A stretch of 64,000 bases of DNA from Ranitomeya imitator (GCF_032444005.1 NC_091284.1:19344001-19408000), one strand, 5' to 3'; shown: positions 1-64,000, numbered from the stretch's first letter. The notes: generated by a model from the sequence alone, not told the origin. A program made the numbers and translations.

Positions 1-66
1 CTATCCTGTGAGGTGCACATACTTTCACGCTGGATAAGAGGATGTTCTTTTTTTATTATTTTAGCA

Positions 67-147
67 TTAGAAATGTAGGAAATACCAATCTTCATTTTTG
101 TTATATTTGTGGCATTGTTCTTCCTTCTCTTCCTTCTTTGGAAGTTT
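67..147 (-). CDS. Candidate terminal coding exon of an unidentified minus-strand gene (KLPKKEEKEEQCHKYNKNEDWYFLHF* if phase 0)
   Basis: Minus strand reads tttgtgctttatttgtaccttgttAG|AAACTTCC..., TAA at 69-67, AATAAA at 57-52. No recognisable homology; phase unknown. Confidence 0.25.
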   Translation of the reverse strand, partial: KLPKKEEKEEQCHKYNKNEDWYFLHF

Positions 148-950
148 CTAACAAGGTACAAATAAAGCACAAATTAAGGCTTAAGACATCGTCTCCAACA
201 AATAATAAAGCTCTGCCTTAACCCGAGCTGGCGGGGTTCCCATTAGCGTTCCGTTCTTTACTCTAAATACACGGCTTTGTACTTTACAGCCCTTTATAAT
301 TTTCGGGCTTGGCGTATGAGTGCAGTAATACGTAGGCCTTTTATGCTGCATTTGGGCGGCACGCAGGGCTGTGAATGCTGCTCAGTATGGAGCCTTTGCC
401 TTGGATCCATTCTCTGAGAATCCGAGGGTCTTGGCTGTAATTTCTCGATGGGTATTTGATAAAAGAGCGGAGACGTGAGAGTGGGGAAGTGCTGCGTGTT
501 ACTGGCATATGGGATTATTTCCATTTCTTTTTTAACCAGGAGACTGTTTTACATTATTGAGACATTTTATGGATAATATTGCACCAAAGAGCACAGAACC
601 GTTTTTTTTGATGGACCCTAAAAACACTCGCCCTACTCCATAATTTAGAATTTTCATTATTTACTTAAGGGTCTTCTTAATCTGAAGTTCTTGGACCCTC
701 AACAAGGGTCCTTCTCCCAACATGTCCATTTTAGTCCCATTAATGTGAATTTCTGGAGCTACATCTATTGGGCGGGATACAGACATGACCCCTTCATCAA
801 AGAACGATGGTCACATTGTTGGATCCTGTCTAATTTAACATTGGCGGGCCATTAATATTGAGCCCCTTACACACTTGGCCATTTTTTTGTTTTTTGCACT
901 TTTGTTTTGCTTTTGCTTTTTTTCTGAGCCATATTATCTATGTATATATT

Positions 951-2111
951 CAGTTGGGAAAATACCATAAGTATTTGTTACGCTGCCGATTTTGTAAGTT
1001 TTCCCACCTATAAAGAACGGAGAGGTCTGTAATTTTTTATCGTAGGTACACTTCACCTGTGAGAGTCAGAATCTAACAATAAAAACCAGAAAATTACATT
1101 GCATAATTAATTTGCACCGTGGGGTAAGGATGATTCCGAGAAAGGTCAGTAATTAGCCCAGAACTATACGGGAGGACCTGGTCAATGACCTGAAGGGAGC
1201 TGGGACCACAGTCTCAAACATCACCGTTAGTAACACACTGCGCCGTCACTGCGTCCCTCTGCTCACACCAGCACATGTCCAGGACTATGTGAAGTTCGCC
1301 AATGACCATCTGGATGATCCAAAAGAGGCATGGGAGAAGGTCATATGGTCAGATGACAACAAAATATAACTTTTCAGTATCAACTCGACTCGCCGTGTTT
1401 GGAGGAAGAAGAAGGATGATACAACCCCAAGAACACCATCCCAACCAAGAAGCATGATGGGGGAAAACATCATACTTTGGGGGTGATTTTCTGCAAAGGG
1501 GACAGGACGACTGCACCGTATAGAAGGGGGGATGGATGGGGTCATGTATCACGAGATTTTGGCCAACAACCTCCTTCCCTTGGTAAAAGCATTAAAGATG
1601 GGTCGTGGCTGGGTCTTCCAGCACGACAATGACCCAAAACACAGCCAAGGCAACTAAGGAGCAGCTCCATAGAAGCATTTCAAGGTCCTGGAGTAACCTA
1701 GCCCGTGTCAAGACCTGAAGCAAAAGAAAATCTTTGGAGGAAGCTGAAACTCAATGTTACCCAACGACAGCCCCGAAAACTGAAAGATCTGGAGAAGATC
1801 TGTATGGAGGAGGGGGCCAAAATCCCTGCTGCAGTGTGTGGTCAAGAACTACAGGAAACGTCCGACCTCTGTAATTACAGACCTAGGTTTCTGGACCAAA
1901 TATTTTCTATTGTATCAAATACTTTATCATGCAATAAAATACAAATTAATTATGAAAAAATCCTACAATGTGATTTCCTGTTTTTAATTTTTTGATTCTG
2001 TCTCTCACAGGTGAAGTGCACCTACGATAAAAATTACAGATCTCTCCATTATTTGTAACTGGGAAAACTTGCTAAATTGACAGTGCATTCAAATACTTAT
2101 TTTCCCCACTG
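951..2111 (+). mobile_element. Degenerate, internally deleted Tc1-like transposon
   Basis: Ends cagttgggaaaata.../...tattttccccactg|TA with ~200-bp decayed TIRs; broken transposase remnants [36 protein letters not shown] with stops and frameshifts; N-terminal part missing. Related to the 5460-7065 element. Confidence 0.9.
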
Positions 2112-2562
2112 TATATATAATACTTATGCATGACTATAAGCTGTGTGAGGGCTTGTGTTTTGTTACGGGCTGAATAATAATTTTAATTATTCCATTAATT
2201 CAACCACACAGTGTACTAAAAATAGAAATGAATATCCAAATGATGAAAAATTGTCTTCCATGCCACTGCTGCTTTATTAGTAAGATTATACATACATGCT
2301 AGCCACCTTAGGGAGAGACCCAAGTTGGGCTAAATGTAGCGGGACGAAAGAGACCGAAAAGCCCTCTACTTAAAGGAAATACATAGTGGATGCTTTCCTG
2401 AAACGGAAAGTACTTGCAAGCAGCATAATACAAAGAATAGCAGGTTTACCCAGAATCCTTTGCAGTAGGCGGAGCTATGCAAATCATCTCTTTCCACCCC
2501 TGTCTAATCCACAGCGCTTGGAATCGCCAAGCGTGCAATGCTGCGGATTAGTTTCTAAATTT

Positions 2563-2647
2563 ACACAGCCAACCAATTCCTACCTGTGGACACGTGTTTC
2601 GGGCTTTAGGCCCTCATCAGCACAGGGCTGGAATTGGTTGGCTGTAT
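2563..2647 (-). ncRNA. Type I hammerhead ribozyme, copy 1 (predicted cleavage GUC| between 2589 and 2588)
   Basis: Minus 2626->2583: CCUGUG CUGAUGA GGGC CUAAA GCCC GAAA CACGU GUC CACAGG. Full CUGANGA/GAAA/NUH core, 6-bp stem I, 4-bp stem II, palindromic stem III (ACACGUGU). Stem I extended by 18 bp (2647-2630 with 2580-2563, one G.U) beyond an AGC/UA internal loop. Confidence 0.93.
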
Positions 2648-2946
2648 GGAGTGGGGCTCGGTGAGCAAGCGATACATACATGCTAGCCACCTTAGGGAGA
2701 GACCCAAGTTGGGCTAAATGTAGCGGGACGAAAGAGACCGAAAAGCCCTCTACTTAAAGGAAATACATAGTGGATGCTTTCCTGAAACGGAAAGTACTTG
2801 CAAGCAGCATAATACAAAGAATAGCAGGTTTACCCAGAATCCTTTGCAGTAGGCGGAGCTATGCAAATCATCTCTTTCCACCCCTGTCTAATCCACAGCG
2901 CTTGGAATCGCCAAGCGTGCAATGCTGCGGATTAGTTTCTAAATTT

Positions 2947-3031
2947 ACACAGCCAACCAATTCCTACCTGTGGACACGTGTTTCGGGCTTTAGGCCCTCA
3001 TCAGCACAGGGCTGGAATTGGTTGGCTGTAT
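2947..3031 (-). ncRNA. Type I hammerhead ribozyme, copy 2 (cleavage between 2973 and 2972)
   Basis: Same sequence as copy 1, offset +384. Confidence 0.93.
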
Positions 3032-3074
3032 GGAGTGGGGCTCGGTGAGCAAGCGATACATACATGCTAGCCAC

Positions 3075-3085
3075 CTTAGGGAGAG
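3075..3085 (-). promoter_or_regulatory. PSE-like motif CTCTCCCTAAG (also 2307-2317, 2691-2701, 3459-3469)
   Basis: Resembles Xenopus U1/U2 PSE cores as I recall them (CTCTCCTTATG / CTCTCCCCATG; from memory, verify). Lies ~45-60 nt upstream of the hammerhead 5' arm and ~160 nt downstream of the octamer on the minus strand. Confidence 0.5.
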
Positions 3086-3213
3086 ACCCAAGTTGGGCTA
3101 AATGTAGCGGGACGAAAGAGACCGAAAAGCCCTCTACTTAAAGGAAATACATAGTGGATGCTTTCCTGAAACGGAAAGTACTTGCAAGCAGCATAATACA
3201 AAGAATAGCAGGT

Positions 3214-3252
3214 TTACCCAGAATCCTTTGCAGTAGGCGGAGCTATGCAAAT
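3214..3252. promoter_or_regulatory. snRNA-type distal element: Staf/ZNF143 (SPH) site plus octamer (also 2446-2484 and 2830-2868)
   Basis: TTACCCAGAATCCTTTGCA (3214-3232) is 18/19 to the SPH consensus YYWCCCRNMATSCMYYRCR; perfect ATGCAAAT at 3245-3252; AGGCGGAG between them. Confidence 0.7.
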
Positions 3253-3330
3253 CATCTCTTTCCACCCCTGTCTAATCCACAGCGCTTGGAATCGCCAAGC
3301 GTGCAATGCTGCGGATTAGTTTCTAAATTT

Positions 3331-3415
3331 ACACAGCCAACCAATTCCTACCTGTGGACACGTGTTTCGGGCTTTAGGCCCTCATCAGCACAGGGCTGGA
3401 ATTGGTTGGCTGTAT
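3331..3415 (-). ncRNA. Type I hammerhead ribozyme, copy 3 (cleavage between 3357 and 3356)
   Basis: Same sequence as copy 1, offset +768. Confidence 0.93.
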
Positions 3416-3584
3416 GGAGTGGGGCTCGGTGAGCAAGCGATACATACATGCTAGCCACCTTAGGGAGAGACCCAAGTTGGGCTAAATGTAGCGGGACGAA
3501 AGAGACCGAAAAGCCCTCTACTTAAAGGAAATACATAGTGGATGCTTTCCTGAAACGGAAAGTAAGTAAGATTAGTAAGATTAT

Positions 3585-4150
3585 GTCATCCCAGAGCTAA
3601 ATGATCAGCTACACTGTTCAGTACTGTTATATAATGACCCCAGTGATGTTGCTTTATAATAAATGCTTATATCATCTCAGAGCTGTGTTCACAGTTACAC
3701 TGCTCAATTCTGCTGTATAATATTCCCCATGCTGCTGCTTTCTAGAAAGTGTTTATTGAACCTCAGAGCTGTATTCACAGATACACTGCTCAGTTGTCCT
3801 GCTGTGTAATGTCCACCACGAGGCTGCTTTCTAATAAGCGTTTATCTCACCTCAAAGCTGCAGGCACACATACGCTGCTCAGTACTGCTGTATATTGTCC
3901 TCCATTTTGCTTCTGGTTCTGAACATCTGCTAAATAGATAGACAAGAGCAGGAATCCCTCACGTCTGTGTGTGCTGTTTACGGGAGAGATCACAGCACCT
4001 AATCTCTACCCACCAGCTCAAAGATATTAAAAAATGTACAAATAGAACTGATGAAAACTTAAAGATACAATTAATATAATGGTTACAAATAGTGTTATTC
4101 CTCATGTGCACACAAATGACAGCTTCTTCTGACCAGTTAGCTGCAAAAGC
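3585..4150. repeat. Non-autonomous dispersed repeat with internal ~86-bp diverged units; host of the retrozyme insertion (left part ~2200-2287)
   Basis: cagagct...cagctacactgctcagt...ctgtataat motif recurs at 3592, 3678, 3764, 3853; same family at 16880-17880. Confidence 0.6.
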
Positions 4151-5137
4151 AGGTACCCATTAAATATGGGGCACAGCTGCCACTCTACGTATGACCTGTA
4201 TACATGTTTGGCTCTGTTTTAGGAGAAATCAGCTATGTTTTGTAATACAAAAGAGCACAGTGAGGTCAAAAATACTCTGTTGTAAAAAAAAATCACAGTA
4301 AAAAGCAAGTGCTTGTCAAAAGACGGAAAAAGCAGGGTATTTAGTTGATACTTTTTTTTGCAAAAAAATGTATACTAAGCTGCTCCACCAAACGTCAAGG
4401 TATACCCATATAGAGCAGTCATACCTAATATATCTAATCCCTATCTGATGTATTTAAAAACCTGATCACCTGTATAGTACCTGTATAAGCAGGGTTCAGT
4501 GACGGAATATCCATGTGGACGTGCTGGATGGAACAGCTTACATGCAAATGTGACCTACAGAGGAGTGGTGAACATCCCCTACAAGCTAAAGGCACCCAGG
4601 TCCTAGATTTATGTCAGTGCTTTAACTCACAATAATGGGGGACTCATAGGTGAAATTTTGTGTGTATACAGTATCTGTATATGTATCAGATCCTAACATT
4701 TGTGTTGTTGCTGGATCCTTGTGTTTAGAACCCTAATATGGAACCTCTAAGACCTGAGGAAGGATTTCCATAATCTCCCTGTCTCTTTCCGACAGAGGGT
4801 CTACAACAGGTTAAATATTTCTGCATGCCCCCCCTCTGTCTCAGCTGTTAAAATGCATAAAAATGGAACAAGCTTAACAAAAACGGAAGTGACTCCTTGG
4901 TGAAAGCAACAAAAGAACAAAACCTTGTTTACAAAAAGAATCCATTAACCAGGAAAATGGATGAAATGTTTCAAGGTTTGTGACTCACAGCGAGAGCGTA
5001 AAGTCGCCGCGCATTGTGAATCACGAAGCTGCTCCGACAGCAGGTCGGGAACTTCCTGCTTTGCTGTTTAGGGATTGTCCTTGATAATGTCCATAATCCG
5101 GAGATATTTGTAGCGGCAGCATTATGTGGACACCTAC

Positions 5138-5163
5138 CTCTGGAATCAGCAGCGCCAAACACT
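5138..5163 (-). CDS. Candidate 26-nt microexon
   Basis: Minus: long pyrimidine-rich tract ...gtttcctacatgaccttcAG|AGTGTTTGGCGCTGCTGATTCCAGAG|GTaggtg. Splice signals only, no homology recognised. Confidence 0.3.
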
Positions 5164-5459
5164 CTGAAGGTCATGTAGGAAACGGTGAGCAGAGGAGCGT
5201 TCAGAAGAAGCAAAATGCGAAGGCGTCCCAGGCAAAATCATTGTATGTACGACACATTGGTTTCATATATATATACAATATATATACTGTATACAGTCTG
5301 ATAAATGAATGATGAGCTTCCGTCTTTTATACATAGGGAATCACAAGTGTTTTGTGCCAATTACAGCTCATATAGGTGGAGTGAGGGCCCACCAGGGAAT
5401 TCCCCTTTTATCCTGTTAGCCAGTCCGAACTTTAAACTGTAGATATATATATATATATA

Positions 5460-7062
5460 CAGTGGGGCAAAAAAGTATTTAGTCAGTCAGCAATAGTGCA
5501 AGTTCCACCACTTAAAAAGATGAGAGGCGTCTGTAATTTACATCATAGGTAGACCTCAACTATGGGAGACAAACTGAGAGAAAAAAATCCAGAAAATCAC
5601 ATTGTCTGTTTTTTTAACATTTTATTTGCATATTATGGTGGAAAATAAGTATTTGGTCAGAAACAAACAATCAAGATTTCTGGCTCTCACAGACCTGTAA
5701 CTTCTTCTTTAAGAGTCTCCTCTTTCCTCCACTCATTACCTGTAGTAATGGCACCTGTTTAAACTTGTTATTAGTATAAAAAGACACCTGTGCACACCCT
5801 CAAACAGTCTGACTCCAGACTCCACTATGGTGAAGACCAAAGAGCTGTCAAAGGACACCAGAAACAAAATTGTAGCCCTGCACCAGGCTGGGAAGACTGA
5901 ATCTGCAATAGCCAACCAGCTTGGAGTGAAGAAATCAACAGTGGGAGCAATAATTAGAAAATGGAAGACATACAAGACCACTGATAATCTCCCTCGATCT
6001 GGGGCTCCACGCAAAATCCCACCCCGTGGGGTCAGAATGATCACAAGAACGGTGAGCAAAAATCCCAGAACCACGCGGGGGGACCTAGTGAATGAACTGC
6101 AGAGAGCTGGGACCAATGTAACAAGGCCTACCATAAGTAACACACTACACCACCATGGACTCAGATCCTGCAGTGCCAGACGTGTCCCACTGCTTAAGCC
6201 AGTACATGTCCGGGCCCGTCTGAAGTTTGCTAGAGAGCATTTGGATGATCCAGAGGAGTTTTGGGAGAATGTCCTATGGTCTGATGAAACCAAACTGGAA
6301 CTGTTTGGTAGAAACACAACTTGTCGTGTTTGGAGGAAAAAGAATACTGAGTTGCATCCATCAAACACCATACCTACTGTAAAGCATGGTGGTGGAAACA
6401 TCATGTTTTGGGGCTGTTTCTCTGCAAAGGGGCCAGGACGACTGATCCGGGTACATGAAAGAATGAATGGGGCCATGTATCGTGAGATTTTGAGTGCAAA
6501 CCTCCTTCCATCAGCAAGGGCATTGAAGATGAAACGTGGCTGGGTCTTTCAACATGACAATGATCCAAAGCACACCGCCAGGGCAATGAAAGAGTGGCTT
6601 CGTAAGAAGCATTTCAAGGTCCTGGAGTGGCCTAGCCAGTCTGCAGATCTCAACCCTATAGAAAACCTTTGGAGGGAGTTGAAAGTCCGTGTTGCCAAGC
6701 GAAAAGCCAAAAACATCACTGCTCTAGAGGAGATCTGCATGGAGGAATGGGCCAACATACCAACAACAGTGTGTGGCAACCTTGTGAAGACTTACAGAAA
6801 ACGTTTGACCTCTGTCATTGCCAACAAAGGATATATTACAAAGTATTGAGATGAAATTTTGTTTCTGACCAAATACTTATTTTCCACCATAATATGCAAA
6901 TAAAATGTTAAAAAAACAGACAATGTGATTTTCTGGATTTTTTTTTCTCAGTTTGTCTCCCATAGTTGAGGTCTACCTATGATGTAAATTACAGACGCCT
7001 CTCATCTTTTTAAGTGGTGGAACTTGCACTATTGCTGACTGACTAAATACTTTTTTGCCCCA

Positions 7063-7065
<3 letters not shown>
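5460..7065 (+). mobile_element. Full-length Tc1-like (IR/DR type) DNA transposon, 1606 bp
   Basis: 208-bp TIRs (5460-5667, 6858-7065) differing at one position by eye; TA on both sides within (TA)n; outer/inner direct repeats (aaaagtatttagtcag / ataagtatttggtcag); intact transposase. Confidence 0.98.
5827..6849 (+). CDS. Tc1 DD34E transposase, 340 aa, uninterrupted
   Basis: Paired-like HTH N-terminus, GRPRK-like motif (GAPRK), [14 protein letters not shown] and DLNPIENLW with exactly 34 residues between the second D and E. Confidence 0.97.
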
Positions 7066-7094
<29 letters not shown>

Positions 7095-7540
7095 CCTAAC
7101 CCAGAGTTTGGAAAGAGAGAGACATGAAGGGGTCAGAGGCATCAGGAGAAGGACAGGATGGTCTGGACCTGGTGGAGATAGGTAGGTTTGGAGGGGGGCT
7201 GAGGAGTGTGGAATGGGGTGAATGAGTCTGGAGGGTACAGAGAGGTCAGTAGATATCAGAGGCGTTTGTAGGGAACAAAGATGGTTGTGGGGGGGCAGGA
7301 TGTCTAGTGGGTGCAGGAGGAGTACAGAGGGGTTTTGGAGGAGACCAGAGGACTCTGGAGGGTACAGAGGAGTCAGTAGAGATCAGACATGTCTGTAGGG
7401 AGCAAAGGTGTCTGGAGAAAGTAAAGGGTATGGAGGAGACAGAGGCATCTGGTGGGGGACAGAGAGGCCTGGAGGTAACAGAAGTGTTTCAAGGAGCACG
7501 TAGGGGTTAAAGGAGACCAGAGTTTTCTGGAGGGACTGAT

Positions 7541-8068
7541 GAGTTTGGGTGGGACAGACGTATCTGGAGAGGAGAAGTATCTACAGGAGGTAGAGGTATC
7601 TGGAGGGGACAGAGGAGTTTGGGTGGAACAGAGGTATCTGGAGAGGATAAGTATCTACAGGAGGTAGAGGTATCTGGAGGGGAGAAAGGAGTTTGGGTGG
7701 GACAGAGGTATCTGGAGAGGAAAAGTGTCTACAGGAGGTAGAGGTATCTGGAGGGGACAGAAGAGTTTGGGTGGGACAGAGGTATCTAGAGAGGAGAAGT
7801 ATCTACAGGAGGTAGAGGTATCTGGAGGGGACAGAGGAGTTTGGGTGGGACAGAGGTATCTGGAGAGGAGAAGTATCTACAGGAGGTAGAGGTATCTGGA
7901 GGGGACAGAGGAGTTTGGGTGGGACAGACGTATCTGGAGAGGAGAAGTATCTACAGGAGGTAGAGGTATCTGGAGGGGACAGAGGAGTTTGGGTGGGACA
8001 GACGTATCTGGAGAGGAGAAGTATCTACAGGAGGTAGAGGTATCTGGAGGGGGCTGAGGAGTTTAGAG
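7541..8068. repeat. 74-bp purine-rich minisatellite, ~7 copies, with decayed upstream flank from ~7130
   Basis: gagtttgggtgggacagaggtatctggagaggagaagtatctacaggaggtagaggtatctggaggggacagag repeated at 74-bp period (7541, 7615...). Confidence 0.9.
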
Positions 8069-10733
8069 GTAACTTCCTCACCTCCCTTAGTTCAGACCGT
8101 ATGGATGCCCAGTGTAGATGCGTAATGGACTGGTATAGATGGCTGTGGCCATTATCTGATATTCTGACCAAATTTAACCAATGTTCTCAAGGGTTGGAGT
8201 GCCGGAGGGTCGGAGTTTCCTAAATTCCCCACTTTCATTCCATTTACAATGTTTATCTATAGCCATTCAAAATTGAGGTAACAACCGGGCATTCTGATCC
8301 CATTTCATGCTTACACGGGTATTTGTGCTCGCATGCGGGCGTCCACACCCGTCCATGCCGTTCCACTCTGCCTTTCTCTTTGTACATTACAGCTGATGAG
8401 GAATACGTATTTAATTTTGTGTTCTAATGACTTTCTTGTCGAAACGTCCTGTCTCATTAGGAGCAGGAAGAATAACTGATAAATTATAGCTGGGGGCCGG
8501 AGCGTTCTGATTTCATAGGGGGATAACCTACTTATTATGCCGGTTGGGTGTCGCTGCGTTGTCGGAAAGTGAATGTTAGTTTGTGCTTGTTTCCTTCAGG
8601 GTGGTAATGATCATCCGAGGCGTCAGGGTCAAATTGAGTCATAGACGGAAACATTTTTTGCTGGTGCGACACAGAATAGTATCAGGAAAATGATATTTAC
8701 CAGATTTGCTTCAAGGGGTTCTCAAGCTGTAATCTTGCCTAGTGCACACAAGTTGGGATGAGAAGGTTGACACTGCCGTAGACCGCAGGGATGTAATAGA
8801 TGCATGACCCTAAAAACAGTACGAGGCTCCATCCGCGCTCATTGTCAACTGCGTGTAGGCACAACCGGGGTCATAGCAAATCACAGACTGTACTATCGGC
8901 TCATTTACAGCTGATAATGACCACCGGGGCATCATTAATACACATAGCAAAGGCCAAGTGCACACAAATATGGGTTGTAGATTGCAAAAACGACTCCTGC
9001 TACCAAATCTATGACCCTCCTGTTGAGATACTCGATAGTCATGCATCATACATTGCCGACTGCCGAATGCTCGTTCAGCCAACAGCCATTCTTCCTGATC
9101 GTCGCACACGGATCTTGCATGCTTTTCAATGAGGAAAGAAGTCATTGCAAGATTTCTATAACTCCCACAGCAACCATGGATCGGACATGATGAAATGCAA
9201 TATGCCTGACCCTTTTTTCCCCCAACATCTCCTGTTGGTGGAGTCAGAACAGCATGTGACTCATTACATAGCCAATCCCACCAACATTGACAAGTTTGAC
9301 CTATAAACATTTAACGTTTAAGAGCACTTAGGTAAGAATGTATAATTTTGACCTTGTTAAGTGGCCAACATCTATTTCTGACACCTGGTGAGGTGGATCC
9401 TCCAAGCCACCTGGCCTTAGGCATCAGTGCTACAGACAGGTGAGGCACGCTGGCAAGAGATAGCTGAGGTACTGGAAGCCGCAGGCAAACAGATAGCTGG
9501 GAGAATGGAAGCCGCAGGCAGACAGGTGACGTCCTGGAAGACCGCGAACCGGGTACTGTGCACAGTCAAACTAAAAAATCTTACTATCAAGACACAGATG
9601 TGTATCTTGGTAATAAAATAAATCCAGCATTGTGGAAGGAATCATAAGCTGGAAGAAAGCTTCAGATGACTCCAAACTAAAACACAGAGCTCAGTAAATA
9701 AGCAGCGACTGTAATTTATGAGGATATAGCTCCAATAAAAAAAAAATCTGCACTGGAGCCATTCATCCATTGCGGTTTATTGCATCGCTGTGCTTTTGTT
9801 GCTAGATGTTCTTTAACCCTTGCTGGTCCTCTGGCTGGATGTAACAGCAACCTCCGCAGCCCCTGTGTGACCGGCTCTTTAAGATCTTCCGTTGTTCTTA
9901 TTTCTTACACATTTTTTCTTTCCCTGTCGGTGGACCAGTATGAATTCAGCTGTGGTTCTTCTTTATACTGGTGCGCTTTAGTCTGCTGGTGTGTGATGCT
10001 GGGATCACCTGTCTCGCTTCGGATTCCCCGCAGAGGTAAAGAGGAGCTCTCCAATGTCTTTTTCCCATTTTTCTTATCTTCCATCTCCAGCTCTTCTTTG
10101 ACCCTTCCCGCCCTTCCCTTTTAACATTACCTGACTGAGCCTTAAAATAACTCCATGGATTAAATATATTTCCTTAACCGGCAGTGGATTCAACATTTCG
10201 CTCAAATCCTCTGTTCAAGAGCGTTTTATCCCAGGCAGACGTCCTGCTAATGGGAGTTAAGCACAAATTATTTTAGGCTTTCTATTACCCCGTCCATGAT
10301 GTATATGATTGAGGGATATTCTGTGCTACATGTATAAACCACACAAGACCCCCAACTGCTGGATGGGAGAAGGGGAGTGAAAAGTCAAATCTGAAGGATA
10401 CTTTGTGTCTCGGATGTTTAAGACAATGTTGAGAAGCATAATCTTTCTTCTTTTAACAATGAACTTATACGATCATGGGTAGACTGGGATTAATAAGGAG
10501 GGATCTGCCTCACTTATGTCAGTGGGCTACAATACCAAACACAAACAAAGTGGGGCGCTGTTTTTGGAAAGAGATAGAAAATTATATATCATGTCACTGA
10601 TGTAGGTGCTTCCATCTTGCATTGTAGATAGGCCCATCCTTTTAGAAATAGTAATTTGGATGACTCAGCAGATTTCAAGTGATTTTTGAGGCACCCGGGA
10701 CAAATTTTCTGGCAGTCCAAAAGGTCCAGTCCC

Positions 10734-11941
10734 TGTGACGCTGGCTAGTCACGTCTCATGGAGAAGCCATGAGACAGAGGAGTAAAGGTGTGTGGGATCA
10801 AATACCAGGAATGAACATCAAAGGCAAAGGGGCTAGACAAGTGAATTGTCAAAAGGAAAAGTTCAGGCAACAAAGATCAGAGTACGTCAAAGGCAAAGGG
10901 GCAAGACAAACAAATAGTCAAAAGACAAAGTCTGAGGTCAGGCAACAAAGATCAGAATACGTCAAAGGCAAAGGGGTAAGACAAACAAATAGTCAAAAGG
11001 CAAAGTCTGAGGTCAGGCAACAAAGATCAGAGTATGTCAAAGGCAAAGGGGCTAGACAAGTGAATAGTCAAAAGGAAAAGTTCAGGCAACAAAGATCAGA
11101 GTACGTCAAAGGCAAAGGGGCAGGAGAAACAAATAGTCAAAAAACAAAGTCTGAGGTCAGGCAACAAAGATCAGAATACGTCAAAGGCAAAGGGGTAAGA
11201 CAAACAAATAGTCAAAAGGCAAAGTCTGAGGTCAGGCAACAAAGATCAGAGTATGTCAAAGGCAAAGGGGCTAGACAAGTGAATAGTCAAAAGGAAAAGT
11301 TCAGGCAACAAAGATCAGAGTACGTCAAAGGCAAAGGGGCAGGAGAAACAAATAGTCAAAAAACAAAGTCTGAGGTCAGGCAACAAAGATCAGAATACGT
11401 CAAAGGCAAAGGGGTAAGACAAACAAATAGTCAAAAGTCTGAGGTCAGGCAACAAAGATCAGAGTATGTCAAAGCCAAAAGGGCAAGACAAACAAATAGT
11501 CAAAAGGCAAAGTCTTATGTCAGGCTACAAAGATCAAAGCAGGGGCAAGACAAACGAATAGTCAAAAGGCAAAGTCCAAGGTCAGGCAACAAAGATCAGA
11601 AGAGCAGAACACAAAGCAAGCAGAACACAGAGCACAAGGAACACATACCACTGAGTAAAGCTATGATTAGCAATGGTCTGACCGTTATCAGCTAGCTAAA
11701 TAGCCAGGCAATCACTCAGAAAGGATGAAACCTGGAGTAAACTCAGCAGGCCCAGATTGATTATACTGCTGGACAATCCTTAATTTGCATGTTGATAGCC
11801 CAGCATGCCCAAGCCCTTGATTTGGTGGCCAGGCTATTCCACTCACAAAACTGACAGCCCAGCATGCCCCTGAAATCCATAGGGTGGCCGTTCTTTCACT
11901 CACTACATCCATAGGACACTGTGAGTGGCAGAATCATGACA
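10734..11941. mobile_element. Probable solo LTR (Gypsy-like) with internal tandem expansion
   Basis: TGTGAC...ATGACA termini; composition typical of vertebrate Gypsy LTRs; no exact TSD found (gtccc / ttcca). Confidence 0.5.
10817..11600. repeat. 75/75/69-bp higher-order tandem repeat (219-bp period) inside the LTR-like element
   Basis: Units visible in DNA and in the 308-aa translation (RQQRSEYVKGKG... 25/25/23 aa, ~3 cycles). Confidence 0.9.
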
Positions 11942-12591
11942 TTCCATTATCCAGGACCCTCTCAGACATTTTGGTAGAGTTGGCAAGTAAGGAATAGATG
12001 TGTCCAAAGATTAACTATAGAAGTACCAGGACTTCCAATGCCAAGACTTGCCAAACGGCTGAAACTTTAAGCTCTGCCACTTCTATATATTCGATCAGTC
12101 ATGTGTGAAGATTTACTGAGGACATCGATGTATGAACAGGTGGAGAACTCTTTCAGTCAGAATTAGTTTTACTATACTTTAAGTTTCGGGACCCCTTGCT
12201 CAAGGTTTGGGACCTACCAAATGGTTTGTTATATGTGCCATTGAAACACGTAAGGAGCTGATAAGGTCACATCTGCGACCTGAAACCTTTACCTGAAGTG
12301 ATGGGTACTGGTCAGCCACACTAACGGATGACCTCCACGATGAGAAGGGATCAAGGATCCCACCATCCTAGTTTCCATATCATCTTCTGAATAGCACTCT
12401 TTGCGGGGAGGGTACGTCACAGACACCATATTTTGGAGGTTAAACATAATAACGGCTGTTCGGCGCCTACTTCATCGCTCCGGTGAGGAGTCTTGTTTCA
12501 ATGCTCCTATACTGAGGAGCAAATTGCATATCTGCAGAAGAGTTATTACAGAATATTTGGGTTTCTTTTGCATGAATCTTCTTGTACTCAC

Positions 12592-12611
12592 CTTCAAAAA
12601 TCTTCTGTCCT
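12592..12611 (-). CDS. Candidate 20-nt microexon
   Basis: Minus: ctcAt branch-like motif, ttttattatctctactttttAG|AGGACAGAAGATTTTTGAAG|GTGAGTac (near-consensus donor). Splice signals only. Confidence 0.35.
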
Positions 12612-12782
12612 CTAAAAAGTAGAGATAATAAAACTATGAGGAAAAACTTGAATGAAGAACCACAAGGAATGTCTAAGATTGTGAAGGAGACCGACATCGG
12701 TGGACAAAAGAGATCTCCGCGTGTTCCTCAATAACACTAGACCTCTGTGCCATTTTGACCCAAGGGACAGTCACAAGACTTA

Positions 12783-13852
12783 CCGTATTTTTCGGACTAT
12801 AAGACGCACCAGACTATAAGGCGCACCCAGGTTTTAGAGGTGGAAAATAGGGAAAAAAATATTTGAAGCAAAAAAATGTGGTAAAATATTTAATAACATA
12901 CTATTATATATAATAACACCACATATAATAGTATGTTATTATGTTGGAAGCTGCGGGACCAGTGTGGTGTCTGTACAGTACTATATGAAGATGCTGGAGG
13001 GTGAGTATAAGAATGGGGGCACAGGGCTTATATTTAAAGCACCACTCCAGCACTGCAAAATAAAACTGGAGTGCTGCTTTAAAATCCAATGGGAGAACTA
13101 TAACTCCCAGCATGTCCTGCAGATCATATGACATGCTGGGAGTTATAGTTCAATAAAGAAGTGGCAGAGTGCTTTATTGTGTTTTGGAAAGACTAACCTC
13201 TTAATTGTGGCAGCCAGCCACACTGTGGTGAGGTAAAAGCATCCCATGACTGCACACAGAGCCCTCCCTCTTGTTGCCTTTCCACAGCACAGGTAATGGG
13301 AGCCAGCAGATTCTAGTGTTGGAGTATGAAGGACCTGTGATGATGTCAAGAAGAGGGAGGGATCTGTGTTGCCATGTGATGCTCCAGCCCGCCCACTTCT
13401 GACATCATCACAGGTCCTCCTTGTGCACACTGCACAGCACTCAGCTCCAGCCCAGGAAGGTACTGCGATCTCCTCTCCCCCGGACCCTGCTGCTGCTGCC
13501 CCCTCCTGCCCCGGACACACAGATCTCCCCAGCTGCTGCAGGAATCAGCGCTGGGGAAGCCATGTGTGTCCCTGCTTAAGTGCAGTATTCATTTGCCTCT
13601 CCTGGCTCACCACTCAGCTGATAGGTGGGCGGGGAGCCGCTAATGAATATTCACTGCACTTAATCATCGGGACCATATGGTTTCCCCAGCACTGATTCTG
13701 GGCAGCAGGGACATCCTGAAGTGGAATAACAGTGCGAACCCACTCACTGCTGCCCCCCTCCCAACATGCTACATCCGTACCATAAGACGCACCCACACTT
13801 TCCTCCCAAATTTGGAGGGAAAAAAGTGCGTCTTATAGTCAGAAAAATACGG
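12783..13852. mobile_element. Non-autonomous Tc1/mariner-superfamily (pogo/Tc2-like) element, 1070 bp
   Basis: 27-bp TIRs CCGTATTTTTCGGACTATAAGACGCAC (12783-12809 and 13826-13852, one mismatch), TA on both sides, no transposase ORF; internal 21-bp perfect palindrome arms at 13096-13150. Confidence 0.9.
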
Positions 13853-15164
13853 TATTTGGTTGCCATTGGAAGACACAAATGCGTAAAAAGATACATGAAT
13901 GAAGCCAAAGATGGACCCAACAGAGACAAGAATTGGTGGTGCCAAGTTACAGTATGTTGGCAAGTTTTTGGGTTTCTTTCTCCATGTCAGTTGAAAGAAT
14001 TATTAAACGTGGGACCCCCCCCCCAAATACATATTAGGGGTAAACCTTATTGTTTTCGTATTTCATTTCTTTTAGCCCCTGATACAAAACATTACTAGCC
14101 AGGAGTTTAAACATATATTAGAATGGCTCAAAAATCCCTGCTGGAAATTAATAAAAAAAGAGAAATCTTTTGTCCTTTTGTCGACTCAACACAGTTTACG
14201 AAATTGCAATAAACTTGTGCCAAATACCTGGTGCTTCCGCAAAATGACATTTTGACTTTAGTTATTAATGCTTTGTGAGAATACAACAAAAGTCCTTATT
14301 TTTCAATTATTTGCTTCGTTGCATGGAACCTCTCCGCTCCCCCCGCACGCACCCCTCCCCCACCCAGCATTGACTCCCGGATTGACATTTTATAAAATAT
14401 ACATTAAAATTATGCTTGTTGCGATGGCCGGGACACAGTTGCCCATTATATAGGAGGAAAGAAGATGTCAAGCTGTTCAGTAACACGGCAGTTGTAAGAT
14501 TTAGTCGGGTTTGATAAAGCTCGCCGATTGTCTGCTCATAATGGCCGCCTGAGAGGCTAAATTAGGGGGAAAATCTGCTTTTGTTTGTGTAACTGCTATT
14601 GTCATCCATTTCTTCACTCATACACTCATTTCCTGGCTGCTCTAGCAGCGGTATAATTGCTAGGCTGTTATAATATTGATTGGTGTAATGTTATTATGGC
14701 AATAATAATTTGATTTAATAACACCATGAGCCGAACGTTTGAATTTTCTTTGTAAAAATGATTGACTTTGTCAAGCGCTTTTGTAAAATGTTCCGCGAAG
14801 CTTAAGAATGTAGATTTCATAGGAAAATCCAACCCTATGGAGAGAAGGAGGAGGTTCGTCCCGGCATATAATTATGCAGGCTACTATTTATCAAATAAGA
14901 GGAAAGTATTCAACCAATCACAATAAACGGAACCCGGCGCCTGAGGAGCAAAAATAATAAGCAGACAATGTAACGCAGCTCATCGCGGGTCAGGGCTTTA
15001 TCATTTCAAGCTCAACGTAAAACTGAGCACCTTAAAGGAGTATTCCAAGAATTGAAAAGTTATCCTTCTTTATTGGATAGGGAGCGATTAGTGATCACTG
15101 GAGGTCTCACCGTGGTTGACAGGGGCATAACGATCACGGTCGCAGATGGTACGACCACAACCGG

Positions 15165-16555
15165 GTTCATGTGGGCAAACAATTGTCAGAGGAGATGTAA
15201 TGTAAATAAATGTAGAGTAATGCACGAGGACGGAGGAATCCTACAGCTGCATATACATTATATGGGAAAATACTCGTGACTACAGAACAGAAGGACGGGG
15301 GATTCTGGTTACAAGTAAGCTGAGCAGCAGCACTCAATGTCAGGCAGCAGCCGCAAAAGCAAACAAGATTTTAGGGTGTATAAAGAGATAAAATCCGAAT
15401 GTATTATTACCCCTTGATAAATCACTGGTGATGCCACATCTAGAATATGGGATCCAGTTTTGGGCTTCACAATTAAAGAAGGATATTGTCACAATTAATT
15501 TTTTAAATCGTGACAGCTCTGGCTCTTCTTTAATTTAAACGTTGTTTTTTGCTTTCATGCCAGCAAGGGTTAATGTTAGTTTTCTTCATGGCAGCTGCTT
15601 TGATGCTGGTCAGCTGATGTGGGTTGTGACCACTCCCACCATCCTTTAAATAGTCACATGACACATCAGCTGACTGTTGGTAATAGAGTTATTCTATTGA
15701 GACCAGGCTAGGAGTTTTGCAGCTTTCTGGTGTCAGTGCTGTATCTGCTACTTCTGTGGAGTTCGGGGTCCTGTTTCCACATCTTCTGTGGGGTGGAGCC
15801 TGGAGCTAAGTTACTTGTTTATTTACCTTGTCTGTCTCGTGCTTGTCACTACCCCCTGTGTTTACACCATCTCCAGTGGTGAGACTAGCATCCTTGCCGG
15901 CTAGTTCACTAGCCAGGGTATAGTGAGGTGACAGCTAGGGATGAGGCACTTGATGACAGCGGGGGGAAGAACCCGCATAGGGCGTTAGGCAAGCTTAGGG
16001 ATAGGCACAGGCTGTGTTAGGAGGTGCCCCATCCCTCGTTCCCTACTGTTAGGGCCTTCCTCTCCCTCTTTCCATCCCATTGTTGGTGTTTGTTGTGCCG
16101 TCTGCTAGACCGACCCATGTGGGTCGTGACAGATATTCAGACATTAGGGTCAGTTCAAAGGTGGAAACTAGATTATTACAAGGGATGAGGCCTCTCATAT
16201 ATTACACAGGATGGAGGCTTCTCATATGATTAAAGGTTTGAAAAGTTGGGCTTGATTAGCTTTGAAAAAAGACCCATCAAAGGAGATCTCATTTACATGT
16301 CGAATATATGTGTGGTCAGTACAGAGGACGGCACAGGTCTTATTCCTTCCAAAGACCATACTGAGGACCAGAGGCAAATCATTACGGGTAGAAGAAAGGC
16401 GATACTGACAGCTAAATTGGAAAGGGTTCTTTACAGTTAGAGCAGTCAGAATATGGAATGCCGACCACAAGAGGTAGTAATGGCCGACACCATAACAGCT
16501 TTTATACAAGGGCCAGATGATTCCCTTGATACACATAACATTGTGGGTTATTTTT
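15165..16555 (+). mobile_element. 5'-truncated, degenerate CR1-type LINE (RT C-terminus), interrupted by a solo LTR
   Basis: Fragmentary translation NVNKCRVMH...QCQAAAAKANKILGCIKR...KSLVMPHLEYGIQFWA...LKKDI|QTLGSVQR...GDLIYM...GFFTVRAVRIWNA matches the CR1 ORF2 tail; stops and frameshifts. Confidence 0.9.
15487..16131 (+). mobile_element. Solo LTR, 645 bp
   Basis: TGTCAC...GTGACA termini with perfect 5-bp TSD GATAT (15482-15486, 16132-16136); removing it rejoins the CR1 frame (KKDI-QTL); TTTAAATA at ~15645 suggests + orientation. Confidence 0.9.
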
Positions 16556-16879
16556 AAATTAGTGACAACATATACGATTGGTGGAAAAAGGTTAAACTTT
16601 ATGGACCAAGGTTTTTTTTTCAACCTATTTAACTATGTAATATGTTATAATGAAATACTGATTTTATTGCTCCCTGGGGTCCCTATCTCATTAGAGAAAT
16701 ATGCTTCTTCATCCACTTCGTCTTCAAACCTCAACTTCTGAACTCATCATCCACTCTGAAAAACACAATCTGTCCTGCTCAAGACAAGACTTTCTGACAG
16801 CCAACTCTGGGATCAGATTACAATTGCCTATTGAAGTCTATGGAGAACGCATGAGGAGAAGCAAAGTAAAAGAAAGGCA

Positions 16880-17880
16880 GAGATACACATGCAAAGTAAA
16901 AGAAAATCTCGTTCCGTGTTGGATTCACAGATACACTGTTTGGTACTGCTGTATAATGTCCTCCATGTTGCTTTTGAATATGTGCTAGTAATAGAGAGGA
17001 GAACAGGAATCCCTCATTTCAGTCTGTGAAATACATAATTTCAGCTAGTCACTCTAAGTGTCTCTTCTCAGAGCTGTATTCACTACTGCACTGTTCAGTA
17101 CTCCTATATAACATCTCGAATGTTTGTTAGAAACAGAGAAGAGAGCAGTATTCCCTCATTTATATTGTGGAAGGCATCATAGCAGCTAGTTTCCACTCAC
17201 ACGTGATTATTTCACCTTAGAGCTATAATCACAGCTACACTGCTCAGTGCTTCTGTATAATATACTCCATGCAGCTGCTGGCTCTGAACATGAACTGCAT
17301 AGGAAAAGAGAGCAAGAATATCTCATATCTGTGTGCATTGTGTATCTGAGATATCATAGCCACTAGTCTCCACTCACACTAAGTGTTTATTTAACCTCAG
17401 AGCTACATTCACAGCTACACTGCTCAGTACTTCTGTATAATATATCCCATGCTGCTGCTGGCTCTGAACATGAACTTCATAGGAAAAGAGAGCAGGAATC
17501 CCTAATGTCTGTGTGCACTGTGTATCTGAGATATCACAGCCACTAGTCTCCACTCATACTGTGTTTATTTAACCTCGGAGCTATATTCACAGCTACACTG
17601 CTCAGTACTTCTATGTAATATCCTCCATTCTGTTGCTGGCTCAGAATATAAGGTGCGTAGGAAAAGAGAGCAGGAATCCCTCATGTTTGTGTGTGCTGTG
17701 CATGGAAGATATCATAGCCACTAGTCTCCACTCACTAGCTCAGAGACAACTAAAAATAGCCGTACAGTCTGCAAAGGGTAAAGATGGTGAAAAAAGCAAA
17801 ATACAAGTCATACAATGGCCAGAAATAATGTTATTCCTCATGCACGCACAGTTCCCTGAAATGGCAAGTATGCCTTAACT
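16880..17880. repeat. Second copy of the 3585-4150 dispersed family, here with ~180-bp internal units
   Basis: cagctacactgctcagt at 17232, 17412, 17590; shared gagcaggaatccctca and gttattcctcatg motifs; ends near TTAA at ~17876. Confidence 0.65.
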
Positions 17881-18739
17881 GTGCTGTGTTGTTATTACAC
17901 ATTTCTTATATAGCAGAGACTGCAGGGAATGTGCGGGGGGGGTTTCAGAATAATGACTGATGATGATCCATAGACATCTTCATGTGATTGCTCCTTTAAT
18001 CTCCTGAGCATTATCCTAATAAAAATAACAGGAATACTAATTTTAAAAAAATCCTATAAATGTTAAATAAAAAAAAAAACAAGAATAAAATAACAAATAA
18101 AAAAAAAACCAAGAATAAAATAAAACAAAAAAAAAGAAAACAAATTGTTCTTTTTCTCCCGCTGACCCTCGTCAAAGTCCTAAAGTGAAGAACAAGCCTT
18201 AATCTTAATTAAATCTGGCGCTATACATGAAATTAATAAGGATTTATCGATTACTTTATTACTATAATTCGGGAGCGGCGCGCTGTGTAACGCGGCGGCA
18301 GAAGGACGCTGATTACAAGCAGATAAATATTTATTAAAAGCCGACTGTGATTTATGAAGTATTATTGGCCTGAACTGATGTCATTTGGGATCCGGGGTTC
18401 ATCGTCTGCCGAGCGGGCGCTCATTACTGCTGAGATCAGTCCTATCATTATTTATCATATGGTTTTTTGGGGCCGGTTAATCTGTTCTGAATAAGAATTG
18501 GATGCTTAGCCTTCCTGAGCGCTCGGCTTTAAGGCTTTAGCTGAAATAAATCTTTATTTCATCCCCGAACCAAATGAAAATAAATACATCTGGAGATTTT
18601 GATGTTTGAGGAAGACGGATAATGGTTTTATGTCATTAACTTTATATTTGGAGTAGTTCATCCATTATTAAAGGAGCCTTTCAGTAATGCAGCTTGTGCT
18701 ATCGGCGTGCGTCCTGTGCACAGATATGTCCACTCTTAC

Positions 18740-18794
18740 CTTTATTTTTGAGGGGATTAAGTTAAGGAAAAATTTGGAGTCTGTTACCGCTCGA
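18740..18794 (-). CDS. Candidate 55-nt exon (xRAVTDSKFFLNLIPSKIK)
   Basis: Minus: gatgtgatttgcAG|TCGAGC...AATAAAG|GTAAGAg; one of three frames open. No homology recognised. Confidence 0.3.
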
Positions 18795-18874
18795 CTGCAA
18801 ATCACATCATAACCACAGAATGGCCACATAGGGGTGGACATATCACTGGTGTAACCTGTCCAGCCACAGCACCC

Positions 18875-21800
18875 AAAGAGGTAAGGGGGCAACTAACACC
18901 TCCAAAGCTAAAGGTAAGGGGGCGACTACCACCTCCAAAGCTAAAGGTAAGGGGGCAACTAACACCTCCAAAGCTAAAGGTAAGGGGGCAACTAACACCT
19001 CCAAAGCAAATGGTAAGGGGGCGACTAACACCTCCAAAGCTAAAGGTAAGGGGCAACTAACACCTCCAAAGCAAATGGTAAGGGGGCGACTAACACCTCC
19101 AAAGCTAAAGGTAAGGGGGCGACTAACACCTCCAAAGCTAAAGGTAAGGGGGCGACTAACACCTCCAAAGCTAAAGGTGAGGGGGCGACTAACACCTCCA
19201 AAGCTAAAGGTGAGGGGGCAACCAACACCTCCAAAGCTAAAGGTAAGGGGCAACTAACACCTCCAAAGCTAAAGGTAAGGGGGCGACTAACACCTCCAAA
19301 GCTAAAGGTAAGGGGGCAACTAACACCTCCAAAGCAAATGGTAAGGGGGCGACTAACACCTCCAAAGCAAATGGTAAGGGGGCGACTAACACCTCCAAAG
19401 CTAAAGGTAAGGGGGCGACTAACACCTCCAAAGCTAAAGGTAAGGGGCAACTAACACCTCCAAAGCTAAAGGTAAGGGGGCAACTAACACCTCCAAAGCA
19501 AATGGTAAGGGGGCGACTAACACCTCCAAAGCTAAAGGTAAGGGGGCAACTAACACCTCCAAAGCAAATGGTAAGGGGGCGACTAACACCTCCAAAGCTA
19601 AAGGTAAGGGGGCGACTAACACCTCCAAAGCTAAAGGTAAGGGGGCGACTAACACCTCCAAAGCTAAAGGTAAGGGGGCGACTAACACCTCCAAAGCTAA
19701 AGGTAAGGGGGCGACTAACACCTCCAAAGCTAAAGGTAAGGGGGCGACTAACACCTCCAAAGTAAAAGGTGAGGGGGCAACTAACACCTCCAAAGCTAAA
19801 GGTAAGGGGGCAACTAACACCTCCAAAGCTAAAGGTAAGGGGGCAACTAACACCTCCAAAGCAAATGGTAAGGGGGCGACTAACACCTCCAAAGCTAAAG
19901 GTAAGGGGGCAACTAACACCTCCAAAGCTAAAGGTAAGGGGCGACTACCACCTCCAAAGCTAAAGGTAAGGGGGCGACTAACACCTCCAAAGCTAAAGGT
20001 AAGGGGGCGACTAACACCTCCAAAGCTAAAGGTAAGGGGGCGACTAACACCTCCAAAGCTAAAGGTAAGGGGGCGACTACCACCTCCAAAGCTAAAGGTA
20101 AGGGGGCGACTAACACCTCCAAAGCTAAAGGTAAGGGGGCGACTAACACCTCCAAAGCTAAAGGTAAGGGGGCGACTAACACCTCCAAAGTAAAAGGTGA
20201 GGGGGCAACTAACACCTCCAAAGCTAAAGGTAAGGGGGCAACTAACACCTCCAAAGCTAAAGGTAAGGGGGCGACTAACACCTTCAAAGCTAAAGGTAAG
20301 GGGCAACTAACACCTCCAAAGCTAAAGGTAAGGGGCAACTAACACCTCCAAAGCTAAAGGTAACAGGCGACTACCACCTCCAAAGCTAAAGGTAAGGGGC
20401 AACTAACACCTCCAAAGCTAAAGGTAAGGGGCAACTAACACCTCCAAAGCTAAAGGTAAGGGGGCAACTAACACCTCCAAAGCAAAAGGTAAGGGGCGAC
20501 TACCACCTCCAAATCTAAAGGTAAGGGGCGACTACCACCTCCAAAGCTAAAGGTAAGGGGGCGACTAACATCTCCAAAGCTAAAGGTAAGGGGGCGACTA
20601 ACACCTCCAAAGCTAAAGGTAAGGGGGCGACTACCACCTCCAAAGCTAAAGGTAAGGGGCAACTAACACCTCCAAAGCAAAAGGTAAGGGGGCGACTAAC
20701 ACCTCCAAATCTAAAGGTAAGGGGCAACTAACACCTCCAAAGCAAAAGGTAAGGGGCGACTACCACCTCCAAATCTAAAGGTAAGGGGCGACTACCACCT
20801 CCAAAGCTAAAGGTAAGGGGGGCGACTAACACCTCCAAAGCTAAAGGTAAGGGGGCGACTACCACCTCCAAAGCAAAAGGTAAGGGGGGCGACTAACACC
20901 TCCAAAGCTAAAGGTAAGGGGGCGACTACCACCTCCAAAGCAAAAGGTAAGGGGCGACTACCACCTCCAAATCTAAAGGTAAGGGGCGACTACCACCTCC
21001 AAAGCTAAAGGTAAGGGGGCGACTAACACCTTCAAAGCTAAAGGTAAGGGGGCAACTAACACCTCCAAAGCTAAAGGTAAGGGGGCAACTAACACCTCCA
21101 AAGCTAAAGGTAAGGGGGCGACTACCACCTCCAAAGCAAATGGTAAGGGGGCGACTACCACCTCCAAAGCTAAAGGTAAGGGGGCGACTAACACCTCCAA
21201 AGCAAATGGTAAGGGGGCGACTACCACCTCCAAAGCTAAAGGTAAGAGGCGACTACCACCTCCAAAGCTAAAGGTAAGGGGCAACTAACACCTCCAAAGC
21301 TAAAGGTAAGGGGCGACTACCACCTCCGAAGCAAAAGGTAAGGGGCGACTACCACCTCCAAAGCTAAAGGTAAGGGGCAACTAACACCTCCAAAGCTAAA
21401 GGTAAGGGGCAACTAACACCTCCAAAGCTAAAGGTAAGGGGCAACTAACAACTCCAAAGCTAAAGGTAAGGGGCGACTACCACCTCCGAAGCAAAAGGTA
21501 AGGGGCGACTACCACCTCCAAAGTAAAAGGTAAGGGGGCGACTAACACCTCCAAAGCTAAAGGTAAGGGGGCGACTACCACCTCCAAAGCTAAAGGTAAG
21601 GGGGCGACTACCACCTCCGAAGCAAAAGGTACGGGGCGACTACCACCTCCGAAGCAAAAGGTAAGGGGGCGACTACGACCTCCAAAGCAAAAGGTAAGGG
21701 GCAACTACCACCTCCAAAGCAAAAGGTAAGGGGGCGACTACCACCTCCGAAGCAAAAGGTACGGGGCGACTACGACCTCCAAAGCAAAAGGTACGGGGCG

Positions 21801-24800
21801 ACTACGTCCTCCAAAGCAAAAGGTAAGGGGCGACTACCACCTCCAAAGCAAAAGGTAAGGGGCGACTACCACCTCCAAAGCAAAAGGTACGGGGCGACTA
21901 CCACCTCCAAAGCAAAAGGTAAGGGGCGACTAACACCTCCAAAGCTAAAGGTAAGGGGGCGACTACCACCTCCAAAGCTAAAGGTAAGGGGGCGACTACC
22001 ACCTCCGAAGCAAAAGGTACGGGGCGACTACCACCTCCGAAGCAAAAGGTAAGGGGGCGACTACGACCTCCAAAGCAAAAGGTAAGGGGCAACTACCACC
22101 TCCAAAGCAAAAGGTAAGGGGGCGACTACCACCTCCGAAGCAAAAGGTACGGGGCGACTACGACCTCCAAAGCAAAAGGTACGGGGCGACTACGTCCTCC
22201 AAAGCAAAAGGTAAGGGGCGACTACCACCTCCGAAGCAAAAGGTAAGGGGCGACTACCACCTCCAAAGCAAAAGGAACGGGGCGACTACCACCTCCAAAG
22301 CAAAAGGTAAGGGGCGACTACCACCTCCGAAGCAAAAGGTAAGGGGCGACTACCACCTCCAAAGTAAAAGGTAAGGGGCGACTAACACCTCCAAAGCTAA
22401 AGGTAAGGGGGCGACTACCACCTCCAAAGCAAATGGTAAGGGGGCGACTACCACCTCCAAAGCTAAAGGTAAGGGGGCGACTAACACCTCCAAAGCAAAT
22501 GGTAAGGGGGCGACTACCACCTCCAAAGCTAAAGGTAAGAGGCGACTACCACCTCCAAAGCTAAAGGTAAGGGGCAACTAACACCTCCAAAGCTAAAGGT
22601 AAGGGGCGACTACCACCTCCGAAGCAAAAGGTAAGGGGCGACTACCACCTCCAAAGCTAAAGGTAAGGGGCAACTAACACCTCCAAAGCTAAAGGTAAGG
22701 GGCAACTAACACCTCCAAAGCTAAAGGTAAGGGGCAACTAACAACTCCAAAGCTAAAGGTAAGGGGCGACTACCACCTCCGAAGCAAAAGGTAAGGGGCG
22801 ACTACCACCTCCAAAGTAAAAGGTAAGGGGGCGACTAACACCTCCAAAGCTAAAGGTAAGGGGGCGACTACCACCTCCAAAGCTAAAGGTAAGGGGGCGA
22901 CTACCACCTCCGAAGCAAAAGGTACGGGGCGACTACCACCTCCGAAGCAAAAGGTAAGGGGGCGACTACGACCTCCAAAGCAAAAGGTAAGGGGCAACTA
23001 CCACCTCCAAAGCAAAAGGTAAGGGGGCGACTACCACCTCCGAAGCAAAAGGTACGGGGCGACTACGACCTCCAAAGCAAAAGGTACGGGGCGACTACGT
23101 CCTCCAAAGCAAAAGGTAAGGGGCGACTACCACCTCCAAAGCAAAAGGTAAGGGGCGACTACCACCTCCAAAGCAAAAGGTACGGGGCGACTACCACCTC
23201 CAAAGCAAAAGGTAAGGGGCGACTAACACCTCCAAAGCTAAAGGTAAGGGGGCGACTACCACCTCCAAAGCTAAAGGTAAGGGGGCGACTACCACCTCCG
23301 AAGCAAAAGGTACGGGGCGACTACCACCTCCGAAGCAAAAGGTAAGGGGGCGACTACGACCTCCAAAGCAAAAGGTAAGGGGCAACTACCACCTCCAAAG
23401 CAAAAGGTAAGGGGGCGACTACCACCTCCGAAGCAAAAGGTACGGGGCGACTACGACCTCCAAAGCAAAAGGTACGGGGCGACTACGTCCTCCAAAGCAA
23501 AAGGTAAGGGGCGACTACCACCTCCGAAGCAAAAGGTAAGGGGCGACTACCACCTCCAAAGCAAAAGGTACGGGGCGACTACCACCTCCAAAGCAAAAGG
23601 TAAGGGGCGACTACCACCTCCGAAGCAAAAGGTAAGGGGCGACTACCACCTCCAAAGTAAAAGGTAAGGGGCGACTACCACCTCCGAAGCAAAAGGTAAG
23701 GGGCGACTATGACCTCCAAAGCAAAAGGTAATGGGCGACTACCACCTCCAAAGCAAAATGTAAGGGGCGACTACCACCTCCGAAGCAAAAGGTACGGGAC
23801 GACTACCACCTCCAAAGCAAAAGGTAAGGGGCGACTACCACCTCCAAAGTAAAAGGTAAAGGGCGACTACCACCTCCAAAGTAAAAGGTAAGGGGCGACT
23901 AACACCTCCAAAGCTAAAGGTAAGGGGCGACTACCACCTCCAAAGTAAAAGGTAAGGGGCACTACCACCTCCGAAGCAAAAGGTAAGGGGCGACTACCAC
24001 CTCCAAAGTAAAAGGTAAGGGGGCGACTACCACCTCCAAAGCTAAAGGTAAGGGGCGACTACCACCTCCAAAGTAAAAGGTAAGGGGCACTACCACCTCC
24101 GAAGCAAAAGGTAAGGGGCGACTACCACCTCCAAAGTAAAAGGTAAGGGGGCGACTACCACCTCCGAAGCAAAAGGTAAGGGGCGACTACCACCTCCAAA
24201 GTAAAAGGTAAGGGGGCGACTACCACCTCCGAAGCAAAAGGTAAGGGGCGACTACCACCTCCAAAGCTAAAGGTAAGGGGGCAACTAACACCTCCAAAGC
24301 TAAAAGTAAGGGACGACTATCACCTCCAAAGCTAAAGGTAAGGGGGCGACTAACACCTCCAAAGCTAAAGGTAAGGGGGCGACTACCACCTCCAAAGCTA
24401 AAGGTAAGGGGGCGACTACCACCTCCAAAGCTAAAGGTAAGGGGGCGACTATCACCTCCAAAGCTAAAGGTAAGGGGGCGACTAACACCTCCAAAGCTAA
24501 AGGTAAGGGGCGACTAACACCTCCAAAGCTAAAGGTAAGGGGGCGACTAACACCTCCAAAGCAAAAGGTGAGGGGGCGACTACCACCCCCAAGGCAAAAG
24601 GTGAGGGGGCGACTACCACCTCCAAAGCTAAAGGTAAGGGGCGACTAACACCTCCAAAGCTAAAGGTAAGGGGCGACTACCACCTCCGAAGCAAAAGGTA
24701 AGGGGCGACTACCACCTCCAAAGCAAAAGGTGAGGGGGCGACTAACACCTCCAAAGCTAAAGGTAAGAGGCGACTACCACCTCCAAAGCTAAAGGTAAGG

Positions 24801-27800
24801 GGCAAGTAACACCTCCAAAGCTAAAGGTAAGGGGCAACTAACACCTCCAAAGCTAAAGGTAAGGGGCGACTACCACCTCCAAAGCTAAAGGTAAGGGGCG
24901 ACTAACACCTCCGAAGCAAAAGGTGAGGGGGCGACTACCACCTCCAAAGCTAAAGGTAAGGGGCGACTACCACCTCCAAAGTAAAAGGTAAGGGGGCGAC
25001 TACCACCTCCAAAGCTAAAGGTAAGGGGGCGACTACCACCTCCAAAGCTAAAGGTAAGGGGGCGACTACCACCTCCGAAGCAAAAGGTACGGGGCGACTA
25101 CCACCTCCGAAGCAAAAGGTAAGGGGGCGACTACGACCTCCAAAGCAAAAGGTAAGGGGCGACTACCACCTCCAAAGCAAAAGGTACGGGGCGACTACGT
25201 CCTCCAAAGCAAAAGGTAAGGGGCGACTACCACCTCCAAAGCTAAAGGTAAGGGGGCAACTAACACCTCCAAAGCTAAAAGTAAGGGACGACTATCACCT
25301 CCAAAGCTAAAGGTAAGGGGGCGACTAACACCTCCAAAGCTAAAGGTAAGGGGGCGACTACCACCTCCAAAGCTAAAGGTAAGGGGGCGACTACCACCTC
25401 CAAAGCTAAAGGTAAGGGGGCGACTATCACCTCCAAAGCTAAAGGTAAGGGGGCGACTAACACCTCCAAAGCTAAAGGTAAGGGGCGACTAACACCTCCA
25501 AAGCTAAAGGTAAGGGGCAACTAACACCTCCAAAGCTAAAGGTAAGGGGCGACTACCACCTCCGAAGCAAAAGGTAAGGGGCGACTACCACCTCCAAAGC
25601 AAAAGGTGAGGGGGCGACTAACACCTCCAAAGCTAAAGGTAAGAGGCGACTACCACCTCCAAAGCTAAAGGTAAGGGGCAAGTAACACCTCCAAAGCTAA
25701 AGGTAAGGGGCAACTAACACCTCCAAAGCTAAAGGTAAGGGGCGACTACCACCTCCAAAGCTAAAGGTAAGGGGCGACTAACACCTCCGAAGCAAAAGGT
25801 GAGGGGGCGACTACCACCTCCAAAGCTAAAGGTAAGGGGCGACTACCACCTCCAAAGTAAAAGGTAAGGGGGCGACTAACACCTCCAAAGCTAAAGGTAA
25901 GGGGGTGACTACCACCTCCAAAGCTAAAGGTAAGGGGGCGACTACCACCTCCGAAGCAAAAGGTACGGGGCGACTACCACCTCCGAAGCAAAAGGTAAGG
26001 GGGCGACTACGACCTCCAAAGCAAAAGGTAAGGGGCGACTACCACCTCCGAAGCAAAAGGTACGGGGCGACTACCACCTCCAAAGCAAAAGGTACGGGGC
26101 GACTACGTCCTCCAAAGCAAAAGGTAAGGGGCGACTACCACCTCCAAAGCAAAAGGTACGGGGCGACTACGACCTCCAAAGCAAAAGGTACGGGGCGACT
26201 ACGTCCTCCAAAGCAAAAGGTAAGGGGCGACTACCACCTCCAAAGCAAAAGGTAAGGGGCGACTACCACCTCCGAAGCAAAAGGTAAGGGGCGACTACCA
26301 CCTCCAAAGCAAAAGGTACGGGGCGACTACCACCTCCGAAGCAAAAGGTAAGGGGCGACTACCACCTCCAAAGCAAAAGGTAAGGGGGCGACTAACACCT
26401 CCAAAGCAAAAGGTACGGGGCGACTACCACCTCCAAAGCAAAAGGTAAGGGGGCGACTAACACCTCCAAAGCAAAAGGTAAGGGGCGACTATGACCTCCA
26501 AAGCAAAAGGTAAGGGGCGACTACCACCTCCAAAGCAAAAGGTACGGGGCGACTACCACCTCCAAAGCAAAAGGTACGGGGCGACTACGACCTCCAAAGC
26601 AAAAGGTAAGGGGCGACTACCACCTCCAAAGCAAAAGGTAAGGGGCGACTACCACCTCCAAAGCAAAAGGTAAGGGGCGACTACCACCTCCAAAGCAAAA
26701 GGTAAGGGGCGACTACCACCTCCAAAGCAAAAGGTAAGGGGCGACTACGACCTCCGAAGCAAAAGGTAAGGGGCGACTACCACCTCCAAAGAAATAGGTG
26801 AGGGGGCGACTAACACCTCCAAAGTAAAAGGTAAGGGGCGACTACCACCTCCAAAGTAAAAGGTAAGGGGCGACTATCACCTCCGAAGCAAAAGGTAAGG
26901 GGCGACTACCACCTCCGAAGCAAAAGGTAAGGGGGGCGACTACCACCTCCGAAGCAAAAGGTAAGGGGCGACTACCACCTCCGAAGCAAAAGGTAAGGGG
27001 CGACTACCACCTCCAAAGTAAAAGGTAAGGGGCGACTACCACCTCCGAAGCAAAAGGTAAGGGGCGACTACCACCTCCAAAGCAAAAGGTACGGGGCGAC
27101 TATGACCTCCAAAGCAAAATGTAATGGGCGACTACCACCTCCAAAGCAAAAGGTAAGGGGCGACTACCACCTCCGAAGCAAAAGGTATGGGACGACTACC
27201 ACCTCCGAAGCAAAAGGTAAGGGGCGACTACCACCTCCAAAGCAAAAGGTAAGGGGCGACTACCACCTCCAAAGTAAAAGGTAAGGGGCGACTACCACCT
27301 CCAAAGTAAAAGGTAAGGGGCGACTAACACCTCCAAAGCTAAAGGTAAGGGGCGACTACCACCTCCAAAGTAAAAGGTAAGGGGCGACTACCACCTCCGA
27401 AGCAAAAGGTAAGGGGCGACTACCACCTCCGAAGCTAAAGGTAAGGGGGCAACTAACACCTCCAAAGCTAAAAGTAAGGGACGACTATCACCTCCAAAGC
27501 TAAAGGTAAGGGGGCGACTAACACCTCCAAAGCTAAAGGTAAGGGGGCGACTACCACCTCCAAAGCTAAAGGTAAGGGGGCGACTACCACCTCCAAAGCT
27601 AAAGGTAAGGGGGCGACTAACACCTCCAAAGCTAAAGGTAAGGGGCGACTACCACCTCCAAAGCTAAAGGTAAGGGGGCAACTAACACCTCCAAAGCAAA
27701 AGGTGAGGGGGCGACTACCACCTCCAAAGCTAAAGGTAAGGGGGCGACTAACACCTCCAAAGTTAAAGGTAAGAGGCGACTACCACCTCCAAAGCTAAAG

Positions 27801-30800
27801 GTAAGGGGCGACTAACACCTCCAAAGCTAAAGGTAAGGGGCGACTACCACCTCCGAAGCAAAAGGTAAGGGGCGACTACCACCTCCAAAGCAAAAGGTGA
27901 GGGGGCGACTACCACCTCCAAAGCTAAAGGTAAGAGGCGACTACCACCTCCAAAGCTAAAGGTAAGGGGGCAACTAACACCTCCAAAGCTAAAGGTAAGG
28001 GGGCGACTACCACCTCCAAAGCTAAAGGTAAGGGGCGACTACCACCTCCGAAGCAAAAGGTGAGGGGGCGACTACCACCTCCAAAGCTAAAGGTAAGGGG
28101 CGACTACCACCTCCAAAGTAAAAGGTAAGGGGGCGACTAACACCTCCAAAGCTAAAGGTAAGGGGGCGACTACCACCTCCAAAGCTAAAGGTAAGGGGGC
28201 GACTACCACCTCCGAAGCAAAAGGTAAGGGGGCGACTACGACCTCCAAAGCAAAAGGTAAGGGGCGACTACCACCTCCGAAGCAAAAGGTACGGGGCGAC
28301 TACGACCTCCAAAGCAAAAGGTACGGGGCGACTACGTCCTCCAAAGCAAAAGGTAAGGGGCGACTACCACCTCCAAAGCAAAAGGTAAGGGGCGACTACC
28401 ACCTCCGAAGCAAAAGGTAAGGGGCGACTACCACCTCCAAAGCAAAAGGTACGGGGCGACTACCACCTCCAAAGCAAAAGGTAAGGGGCGACTACCACCT
28501 CCGAAGCAAAAGGTAAGGGGCGACTAACACCTCCAAAGCAAAAGGTAAGGGGCGACTACCACCTCCGAAGCAAAAGGTAAGGGGCGACTACCACCTCCAA
28601 AGCAAAAGGTAAGGGGCGACTACCACCTCCGAAGCAAAAGGTAAGGGGCGACTACCACCTCCAAAGCAAAAGGTAAGGGGCGACTACCAGCTCCAAAGCA
28701 AAAGGTACGGGGCGACTACCACCTCCAAAGCAAAAGGTACGGGGCGACTACGACCTCCAAAGCAAAAGGTAAGGGGCGACTACCACCTCCAAAGCAAAAG
28801 GTACGGGGCGACTACCACCTCCAAAGCAAAAGGTATGGGGCGACTACGACCTCCGAAGCAAAAGGTAAGGGGCGACTACCACCTCCAAAGAAATAGGTGA
28901 GGGGGCGACTAACACCTCCAAAGTAAAAGGTAAGTGGGCGACTACCACCTCCAAAGTAAAAGGTAAGGGGCGACTATCACCTCCGAAGCAAAAGGTAAGG
29001 GGCGACTACCACCTCCAAAGCAAAAGGTAAGGGGGGCGACTACCACCTCCGAAGCAAAAGGTAAGGGGCGACTACCACCTCCAAAGCAAAAGGTAAGGGG
29101 CGACTACCAGCTCCAAAGCAAAAGGTACGGGGCGACTACCACCTCCATAGCAAAAGGTACGGGGCGACTACGTCCTCCGAAGCAAAAGGTAAGGGGCGAC
29201 TACCACCTCCAAAGCAAAAGGTACGGGGCGACTACCACCTCCAAAGCAAAAGGTATGGGGCGACTACGACCTCCGAAGCAAAAGGTAAGGGGCGACTACC
29301 ACCTCCAAAGCAAAAGGTACGGGGCGACTACCACCTCCAAAGCAAAAGGTAATGGGCGACTACCACCTCCGAAGCAAAAGGTAAGGGGGGCGACTACCAC
29401 CTCCGAAGCAAAAGGTAAGGGGCGACTACCACCTCCAAAGCAAAAGGTACGGGGCGACTACGACCTCCAAAGCAAAAGGTAATGGGCGACTACCACCTCC
29501 AAAGCAAAAGGTACGGGGCGACTACCACCTCCAAAGCAAAAGGTATGGGGCGACTACGACCTCCGTAGCAAAAGGTAAGAGGCGACTACCACCTCCAAAG
29601 CAAAAGGTACGGGGCGACTACCACCTCCAAAGCAAAAGGTAATGGGCGACTACCACCTCCAAAGCAAAAGGTATGGGGCGACTACGACCTCCGAAGCAAA
29701 AGGTAAGAGGCGACTACCACCTCCAAAGCAAAAGGTACGGGGCGACTACCACCTCCAAAGCAAAAGGTATGGGGCGACTACGACCTCCGAAGCAAAAGGT
29801 AAGGGGGCGACTACCACCTCCAAAGCAAAAGGTACGGGGCGACTACCACCTCCAAAGCAAAAGGTAATGGGCGACTACCACCTCCGAAGCAAAAGGTAAG
29901 GGGGGCGACTACCACCTCCGAAGCAAAAGGTAAGGGGCGACTACCACCTCCAAAGCAAAAGGTAGGGGGGGACTACGACCTCCAAAGCAAAAGGTAATGG
30001 GACGACTACCACCTCCGAAGCAAAAGGTACGGGACGACTACCACCTCCGAAGCAAAAGGTACGGGACGACTACCACCTCCGAAGCAAAAGGTAAGGGGCG
30101 ACTACCACCTCCGAAGCAAAAGGTAAGGGGGGCGACTACCACCTCCGAAGCAAAAGGTAAGGGGCGACTACCACCTCCAAAGCAAAAGGTACGGGGCGAC
30201 TACGACCTCCAAAGCAAAAGGTAATGGGCGACTACCACCTCCGAAGCAAAAGGTACGGGACGACTACCACCTCCGAAGCAAAAGGTACGGGACGACTACC
30301 ACCTCCGAAGCAAAAGGTACGGGACGACTACCACCTCCGAAGCAAAAGGTAAGGGGCGACTACCACCTCCAAAGCAAAAGGTAAGGGGCGACTATCACCT
30401 CCGAAGCAAAAGGTAAGGGGCGACTACCACCTCCGAAGCAAAAGGTAAGGGGCGACTACCACCTCCAAAGCAAAAGGTACAGGGCGACTACCACCTCCAA
30501 AGCAAAAGGTATGGGGCGACTACGACCTCCGAAGCAAAAGGTAAGGGGCGACTACCACCTCCAAAGAAATAGGTGAGGGGGCGACTAACACCTCCAAAGT
30601 AAAAGGTAAGGGGGCGACTACCACCTCCAAAGTAAAAGGTAAGGGGCGACTATCACCTCCGAAGCAAAAGGTAAGGGGCGACTACCACCTCCGAAGCAAA
30701 AGGTAAGGGGGGCGACTACCACCTCCGAAGCAAAAGGTAAGGGGCGACTACCACCTCCAAAGCAAAAGGTACGGGGCGACTACGACCTCCAAAGCTAAAG

Positions 30801-33800
30801 GTAATGGGCGACTACCACCTCCGAAGCAAAAGGTACGGGACGACTACCACCTCCGAAGCAAAAGGTACGGGACGACTACCACCTCCGAAGCAAAAGGTAA
30901 GGGGCGACTACCACCTCCAAAGCAAAAGGTAAGGGGCGACTAACACCTCCAAAGCAAAAGGTAAGGGGCGACTACCACCTCCGAAGCAAAAGGTAAGGGG
31001 CGACTACCACCTCCGAAGCAAAAGGTAAGGGGCGACTACCACCTCCAAAGCAAAAGGTACGGGGCAACTACGACCTCCAAAGCAAAAGGTACGGGGCGAC
31101 TACGACCTCCAAAGCAAAAGGTAAGGGGCGACTACCACCTCCAAAGCAAAAGGTACGGGGCGACTACCACCTCCAAAGCAAAAGGTAAGGGGGCGACTAC
31201 CACCTCCAAAGTAAAAGGTAAGGGGCGACTATCACCTCCGAAGCAAAAGGTAAGGGGCGACTACCACCTTCAAAGTAAAAGGTAAGGGGCGACTACCACC
31301 TCCAAAGTAAAAGGTAAGGGGCGACTACCACCTCCAAAGTAAAAGGTAAGGGGCGACTACCACCTCCAAAGTAAAAGGTAAGGGGCGACTACCACCTCCG
31401 AAGCAAAAGGTAAGGGGCGACTACCACCTCCGAAGCAAAAGGTAAGGGGCGACTACCACCTCCTAAGTAAAAGGTAAGGGGCGACTACCACCTTCAAAGT
31501 AAAAGGTAAGGGGCGACTACCACCTCCAAAGTAAAAGGTAAGGGGCGACTACCACCTCCAAAGTAAAAGGTAAGGGGCGACTACCACCTCCAAAGCAAAA
31601 GGTAAGGGGGGCGACTACCACCTCCAAAGCAAAAGGTACGGGGCGACTACCACCTCCAAAGCAAAAGGTATGGGGCGACGACGACCTCCGAAGCAAAAGG
31701 TAAAGGGCGACTACCACCTCCAAAGCAAAAGGTACGGGGCGACTACCACCTCCAAAGCAAAAGGTATGGGGCGACTACGACCTCCGAAGCAAAAGGTAAG
31801 GGGCGACTACCACCTCCAAAGAAATAGGTGAGGGGGCGACTAACACCTCCAAAGTAAAAGGTAAGTGGGCGACTACCACCTCCAAAGTAAAAGGTAAGGG
31901 GCGACTATCACCTCCGAAGCAAAAGGTAAGGGGCGACTACCACCTCCAAAGCAAAAGGTACGGGGCGACTACGACCTCCAAAGCAAAAGGTAATGGGCGA
32001 CTACCACCTCCGAAGCAAAAGGTACGGGACGACTACCACCTCCGAAGCAAAAGGTACGGGACGACTACCACCTCCGAAGCAAAAGGTACGGGACGACTAC
32101 CACCTCCGAAGCAAAAGGTAAGGGGCGACTACCACCTTCAAAGTAAAAGGTAAGGGGCGACTACCACCTCCAAAGTAAAAGGTAAGGGGCGACTACCACC
32201 TCCAAAGTAATAGGTAAGGGGCGACTACCACCTCCAAAGTAAAAGGTAAGGGGCGACTACCACCTCCAAAGTAAAAGCTAAGGGGGCGACTACCACCTCC
32301 AAAGCAAAAGGTAAGGGGCGACTACCACCTCCGAAGCAAAAGGTAAGGGGCGACTACCACCTCCTAAGTAAAAGGTAAGGGGCGACTACCACCTTCAAAG
32401 TAAAAGGTAAGGGGCGACTACCACCTCCAAAGTAAAAGGTAAGGGGCGACTACCACCTCCAAAGTAAAAGGTAAGGGGCGACTACCACCTCCAAAGCAAA
32501 AGGTAAGGGGGGCGACTACCACCTCCGAAGCAAAAGGTAAGGGGCGACTACCACCTCCAAAGCAAAAGGTACGGGGCGACTACCACCTCCAAAGCAAAAG
32601 GTATGGGGCGACGAAGACCTCCGAAGCAAAAGGTAAGGGGCGACTACCACCTCCAAAGCAAAAGGTACGGGGCGACTACCACCTCCAAAGCAAAAGGTAT
32701 GGGGCGACTACGACCTCCGAAGCAAAAGGTAAGGGGCGACTACCACCTCCAAAAAAATAGGTGAGGGGGCGACTAACACCTCCAAAGTAAAAGGTAAGTG
32801 GGCGACTACCACCTCCAAAGTAAAAGGTAAGGGGCGACTATCACCTCCGAAGCAAAAGGTAAGGGGCGACTACCACCTCCGAAGCAAAAGGTAAGGGGGG
32901 CGACTACCACCTCCGAAGCAAAAGGTAAGGGGCGACTACCACCTCCAAAGCAAAAGGTACGGGGCGACTACGACCTCCAAAGCAAAAGGTAATGGGCGAC
33001 TACCACCTCCGAAGCAAAAGGTACGGGACGACTACCACCTCCGAAGCAAAAGGTACGGGACGACTACCACCTCCGAAGCAAAAGGTAAGGGGCGACTACC
33101 ACCTCCAAAGCAAAAGGTAAGGGGCGACTATCACCTCCGAAGCAAAAGGTAAGGGGCGACTACCACCTCCGAAGCAAAAGGTAAGGGGCGACTACCACCT
33201 CCAAAGCAAAAGGTACGGGGCGACTACCACCTCCAAAGCAAAAGGTAAGGGGCGACTACCACCTCCAAAGCAAAAGGTAAGGGGCGACTATCACCTCCGA
33301 AGCAAAAGGTAAGGGGCGACTACCACCTCCGAAGCAAAAGGTAAGGGGCGACTACCACCTCCAAAGCAAAAGGTACGGGGCGACTACCACCTCCAAAGCA
33401 AAAGGTAAGGGGCGACTACCACCTCCAAAGCAAAAGGTAAGGGGCGACTACCACCTCCGAAGCAAAAGGTAAGGGGCGACTACCACCTCCAAAGCAAAAG
33501 GTACGGGGCGACTACCACCTCCAAAGCAAAAGGTACGGGGCGACTACGACCTCCAAAGCAAAAGGTAAGGGGCGACTACCACCTCCAAAGCAAAAGGTAC
33601 GGGGCGACTACCACCTCCAAAGCAAAAGGTATGGGGCGACTACGACCTCCGAAGCAAAAGGTAAGGGGCGACTACCACCTCCAAAGAAATAGGTGAGGGG
33701 GCGACTAACACCTCCAAAGTAAAAGGTAAGGGGCGACTAACACCTCCAAAGCAAAAGGTAAGGGGCGACTACCACCTCCGAAGCAAAAGGTAAGGGGCGA

Positions 33801-34368
33801 CTACCACCTCCGAAGCAAAAGGTAAGGGGCGACTACCACCTCCAAAGCAAAAGGTACGGGGCGACTACGACCTCCAAAGCAAAAGGTACGGGGCGACTAC
33901 GACCTCCAAAGCAAAAGGTAAGGGGCGACTACCACCTCCAAAGCAAAAGGTACGGGGCGACTACCACCTCCAAAGCAAAAGGTAAGGGGGCGACTACCAC
34001 CTCCAAAGTAAAAGGTAAGGGGCGACTATCACCTCCGAAGCAAAAGGTAAGGGGCGACTACCACCCTCAAAGTAAAAGGTAAGGGGCGACTACCACCTCC
34101 AAAGTAAAAGGTAAGGGGCGACTACCACCTCCAAAGTAAAAGGTAAGGGGCGACTACCACCTCCAAAGTAAAAGGTAAGGGGCGACTACCACCTCCAAAG
34201 TAAAAGCTAAGGGGGCGACTACCACCTCCGAAGCAAAAGGTAAGGGGCGACTACCACCTCCGAAGCAAAAGGTAAGGGGCGACTACCACCTCCTAAGTAA
34301 AAGGTAAGGGGGCGACTACCACCTCCAAAGTAAAAGGTAAGGGGCGACTACCACCTCCAAAGTAAAAG
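18875..34368. repeat. 32/33-bp minisatellite array, ~15.5 kb, ~480 units
   Basis: Unit GGGG(G)CGACTA(A/C)CACCTCC(A/G)AAG(C/T)(T/A)AAAGGTAA; higher-order duplications with 1293-bp and 975-bp periods. Confidence 0.99.
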
Positions 34369-35058
34369 AACACATGGCCCTGGTGGGCTGGAGGTCCGCA
34401 GGAGGTCCATGTTAGAGATGCTGACCAGTTGGGCCATTGCCCAGGAGGTAGCAGTGGAGGCCTCGCTGGTCCTTGTAGTGCAGCACAGGTAATTCCACGA
34501 TTACTATGGCTGCCGAGCGTCTTCTTTACGTGACCTGGGACCAGGGAACAGTTTCCTTCCATTTTCCAAAGGAAACCGACAAAAACAATGAGCATAAAGT
34601 GAATGTAACATAAAGCCGCGGAGACTCCGGCGCCATGGAACAATGTTTGCAGTTCTCGGCTATTTTGCATGTGTCAGGGACCCCGGCGAATATTCTCCGG
34701 CTAACGAGCTCCATAGATTGATATATTTCTGTGACGCAGAATTAAATTGGGGAATTATTTTCTGTGGTTTTTGTGTAATTCGCTTCCATCTGCTCCTAAT
34801 CACTCCTGTGTGTTATTCTTTAAGTCACACTGTAATTATGGGGAATATCGGACGCCTGATGAGATGTTTCTTGCGGGAGAAGCGCGTGCCGTCGTTACTG
34901 CGCCTTCATCTCACTTACGGTACTTTGGGAAACAAGGCAGAGGAACTACAAATCCCAGCAAATCCCTTCCCAATACAACTAGAGGGTTCACAGATTATCT
35001 GTTCCTCTGTGATGACAATTCAAAACCATTACGTCCCATTGATTTAGTACCGGCAGGT

Positions 35059-35084
35059 TATTATTATTATTATTATTATTATTT
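35059..35084. repeat. (TTA)n microsatellite (another at ~37173-37199)
   Basis: Direct reading. Confidence 0.9.
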
Positions 35085-35689
35085 ATTGTTATAGCGCCAT
35101 TTATTCCATGGCGCTTTACATGTGAGTTATTATGGACGTTATGGATGTTGTTATCACTCAGTCCCTGGACCCAAGAGCTTACAATCACCATTTATATGTT
35201 TTAGGAACACATGATTAACAATCGTTTTGTGTACTCCTCTCCTATGCAGATCAATGTGTCTCCATGGTTACAGACTACAAGCAGGCAGAGTGTAGTCTGG
35301 TCCCGCCTTCCACTATGAAAAGGAAGCTGTACGGGAAGGAAGGAGAATGGGGAACACATAGGTCTGCAGAGGAGCTGCGGACACCAAATGCAAAAATCAG
35401 CTCATGGAATATCCTTTAAGCAGCAAAGTTTCTGGATAATGAAAGCAATTAACCCATTCCGTGCTGGAAGTCATCCGCTTTTCGGCGTTCTACGCAGACC
35501 CGGCTTCATTGGGAGGGGTCCCTACTGGGGACTGCAGTGTTCTCTTTAGTGTTGAGTCTTTTTCTGCCCGTGCGCCGCCATCAGTGTCAGCAGATGTTCT
35601 ATCATACAATGAATCAATCAATGAAGGGTTAACCAGAGGTGATACATTGTATACATCGTTCCGCAGGACCCTTTGTGGATCATTTCCTC

Positions 35690-36190
35690 ATCTTTTCTTG
35701 CTATCAGTGAATGGAAACCTTCAAGGATGTGCTATCATGATATGGCCAGAACAGATTCTTCCTCATTGGAGGATTCCACTCACTGATAATAGGCTGCTGA
35801 GATCTTGCCTTGCTGTCAGTGAATGGAAATATTCATGGTTTACTTTAGAGGAAAATAATTTTTTCCTGGGCCCTTGTTCCATCACCACATTACCAAAAAT
35901 GATTCCACTCACTGGCCGCAGGTCGTTGAGATCTTTTCTTGCTTCCAGTGAATGGAACCTCTCGTGGTTTACTTTTTGAGGTTAGGAGTCTTTCCCGGGC
36001 ATCAGTGCCATCATCACAAGAGCAGAAAACGTTCCTACATGTGGGAAGTTTCCAATAACTGACCGCAGACGGTTGAAATCTATTCTTGCTTTCAGTGAAT
36101 GGAAACCCTCACGGTTGGTTTTTCAGGAACTAGAAACCTTTCCCAGACGTGAAGAATATGTTCTCTGCAGCGGTGCCATCGCCCTAGGAC
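35690..36190. pseudogene. Four diverged 112-147-bp repeats with residual coding-like character
   Basis: AGTGAATGGAA core at 35706, 35818, 35947, 36094 with conserved flanks; + frame 35461-36267 is broken only by TGA/TAG at 35977-35985; minus frames also give repeated peptide motifs. Confidence 0.35.
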
Positions 36191-36989
36191 GTGATTTTAA
36201 AAAAAAGAGATTCTATTCACCTACAGCAAGAAAAGGTCGAGATCAATTTGAATTCTTTGGAAGTTAACAATAACATTCATTCCGGATTATTTGCAGATGA
36301 GCTCCGATTCCTGTAGGCTCGCCTCCATTTCTCCGCTATTTGGTCATATGCATATAACTGCAGTAGAAATATAATTAATAAAGTGAATGTATCATCCCCT
36401 AATGCATTTTCATGTTCCCATATTGATCCGAGGGCTCATTTCTAATTCATCCATAACATTAATCGTTTTTTTTTTTATTATTTATTTGTGTAATGAGCTA
36501 CAAGGGCCCTACAGCGATGCATGAGCCGCTATTACAAATAATAAAGAGATGCACGATGCTCATCTATTAGCCACAGGGAAGAGCGGCTGCAGAGCAATGG
36601 TGCAATGCTTCATGTCTCCTGGTGGGGGTGCTGTAGAGATAAGGAAAATGTTTTCTATTGCTGGGCTATTATAGCAGAACCAGTCTAAATGTTATTCTTG
36701 CTAACATTTAAATGGGTTGTCCAGTAGATGACCTAGGAATTCAGGATAGGCAGAGGTCCGACATCCAGCACCCTCATCAATCAACAGAACAGCATAGAGG
36801 TGTAACAGCACAGCGCCATACACTGTGCAGTGGCCGCTCTCAGGTACTGCAGCTCAGCTCCAATGGAAGTGAACATGAGCTGAGCTGCAGTACCCAAGAA
36901 CGGCCACCAGTATGCGCTGTGGGGCTCCAGCTCAGTACTGTGCGGTTTATGGCACCTACACACATCAAGACCTCAAACATCTCAGTTAG

Positions 36990-37408
36990 AAAAAAATATA
37001 TAGAAATGTTACGGGTCTCGGAAAATGGTAAGACAAAATTTATTTTTTTCTTTACAAACTTCTCTTTTTTTTAACAAATTAAAAAAAAAATTTACTCAAG
37101 TTGTATTCATGTATGTATTTAATGACCTGGAGTATAATATTATCAAGGTTTTTTTCACTACATAATAAACAGATTATTATTATTATTATTATTATTATTA
37201 AAAACAATGCCGTCATTGCATTTTTTTTTTCATCATTTTATTCCATTTGGAATTTTTCACTATTTTCAGTCCTTTATAGGGTAAAGTCAATGTTGCCATT
37301 TAAAACTACAGTTCGTCCCACAAAACCCTCGTATGGCGATGTAGATGTCAAAATAAAAAAAGTTATGGCTTAAGAAATGCAAAACTGGCTGCGGAGGCAA
37401 AGGGTTAA
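36990..37408. mobile_element. Fragment of an AT-rich non-autonomous DNA element ending AGGG|TTAA (piggyBac/Kolobok-like)
   Basis: Ends ...aaaactggctgcggaggcaaagggTTAA; classification inferred from the TTAA end only. Confidence 0.35.
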
Positions 37409-37882
37409 TATAATAACTGGAGGGGTAAGCGGATCCATACATTATAACGTATGGAGGGGCATCCGTCCGCAGGGTGGGGGGGGCTGCCATGCTTGGCCGG
37501 ACCCTGTGCTGTGATGACAGACCTCCCCTTCGAGGGGTGACAGATGCATGAACCCCAGGACCATCATGGAGCCCATGTGCGGCTCTCCTGACTGATGTCG
37601 GCCGCTCCATCTCGCTCCTATGACAAGCCCATTAGTCAGACTCACCTTCAGCATAAACTGTCTCTGGAACCCAAGCAGACGAAAAACTTCTCTATTTATT
37701 TCATAGACGGCAAAATACGTTTTCAAAATGTTACATTTTTTATATTTTGCATCATCGTTAGATGCCAGGATTGTATATCCGTATACAGAGGATGGGCGCA
37801 GGTGATATATACTGATACATGATCCACACCAGACAGAAACTATAAGGGCGCGCGGTGTCACAGAGCAGCTGACAAGAAGTGC

Positions 37883-38045
37883 TTAAAGGGATTGTCCACT
37901 TTTAGAGCCGCGTGGCTCACCCTGCAGATCGCCCACTCTGATCAGGTGCTTCTGATTCTCATTGTTAGAAGTGGTTGAGGATCCAGTGATCAGACCCCCA
38001 GCTTTCAGTATGACCCATCATGTGGCTTGGGAATAACCCCCTTAC
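37883..38045. mobile_element. Short TTAA-type MITE (T2/Kolobok-like); similar remnant starts ~36708
   Basis: TTAA|AGGGATTGTCC ... GAATAACCCCCTTA imperfect inverted ends. Confidence 0.45.
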
Positions 38046-38400
38046 AAGGAAAACACCCTTTTACATTTTTCCTACATTTAAAAAAAAAAAAAACAGCAAA
38101 AACAATAAGAGAATTTGAAATGTGAAAAATAACAATGGAAGCAACAGTATAATAAGTGAAGAAGAAATATGAGAATTATCCGGGTGGTTTCTCCTCACTA
38201 GTCTTGTAGACGCAAATGAGAATGAAAACTACTCTAAGGCTATAAGTGGCTGAAGATTACTGAAAGAAGGAAAGAGCATGAAGGAGGGAAACTGGATCCA
38301 TGTCCTGCAGCCCAGCAGCGCCCAAACACTTGACAATGAGGGTTGAGAATTACAATATTGCCGAATATTGCAGGAAGCGCGAATTCCAGTTCTCTGGATA

Positions 38401-41400
38401 AGGATGAGGTACATTGTCCAGGAGGAGGTACATTGTCTAGGAGGAGGTACATTGTCTAGGAGGAGGTACATTGTCTAGAAGGAGGTACATTGTCTAGGAG
38501 AAATTACATTGTCTAGTAGGTACATTGTCTAGAAGGAGGTACATTGTCCAGGAGAAGTTACATTGTCTAGGAGGAGGTACATTGTCTAGGAGGAGGTACA
38601 TTGTCTAGGAGGAGGTACATTGTCTAGGAGGAGGCACATTGTCTAGGAGGAGGAATGTTGTCTGGAAGAAGGTACATTGTCTAGGAGGAGGAGGTGCATT
38701 GTCTAGGAGGAGATACATTGTCTAGAAGGAGGTACATTGTCTAGGAGGAGGTATGTTGTCTGGAAGAAGGTACATTGTCTAGGAGGAGGAGGTGCATTGT
38801 CTAGGAGGAGATACATTGTCTAGGAGGTAAATTGTCTAGGAGAAGGTACTTTGTCTAGGAGGTACATTGTCTAGAGGAGGAGGTACATTGTCTAGGAGGA
38901 GGTACATTGTCTTGGAGGAGGCTCATTGTCTAGGAGGAGGTACACTGGGAGGAGGCACATTGTCTAGGAGGAGGTACATGGTCTAGAAGGAGGTACATTG
39001 TCTAGGAGAAGTTACATTGTCTAGGGGGAGGTACATTGTCTAGGAGGAGGTACATTGTCTAGGAGGAGGTACATTGTCCAGGAGGAGTGACATTGTCTAG
39101 GAGAAGTTACATTGTCTAGGAGGAGGTACATTGTCTAGGAGGAGGTACATTGTCTGGGAGAAGTTACATTGTCTAGGAGGTACATTGTCTGGAAGGAGGC
39201 ACATTGTCTAGGAGGAGGTACATTGTCTAGAAGGAGGCACATTGTCTAGGAGGAGGTACATTGTCTAGGAGGAGGTACATTGTCTAGGAGGAGGTACAAT
39301 GTCTGGGAGGAGGCACATTGTCTAGGAGGAGGTACATTGTCTAGAAGGAGGCACATTGTCTAGGAGGAGGTACATTATCTAGAAGGAGGAACATTGTCTA
39401 GGAGGAGGTACATTGTCTAGAAGGAGGTTCATTGTCTAGGAGAATTTACATTGTCTAGGAGGTACATTGTCTGGAAGGAGGCACATTGTCTGGAAGGAGG
39501 TACATTGTCTGGAAGGAGGCACATTGTCTAGGAGGAGGTACATTGTCTAGAAGGAGGCACATTGTCTAGGAGGAGGTACATTGTCTAGAAGGAAGTACAT
39601 TGTCTAGGAGGAGGTACGTTGTCTGGAAGGAGGCACATTGTCTAGAAGGAGGTACATTTTCTAGAAGGAGGTACGTTGTCTAGGAGAAGTTACATTGTCT
39701 AGTAGGTACATTGTCTAGGAGGAGGTACGTTGTCTGGAAGGAGGCACATTGTCCAGGAGGAGATACATTGTCTAGAAGGAGGTACATTGTCTAGGAGGAG
39801 GTACGTTGTCTGGATGGAGGTACATTGTCTAGGAGGAGGTACATTGTCTAGAAGGAGACACATTGTCTAGGAGGAGGAGGTGCATTGTCTAGGAGGAGAT
39901 ACATTGTCTAGGAGGTACATTGTCTAGGAGAAGGTACTTTGTCTAGGAGGTACATTGTCTAGAGGAGGAGGTACATTGTCTTGGAGGAGGCTCATTGTCT
40001 AGGAGGAGGTAACTGGGAGGAGGCACATTGTCTAGGAGGAGGTACATGGTCTAGAAGGAGGTACATTGTATAGGGGAAGGTACATTGTCTAGGAAGAGAT
40101 ACATTGTCTAGGAGGAGGTACATTGTCTAGGAGGAGATAAATTGTCTAGGAGGTACATTGTCTAGGAGGAGGTACATTGCCTAGGAGGTACATTGTCTAG
40201 AAAAGTTGGTACATTGTCTAGGAGGAGGTACATTGTCTAGGAGGAGGTACACTGCCTGGGAGGAGGTACATTGTCTAGGAGGAGGTACATTGCCTAGGGG
40301 GAGGTACATTGTATAGGAGGAGATACATTGTCCAGGAGGTACATTGTCTAGGAGGCGGTACGTTGTCTAGGAGGAGGTGCATTGTCTAGGAGGAGGTACA
40401 TTGACTAGGAGGAGGTACATTGTCTTGGAGGTGGCTCATAGTCTAGGAGGAGGTACACTGGGAGGAGGCACATTGTCTAGGAGGAGGTACATGGTCTAGA
40501 AGGAGGTACATTGTATAGGGGAAGGTACATTGTCTAGGAGGAGATACATTGTCTAGGAGGAGATACATTGTCTAGGAGGTACATTGTCTAGGAGGAAGTA
40601 CATTGCCTAGGAGGTACATTGTCTAGAGGAGTTGGTACATTGTCTAGGAGGAGGCACATTGTCTAGGAGGAGGTACATGGTCTAGAAGGAGGTACATTGT
40701 ATAGGGGAAGGTACATTGTCTAGGAGGAGATACATTGTCTAGGAGGAGATACATTGTCTAGGAGGTACATTGTCTAGGAGGAAGTACATTGCCTAGGAGG
40801 TACATTGTCTAGAGGAGTTGGTACATTGTCTAGGAGGAGGTACATTGTCTAGGAGGAGGTGCTTTGTCTAGGAGGAGGTACACTGCCTGGGAGGAGGTAC
40901 ATTGTCTAGGAGGAGGTACATTGTCTAGGGGGAGGTACATTGTATAGGAGGAGGTACATTGTCCAGGAGGTACATTGTCTAGGAGGCGGTACATTGTCTA
41001 GGAGGAGGTGCATTGTCTAGGAGGAGGTACATTGTCTAGGAGGTACATTGTCTAGGAGGAGGTGCATTGTCTAAGAGGAGATACATTGTCTAAGAGGTAC
41101 ATTGTCTAGGAGGAGATGCATTGTCTAAGAGGTACATTATCTAGGAGGAGGTACATTGTCTAGGGGGAGGCAGATTGTCTATGGGGAGGTACATTGTCTA
41201 AGAGGAGGTACATTGTATAGGAGGAGGTACATTGTCTAGGAGGAGGCAGATTGTGTAGGGGGAGGTACATTGTCTAGGAGGAGGCACATTGTCTAGGAGG
41301 AGGTACATTGTCTAGTAGGAGGCAGATTGTGTAGGGGAAGGTACATTGTCTAGGAGGAGACACATTGTCTAGGAGGAGGCACACTGCCTGGAAGGAGGTA

Positions 41401-43236
41401 CATTGTCTAGGAGGAGGTACATTGTCTAGGGGGAGGTACATTGTCTAAGAGGTACATTGTCTAGTGGGAGGTACATTGTCTAAGAGGTACAATGTCTAGT
41501 GGGAGGTACATTGTCTAAGAGGTACAATGTCTAGTGGGAGGTACATTGTCTAAGAGGTACAATGTCTAGTGGGAGGTACATTATCTAGGAGGAGGTACAT
41601 CGTCTAGGAGAAGGTGCATTGTATAGGAGGTACATTGTCTAGGAGGAGGTACATTGTCTAGGGGAGGTACATTGTCTAAGAGGTACATTGTCTAGTGGGA
41701 GGTACATTATCTAGGAGGAGGTACATTGTCTAGGAGAAGGTGCATTGTATAGGAGGTACATTGTCTAGGAGGAGGTACATTGTCTAGGGGAGGTACATTG
41801 TCTAAGAGGTACAATGTCTAGTGGGAGGTACATTGTCTAAGCGGTACAATGTCTAGTGGGAGGTACATTATCTAGGAGGAGGTACATTGTCTAGGAGAAG
41901 GTGCATTGTATAGGAGGTACATTGTCTAGGAGGAGGTACATTGTCTAGGGGAGGTACATTGTCTAAGAGGTACATTGTCTAGTGGGAGGTACATTATCTA
42001 GGAGGAGGTACATTGTCTAGGAGGAGGTGCATTGTCTAGGAGGAGATACATTGTCTAAGAGGTACATTGTCTAGTGGGAGGTACATTATTTAGGAGGAGG
42101 TACATTGTCTAGGAGGAGGCAGATTGTCTATGGGGAGGTACATTGTCTAGGAGGAGGTACATTGTCTAGGAGGAGGTACATTGTCTAGGAGGAGGCAGAT
42201 TGTGTAGGGGGAGGTACATTGTCTAGGAGGAGGCACATTGTCTAGGAGGAGGTACATTGTCTAGGAGGAGGCAGATTGTGTAGGGGGAGGTGCATTGTCT
42301 AGGAGGAGACACATTGTCTAGGAGGAGGCACACTGCCTGGAAGGAGGTACATTGTCTAGTGGGAGGTACATTGTCTAAGAGGTACAATGTCTAGTGGGAG
42401 GTACATTGTCTAAGAGGTACAATGTCTAGTGGGAGGTACATTATCTAGGAGGAGGTACATTGTCTAGGAGAAGGTGCATTGTATAGGAGGTACATTGTCT
42501 AGGAGGAGGTACATTGTCTAGGGGGAGGTACATTGTCTAAGAGGTACATTGTCCAGTGGGAGGTACATTATCTAGGAGGAGGTACATTGTCTAGGAGGAG
42601 GTGCATTGTCTAGGAGGAGATACATTGTCTAAGAGGTACATTGTCTAGTGGGAGGTGCATTATTTAGGAGGAGGTACGTTGTCTAGGAGGAGGCAGATTG
42701 TCTGTGGGGAGGTACATTGTCTAGGAGGAGGTACATTGTCTAGGAGGAGGTACATTGTCTAGGAGGAGGCAGATTGTGTAAGGGGAGGTACATTGTCTAG
42801 GAGGAGGCACATTGTCTAGGAGGAGGTACATTGTCTAGGAGGAGGCACAATGTCTAGGAGGAGTAACATTGCCTAGGAGGAGGCACAATGTCTAGGAGGA
42901 GGCAGATTGTCTAGGAGCAGGTACGTTGCACAGGAGGAGGTACATTGTCTAAGAGGAGGAATGTTGTCTAGGAGGAGGCACATTGCCTAGGAGGAGGTAC
43001 ATTGTCTAGGAGGAGGTACATTGTCTAGGAGGAGGTACATTGTCTAAGAGGAGGAATGTTGTCTAGGAGGAGGCACATTGCCTAGGAGGAAGTACATTGT
43101 CTAGGAGGAGGTACATTGTCTAGGAGGAGGGACATTGCCTAGGAGGAGGCAGATTGTCTAGGAGCAGGTAGATTGTCTAGGAGGAGGAATGTTGTCTAGG
43201 AGAAGGTACAGTGTCTAGGAGGAGGTACATTGTCAA
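38401..43236. repeat. ~19-bp minisatellite array (16/19/22-bp variants), ~4.8 kb, ~250 units
   Basis: Consensus GGAGGAGGTACATTGTCTA; length varies by GGA triplets. Confidence 0.99.
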
Positions 43237-45023
43237 GGACTGTATCCAGATATAGCAGATCACATAACTGTTACATGTTGATTTATAAGAACCCTCATTT
43301 TGCACCAAGACATGCTGCGCCAGCCGCTACAATAAAACATGAAATAGGTGGGAAGACGTTACCGTTGATGATGCACATATTTCTTGGCACTTTATACATT
43401 TGTAAAGTAGAAGTGTAAATGAATGAGACAACAATCACCTAAAGGTCTCATGAACATATACAGCCCCCTTGTCTGTGGCCCCTCGGTCACAGCAGCGAGT
43501 TGTTACTAGGGCAGCTATGAAGTTATGTAGATGTTCTGCAGAAAATGTAAATGGTGTTATAAATCATTGCATTGTCATTGAGCAATCGAATCATTAATCA
43601 TTGGCTATAAACCTCTTCTTAAAGGAGTCTCTCCATAGCAATTAGTGATATCCATGCCTCACTGACACACGCCTCTGACAATCCATCCATGCTATTCCCA
43701 CACGCAGGCAGCTCCCCGAGGCTTGTCGCCTCTACCGTCCATCAGTCCATCACTTCTTCCTCTCTTCTTCCTCTTCGCTAATTTGAAGGAATGCAATAAG
43801 CAAACACAGAACCGGCACCTAAACTATAAGTGATGTCTAATGATGGCAAGCATGGCTGCCTGCAATATGTTGAGTGATGATGATGACGATCTGCTTGGCG
43901 TTGATAGTTTTGCTCATTTTCAATTTTTTGTGGTTGTCCACCTTCGGGGAAATTTTTTTTAACTTAAAATCATATATTTGTGGTTTAAAAAAAAATCATT
44001 TTTGCAGCTCTGACAGCATCTTTGTTTTTCTCCACATTTAACTTTGATGTGGTCTGTGGTCATAAATCTGCATAAAAGAGCTCAGTAAAAGAAATATGAA
44101 AGGGTTATTCATGATTTACCATCATAATAGCTGGATTACTGATGGAATCTCAGTTTGCTGATAGCATTAGAAAGTGCAACTCAAAGGCTGTGGAACGTAA
44201 ACGGTGCAACATTTCTAATTAATCAAAATAGTAAAAATGATTTTAGCACCAACTTCATACAACTTGTAAGAAACAAATATTGCCAAAAGCTCAAAAACGA
44301 CCTCTTTAAGCCCAAAGTGACATTGAATGGAAGATAAATATGGATGTAATGTATATAAGCCTAATCACAAGGACGCAGAGCCTTGACTATCCAGTGCGCT
44401 AACACCAGTGTAATTACAAATGATAAGACGTGTTCCGCCATCGCCGATGTTAACCTTCTGCTCCCTAAATGATGGGGAAACATCACATTTCCTGGTTTTA
44501 TTGACTTATCTGGTTTGTTGGTCTTTGACCCTAAGGCCCCATAGCTTAAAAACATCTGAAACTATAATTAAATCTATAGGGCGAGACTAATTGTAGCTGT
44601 TACAATGCTACAATCTTACACTGCTTGATGCAGATCTTCCACAGCCGCAGACCCACGAGGTGGAGACCTTTGCTCTAGAACAATTTCTTCTATTAGTATT
44701 TCAGCCATTATTGTTACCGTTTATTTAATAAATATATGGAGCTCAGGTTTTCATTACATTTCTGTCGGGGGAACTATATTCGAAGAAACTCTGCAGAATT
44801 CTAGAGGTCAGCCGGAGCGAATATATTGAGGCTTCCCGAGTTATTGCTTCAGGATACAGAAGATTTCTTTGGTACACAAAGTCTTGTTTATTCTTTAAAT
44901 TTAGAAGACGCTTCTTCCTATGTGACATTTATAGACATGTGTCATATGTTCCTGGATTATGCAGATCACTTTGGAGACCTGTTCTGGGGATCTGAATCCT
45001 AGTGCTGCTACATCCTTGGGATT

Positions 45024-48000
45024 GCAATGCCAGATCCCCAGAATTACAGCATGCCACCACCAGAATAACAGATATTACTGCTTAGTTCATCACCATGGAC
45101 AGCACTGCCAGATCCCCAGAATTACAGCATGCCACCACCAGAATAACAGATATTACTGCTTAGTTCAGCACCATAGACAGCACTGCCAGACCCCCAGAAT
45201 TACAGCATGTCACCACCAGAATAACAGATATTACTGCTTAGTTCAGCACCATGGACAGCACTGCCAGATCCCCAGAATTACAGCATGCCACCACCAGAAT
45301 AACAGATATTACTGCTTAGTTCAGCACCATAGACAGCACTGCCAGACCCCCAGAATTACAGCATGTCACCACCAGAATAACAGATATTACTGCTTAGTTC
45401 AGCACCATGGACAGCAATGCCAGATCCCCAGAATTACAGCATGTCACAACCAGAATAACAGATATTACTCCTTAGTTCATCACCATGTACAGCACTGCCA
45501 GATCCCCAGAATTACAGCATGTCACCACCAGAATAACAGATATTACTGCTTAGTTCATCACCATGGACAGCACTGCCAGACCCCCAGAATTACAGCATGC
45601 CACCACCAGAATAACAGATATTACTCCTTAGTTCATCACCATGTACAGCACTGCCAGATCCCCAGAATTACAGCATGCCACCACCAGAATAACAGATATT
45701 ACTCCTTAGTTCAGCACCATAGACAGCACTGCCAGACCCCCAGAATTACAGCATGTCACCACCAGAATAACAGATATTACTGCTTAGTTCATCACCATGG
45801 ACAGCACTGCCAGATCCCCAGAATTACAGCATGTCACCACCAGAATAACAGATATTACTCCTTAGTTCATCACCATGGACAGCAATACCAGATCCCCAGA
45901 ATTACAGCATGTCACCACCAGAATAACAGATATTACTGCTTAGTTCAGCACCATGGACAGCAATGCCAGATCCCCAGAATTACAGCATGTCACCACCAGA
46001 ATAACAGATATTACTGCTTAGTTCAGCACCATGGACAGCAATGCCAGATCCCCAGAATTACAGCATGTCACCACCAGAATAACAGATATTACTGCTTAGT
46101 TCATCACCATGGACAGCAATGCCAGATCCCCAGAATTACAGCATGTCACCACCAGAATAACAGATATTACTCCTTAGTTCATCACCATGGACAGCAATGC
46201 CAGATCCCCAGAATTACAGCATGCCACCACCAGAATAACAGATATTACTCCTTAGTTCATCACCATGGACAGCAATGCCAGATCCCCAGAATTACAGCAT
46301 GTCACCACCAGAATAACAGATATTACTCCTTAGTTCATCACCATGGACAGCACTGCCAGATCCCCAGAATTACAGCATGTCACCACCAGAATAACAGATA
46401 TTACTGCTTAGTTCATCACCATGTACAGCACTGCCAGATCCCCAGAATTACAGCATGTCACCACCAGAATAACAGATATTACTGCTTAGTTCATCACCAT
46501 GGACAGCACTGCCAGATCCCCAGAATTACAGCATGTCACCACCAGAATAACAGATATTACTCCTTAGTTCATCACCATGGACAGCACTGCCAGATCCCCA
46601 GAATTACAGCATGTCACCACCAGAATAACAGATATTACTCCTTAGTTCAGCACCATGGACAGCAATGCCAGATCCCCAGAATTACAGCATGTCACCACCA
46701 GAATAACAGATATTACTCCTTAGTTCAGCACCATGGACAGCAATGCCAGATCCCCAGAATTACAGCATGTCACCACCAGAATAACAGATATTACTCCTTA
46801 GTTCAGCACCATGGACAGCAATGCCAGATCCCCAGAATTACAGCATGTCACCACCAGAATAACAGATATTACTGCTTAGTTCATCACCATGTACAGCAAT
46901 GCCAGATCCCCAGAATTACAGCATGTCACCACCAGAATAACAGATATTACTCCTTAGTTCATCACCATGGACAGCAATGCCAGATCCCCAGAATTACAGC
47001 ATGCCACCACCAGAATAACAGATATTACTCCTTAGTTCATCACCATGGACAGCAATGCCAGATCCCCAGAATTACAGCATGTCACCACCAGAATAACAGG
47101 TATTACTCCTTAGTTCAGCACCATGGACAGCAATGCCAGATCCCCAGAATTACAGCATGTCACCACCAGAATAACAGATATTACTCCTTAGTTCAGCACC
47201 ATGGACAGCAATGCCAGATCCCCAGAATTACAGCATGTCACCACCAGAATAACAGATATTACTCCTTAGTTCAGCACCATGGACAGCAATGCCAGATCCC
47301 CAGAATTACAGCATGTCACCACCAGAATAACAGATATTACTGCTTAGTTCATCACCATGGACAGCACTGCCAGATCCCCAGAATTACAGCATGTCACCAC
47401 CAGAATAACAGATATTACTGCTTAGTTCATCACCATGTACAGCACTGCCAGATCCCCAGAATTACAGCATGTCACCACCAGAATAACAGATATTACTCCT
47501 TAGTTCAGCACCATGGACAGCAATGCCAGATCCCCAGAATTACAGCATGCCACCACCAGAATAACAGATATTACTCCTTAGTTCAGCACCATGGACAGCA
47601 ATGCCAGATCCCCAGAATTACAGCATGTCACCACCAGAATAACAGATATTACTGCTTAGTTCAGCACCATGGACAGCAATGCCAGATCCCCAGAATTACA
47701 GCATGTCACCACCAGAATAACAGATATTACTCCTTAGTTCAGCACCATGGACAGCAATGCCAGATCCCCAGAATTACAGCATGTCACCACCAGAATAACA
47801 GATATTACTCCTTAGTTCAGCACCATGGACAGCAATGCCAGATCCCCAGAATTACAGCATGTCACCACCAGAATAACAGATATTACTCCTTAGTTCAGCA
47901 CCATGGACAGCAATGCTAGATCCCCAGAATTACAGCATGCCACCACCAGAATAACAGATATTACTGCTTGGGTCAGCACCATGGACAGCAATGCCAGATC

Positions 48001-51000
48001 CCCAGAATTACAGCATGCCACCACCAGAATAACAGATATTACTCCTTAGTTCAGTACCATGGACAGCAATGCCAGATCCCCAGAATTACAGCATGCCACC
48101 ACCAGAATAACAGATATTACTCCTTAGTTCAGCACCATGTACAGCAATGCCAGATCCCCAGAATTACAGCATGTCACCACCAGAATAACAGATATTACTG
48201 CTTAGTTCAGCACCATGGACAGCAATGCTAGATCCCCAGAATTACAGCATGCCACCACCAGAATAACAGATATTACTGCTTGGGTCAGCACCATGGACAG
48301 CAATGCCAGATCTCCAGAATTACAGCATGCCACCACCAGAATAACAGATATTACTCCTTAGTTCAGTACCATGGACAGCAATGCCAAATCCCCAGAATTA
48401 CAGCATGCCACCACCAGAATAACAGATATTACTCCTTAGTTCAGCACCATGTACAGCAATGCCAGATCCCCAGAATTACAGCATGCCACCACCAGAATAA
48501 CAGATATTACTCCTTAGTTCAGCACCATGGACAGCAATGCCAGATCCCCAGAATTACAGCATGCTTCCACCAGAATAACAGATATTACTCCTTAGTTCAG
48601 CACCATGGACAGCAATGTCAGATCCCCAGAATTACAGCATGTCACCACCAGAATAACAGATATTACTGCTTAGTTCAGTACCATGGACAGCACTGCCAGA
48701 TCCCCAGAATTACAGCATGTCACCACCAGAATAACAGATATTACTGCTTAGTTCATCACCATGGACAGCAATGCCAGATCCCCAGAATTACAGCATGCCT
48801 CCACCATAATAACAGATATTACTGCTTAGTTCAGCACCATGGACAGCAATGCCGGATCCCCAGAATTACAGCATGTCACCACCAGAATAACAGATATTAC
48901 TGCTTAGTTCATCACCATGGACAGCAATGCCGGATCCCCAGAATTACAGCATGTCACCACCAGAATAACAGATATTACTGCTTAGTTCATCACCATGGAC
49001 AGCAATGCCAGATCCCCAGAATTACAGCATGTCACCACCAGAATAACAGATATTACTGCTTAGTTCAGCACCATGGACAGCAATGCCAGATCCCCAGAAT
49101 TACAGCATGTCACCACCAGAATAACAGATATTACTGCTTAGTTCAGCACCATGGACAGCAATGCCAGATCCCCAGAATTACAGCATGCTTCCACCAGAAT
49201 AACAGATATTACTCCTTAGTTCAGCACCATGGACAGCAATGTCAGATCCCCAGAATTACAGCATGTCACCACCAGAATAACAGATATTACTGCTTAGTTC
49301 AGTACCATGGACAGCACTGCCAGATCCCCAGAATTACAGCATGTCACCACCAGAATAACAGATATTACTGCTTAGTTCATCACCATGGACAGCAATGCCA
49401 GATCCCCAGAATTACAGCATGCCTCCACCATAATAACAGATATTACTGCTTAGTTCAGCACCATGGACAGCAATGCCGGATCCCCAGAATTACAGCATGT
49501 CACCACCAGAATAACAGATATTACTGCTTAGTTCAGCACCATGGACAGCAATGCCAGATCCCCAGAATTACAGCATGTCACCACCAGAATAACAGATATT
49601 ACTGCTTAGTTCATCAACATGGACAGCAATGCCGGATCCCCAGAATTACAGCATGTCACCACCAGAATAACAGATATTACTGCTTAGTTCAGCACCATGG
49701 ACAGCAATGCCAGATCCCCAGAATTACAGCATGCCACCACCAGAATAACAGATATTACTCCTTAGTTCATCACCATGGACAGCACTGCCAGATCCCCAGA
49801 ATTACAGCATGCCACCACCAGAATAACAGATATTACTGCTTAGTTCATCACCATGGACAACAATGCCAGATCCCCAGAATTACAGCATGTCACCACCAGA
49901 ATAACAGATATTACTGCTTAGTTCAGCACCATGGACAGCACTGCCAGATCCCCAGAATTACAGCATGCCACCACCAGAATAACAGATATTACTCCTTAGT
50001 TCATCACCATGGACAGCAATGCTAGATCCCCAGAATTACAGCATGCCACCACCAGAATAACAGATATTACTGCTTAGTTCATCACCATGGACAGCAATGC
50101 CAGATCCCCAGAATTACAGCATGCCACCACCAGAATAACAGATATTACTGCTTAGTTCATCACCATGGACAGCAATGCCAGATCCCCAGAATTACAGCAT
50201 GCCACCACCAGAATAACAGATATTACTCCTTAGTTCATCACCATGGACAGCACTGCCAGATCCCCAGAATTACAGCATGTCACCTCCAGAATAACAGATA
50301 TTACTGCTTAGTTCAGCACCATGGACAGCAATGCCAGATCCCCAGAATTACAGCATGCCACCACCAGAATAACAGATATTACTCCTTAGTTCATCACCAT
50401 GGACAGCACTGCCAGATCCCCAGAATTACAGCATGTCACCTCCAGAATAACAGATATTACTGCTTAGTTCAGCACCATGGACAGCAATGCCAGATCCCCA
50501 GAATTACAGCATGCCACCACCAGAATAACAGATATTACTGCTTAGTTCATCACCATGGACAGCAATGCCAGATCCCCAGAATTACAGCATGCCACCACCA
50601 GAATAACAGATATTACTGCTTAGTTCATCACCATGGACAGCAATGCCAGATCCCCAGAATTACAGCATGTCACCACCAGAATAACAGATATTACTGCTTA
50701 GTTCAGCACCATGGACAGCAATGTCAGATCCCCAGAATTACAGCATGTCACCACCAGAATAACAGATATTACTGCTTAGTTCATCACCATGGACAGCAAT
50801 GCCAGATCCCCAGAATTACAGCATGTCACCACCAGAATAACAGATATTACTGCTTAGTTCATCACCATGGACAGCACTGCCAGATCCCCAGAATTACAGC
50901 ATGTCACCACCAGAATAACAGATATTACTGCTTAGTTCAGCACCATGGACAGCAATGCCAGATCCCCAGAATTACAGCATGCCACCACCAGAATAACAGA

Positions 51001-54000
51001 TATTACTCCTTAGTTCATCACCATGGACAGCACTGCCAGATCCCCAGAATTACAGCATGCCACCACCATAATAACAGATATTACTGCTTAGTTCAGCACC
51101 ATGGACAGCACTGCCAGATCCCCAGAATTACAGCATGTCACCACCAGAATAACAGATATTACTCCTTAGTTCAGCACCATGGACAGCAATGCCAGATCCC
51201 CAGAATTACAGCATGTCACCACCAGAATAACAGATATTACTGCTTAGTTCAGCACCATGGACAGCAATGCCGGATCCCCAGAATTACAGCATGTCACCAC
51301 CAGAATAACAGATATTACTCCTTAGTTCAGCACCATGGACAGCAATGCCAGATCCCCAGAATTACAGCATGTCACCACCAGAATAACAGATATTACTGCT
51401 TAGTTCATCACCATGGACAGCAATGCCAGATCCCCAGAATTACAGCATGCCACCACCAGAATAACAGATATTACTCCTTAGTTCATCACCATGGACAGCA
51501 ATGCCAGATCCCCAGAATTACAGCATGTCACCACCAGAATAACAGATATTACTCCTTAGTTCATCACCATGGACAGCACTGCCAGATCCCCAGAATTACA
51601 GCATGCCACCACCAGAATAACAGATATTACTGCTTAGTTCATCACCATGGACAGCAATGCCAGATCCCCAGAATTACAGCATGTCACCTCCAGAATAACA
51701 GATATTACTGCTTAGTTCAGCACCATGGACAGCACTGCCAGATCCCCAGAATTACAGCATGCCACCACCAGAATAACAGATATTACTGCTTAGTTCATCA
51801 CCATGGACAGCACTGCCAGATCCCCAGAATTACAGCATGCCACCACCAGAATAACAGATATTACTGCTTAGTTCATCACCATGGACAGCAATGCCGGATC
51901 TCCAGAATTACAGCATGTCACCACCAGAATAACAGATATTACTCCTTAGTTCATCACCATGGACAGCACTGCCAGATCCCCAGAATTACAGCATGCCACC
52001 ACCAGAATAACAGATATTACTGCTTAGTTCAGCACCATGGACAGCACTGCCAGATCCCCAGAATTACAGCATGCCACCACCAGAATAACAGATATTACTG
52101 CTTAGTTCATCACCATGGACAGCAATGCCAGATCTCCAGAATTACAGCATGTCACCACCAGAATAACAGATATTACTCCTTAGTTCAGCACCATGGACTG
52201 CAATGCCAGATCCCCAGAATTACAGCATGCCACCCCCAGAATAACAGATATTACTCCTTAGTTCAGCACCATGGACAGCAATGCCAGATCCCCAGAATTA
52301 TAGCATGTCATCACCAGAATAACAGATATTACTGCTTAGTTCAGCACCATGGACTGCAATGCCAGATCCCCAGAATTACAGCATGCCACCCCCAGAATAA
52401 CAGATATTACTCCTTAGTTCAGCACCATGGACAGCAATGCCAGATCCCCAGAATTACAGCATGTCACCACCAGAATAACAGATATTACTCCTTAGTTCAG
52501 CACCATGGACAGCAATGCCAGATCCCCAGAATTATAGCATGTCATCACCAGAATAACAGATATTACTCCTTAGTTCAGCACCATGGACAGCAATGCCAGA
52601 TCTCCAGAATTACAGCATGCCACCACCAGAATAACAGATATTACTCCTTAGTTCATCACCATGGACAGCAATGCCGGATCCCCAGAATTACAGCATGCCA
52701 CCACCAGAATAACAGATATTACTGCTTAGTTCATCACCATGGACAGCAATGCCAGATCCCCAGAATTACAGCATGGCACCACCAGAATAACAGATATTAC
52801 TGCTTAGTTCAGCACCATGGACAGCAATGCCAGATCTCCAGAATTACAGCATGTCACCACCAGAATAACAGATATTACTGCTTAGTTCAGCACCATGGAC
52901 AGCACTGCCAGATCCCCAGAATTATAGCATGCCACCACCAGAATAACAGATATTACTGCTTAGTTCAGCACCATGGACAGCAATGCCAGATCTCCAGAAT
53001 TATAGCATGTCACCACCAGAATAACAGATATTACTGCTTAGTTCAGCACCATGGACAGCACTGCCAGATCCCCAGAATTATAGCATGCCACCACCAGAAT
53101 AACAGATATTACTGCTTAGTTCAGCACCATGGACAACAATGCCAGATCTCCAGAATTATAGCATGCCACCACCAGAATAACAGATATTACTGCTTAGTTC
53201 AGCACCATGGACAGCAATGCCAGATCTCCAGAATTATAGCATGTCACCACCAGAATAACAGATATTACTGCTTAGTTCATCACCATAGACAGCAATGCCA
53301 GATCTCCAGAATTACAGCATGTCACCACCAGAATAACAGATATTACTGCTTAGTTCATCACCATGGACAGCACTGCCAGATCCCCAGAATTATAGCATGT
53401 CACCACCAGAATAACAGATATTACTGCTTAGTTCAGCACCATGGACAGCAATGCCAGATCCCCAGAATTACAGCATGTCACCACCAGAATAACAGATATT
53501 ACTCCTTAGTTCATCACCATGGACAGCAATGCCAGATCCCCAGAATTACAGCATGTCACCACCAGAATAACAGATATTACTGCTTAGTTCATCACCATGG
53601 ACAGCACTGCCAGATCCCCAGAATTATAGCATGTCACCACCAGAATAACAGATATTACTGCTTAGTTCAGCACCATGGACAGCAATGCCAGATCCCCAGA
53701 ATTACAGCATGCCACCACCATAATAACAGATATTACTGCTTAGTTCATCACCATGGACAGCAATGCCAGATCCCCAGAATTACAGCATGTCACCACCAGA
53801 ATAACAGATATTACTGCTTAGTTCATCACCATGGACAGCAATGCCAGATCCCCAGAATTACAGCATGCCACCACCAGAATAACAGATATTACTGCTTAGT
53901 TCATCACCATGGACAGCAATGCCAGATCCCCAGAATTACAGCATGTCACCACCAGAATAACAGATATTACTCCTTAGTTCATCACCATGGACAGCAATGC

Positions 54001-57000
54001 CAGATCCCCAGAATTACAGCATGTCACCACCAGAATAACAGATATTACTGCTTAGTTCATCACCATGGACAGCAATGCCAGATCCCCAGAATTACAGCAT
54101 GCCACCACCAGAATAACAGATATTACTGCTTAGTTCATCACCATGGACAGCAATGCCAGATCCCCAGAATTACAGCATGTCACCACCAGAATAACAGATA
54201 TTACTCCTTAGTTCAGCACCATGGACAGCAATGCCGGATCCCCAGAATTACAGCATGCTTCCACCAGAATAACAGATATTACTGCTTAGTTCATCACCAT
54301 GGACAGCAATGTCAGATCCCCAGAATTACAGCATGCCACCACCAGAATAACAGATATTACTGCTTAGTTCAGCACCATGGACAGCAATGCCGGATCCCCA
54401 GAATTACAGCATGTCACCACCAGAATAACAGATATTACTCCTTAGTTCAGCACCATGGACAGCAATGCCGGATCCCCAGAATTACAGCATGTCACCACCA
54501 GAATAACAGATATTACTCCTTAGTTCATCACCATGGACAGCAATGCCAGATCCCCAGAATTACAGCATGCCACCACCAGAATAACAGATATTACTCCTTA
54601 GTTCATCACCATGGACAGCAATGCCAGATCCCCAGAATTACAGCATGCCACCACCAGAATAACAGATATTACTCCTTAGTTCATCACCATGGACAGCAAT
54701 GCCAGATCCCCAGAATTACAGCATGTCACCACCAGAATAACAGATATTACTCCTTGATTCATCACCATGGACAGCAATGCCGGATCCCCAGAATTACAGC
54801 ATGTCACCTCCAGAATAACAGATATTACTGCTTAGTTCAGCACCATGGACAGCAATGCCGGATCCCCAGAATTACAGCATGTCACCACCAGAATAACAGA
54901 TATTACTCCTTGATTCATCACCATGGACAGCAATGCCGGATCCCCAGAATTACAGCATGTCACCTCCAGAATAACAGATATTACTGCTTAGTTCAGCACC
55001 ATGGACAGCAATGCCGGATCCCCAGAATTACAGCATGCCACCACCAGAATAACAGATATTACTGCTTAGTTCAGCACCATGGACAGCAATGCCGGATCCC
55101 CAGAATTACAGCATGTCACCTCCAGAATAACAGATATTACTCCTTAGTTCATCACCATGGACAGCAATGCCAGATCCCCAGAATTACAGCATGTCACCAC
55201 CAGAATAACAGATATTACTGCTTAGTTCAGCACCACGGACAGCAATGCCGGATCCCCAGAATTACAGCATGTCACCACCAGAATAACAGATATTACTGCT
55301 TAGTTCATCACCATGGACAACAATGCCGGATCCCCAGAATTACAGCATGTCACCAACAGAATAACAGATATTACTCCTTAGTTCAGCACCATGGACAGCA
55401 ATGCCAGATCCCCAGAATTACAGCATGTCACCACCAGAATAACAGATATTACTGCTTAGTTCATCACCATGGACAGCAATGCCAGATCCCCAGAATTACA
55501 GCATGTCACCAACAGAATAACAGATATTACTCCTTAGTTCAGCACCATGGACAGCAATGCCGGATCCCCAGAATTACAGCATGTCACCACCAGAATAACA
55601 GATATTACTGCTTAGTTCATCACCATGGACAGCAATGCCAGATCCCCAGAATTACAGCATGTCACCACCAGAATAACAGATATTACTGCTTAGTTCAGCA
55701 CCATGGACAGCAATGCCAGATCCCCAGAATTACAGCATGTCACCACCAGAATAACAGATATTACTGCTTAGTTCATCACCATGGACAGCAATGCCAGATC
55801 CCCAGAATTACAGCATGCCACCACCAGAATAACAGATATTACTCCTTAGTTCAGCACCATGGACAGCAATGCCAGATCCCCAGAATTACAGCATGTCACC
55901 ACCAGAATAACAGATATTACTGCTTAGTTCATCACCATGGACAGCAATGCCAGATCCCCAGAATTACAGCATGTCACCACCAGAATAACAGATATTACTG
56001 CTTAGTTCATCACCATGGACAGCAATGCCGGATCACCAGAATTACAGCATGCCACCACCAGAATAACAGATATTACTGCTTAGTTCAGCACCATGGACAG
56101 CAATGCCAGATCCCCAGAATTACAGCATGTCACCACCAGAATAACAGATATTACTGCTTAGTTCATCACCATGGACAGCAATGCCAGATCCCCAGAATTA
56201 CAGCATGTCACCACCAGAATAACAGATATTACTGCTTAGTTCAGCACCATGGACAGCAATGCCGGATCCCCAGAATTACAGCATGTCACCACCAGAATAA
56301 CAGATATTACTGCTTAGTTCAGCACCATGGACAGCAATGCCAGATCCCCAGAATTACAGCATGCCACCACCAGAATAACAGATATTACTCCTTAGTTCAT
56401 CACCATGGACAGCACTGTCAGATCCCCAGAATTACAGCATGCCTCCACCAGAATAACAGATATTACTCCTTAGTTCATCACCATGGACAGCAATGCCAGA
56501 TCCCCAGAATTACAGCATGCCACCACCAGAATAACAGATATTACTGCTTAGTTCATCACCATGGACAGCAATGCCAGATCCCCAGAATTACAGCATGTCA
56601 CCACCAGAATAACAGATATTACTGCTTAGTTCATCACCATGGACAGCAATGCCAGATCCCCAGAATTACAGCATGCCACCACCAGAATAACAGATATTAC
56701 TCCTTAGTTCATCACCATGGACAGCACTGCCAGATCCCCAGAATTACAGCATGTCACCACCAGAATAACAGATATTACTGCTTAGTTCATCACCATGGAC
56801 AGCATTGCCGGATCACCAGAATTACAGCATGCCACCACCAGAATAACAGATATTACTGCTTAGTTCAGCACCATGGACAGCAATGCCAGATCCCCAGAAT
56901 TACAGCATGCTTCCACCAGAATAACAGATATTACTGCTTAGTTCATCACCATGGACAGCAATGCCGGATCACCAGAATTACAGCATGCCACCACTAGAAT

Positions 57001-60000
57001 AACAGATATTACTGCTTAGTTCAGCACCATGGACAGCAATGCCAGATCCCCAGAATTACAGCATGTCACCACCAGAATAACAGATATTACTGCTTAGTTC
57101 ATCACCATGGACAGCAATGCCAGATCCCCAGAATTACAGCATGTCACCACCAGAATAACAGATATTACTCCTTAGTTCAGCACCATGGACAGCAATGCCG
57201 GATCCCCAGAATTACAGCATGCTTCCACCAGAATAACAGATATTACTGCTTAGTTCATCACCATGGACAGCAATGTCAGATCCCCAGAATTACAGCATGC
57301 CACCACCAGAATAACAGATATTACTGCTTAGTTCAGCACCATGGACAGCAATGCCGGATCCCCAGAATTACAGCATGCCTCCACCAGAATAACAGATATT
57401 ACTGCTTAGTTCAGCACCATGGACAGCAATGCCGGATCCCCAGAATTACAGCATGTCACCTCCAGAATAACAGATATTACTCCTTAGTTCATCATCATGG
57501 ACAGCAATGCCGGATCCCCAGAATTACAGCATGTCACCACCAGAATAACAGATATTACTCCTTAGTTCAGCACCATGGACAGCAATGCCAGATCCCCAGA
57601 ATTACAGCATGCCACCTCCAGAATAACAGATATTACTGCTTAGTTCATCACCATGGACAGCAATGCCAGATCCCCAGAATTACAGCATGTCACCACCAGA
57701 ATAACAGATATTACTCCTTAGTTCATCACCATGGACAGTAATGCCAGATCCCCAGAATTATAGCATGTCACCACCAGAATAACAGATATTACTCCTTAGT
57801 TCATCACCATGGACAGCAATGCCGGATCCCCAGAATTACAGCATGTCACCTCCAGAATAACAGATATTACTGCTTAGTTCAGCACCATGGACAGCAATGC
57901 CAGATCCCCAGAATTACAGCATGTCACCACCAGAATAACAGATATTACTCCTTAGTTCAGCACCATGGACAGCAATGCCAGATCCCCAGAATTACAGCAT
58001 GTCACCACCAGAATAACAGATATTACTGCTTAGTTCATCACCATGGACAGCAATGCCGGATCCCCAGAATTACAGCATGCCACCACCAGAATAACAGATA
58101 TTACTGCTTAGTTCAGCACCATGGACAGCAATGCCGGATCCCCAGAATTACAGCATGTCACCTCCAGAATAACAGATATTACTCCTTAGTTCATCACCAT
58201 GGACAGCAATGCCAGATCCCCAGAATTACAGCATGTCACCAACAGAATAACAGATATTACTCCTTAGTTCAGCACCATGGACAGCAATGCCGGATCCCCA
58301 GAATTACAGCATGTCACCACCAGAATAACAGATATTACTCCTTAGTTCATCACCATGGACAGCAATGCCAGATCCCCAGAATTACAGCATGTCACCAACA
58401 GAATAACAGATATTACTCCTTAGTTCAGCACCATGGACAGCAATGCCGGATCCCCAGAATTACAGCATGTCACCACCAGAATAACAGATATTACTCCTTA
58501 GTTCAGCACCATGGACAGCAATGCCAGATCCCCAGAATTACAGCATGCCACCACCAGAATAACAGATATTACTCCTTAGTTCATCACCATGGACAGCAAT
58601 GCCAGATCCCCAGAATTACAGCATGTCACCAACAGAATAACAGATATTACTCCTTAGTTCAGCACCATGGACAGCAATGCCGGATCCCCAGAATTACAGC
58701 ATGTCACCACCAGAATAACAGATATTACTCCTTAGTTCAGCACCATGGACAGCAATGCCAGATCCCCAGAATTACAGCATGTCACCACCAGAATAACAGA
58801 TATTACTGCTTAGTTCATCACCATGGACAGCAATGCCGGATCCCCAGAATTACAGCATGTCACCACCAGAATAACAGATATTACTGCTTAGTTCATCACC
58901 ATGGACAGCAATGCCAGATCCCCAGAATTACAGCATGCCACCACCAGAATAACAGATATTACTGCTTAGTTCATCACCATGGACAGCAATGCCGGATCAC
59001 CAGAATTACAGCATGCCACCACCAGAATAACAGATATTACTGCTTAGTTCAGCACCATGGACAGCAATGCCAGATCCCCAGAATTACAGCATGTCACCAC
59101 CAGAATAACAGATATTACTGCTTAGTTCATCACCATGGACAGCAATGCCAGATCCCCAGAATTACAGCATGTCACCACCAGAATAACAGATATTACTGCT
59201 TAGTTCATCACCATGGACAGCAATGCCGGATCACCAGAATTACAGCATGCCACCACCAGAATAACATATATTACTGCTTAGTTCAGCACCATGGACAGCA
59301 ATGCCAGATCCCCAGAATTACAGCATGTCACCTCCAGAATAACAGATATTACTCCTTAGTTCATCACCATGGACAGCAATGCCAGATCCCCAGAATTACA
59401 GCATGTCACCACCAGAATAACAGATATTACTGCTTAGTTCAGCACCATGGACAGCAATGCCGGATCCCCAGAATTACAGCATGTCACCACCAGAATAACA
59501 GATATTACTGCTTAGTTCATCACCATGGACAGCAATGCCAGATCCCCAGAATTACAGCATGTCACCACCAGAATAACAGATATTACTGCTTAGTTCATCA
59601 CCATGGACAGTAATGCCGGATCACCAGAATTACAGCATGCCACCACCAGAATAACAGATATTACTGCTTAGTTCATCACCATGGAGAGCAATGCCAGATC
59701 CCCAGAATTACAGCATGCCACCACCAGAATAACAGATATTACTGCTTAGTTCATCACCATGGACAGCAATGCCAGATCCCCAGAATTACAGCATGTCACC
59801 TCCAGAATAACAGATATTACTCCTTAGTTCATCACCATGGACAGCAATGCCAGATCCCCAGAATTACAGCATGTCACCTCCAGAATAACAGATATTACTG
59901 CTTAGTTCAGCACCATGGACAGCAATGCCAGATCCCCAGAATTACAGCATGCCACCACCAGAATAACAGATATTACTCCTTAGTTCATCACCATGGACAG

Positions 60001-63000
60001 CAATGCCAGATCCCCAGAATTACAGCATGTCACCACCAGAATAACAGATATTACTGCTTAGTTCATCACCATGGACAGCAATGCCAGATCCCCAGAATTA
60101 CAGCATGTCACCACCAGAATAACAGATATTACTGCTTAGTTCATCACCATGGACAGCAATGCCGGATCACCAGAATTACAGCATGCCACCACCAGAATAA
60201 CATATATTACTGCTTAGTTCAGCACCATGGACAGCAATGCCAGATCCCCAGAATTACAGCATGTCACCACCAGAATAACAGATATTACTCCTTAGTTCAT
60301 CACCATGGACAGCAATGCCGGATCCCCAGAATTACAGCATGCCACCACCAGAATAACAGATATTACTCCTTAGTTCATCACCATGGACAGCAATGCCGGA
60401 TCACCAGAATTACAGCATGCCACCACCAGAATAACAGATATTACTGCTTAGTTCAGCACCATGGACAGCAATGCCAGATCCCCAGAATTACAGCATGTCA
60501 CCACCAGAATAACAGATATTACTGCTTAGTTCATCACCATGGACAGCAATGCCGGATCCCCAGAATTACAGCATGTCACCACCAGAATAACAGATATTAC
60601 TGCTTAGTTCATCACCATGGACAGCAATGCCAGATCCCCAGAATTACAGCATGCCACCACCAGAATAACAGATATTACTGCTTAGTTCATCACCATGGAC
60701 AGCAATGCCGGATCACCAGAATTACAGCATGCCACCACCAGAATAACAGATATTACTGCTTAGTTCAGCACCATGGACAGCAATGCCAGATCCCCAGAAT
60801 TACAGCATGTCACCCCCAGAATAACAGATATTACTCCTTAGTTCATCACCATGGACAGCAATGCCAGATCCCCAGAATTACAGCATGTCACCACCAGAAT
60901 AACAGATATTACTGCTTAGTTCAGCACCATGGACAGCAATGCCGGATCCCCAGAATTACAGCATGTCACCACCAGAATAACAGATATTACTGCTTAGTTC
61001 ATCACCATGGACAGCAATGCCAGATCCCCAGAATTACAGCATGTCACCACCAGAATAACAGATATTACTGCTTAGTTCATCACCATGGACAGTAATGCCG
61101 GATCACCAGAATTACAGCATGCCACCACCAGAATAACAGATATTACTGCTTAGTTCATCACCATGGACAGCAATGCCGGATCCCCAGAATTACAGCATGT
61201 CATCACCAGAATAACAGATATTACTGCTTAGTTCATCTCCATGGACAGCAATGCCAGATCCCCAGAATTACAGCATGTCACCTCCAGAATAACAGATATT
61301 ACTCCTTAGTTCATCACCATGGACAGCAATGCCAGATCCCCAGAATTACAGCATGTCACCTCCAGAATAACAGATATTACTGCTTAGTTCAGCACCATGG
61401 ACAGCAATGCCAGATCCCCAGAATTACAGCATGCCACCACCAGAATAACAGATATTACTCCTTAGTTCATCACCATGGACAGCAATGCCAGATCCCCAGA
61501 ATTACAGCATGTCACCACCAGAATAACAGATATTACTGCTTAGTTCATCACCATGAACAGCAATGCCAGATCCCCAGAATTACAGCATGTCACCACCAGA
61601 ACAACAGATATTACTGCTTAGTTCATCACCATGGACAGCAATGCCGGATCCCCAGAATTACAGCATGTCACCACCAGAATAACAGATATTACTCCTTAGT
61701 TCAGCACCATGGACAGCAATGCCAGATCCCCAGAATTACAGCATGTTACCACCAGAATAACAGATATTACTGCTTAGTTCATCACCATGGACAGCAATGC
61801 CAGATCTCCAGAATTACAGCATGTCACCACCAGAATAACAGATATTACTCCTTAGTTCAGCACCATGGACAGCACTGCCAGATCCCCAGAATTACAGCAT
61901 GTCACCACCAGAATAACAGATATTACTGCTTAGTTCAGCACCATGGACAGCAATGCCGGATCCCCAGAATTACAGCATGCCTCCACCAGAATAACAGATA
62001 TTACTGCTTAGTTCAGCACCATGGACAGCAATGCCGGATCCCCAGAATTACAGCATGTCACCACCAGAATAACAGATATTACTGCTTAGTTCAGCACCAT
62101 GGACAGCAATGCCAGATCCCCAGAATTACAGCATGTCACCACCAGAATAACAGATATTACTCCTTAGTTCAGCACCATGGACAGCAATGCCAGATCCCCA
62201 GAATTACAGCATGTCACCACCAGAATAACAGATATTACTGCTTAGTTCAGCACCATGGACAGCAATGCCAGATCTCCAGAATTACAGCATGTCACCTCCA
62301 GAATAACAGATATTACTCCTTAGTTCATCACCATGGACAGCAATGCCAGATCCCCAGAATTACAGCATGTCACCTCCAGAATAACAGATATTACTCCTTA
62401 GTTCATCACCATGGACAGCAATGCCGGATCCCCAGAATTACAGCATGTCACCACCAGAATAACAGATATTACTGCTTAGTTCATCACCATGGACAGCACT
62501 GCCAGATCCCCAGAATTACAGCATGTCACCACCAGAATAACAGATATTACTGCTTAGTTCATCACCATGGACAGCAATGTCAGATCCCCAGAATTACAGC
62601 ATGTCACCACCAGAATAACAGATATTACTGCTTAGTTCATCACCATGGACAGCACTGCCAGATCCCCAGAATTACAGCATGTCACCACCAGAATAACAGA
62701 TATTACTGCTTAGTTCATCACCATGGACAGCACTGCCAGATCCCCAGAATTACAGCATGTCACCACCAGAATAACAGATATTACTGCTTAGTTCATCACC
62801 ATGGACAGCAATGTCAGATCCCCAGAATTACAGCATGTCACCACCAGAATAACAGATATTACTGCTTAGTTCATCACCATGGACAGTAATGCCGGATCAC
62901 CAGAATTACAGCATGCCACCACCAGAATAACAGATATTACTGCTTAGTTCATCACCATGGACAGCAATGCCAGATCCCCAGAATTACAGCATGTCACCTC

Positions 63001-64000
63001 CAGAATAACAGATATTACTCCTTAGTTCATCACCATGGACAGCAATGCCAGATCCCCAGAATTACAGCATGTCACCTCCAGAATAACAGATATTACTGCT
63101 TAGTTCAGCACCATGGACAGCAATGCCAGATCCCCAGAATTACAGCATGTCACCTCCAGAATAACAGATATTACTGCTTAGTTCATCACCATGGACAGCA
63201 ATGCCAGATCCCCAGAATTACAGCATGCCACCACCAGAATAACAGATATTACTCCTTAGTTCAGCACCATGGACAGCAATGCCAGATCCCCAGAATTACA
63301 GCATGCCACCACCAGAATAACAGATATTACTGCTTAGTTCATCACCATGGACAGCAATGCCAGATCCCCAGAATTACAGCATGTCACCACCAGAATAACA
63401 GATATTACTGCTTAGTTCATCACCATGAACAGCAATGCCAGATCCCCAGAATTACAGCATGTCACCACCAGAATAACAGATATTACTGCTTAGTTCATCA
63501 CCATGGACAGCAATGCCAGATCCCCAGAATTACAGCATGTCACCACCAGAATAACAGATATTACTGCTTAGTTCATCACCATGGACAGCAATGCCGGATC
63601 CCCAGAATTACAGCATGTCACCACCAGAATAACAGATATTACTCCTTAGTTCATCACCATGGACAGCAATGCCAGATCCCCAGAATTACAGCATGTCACC
63701 ACCAGAATAACAGATATTACTGCTTAGTTCAGCACCATGGACAGCAATGCCAGATCCCCAGAATTACAGCATGTCACCACCAGAATAACAGATATTACTG
63801 CTTAGTTCATCACCATGGACAGCAATGCCAGATCCCCAGAATTACAGCATGTCACCACCAGAATAACAGATATTACTGCTTAGTTCAGCACCATGGACAG
63901 CAATGTCAGATCCCCAGAATTACAGCATGTCACCACCAGAATAACAGATATTACTGCTTAGTTCATCACCATGGACAGCAATGCCGGATCCCCAGAATTA
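45024..64000. repeat. 78-bp satellite array, >=19 kb, ~243 units, runs off the window end
   Basis: Unit CAGATCCCCAGAATTACAGCATG(T/C)CACCACCAGAATAACAGATATTACT(G/C)CTTAGTTCA(G/T)CACCATGGACAGCA(A/C)TGC; no indels noticed; 312- and 624-bp higher-order duplications near 47.9-49.5 kb. Confidence 0.99.

What the first reader, a model, noticed from the sequence alone, without database searches (positions are those of the whole stretch)
2288..3564. Tandem 384-bp retrozyme with a hammerhead ribozyme in every unit
Seen: each unit has, on the minus strand, a complete hammerhead core (CUGAUGA, GGGC/GCCC stem II, GAAA, GUC cleavage triplet) closed by a 6+18-bp stem I. The one non-Watson-Crick pair in the stem I extension is G.U only on the minus strand, which independently points to that strand as the RNA. 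Known: newt satellite 2 and metazoan non-LTR retrozymes are short tandem units with type I hammerheads, processed to monomers and circRNAs, and thought to be mobilised by Penelope-like elements. Inference: this is an anuran member that would release 384-nt monomers (3356->2973, 2972->2589) able to circularise. I do not know of a description of this particular family but cannot run a search to confirm novelty.
Basis: partly seen in the sequence, partly recalled or inferred. Interest (0 to 1): 0.92.

Follow-up and report, generated by a model that had tools for sequence, protein, structure and literature searches.

The report
Frog hammerhead retrozyme insertion, 384-bp units
This is a real, very young insertion of a small non-coding mobile element (a non-LTR "retrozyme") whose 384-bp units each encode a self-cleaving hammerhead RNA; the class is already described in amphibians, frogs included, so it is a clean new example and not a new kind of element.

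Summary
Window 2288-3564 is a 384-bp tandem array of 3.33 copies with no differences between copies. The minus strand carries three complete type I hammerheads: an intact core, a 6-bp plus 18-bp helix I, a 4-bp helix II, and a 2-bp helix III with a palindromic ACGU loop. Rfam scores them as Hammerhead_HH9 at 30.1 bits, below the gathering score of 52. The motif fits all 12 pairs of an alignment of same-architecture hammerheads that shows strong covariation.

The array is one insertion. It has a 12-14 bp target-site duplication, it interrupts an 86-89 bp host repeat, and its ends lie out of register with the cleavage site. The palindromic helix III predicts cleavage as a double hammerhead.

This is the known metazoan non-LTR retrozyme class (Cervera & de la Peña 2020; Li et al. 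2026 report it in 7 of 7 amphibians and 57 Xenopus families). This scan has about 94 retrozyme notes on this same genome. I rate it a new member of a known kind, of modest interest.

Two side observations may be worth more:
- Independent insertions seen in public contigs end at the same unit position (298-301).
- One run holds dense A-to-G hypermutated variants of either strand, which looks like ADAR editing.

Cleavage, circular RNA and the mobilising enzyme remain untested.

The parts
2288..3564 (-). Whole retrozyme insertion: 1277 bp, or 3.33 head-to-tail units of 384 bp. It runs on the minus strand from unit position 177 to unit position 301 (position 1 is the first nucleotide after the cleavage site).
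2973..3356 (-). First full monomer between two cleavage sites (384 nt).
2589..2972 (-). Second full monomer, identical to the first. Linear MFE is -149.7 kcal/mol (z -7.4); circular MFE is -143.9 (z -6.1), with 67% of bases paired.
3334..3406 (-). Hammerhead 1 (type I). Cleavage falls between 3357 and 3356.
   Evidence: (HH9, 30.1 bits)
2950..3022 (-). Hammerhead 2. The parts are: outer stem I 3031-3014 with 2964-2947; inner stem I 3010-3005 with 2972-2967; CUGAUGA 3004-2998; helix II 2997-2994 with 2988-2985; loop 2 2993-2989; GAAA 2984-2981; palindrome ACACGUGU 2981-2974; C17 at 2973.
2566..2638 (-). Hammerhead 3. Cleavage falls between 2589 and 2588.
3571..3582 (-). Upstream copy of the target-site duplication AATCTTACTAAT. 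It is 14 bp if the preceding AT (3584-3583) is counted.
2276..2287 (-). Downstream copy of the target-site duplication AATCTTACTAAT. The preceding AT (2289-2288) is also the last two bases of the element, a microhomology.
3565..3570 (-). 6-nt filler CTTACT at the 5' junction. It comes neither from the element nor from the empty site, and it repeats the inner hexamer of the duplication.
3245..3252 (-). Octamer ATTTGCAT at unit positions 105-112, also at 2861-2868 and 2477-2484. It is a possible snRNA-type enhancer element and only a lead.
3606..3894 (-). Host 86-89 bp repeat that the element inserted into. The repeat continues across the reconstructed empty site.

Best explanation
This is a recent single insertion of a non-autonomous, non-LTR retrozyme.

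Inferred life cycle:
1. A multimeric minus-strand transcript is cut after GUC in each unit by type I hammerheads.
2. Helix III is only 2 bp, but its loop makes the palindrome ACACGUGU, so the hammerheads probably act in pairs as double hammerheads.
3. Cutting releases 384-nt monomers. Their ends are held together by the 6+18-bp helix I, and a host RNA ligase can close them into a highly paired circle.
4. A reverse transcriptase supplied in trans, most likely from a Penelope-like element, copies the circle or a multimer more than three times round. It starts at a fixed site near unit position 300.
5. The cDNA is integrated by target-primed reverse transcription, which duplicates 12-14 bp of target.

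Shown here: the array, the motif, the duplication, the empty site, the predicted folds and the recurring 3' terminus.

Inferred from the literature on the class: cleavage, circularisation, the rolling-circle cDNA and the identity of the reverse transcriptase.
For: - Array of 3.33 identical units.
- Three complete hammerheads on one strand, none expected by chance. Rfam HH9 gives E 3.8e-05.
- The motif satisfies all 12 pairs of an alignment with 25 same-architecture hammerheads from environmental contigs. That alignment is 96.3% paired, has compensatory changes at 9 of 12 pairs, and no shuffle out of 500 reaches its covariation score.
- The architecture equals the published 'canonical metazoan' type I hammerhead: helix I 6 bp, helix II 4 bp, helix III 1-2 bp with a palindromic loop, active as dimers (PMC4209133, PMC7229834).
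- The dimer cofold is -63.3 kcal/mol against 2 x -26.3, with an 8-bp intermolecular helix III. In the MFE fold of a multimer, the palindromes of two hammerheads pair with each other.
- The monomer fold is far more stable than shuffles (z -7.4 linear, -6.1 circular) and leaves the core free. The plus strand folds less well (-130.3 against -143.9).
- An exact 12-bp duplication directly flanks the array, and the reconstructed empty site continues the host repeat.
- There is no ORF over 92 aa in the array. GC is 48.4%.
- Contigs from other runs join the unit to unrelated sequence at + strand 3057 (two contigs) and 2675. These equal unit positions 300 and 298, against 301 in this window. The 5' junctions vary (positions 177, 211, 249).
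- Near-identical copies occur in runs from at least seven organism labels and nine studies.
Against: - No experiment or raw-read evidence shows cleavage, circles or even transcription. All runs were kept as contigs and none is on record as RNA.
- The Rfam score is below the gathering threshold.
- The nucleotides of the internal loop of helix I (AGC/UA) differ from the usual UAC/U, so the tertiary contact that speeds cleavage may be weakened.
- 8 of 9 Xenopus retrozyme dimers tested in vitro did not cleave (10.64898/2026.07.22.740005).
- All available copies are about 99.7% identical, so there is no within-family covariation or selective conservation of the core.
- No Penelope-like element is present in the window.
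- A 1.33-unit insertion later enlarged by unequal crossing-over would look the same.
Confidence: 0.85

Rival explanations
1. It is a fragment of an autonomous Penelope-like element: tandem pseudo-LTRs left after loss of the ORF, not an independent non-autonomous retrozyme family.
For: PLEs insert as partial tandems, are 5' truncated, make short duplications and carry hammerheads in their pLTRs (PMC3846280, PMC8969392, PMC4209133). Xenopus retrozyme families are sister to PLE pLTRs (10.64898/2026.07.22.740005). In run X9 the last 52 nt before the terminus (unit positions 249-300) are joined on both sides to other sequence of more than 1 kb at high depth. That could be a larger element sharing this tail.
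Against: There is no RT or GIY-YIG ORF in the window; the only recognisable ORF nearby is a Tc1/mariner transposase. The 3.33 units are contiguous between the duplications, with no internal region. PLE hammerheads are usually minimal variants without helix III or loop contacts (PMC7761336), whereas this one is canonical.
Confidence: 0.07
2. It is a retrozyme, but it is mobilised by a LINE (for example an L2- or CR1-type element that recognises a specific 3' tail) and not by a Penelope-like element.
For: The fixed 3' terminus ends in a short repetitive tail (ATGTATGTAT), there is a 12-14 bp duplication, and the 5' ends vary. All are also typical of stringent LINE/SINE partnerships (my own knowledge, not tested).
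Against: Retrozymes co-occur with PLEs in 32 of 35 species and their sequences are related to pLTRs (10.64898/2026.07.22.740005). Head-to-tail multimers are a PLE hallmark (PMC8969392). PLE RT is known to start at internal, non-homologous sites (PMC11167929).
Confidence: 0.15
3. The multimer arose at the DNA level: a 1.33-unit insertion or a local duplication was expanded by unequal crossing-over or replication slippage, with no rolling-circle cDNA.
For: Li et al. 2026 favour local amplification of tandem repeats by unequal crossing-over. Expansion would preserve both the duplication and the ends.
Against: There are no differences among the 1277 bp and both junctions are intact, so any expansion must be very recent. 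The published model predicts multimeric cDNA directly (PMC7761336). Many arrays of 2-6 units are noted across this genome (unverified notes).
Confidence: 0.2
4. The hammerhead is a structural relic: the element is an ordinary short satellite or SINE-like repeat whose ribozyme no longer cleaves.
For: 8 of 9 Xenopus dimers were inactive in vitro (10.64898/2026.07.22.740005). The stem I internal loop is atypical. The 18-bp stem I extension could trap the RNA.
Against: All core positions and all three helices are intact in a family that was inserting very recently. The core is identical in contigs from organisms A, B and D.
Confidence: 0.25

Closest known systems
Metazoan non-LTR retrozymes (Cervera & de la Peña 2020, PMC7229834), especially axolotl Rtz_353 with HHR_Amex2
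   Same: Tandem units in the 170-400 bp range. One canonical type I hammerhead per unit. No LTR, PBS, PPT or ORF. GC below 50%. Duplication longer than 4 bp. Highly self-paired monomer. Helix III of 2 bp capped by a tetraloop, predicted to work as a dimer.
   Different: The unit is 384 bp against 331 or 353. Helix II is a clean 4-bp stem without the U.U mismatch described for HHR_Amex2. The stem I extension is unusually long (18 bp). The internal loop is AGC/UA. Sequence relatedness to the axolotl families could not be tested.
Xenopus non-LTR retrozyme families, including REP4_XT (Li, Clavereau & Pollet 2026, bioRxiv 10.64898/2026.07.22.740005)
   Same: An anuran host according to the scan's notes. 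It meets their operational definition: a tandem repeat with at least two consecutive units carrying a complete hammerhead with MFE below -5 kcal/mol. The array is short; most of their families have at most 7 units.
   Different: The host genome differs: one piece extends more than 631 Mb beyond this window, which is far larger than any Xenopus chromosome as I recall their sizes.
Newt/salamander satellite 2 (Epstein & Gall 1987; Coats et al. 1994, as cited in PMC7229834 and PMC2220036)
   Same: An amphibian tandem repeat of about 330 bp with a type I hammerhead that is active as a dimer. It has an internal snRNA-type promoter, and this unit has a perfect octamer at positions 105-112.
   Different: Only the octamer could be checked here, and about 0.015 is expected per unit by chance. 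No PSE could be validated, and the promoter paper was not held. Sequence homology was not tested.
Rfam Hammerhead_HH9 (RF02275), the intronic amniote hammerhead
   Same: It is the best Rfam match. It shares the core, the 6-bp helix I with an internal loop followed by a further stem, and the 4-bp helix II with an A-rich loop.
   Different: The score is 30.1 bits against a gathering score of 52. Helix III is shorter and palindromic. The context is a repeated mobile element, not a conserved intron.
Penelope-like element pLTRs
   Same: Head-to-tail partial tandems, 5' truncation, short duplications, a hammerhead, and reverse transcription starting at a defined internal site (PMC3846280, PMC11167929).
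   Different: There is no RT/GIY-YIG ORF. The hammerhead is canonical and not minimal. No 30-40 nt 'tail' or inverted pLTR was seen at this locus.

Membership tests
Hammerhead ribozyme, type I (canonical metazoan form) | Conserved core: C3-U-G-A-U-G-A9, G12-A-A14, the A15.1-U16.1 pair, and C17 before the cleavage site | tested here: met
   Read directly. The core is invariant across alignment A1.
Hammerhead ribozyme, type I (canonical metazoan form) | Three helices around the core with helix I open: helix I 6 bp, helix II 4 bp, helix III 1-2 bp with a small palindromic loop (PMC4209133) | tested here: met
   All 12 pairs are formed by the window sequence in an alignment that is 96.3% paired with 9 of 12 compensatory pairs.
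Hammerhead ribozyme, type I (canonical metazoan form) | Score at or above an Rfam hammerhead gathering threshold | tested here: not met
   No match at gathering threshold. HH9 scores 30.1 bits against 52.
Hammerhead ribozyme, type I (canonical metazoan form) | Loop 1 / loop 2 nucleotides for the tertiary contact | tested here: inconclusive
   The geometry is kept: an internal loop 6 bp from the core, and an A-rich loop 2. The letters are AGC/UA, where most relatives have UAC/U.
Hammerhead ribozyme, type I (canonical metazoan form) | Site-specific self-cleavage | not testable with these tools
   This needs in vitro transcription of monomer and dimer. The contigs cannot show RNA ends.
Non-LTR retrozyme | Short tandem units (about 170-400 bp), each with a type I hammerhead; at least two consecutive complete hammerheads | tested here: met
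   384 bp x 3.33 with three complete hammerheads.
Non-LTR retrozyme | Non-coding; no LTR, PBS or PPT; GC below 50% | tested here: met
   The longest ORF is 92 aa, starts with GTG and is repeated per unit. GC is 48.4%. Nothing lies between the duplications except the tandem units.
Non-LTR retrozyme | Insertion with a target-site duplication longer than the 4 bp of plant retrozymes | tested here: met
   12-14 bp duplication; the empty site was reconstructed in the host repeat.
Non-LTR retrozyme | Monomer RNA predicted to be stable and highly self-paired, with the hammerhead free to fold | tested here: met
   z -7.4 (linear) and -6.1 (circular), 67% of bases paired, core unpaired in the MFE fold.
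Non-LTR retrozyme | Expressed as linear and circular monomer RNA | tested here: inconclusive
   The unit is present in small runs that the tool guesses to be RNA, and in dense A-to-G variants that suggest dsRNA editing. No run is on record as RNA, and contigs cannot show circles in a tandem repeat.
Newt satellite 2 | Sequence homology to the ~330-bp satellite 2 unit | not tested
   No satellite 2 sequence was available through the tools.
Newt satellite 2 | Internal snRNA-type promoter (octamer/DSE plus PSE) | tested here: inconclusive
   One perfect octamer per unit. The PSE could not be assessed, and PMC308520 is not held.
Penelope-like element | ORF with reverse transcriptase and GIY-YIG endonuclease between pLTRs | tested here: not met
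   No such ORF in the array or the window. Pfam finds only a Tc1/mariner transposase at 5827-6849.

The most novel reading that the evidence does not exclude
Two features beyond the textbook retrozyme model may be real.

(1) New copies of this family always end at one unit position (298-301). That would mean reverse transcription starts at a fixed internal site of a circular or multimeric template, as shown in vitro for a Penelope-like element.

(2) Retrozyme RNAs of both polarities exist in this frog and are A-to-I edited almost to saturation. That would make retrozymes a major natural ADAR substrate and point to a host control of these circles.

No paper in the searched library discusses ADAR editing of retrozyme RNA.
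Probability: 0.3. Interest if true: 0.6.

Novelty: new member of a known kind. Interest (0 to 1): 0.3.

Why it matters
As an example of the class it adds little, because retrozymes are already catalogued in amphibians.

Its value is as an unusually clean 'fresh' insertion. It has zero divergence, both junctions are intact and the empty site can be reconstructed. It therefore shows directly that more than three unit lengths sit between one pair of target-site duplications, with ends unrelated to the ribozyme cut. That is what the circular-RNA/multimeric-cDNA model predicts.

If the fixed 3' terminus and the A-to-G hypermutated variants hold up, they would give testable handles on two open questions. 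The first is which enzyme mobilises animal retrozymes and where it starts. The second is how the host deals with abundant, highly paired ribozyme circles.

Tried and rejected
- **Rfam at gathering threshold** gave no hit. Only the E-value mode gave the sub-threshold HH9 match.
- **Metagenome scan**. My pattern had 12 N where this family needs 11. It therefore returned 27 contigs with same-architecture hammerheads from other, unknown eukaryotes and no copies of this family. BLAST of the unit against them matches only the 33-nt core. I used the hits only for class-level covariation.
- **Expression.** Neither run search returned a run on record as RNA, and all runs are contigs. Starts, ends, strand and circles could not be read.
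- **Explanations for the T>C / A>G contigs that I rejected:**
  - CpG decay: only 5 of 14 sites are in a TpG context.
  - An ancestral subfamily: overlapping contigs carry T>C and A>G over the same stretch.
  - Bisulfite conversion: the direction is wrong.
  - A chemical A-to-I library cannot be excluded, but it would not explain the deep unconverted contigs.
- **Newt promoter paper** PMC308520 is not held.
- **The one held supplement table** of the 2026 preprint is an oligo order form, and the amphibian species list was not found.
- **Bacterial promoter/terminator scan** is irrelevant and empty.
- **Penelope-like element in the window:** none found.
- **Complex prediction, structure and protein searches** were not used, because the element is non-coding.

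Full report
**1. The observation**

Tandem Repeats Finder reports one array at 2288-3564 with period 384, 3.3 copies, 100% matches and no indels. A script confirmed that the two full units (3356-2973 and 2972-2589 on the minus strand) are identical. The 208-nt 5' partial unit and the 301-nt 3' partial unit match them exactly, and homology stops abruptly at both ends.

The 32-nt string from CUGAUGA to GUC occurs three times, always on the minus strand, against zero expected. So does a loose hammerhead pattern, the only three matches in 64 kb.

Read on the minus strand, the motif has these parts:
- Helix I of 6 bp (CCUGUG with CACAGG).
- An internal loop AGC/UA.
- An 18-bp extension with a single U.G pair.
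- CUGAUGA.
- Helix II GGGC/GCCC closed by CUAAA.
- GAAA.
- Helix III of two pairs (A-U, C-G) closed by ACGU.
- C17.

The plus strand folds less well as a circle (-130.3 against -143.9 kcal/mol).

**2. Is it a hammerhead?**

Rfam gives nothing at gathering thresholds over the whole window. With E-value reporting on 2200-3700, the three sites match Hammerhead_HH9 end to end at 30.1 bits (gathering score 52, E 3.8e-05). So it is not a member of that Rfam family by the curated cut-off.

The architecture is exactly what Cervera and de la Peña call the canonical metazoan type I hammerhead: helix I 6 bp, helix II 4 bp, helix III 1-2 bp with a small palindromic loop, active as a dimer in tandem repeats (PMC4209133; PMC7229834 for amphibians).

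For an independent structural test I used 25 hammerheads of the same build found in environmental contigs. My pattern had one N too many, so these are other families. Aligned with the window motif (A1), the three helices are 96.3% paired. Nine of 12 pairs show compensatory changes. The covariation score is 0.726 against 0.184 in shuffles (0 of 500 reach it), and slid registers fall to 0.02-0.09. The window sequence forms all 12 pairs.

Two limits apply. The letters of the stem I internal loop differ (AGC/UA against the usual UAC/U), so the tertiary contact is uncertain. Every available copy of this family is about 99.7% identical, so no within-family covariation is possible.

**3. Dimer and monomer folds**

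The helix III region reads ACACGUGU, a perfect palindrome. Two hammerhead domains cofold at -63.3 kcal/mol against 2 x -26.3, with an 8-bp intermolecular helix III. In the MFE fold of an 861-nt multimeric transcript, the palindromes of two hammerheads pair with each other. This supports, by prediction only, the double-hammerhead mode known for newt and axolotl.

The 384-nt monomer folds at -149.7 kcal/mol (z -7.4). As a circle it folds at -143.9 (z -6.1, 67% paired). Helix I closes the molecule and the catalytic core stays unpaired.

**4. It is one insertion**

On the minus strand the element is preceded by AATCTTACTAAT plus a 6-nt filler CTTACT, and is followed directly by AATCTTACTAAT. With an AT microhomology the duplication is 14 bp.

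Removing the element, the filler and one copy of the duplication restores a sequence that continues the neighbouring 86-89 bp host repeat (AAAGCAGCAG..GCATGG..).

The element runs from unit position 177 to unit position 301. Its ends therefore have nothing to do with the cleavage site.

The following fit the published retrozyme model, in which a circular or multimeric RNA is copied into multimeric cDNA and integrated (PMC7761336):
- 3.33 identical units between one pair of duplications.
- No ORF above 92 aa.
- GC of 48.4%.

They also fit the partial tandems, 5' truncation and short duplications of Penelope-like elements (PMC3846280, PMC8969392). No PLE ORF is in the window. The only recognisable ORF nearby is an intact Tc1/mariner transposase.

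**5. Copies elsewhere**

The unit's 31-mers are held at 0.88-0.90 by small runs from organisms labelled A to F, and at 0.35-0.53 by organism G. That covers nine studies in all.

Laid on two units, contigs from organisms A, B and D cover the hammerhead without any change. The family consensus differs from this copy at one place only: 2908, unit position 65, in a hairpin loop.

Long contigs join the unit to unrelated sequence at + strand 3057 (two contigs with different flanks, organism D) and at 2675 (organism A). In unit coordinates these are positions 300 and 298, against 301 in this window (or 299 allowing for the AT). The 5' junctions lie at 177, 211 and 249. Four 3' ends within 4 nt of a 384-nt circle are very unlikely by chance: (4/384)^3 is about 1e-6.

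This suggests a fixed start of reverse transcription, which recalls the internal initiation shown for an Anolis PLE (PMC11167929).

There is a caveat. The flanking contigs in run X9 have high depth (96-171). They may be captured loci or part of a larger repeat that shares the last 52 nt.

**6. An unexpected signal**

Run X3 is from the same organism, and the tool guesses it to be RNA. It holds two near-perfect contigs. It also holds at least six short contigs that differ from the unit at 10-21 places each. Every listed difference is T>C (15 places) or A>G (9 places), and the two kinds are never mixed in one contig.

- One contig changes about 19 of 22 T.
- Several 'loose ends' are simply the unit with 10 of 12 A, or 12 of 13 T, converted.
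- The few unconverted sites tend to have a 5' G.
- Overlapping contigs carry the two kinds of change over the same stretch. That excludes an ancestral subfamily.
- The sequence context excludes CpG decay.

The pattern is A-to-G hypermutation of either strand, the signature of ADAR acting on double-stranded RNA. It would imply that both polarities are transcribed.

The density (83-100%) is above my recollection of about 50% for ADAR acting on long dsRNA. Edits fixed in DNA copies, or a chemical conversion library, therefore remain possible. The one paper in the searched library that holds both 'retrozyme' and 'ADAR' is a general circRNA review.

**7. Promoter lead**

Each unit has one perfect octamer ATTTGCAT at positions 105-112. 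About 0.015 is expected per unit, and there are 7 in the window against 2.4 expected. Newt satellite 2 is reported to use an snRNA-type promoter (cited in PMC2220036). The original paper was not available and no PSE could be validated, so this stays a lead.

**8. Comparison and verdict**

The element meets every testable defining feature of a non-LTR retrozyme. It fails only the Rfam cut-off and the PLE ORF criterion.

The class is known:
- The axolotl has more than 100,000 copies (PMC7229834).
- All seven amphibians sampled by Li et al. carry such elements.
- Xenopus frogs have 57 families.
- 8 of 9 tested Xenopus dimers did not cleave in vitro (10.64898/2026.07.22.740005).

This scan already holds about 94 retrozyme notes for this genome, with 312-, 317-, 350-353- and 384-bp units. 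Earlier notes on this same stretch had already proposed the duplication, the dimeric stem III and the promoter.

I therefore rate it a new member of a known kind, with interest 0.3. The fixed 3' terminus and the A-to-G hypermutated variants are the parts worth following.

Noticed in passing
window 2589-3356, as seen in public run X3: Short contigs of the retrozyme unit in which 83-100% of the A (or, on other contigs, of the T) are read as G (or C). The two kinds are never mixed in one contig. This is an ADAR-like hypermutation of either strand. The run type is unknown and no DNA control could be laid.
   Followed up: partly
unit positions 298-301 (window 2288; equivalents 2673-2675 and 3057 in runs X3 and X9): Independent junctions to unrelated sequence fall at the same 3' terminus of the unit. 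The 5' junctions vary (positions 177, 211, 249). In X9 the flanking contigs are themselves at high depth, so a larger repeat sharing the last 52 nt is possible.
   Followed up: partly
window 3606-3894 and 17176-17735: An 86-89 bp repeat (3.3 copies, about 75% alike) hosts the insertion. A 180-bp repeat at 17176-17735 has a consensus with clearly similar segments. They are probably parts of one older repeat family.
   Followed up: no
window 5827-6849 (+): An intact 340-aa Tc1/mariner-type transposase ORF. Pfam domains: HTH_Tnp_Tc3_2 at 1.2e-23, Sleeping Beauty HTH at 4.6e-23, DDE_3 at 3e-14.
   Followed up: partly
window 18874-34368, 38401-43239, 45024-64000: Three large satellites fill most of the window: a 32-bp unit x 479 (92% alike, strong A-over-T skew), a 19-bp unit x 260, and a 78-bp unit x 243 (96% alike) that runs off the window end. 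Long 'ORFs' at 44959-56997 lie in the 78-bp satellite, whose unit length is a multiple of three.
   Followed up: no
window 7519-8000 and 10818-11601: Further minisatellites: a 74-bp G-rich unit x 6.5 (94% alike), and a 75/219-bp A-rich unit. The latter overlaps a 308-aa ORF with no Pfam match.
   Followed up: no
loci L001-L027 (metagenome contigs): 27 environmental contigs carry canonical type I hammerheads with the same GAAACACGUGUC helix III palindrome and covarying helices I and II. L024 has two copies 1415 nt apart. They are presumably retrozymes of unsampled eukaryotes in wetland and soil metagenomes.
   Followed up: partly
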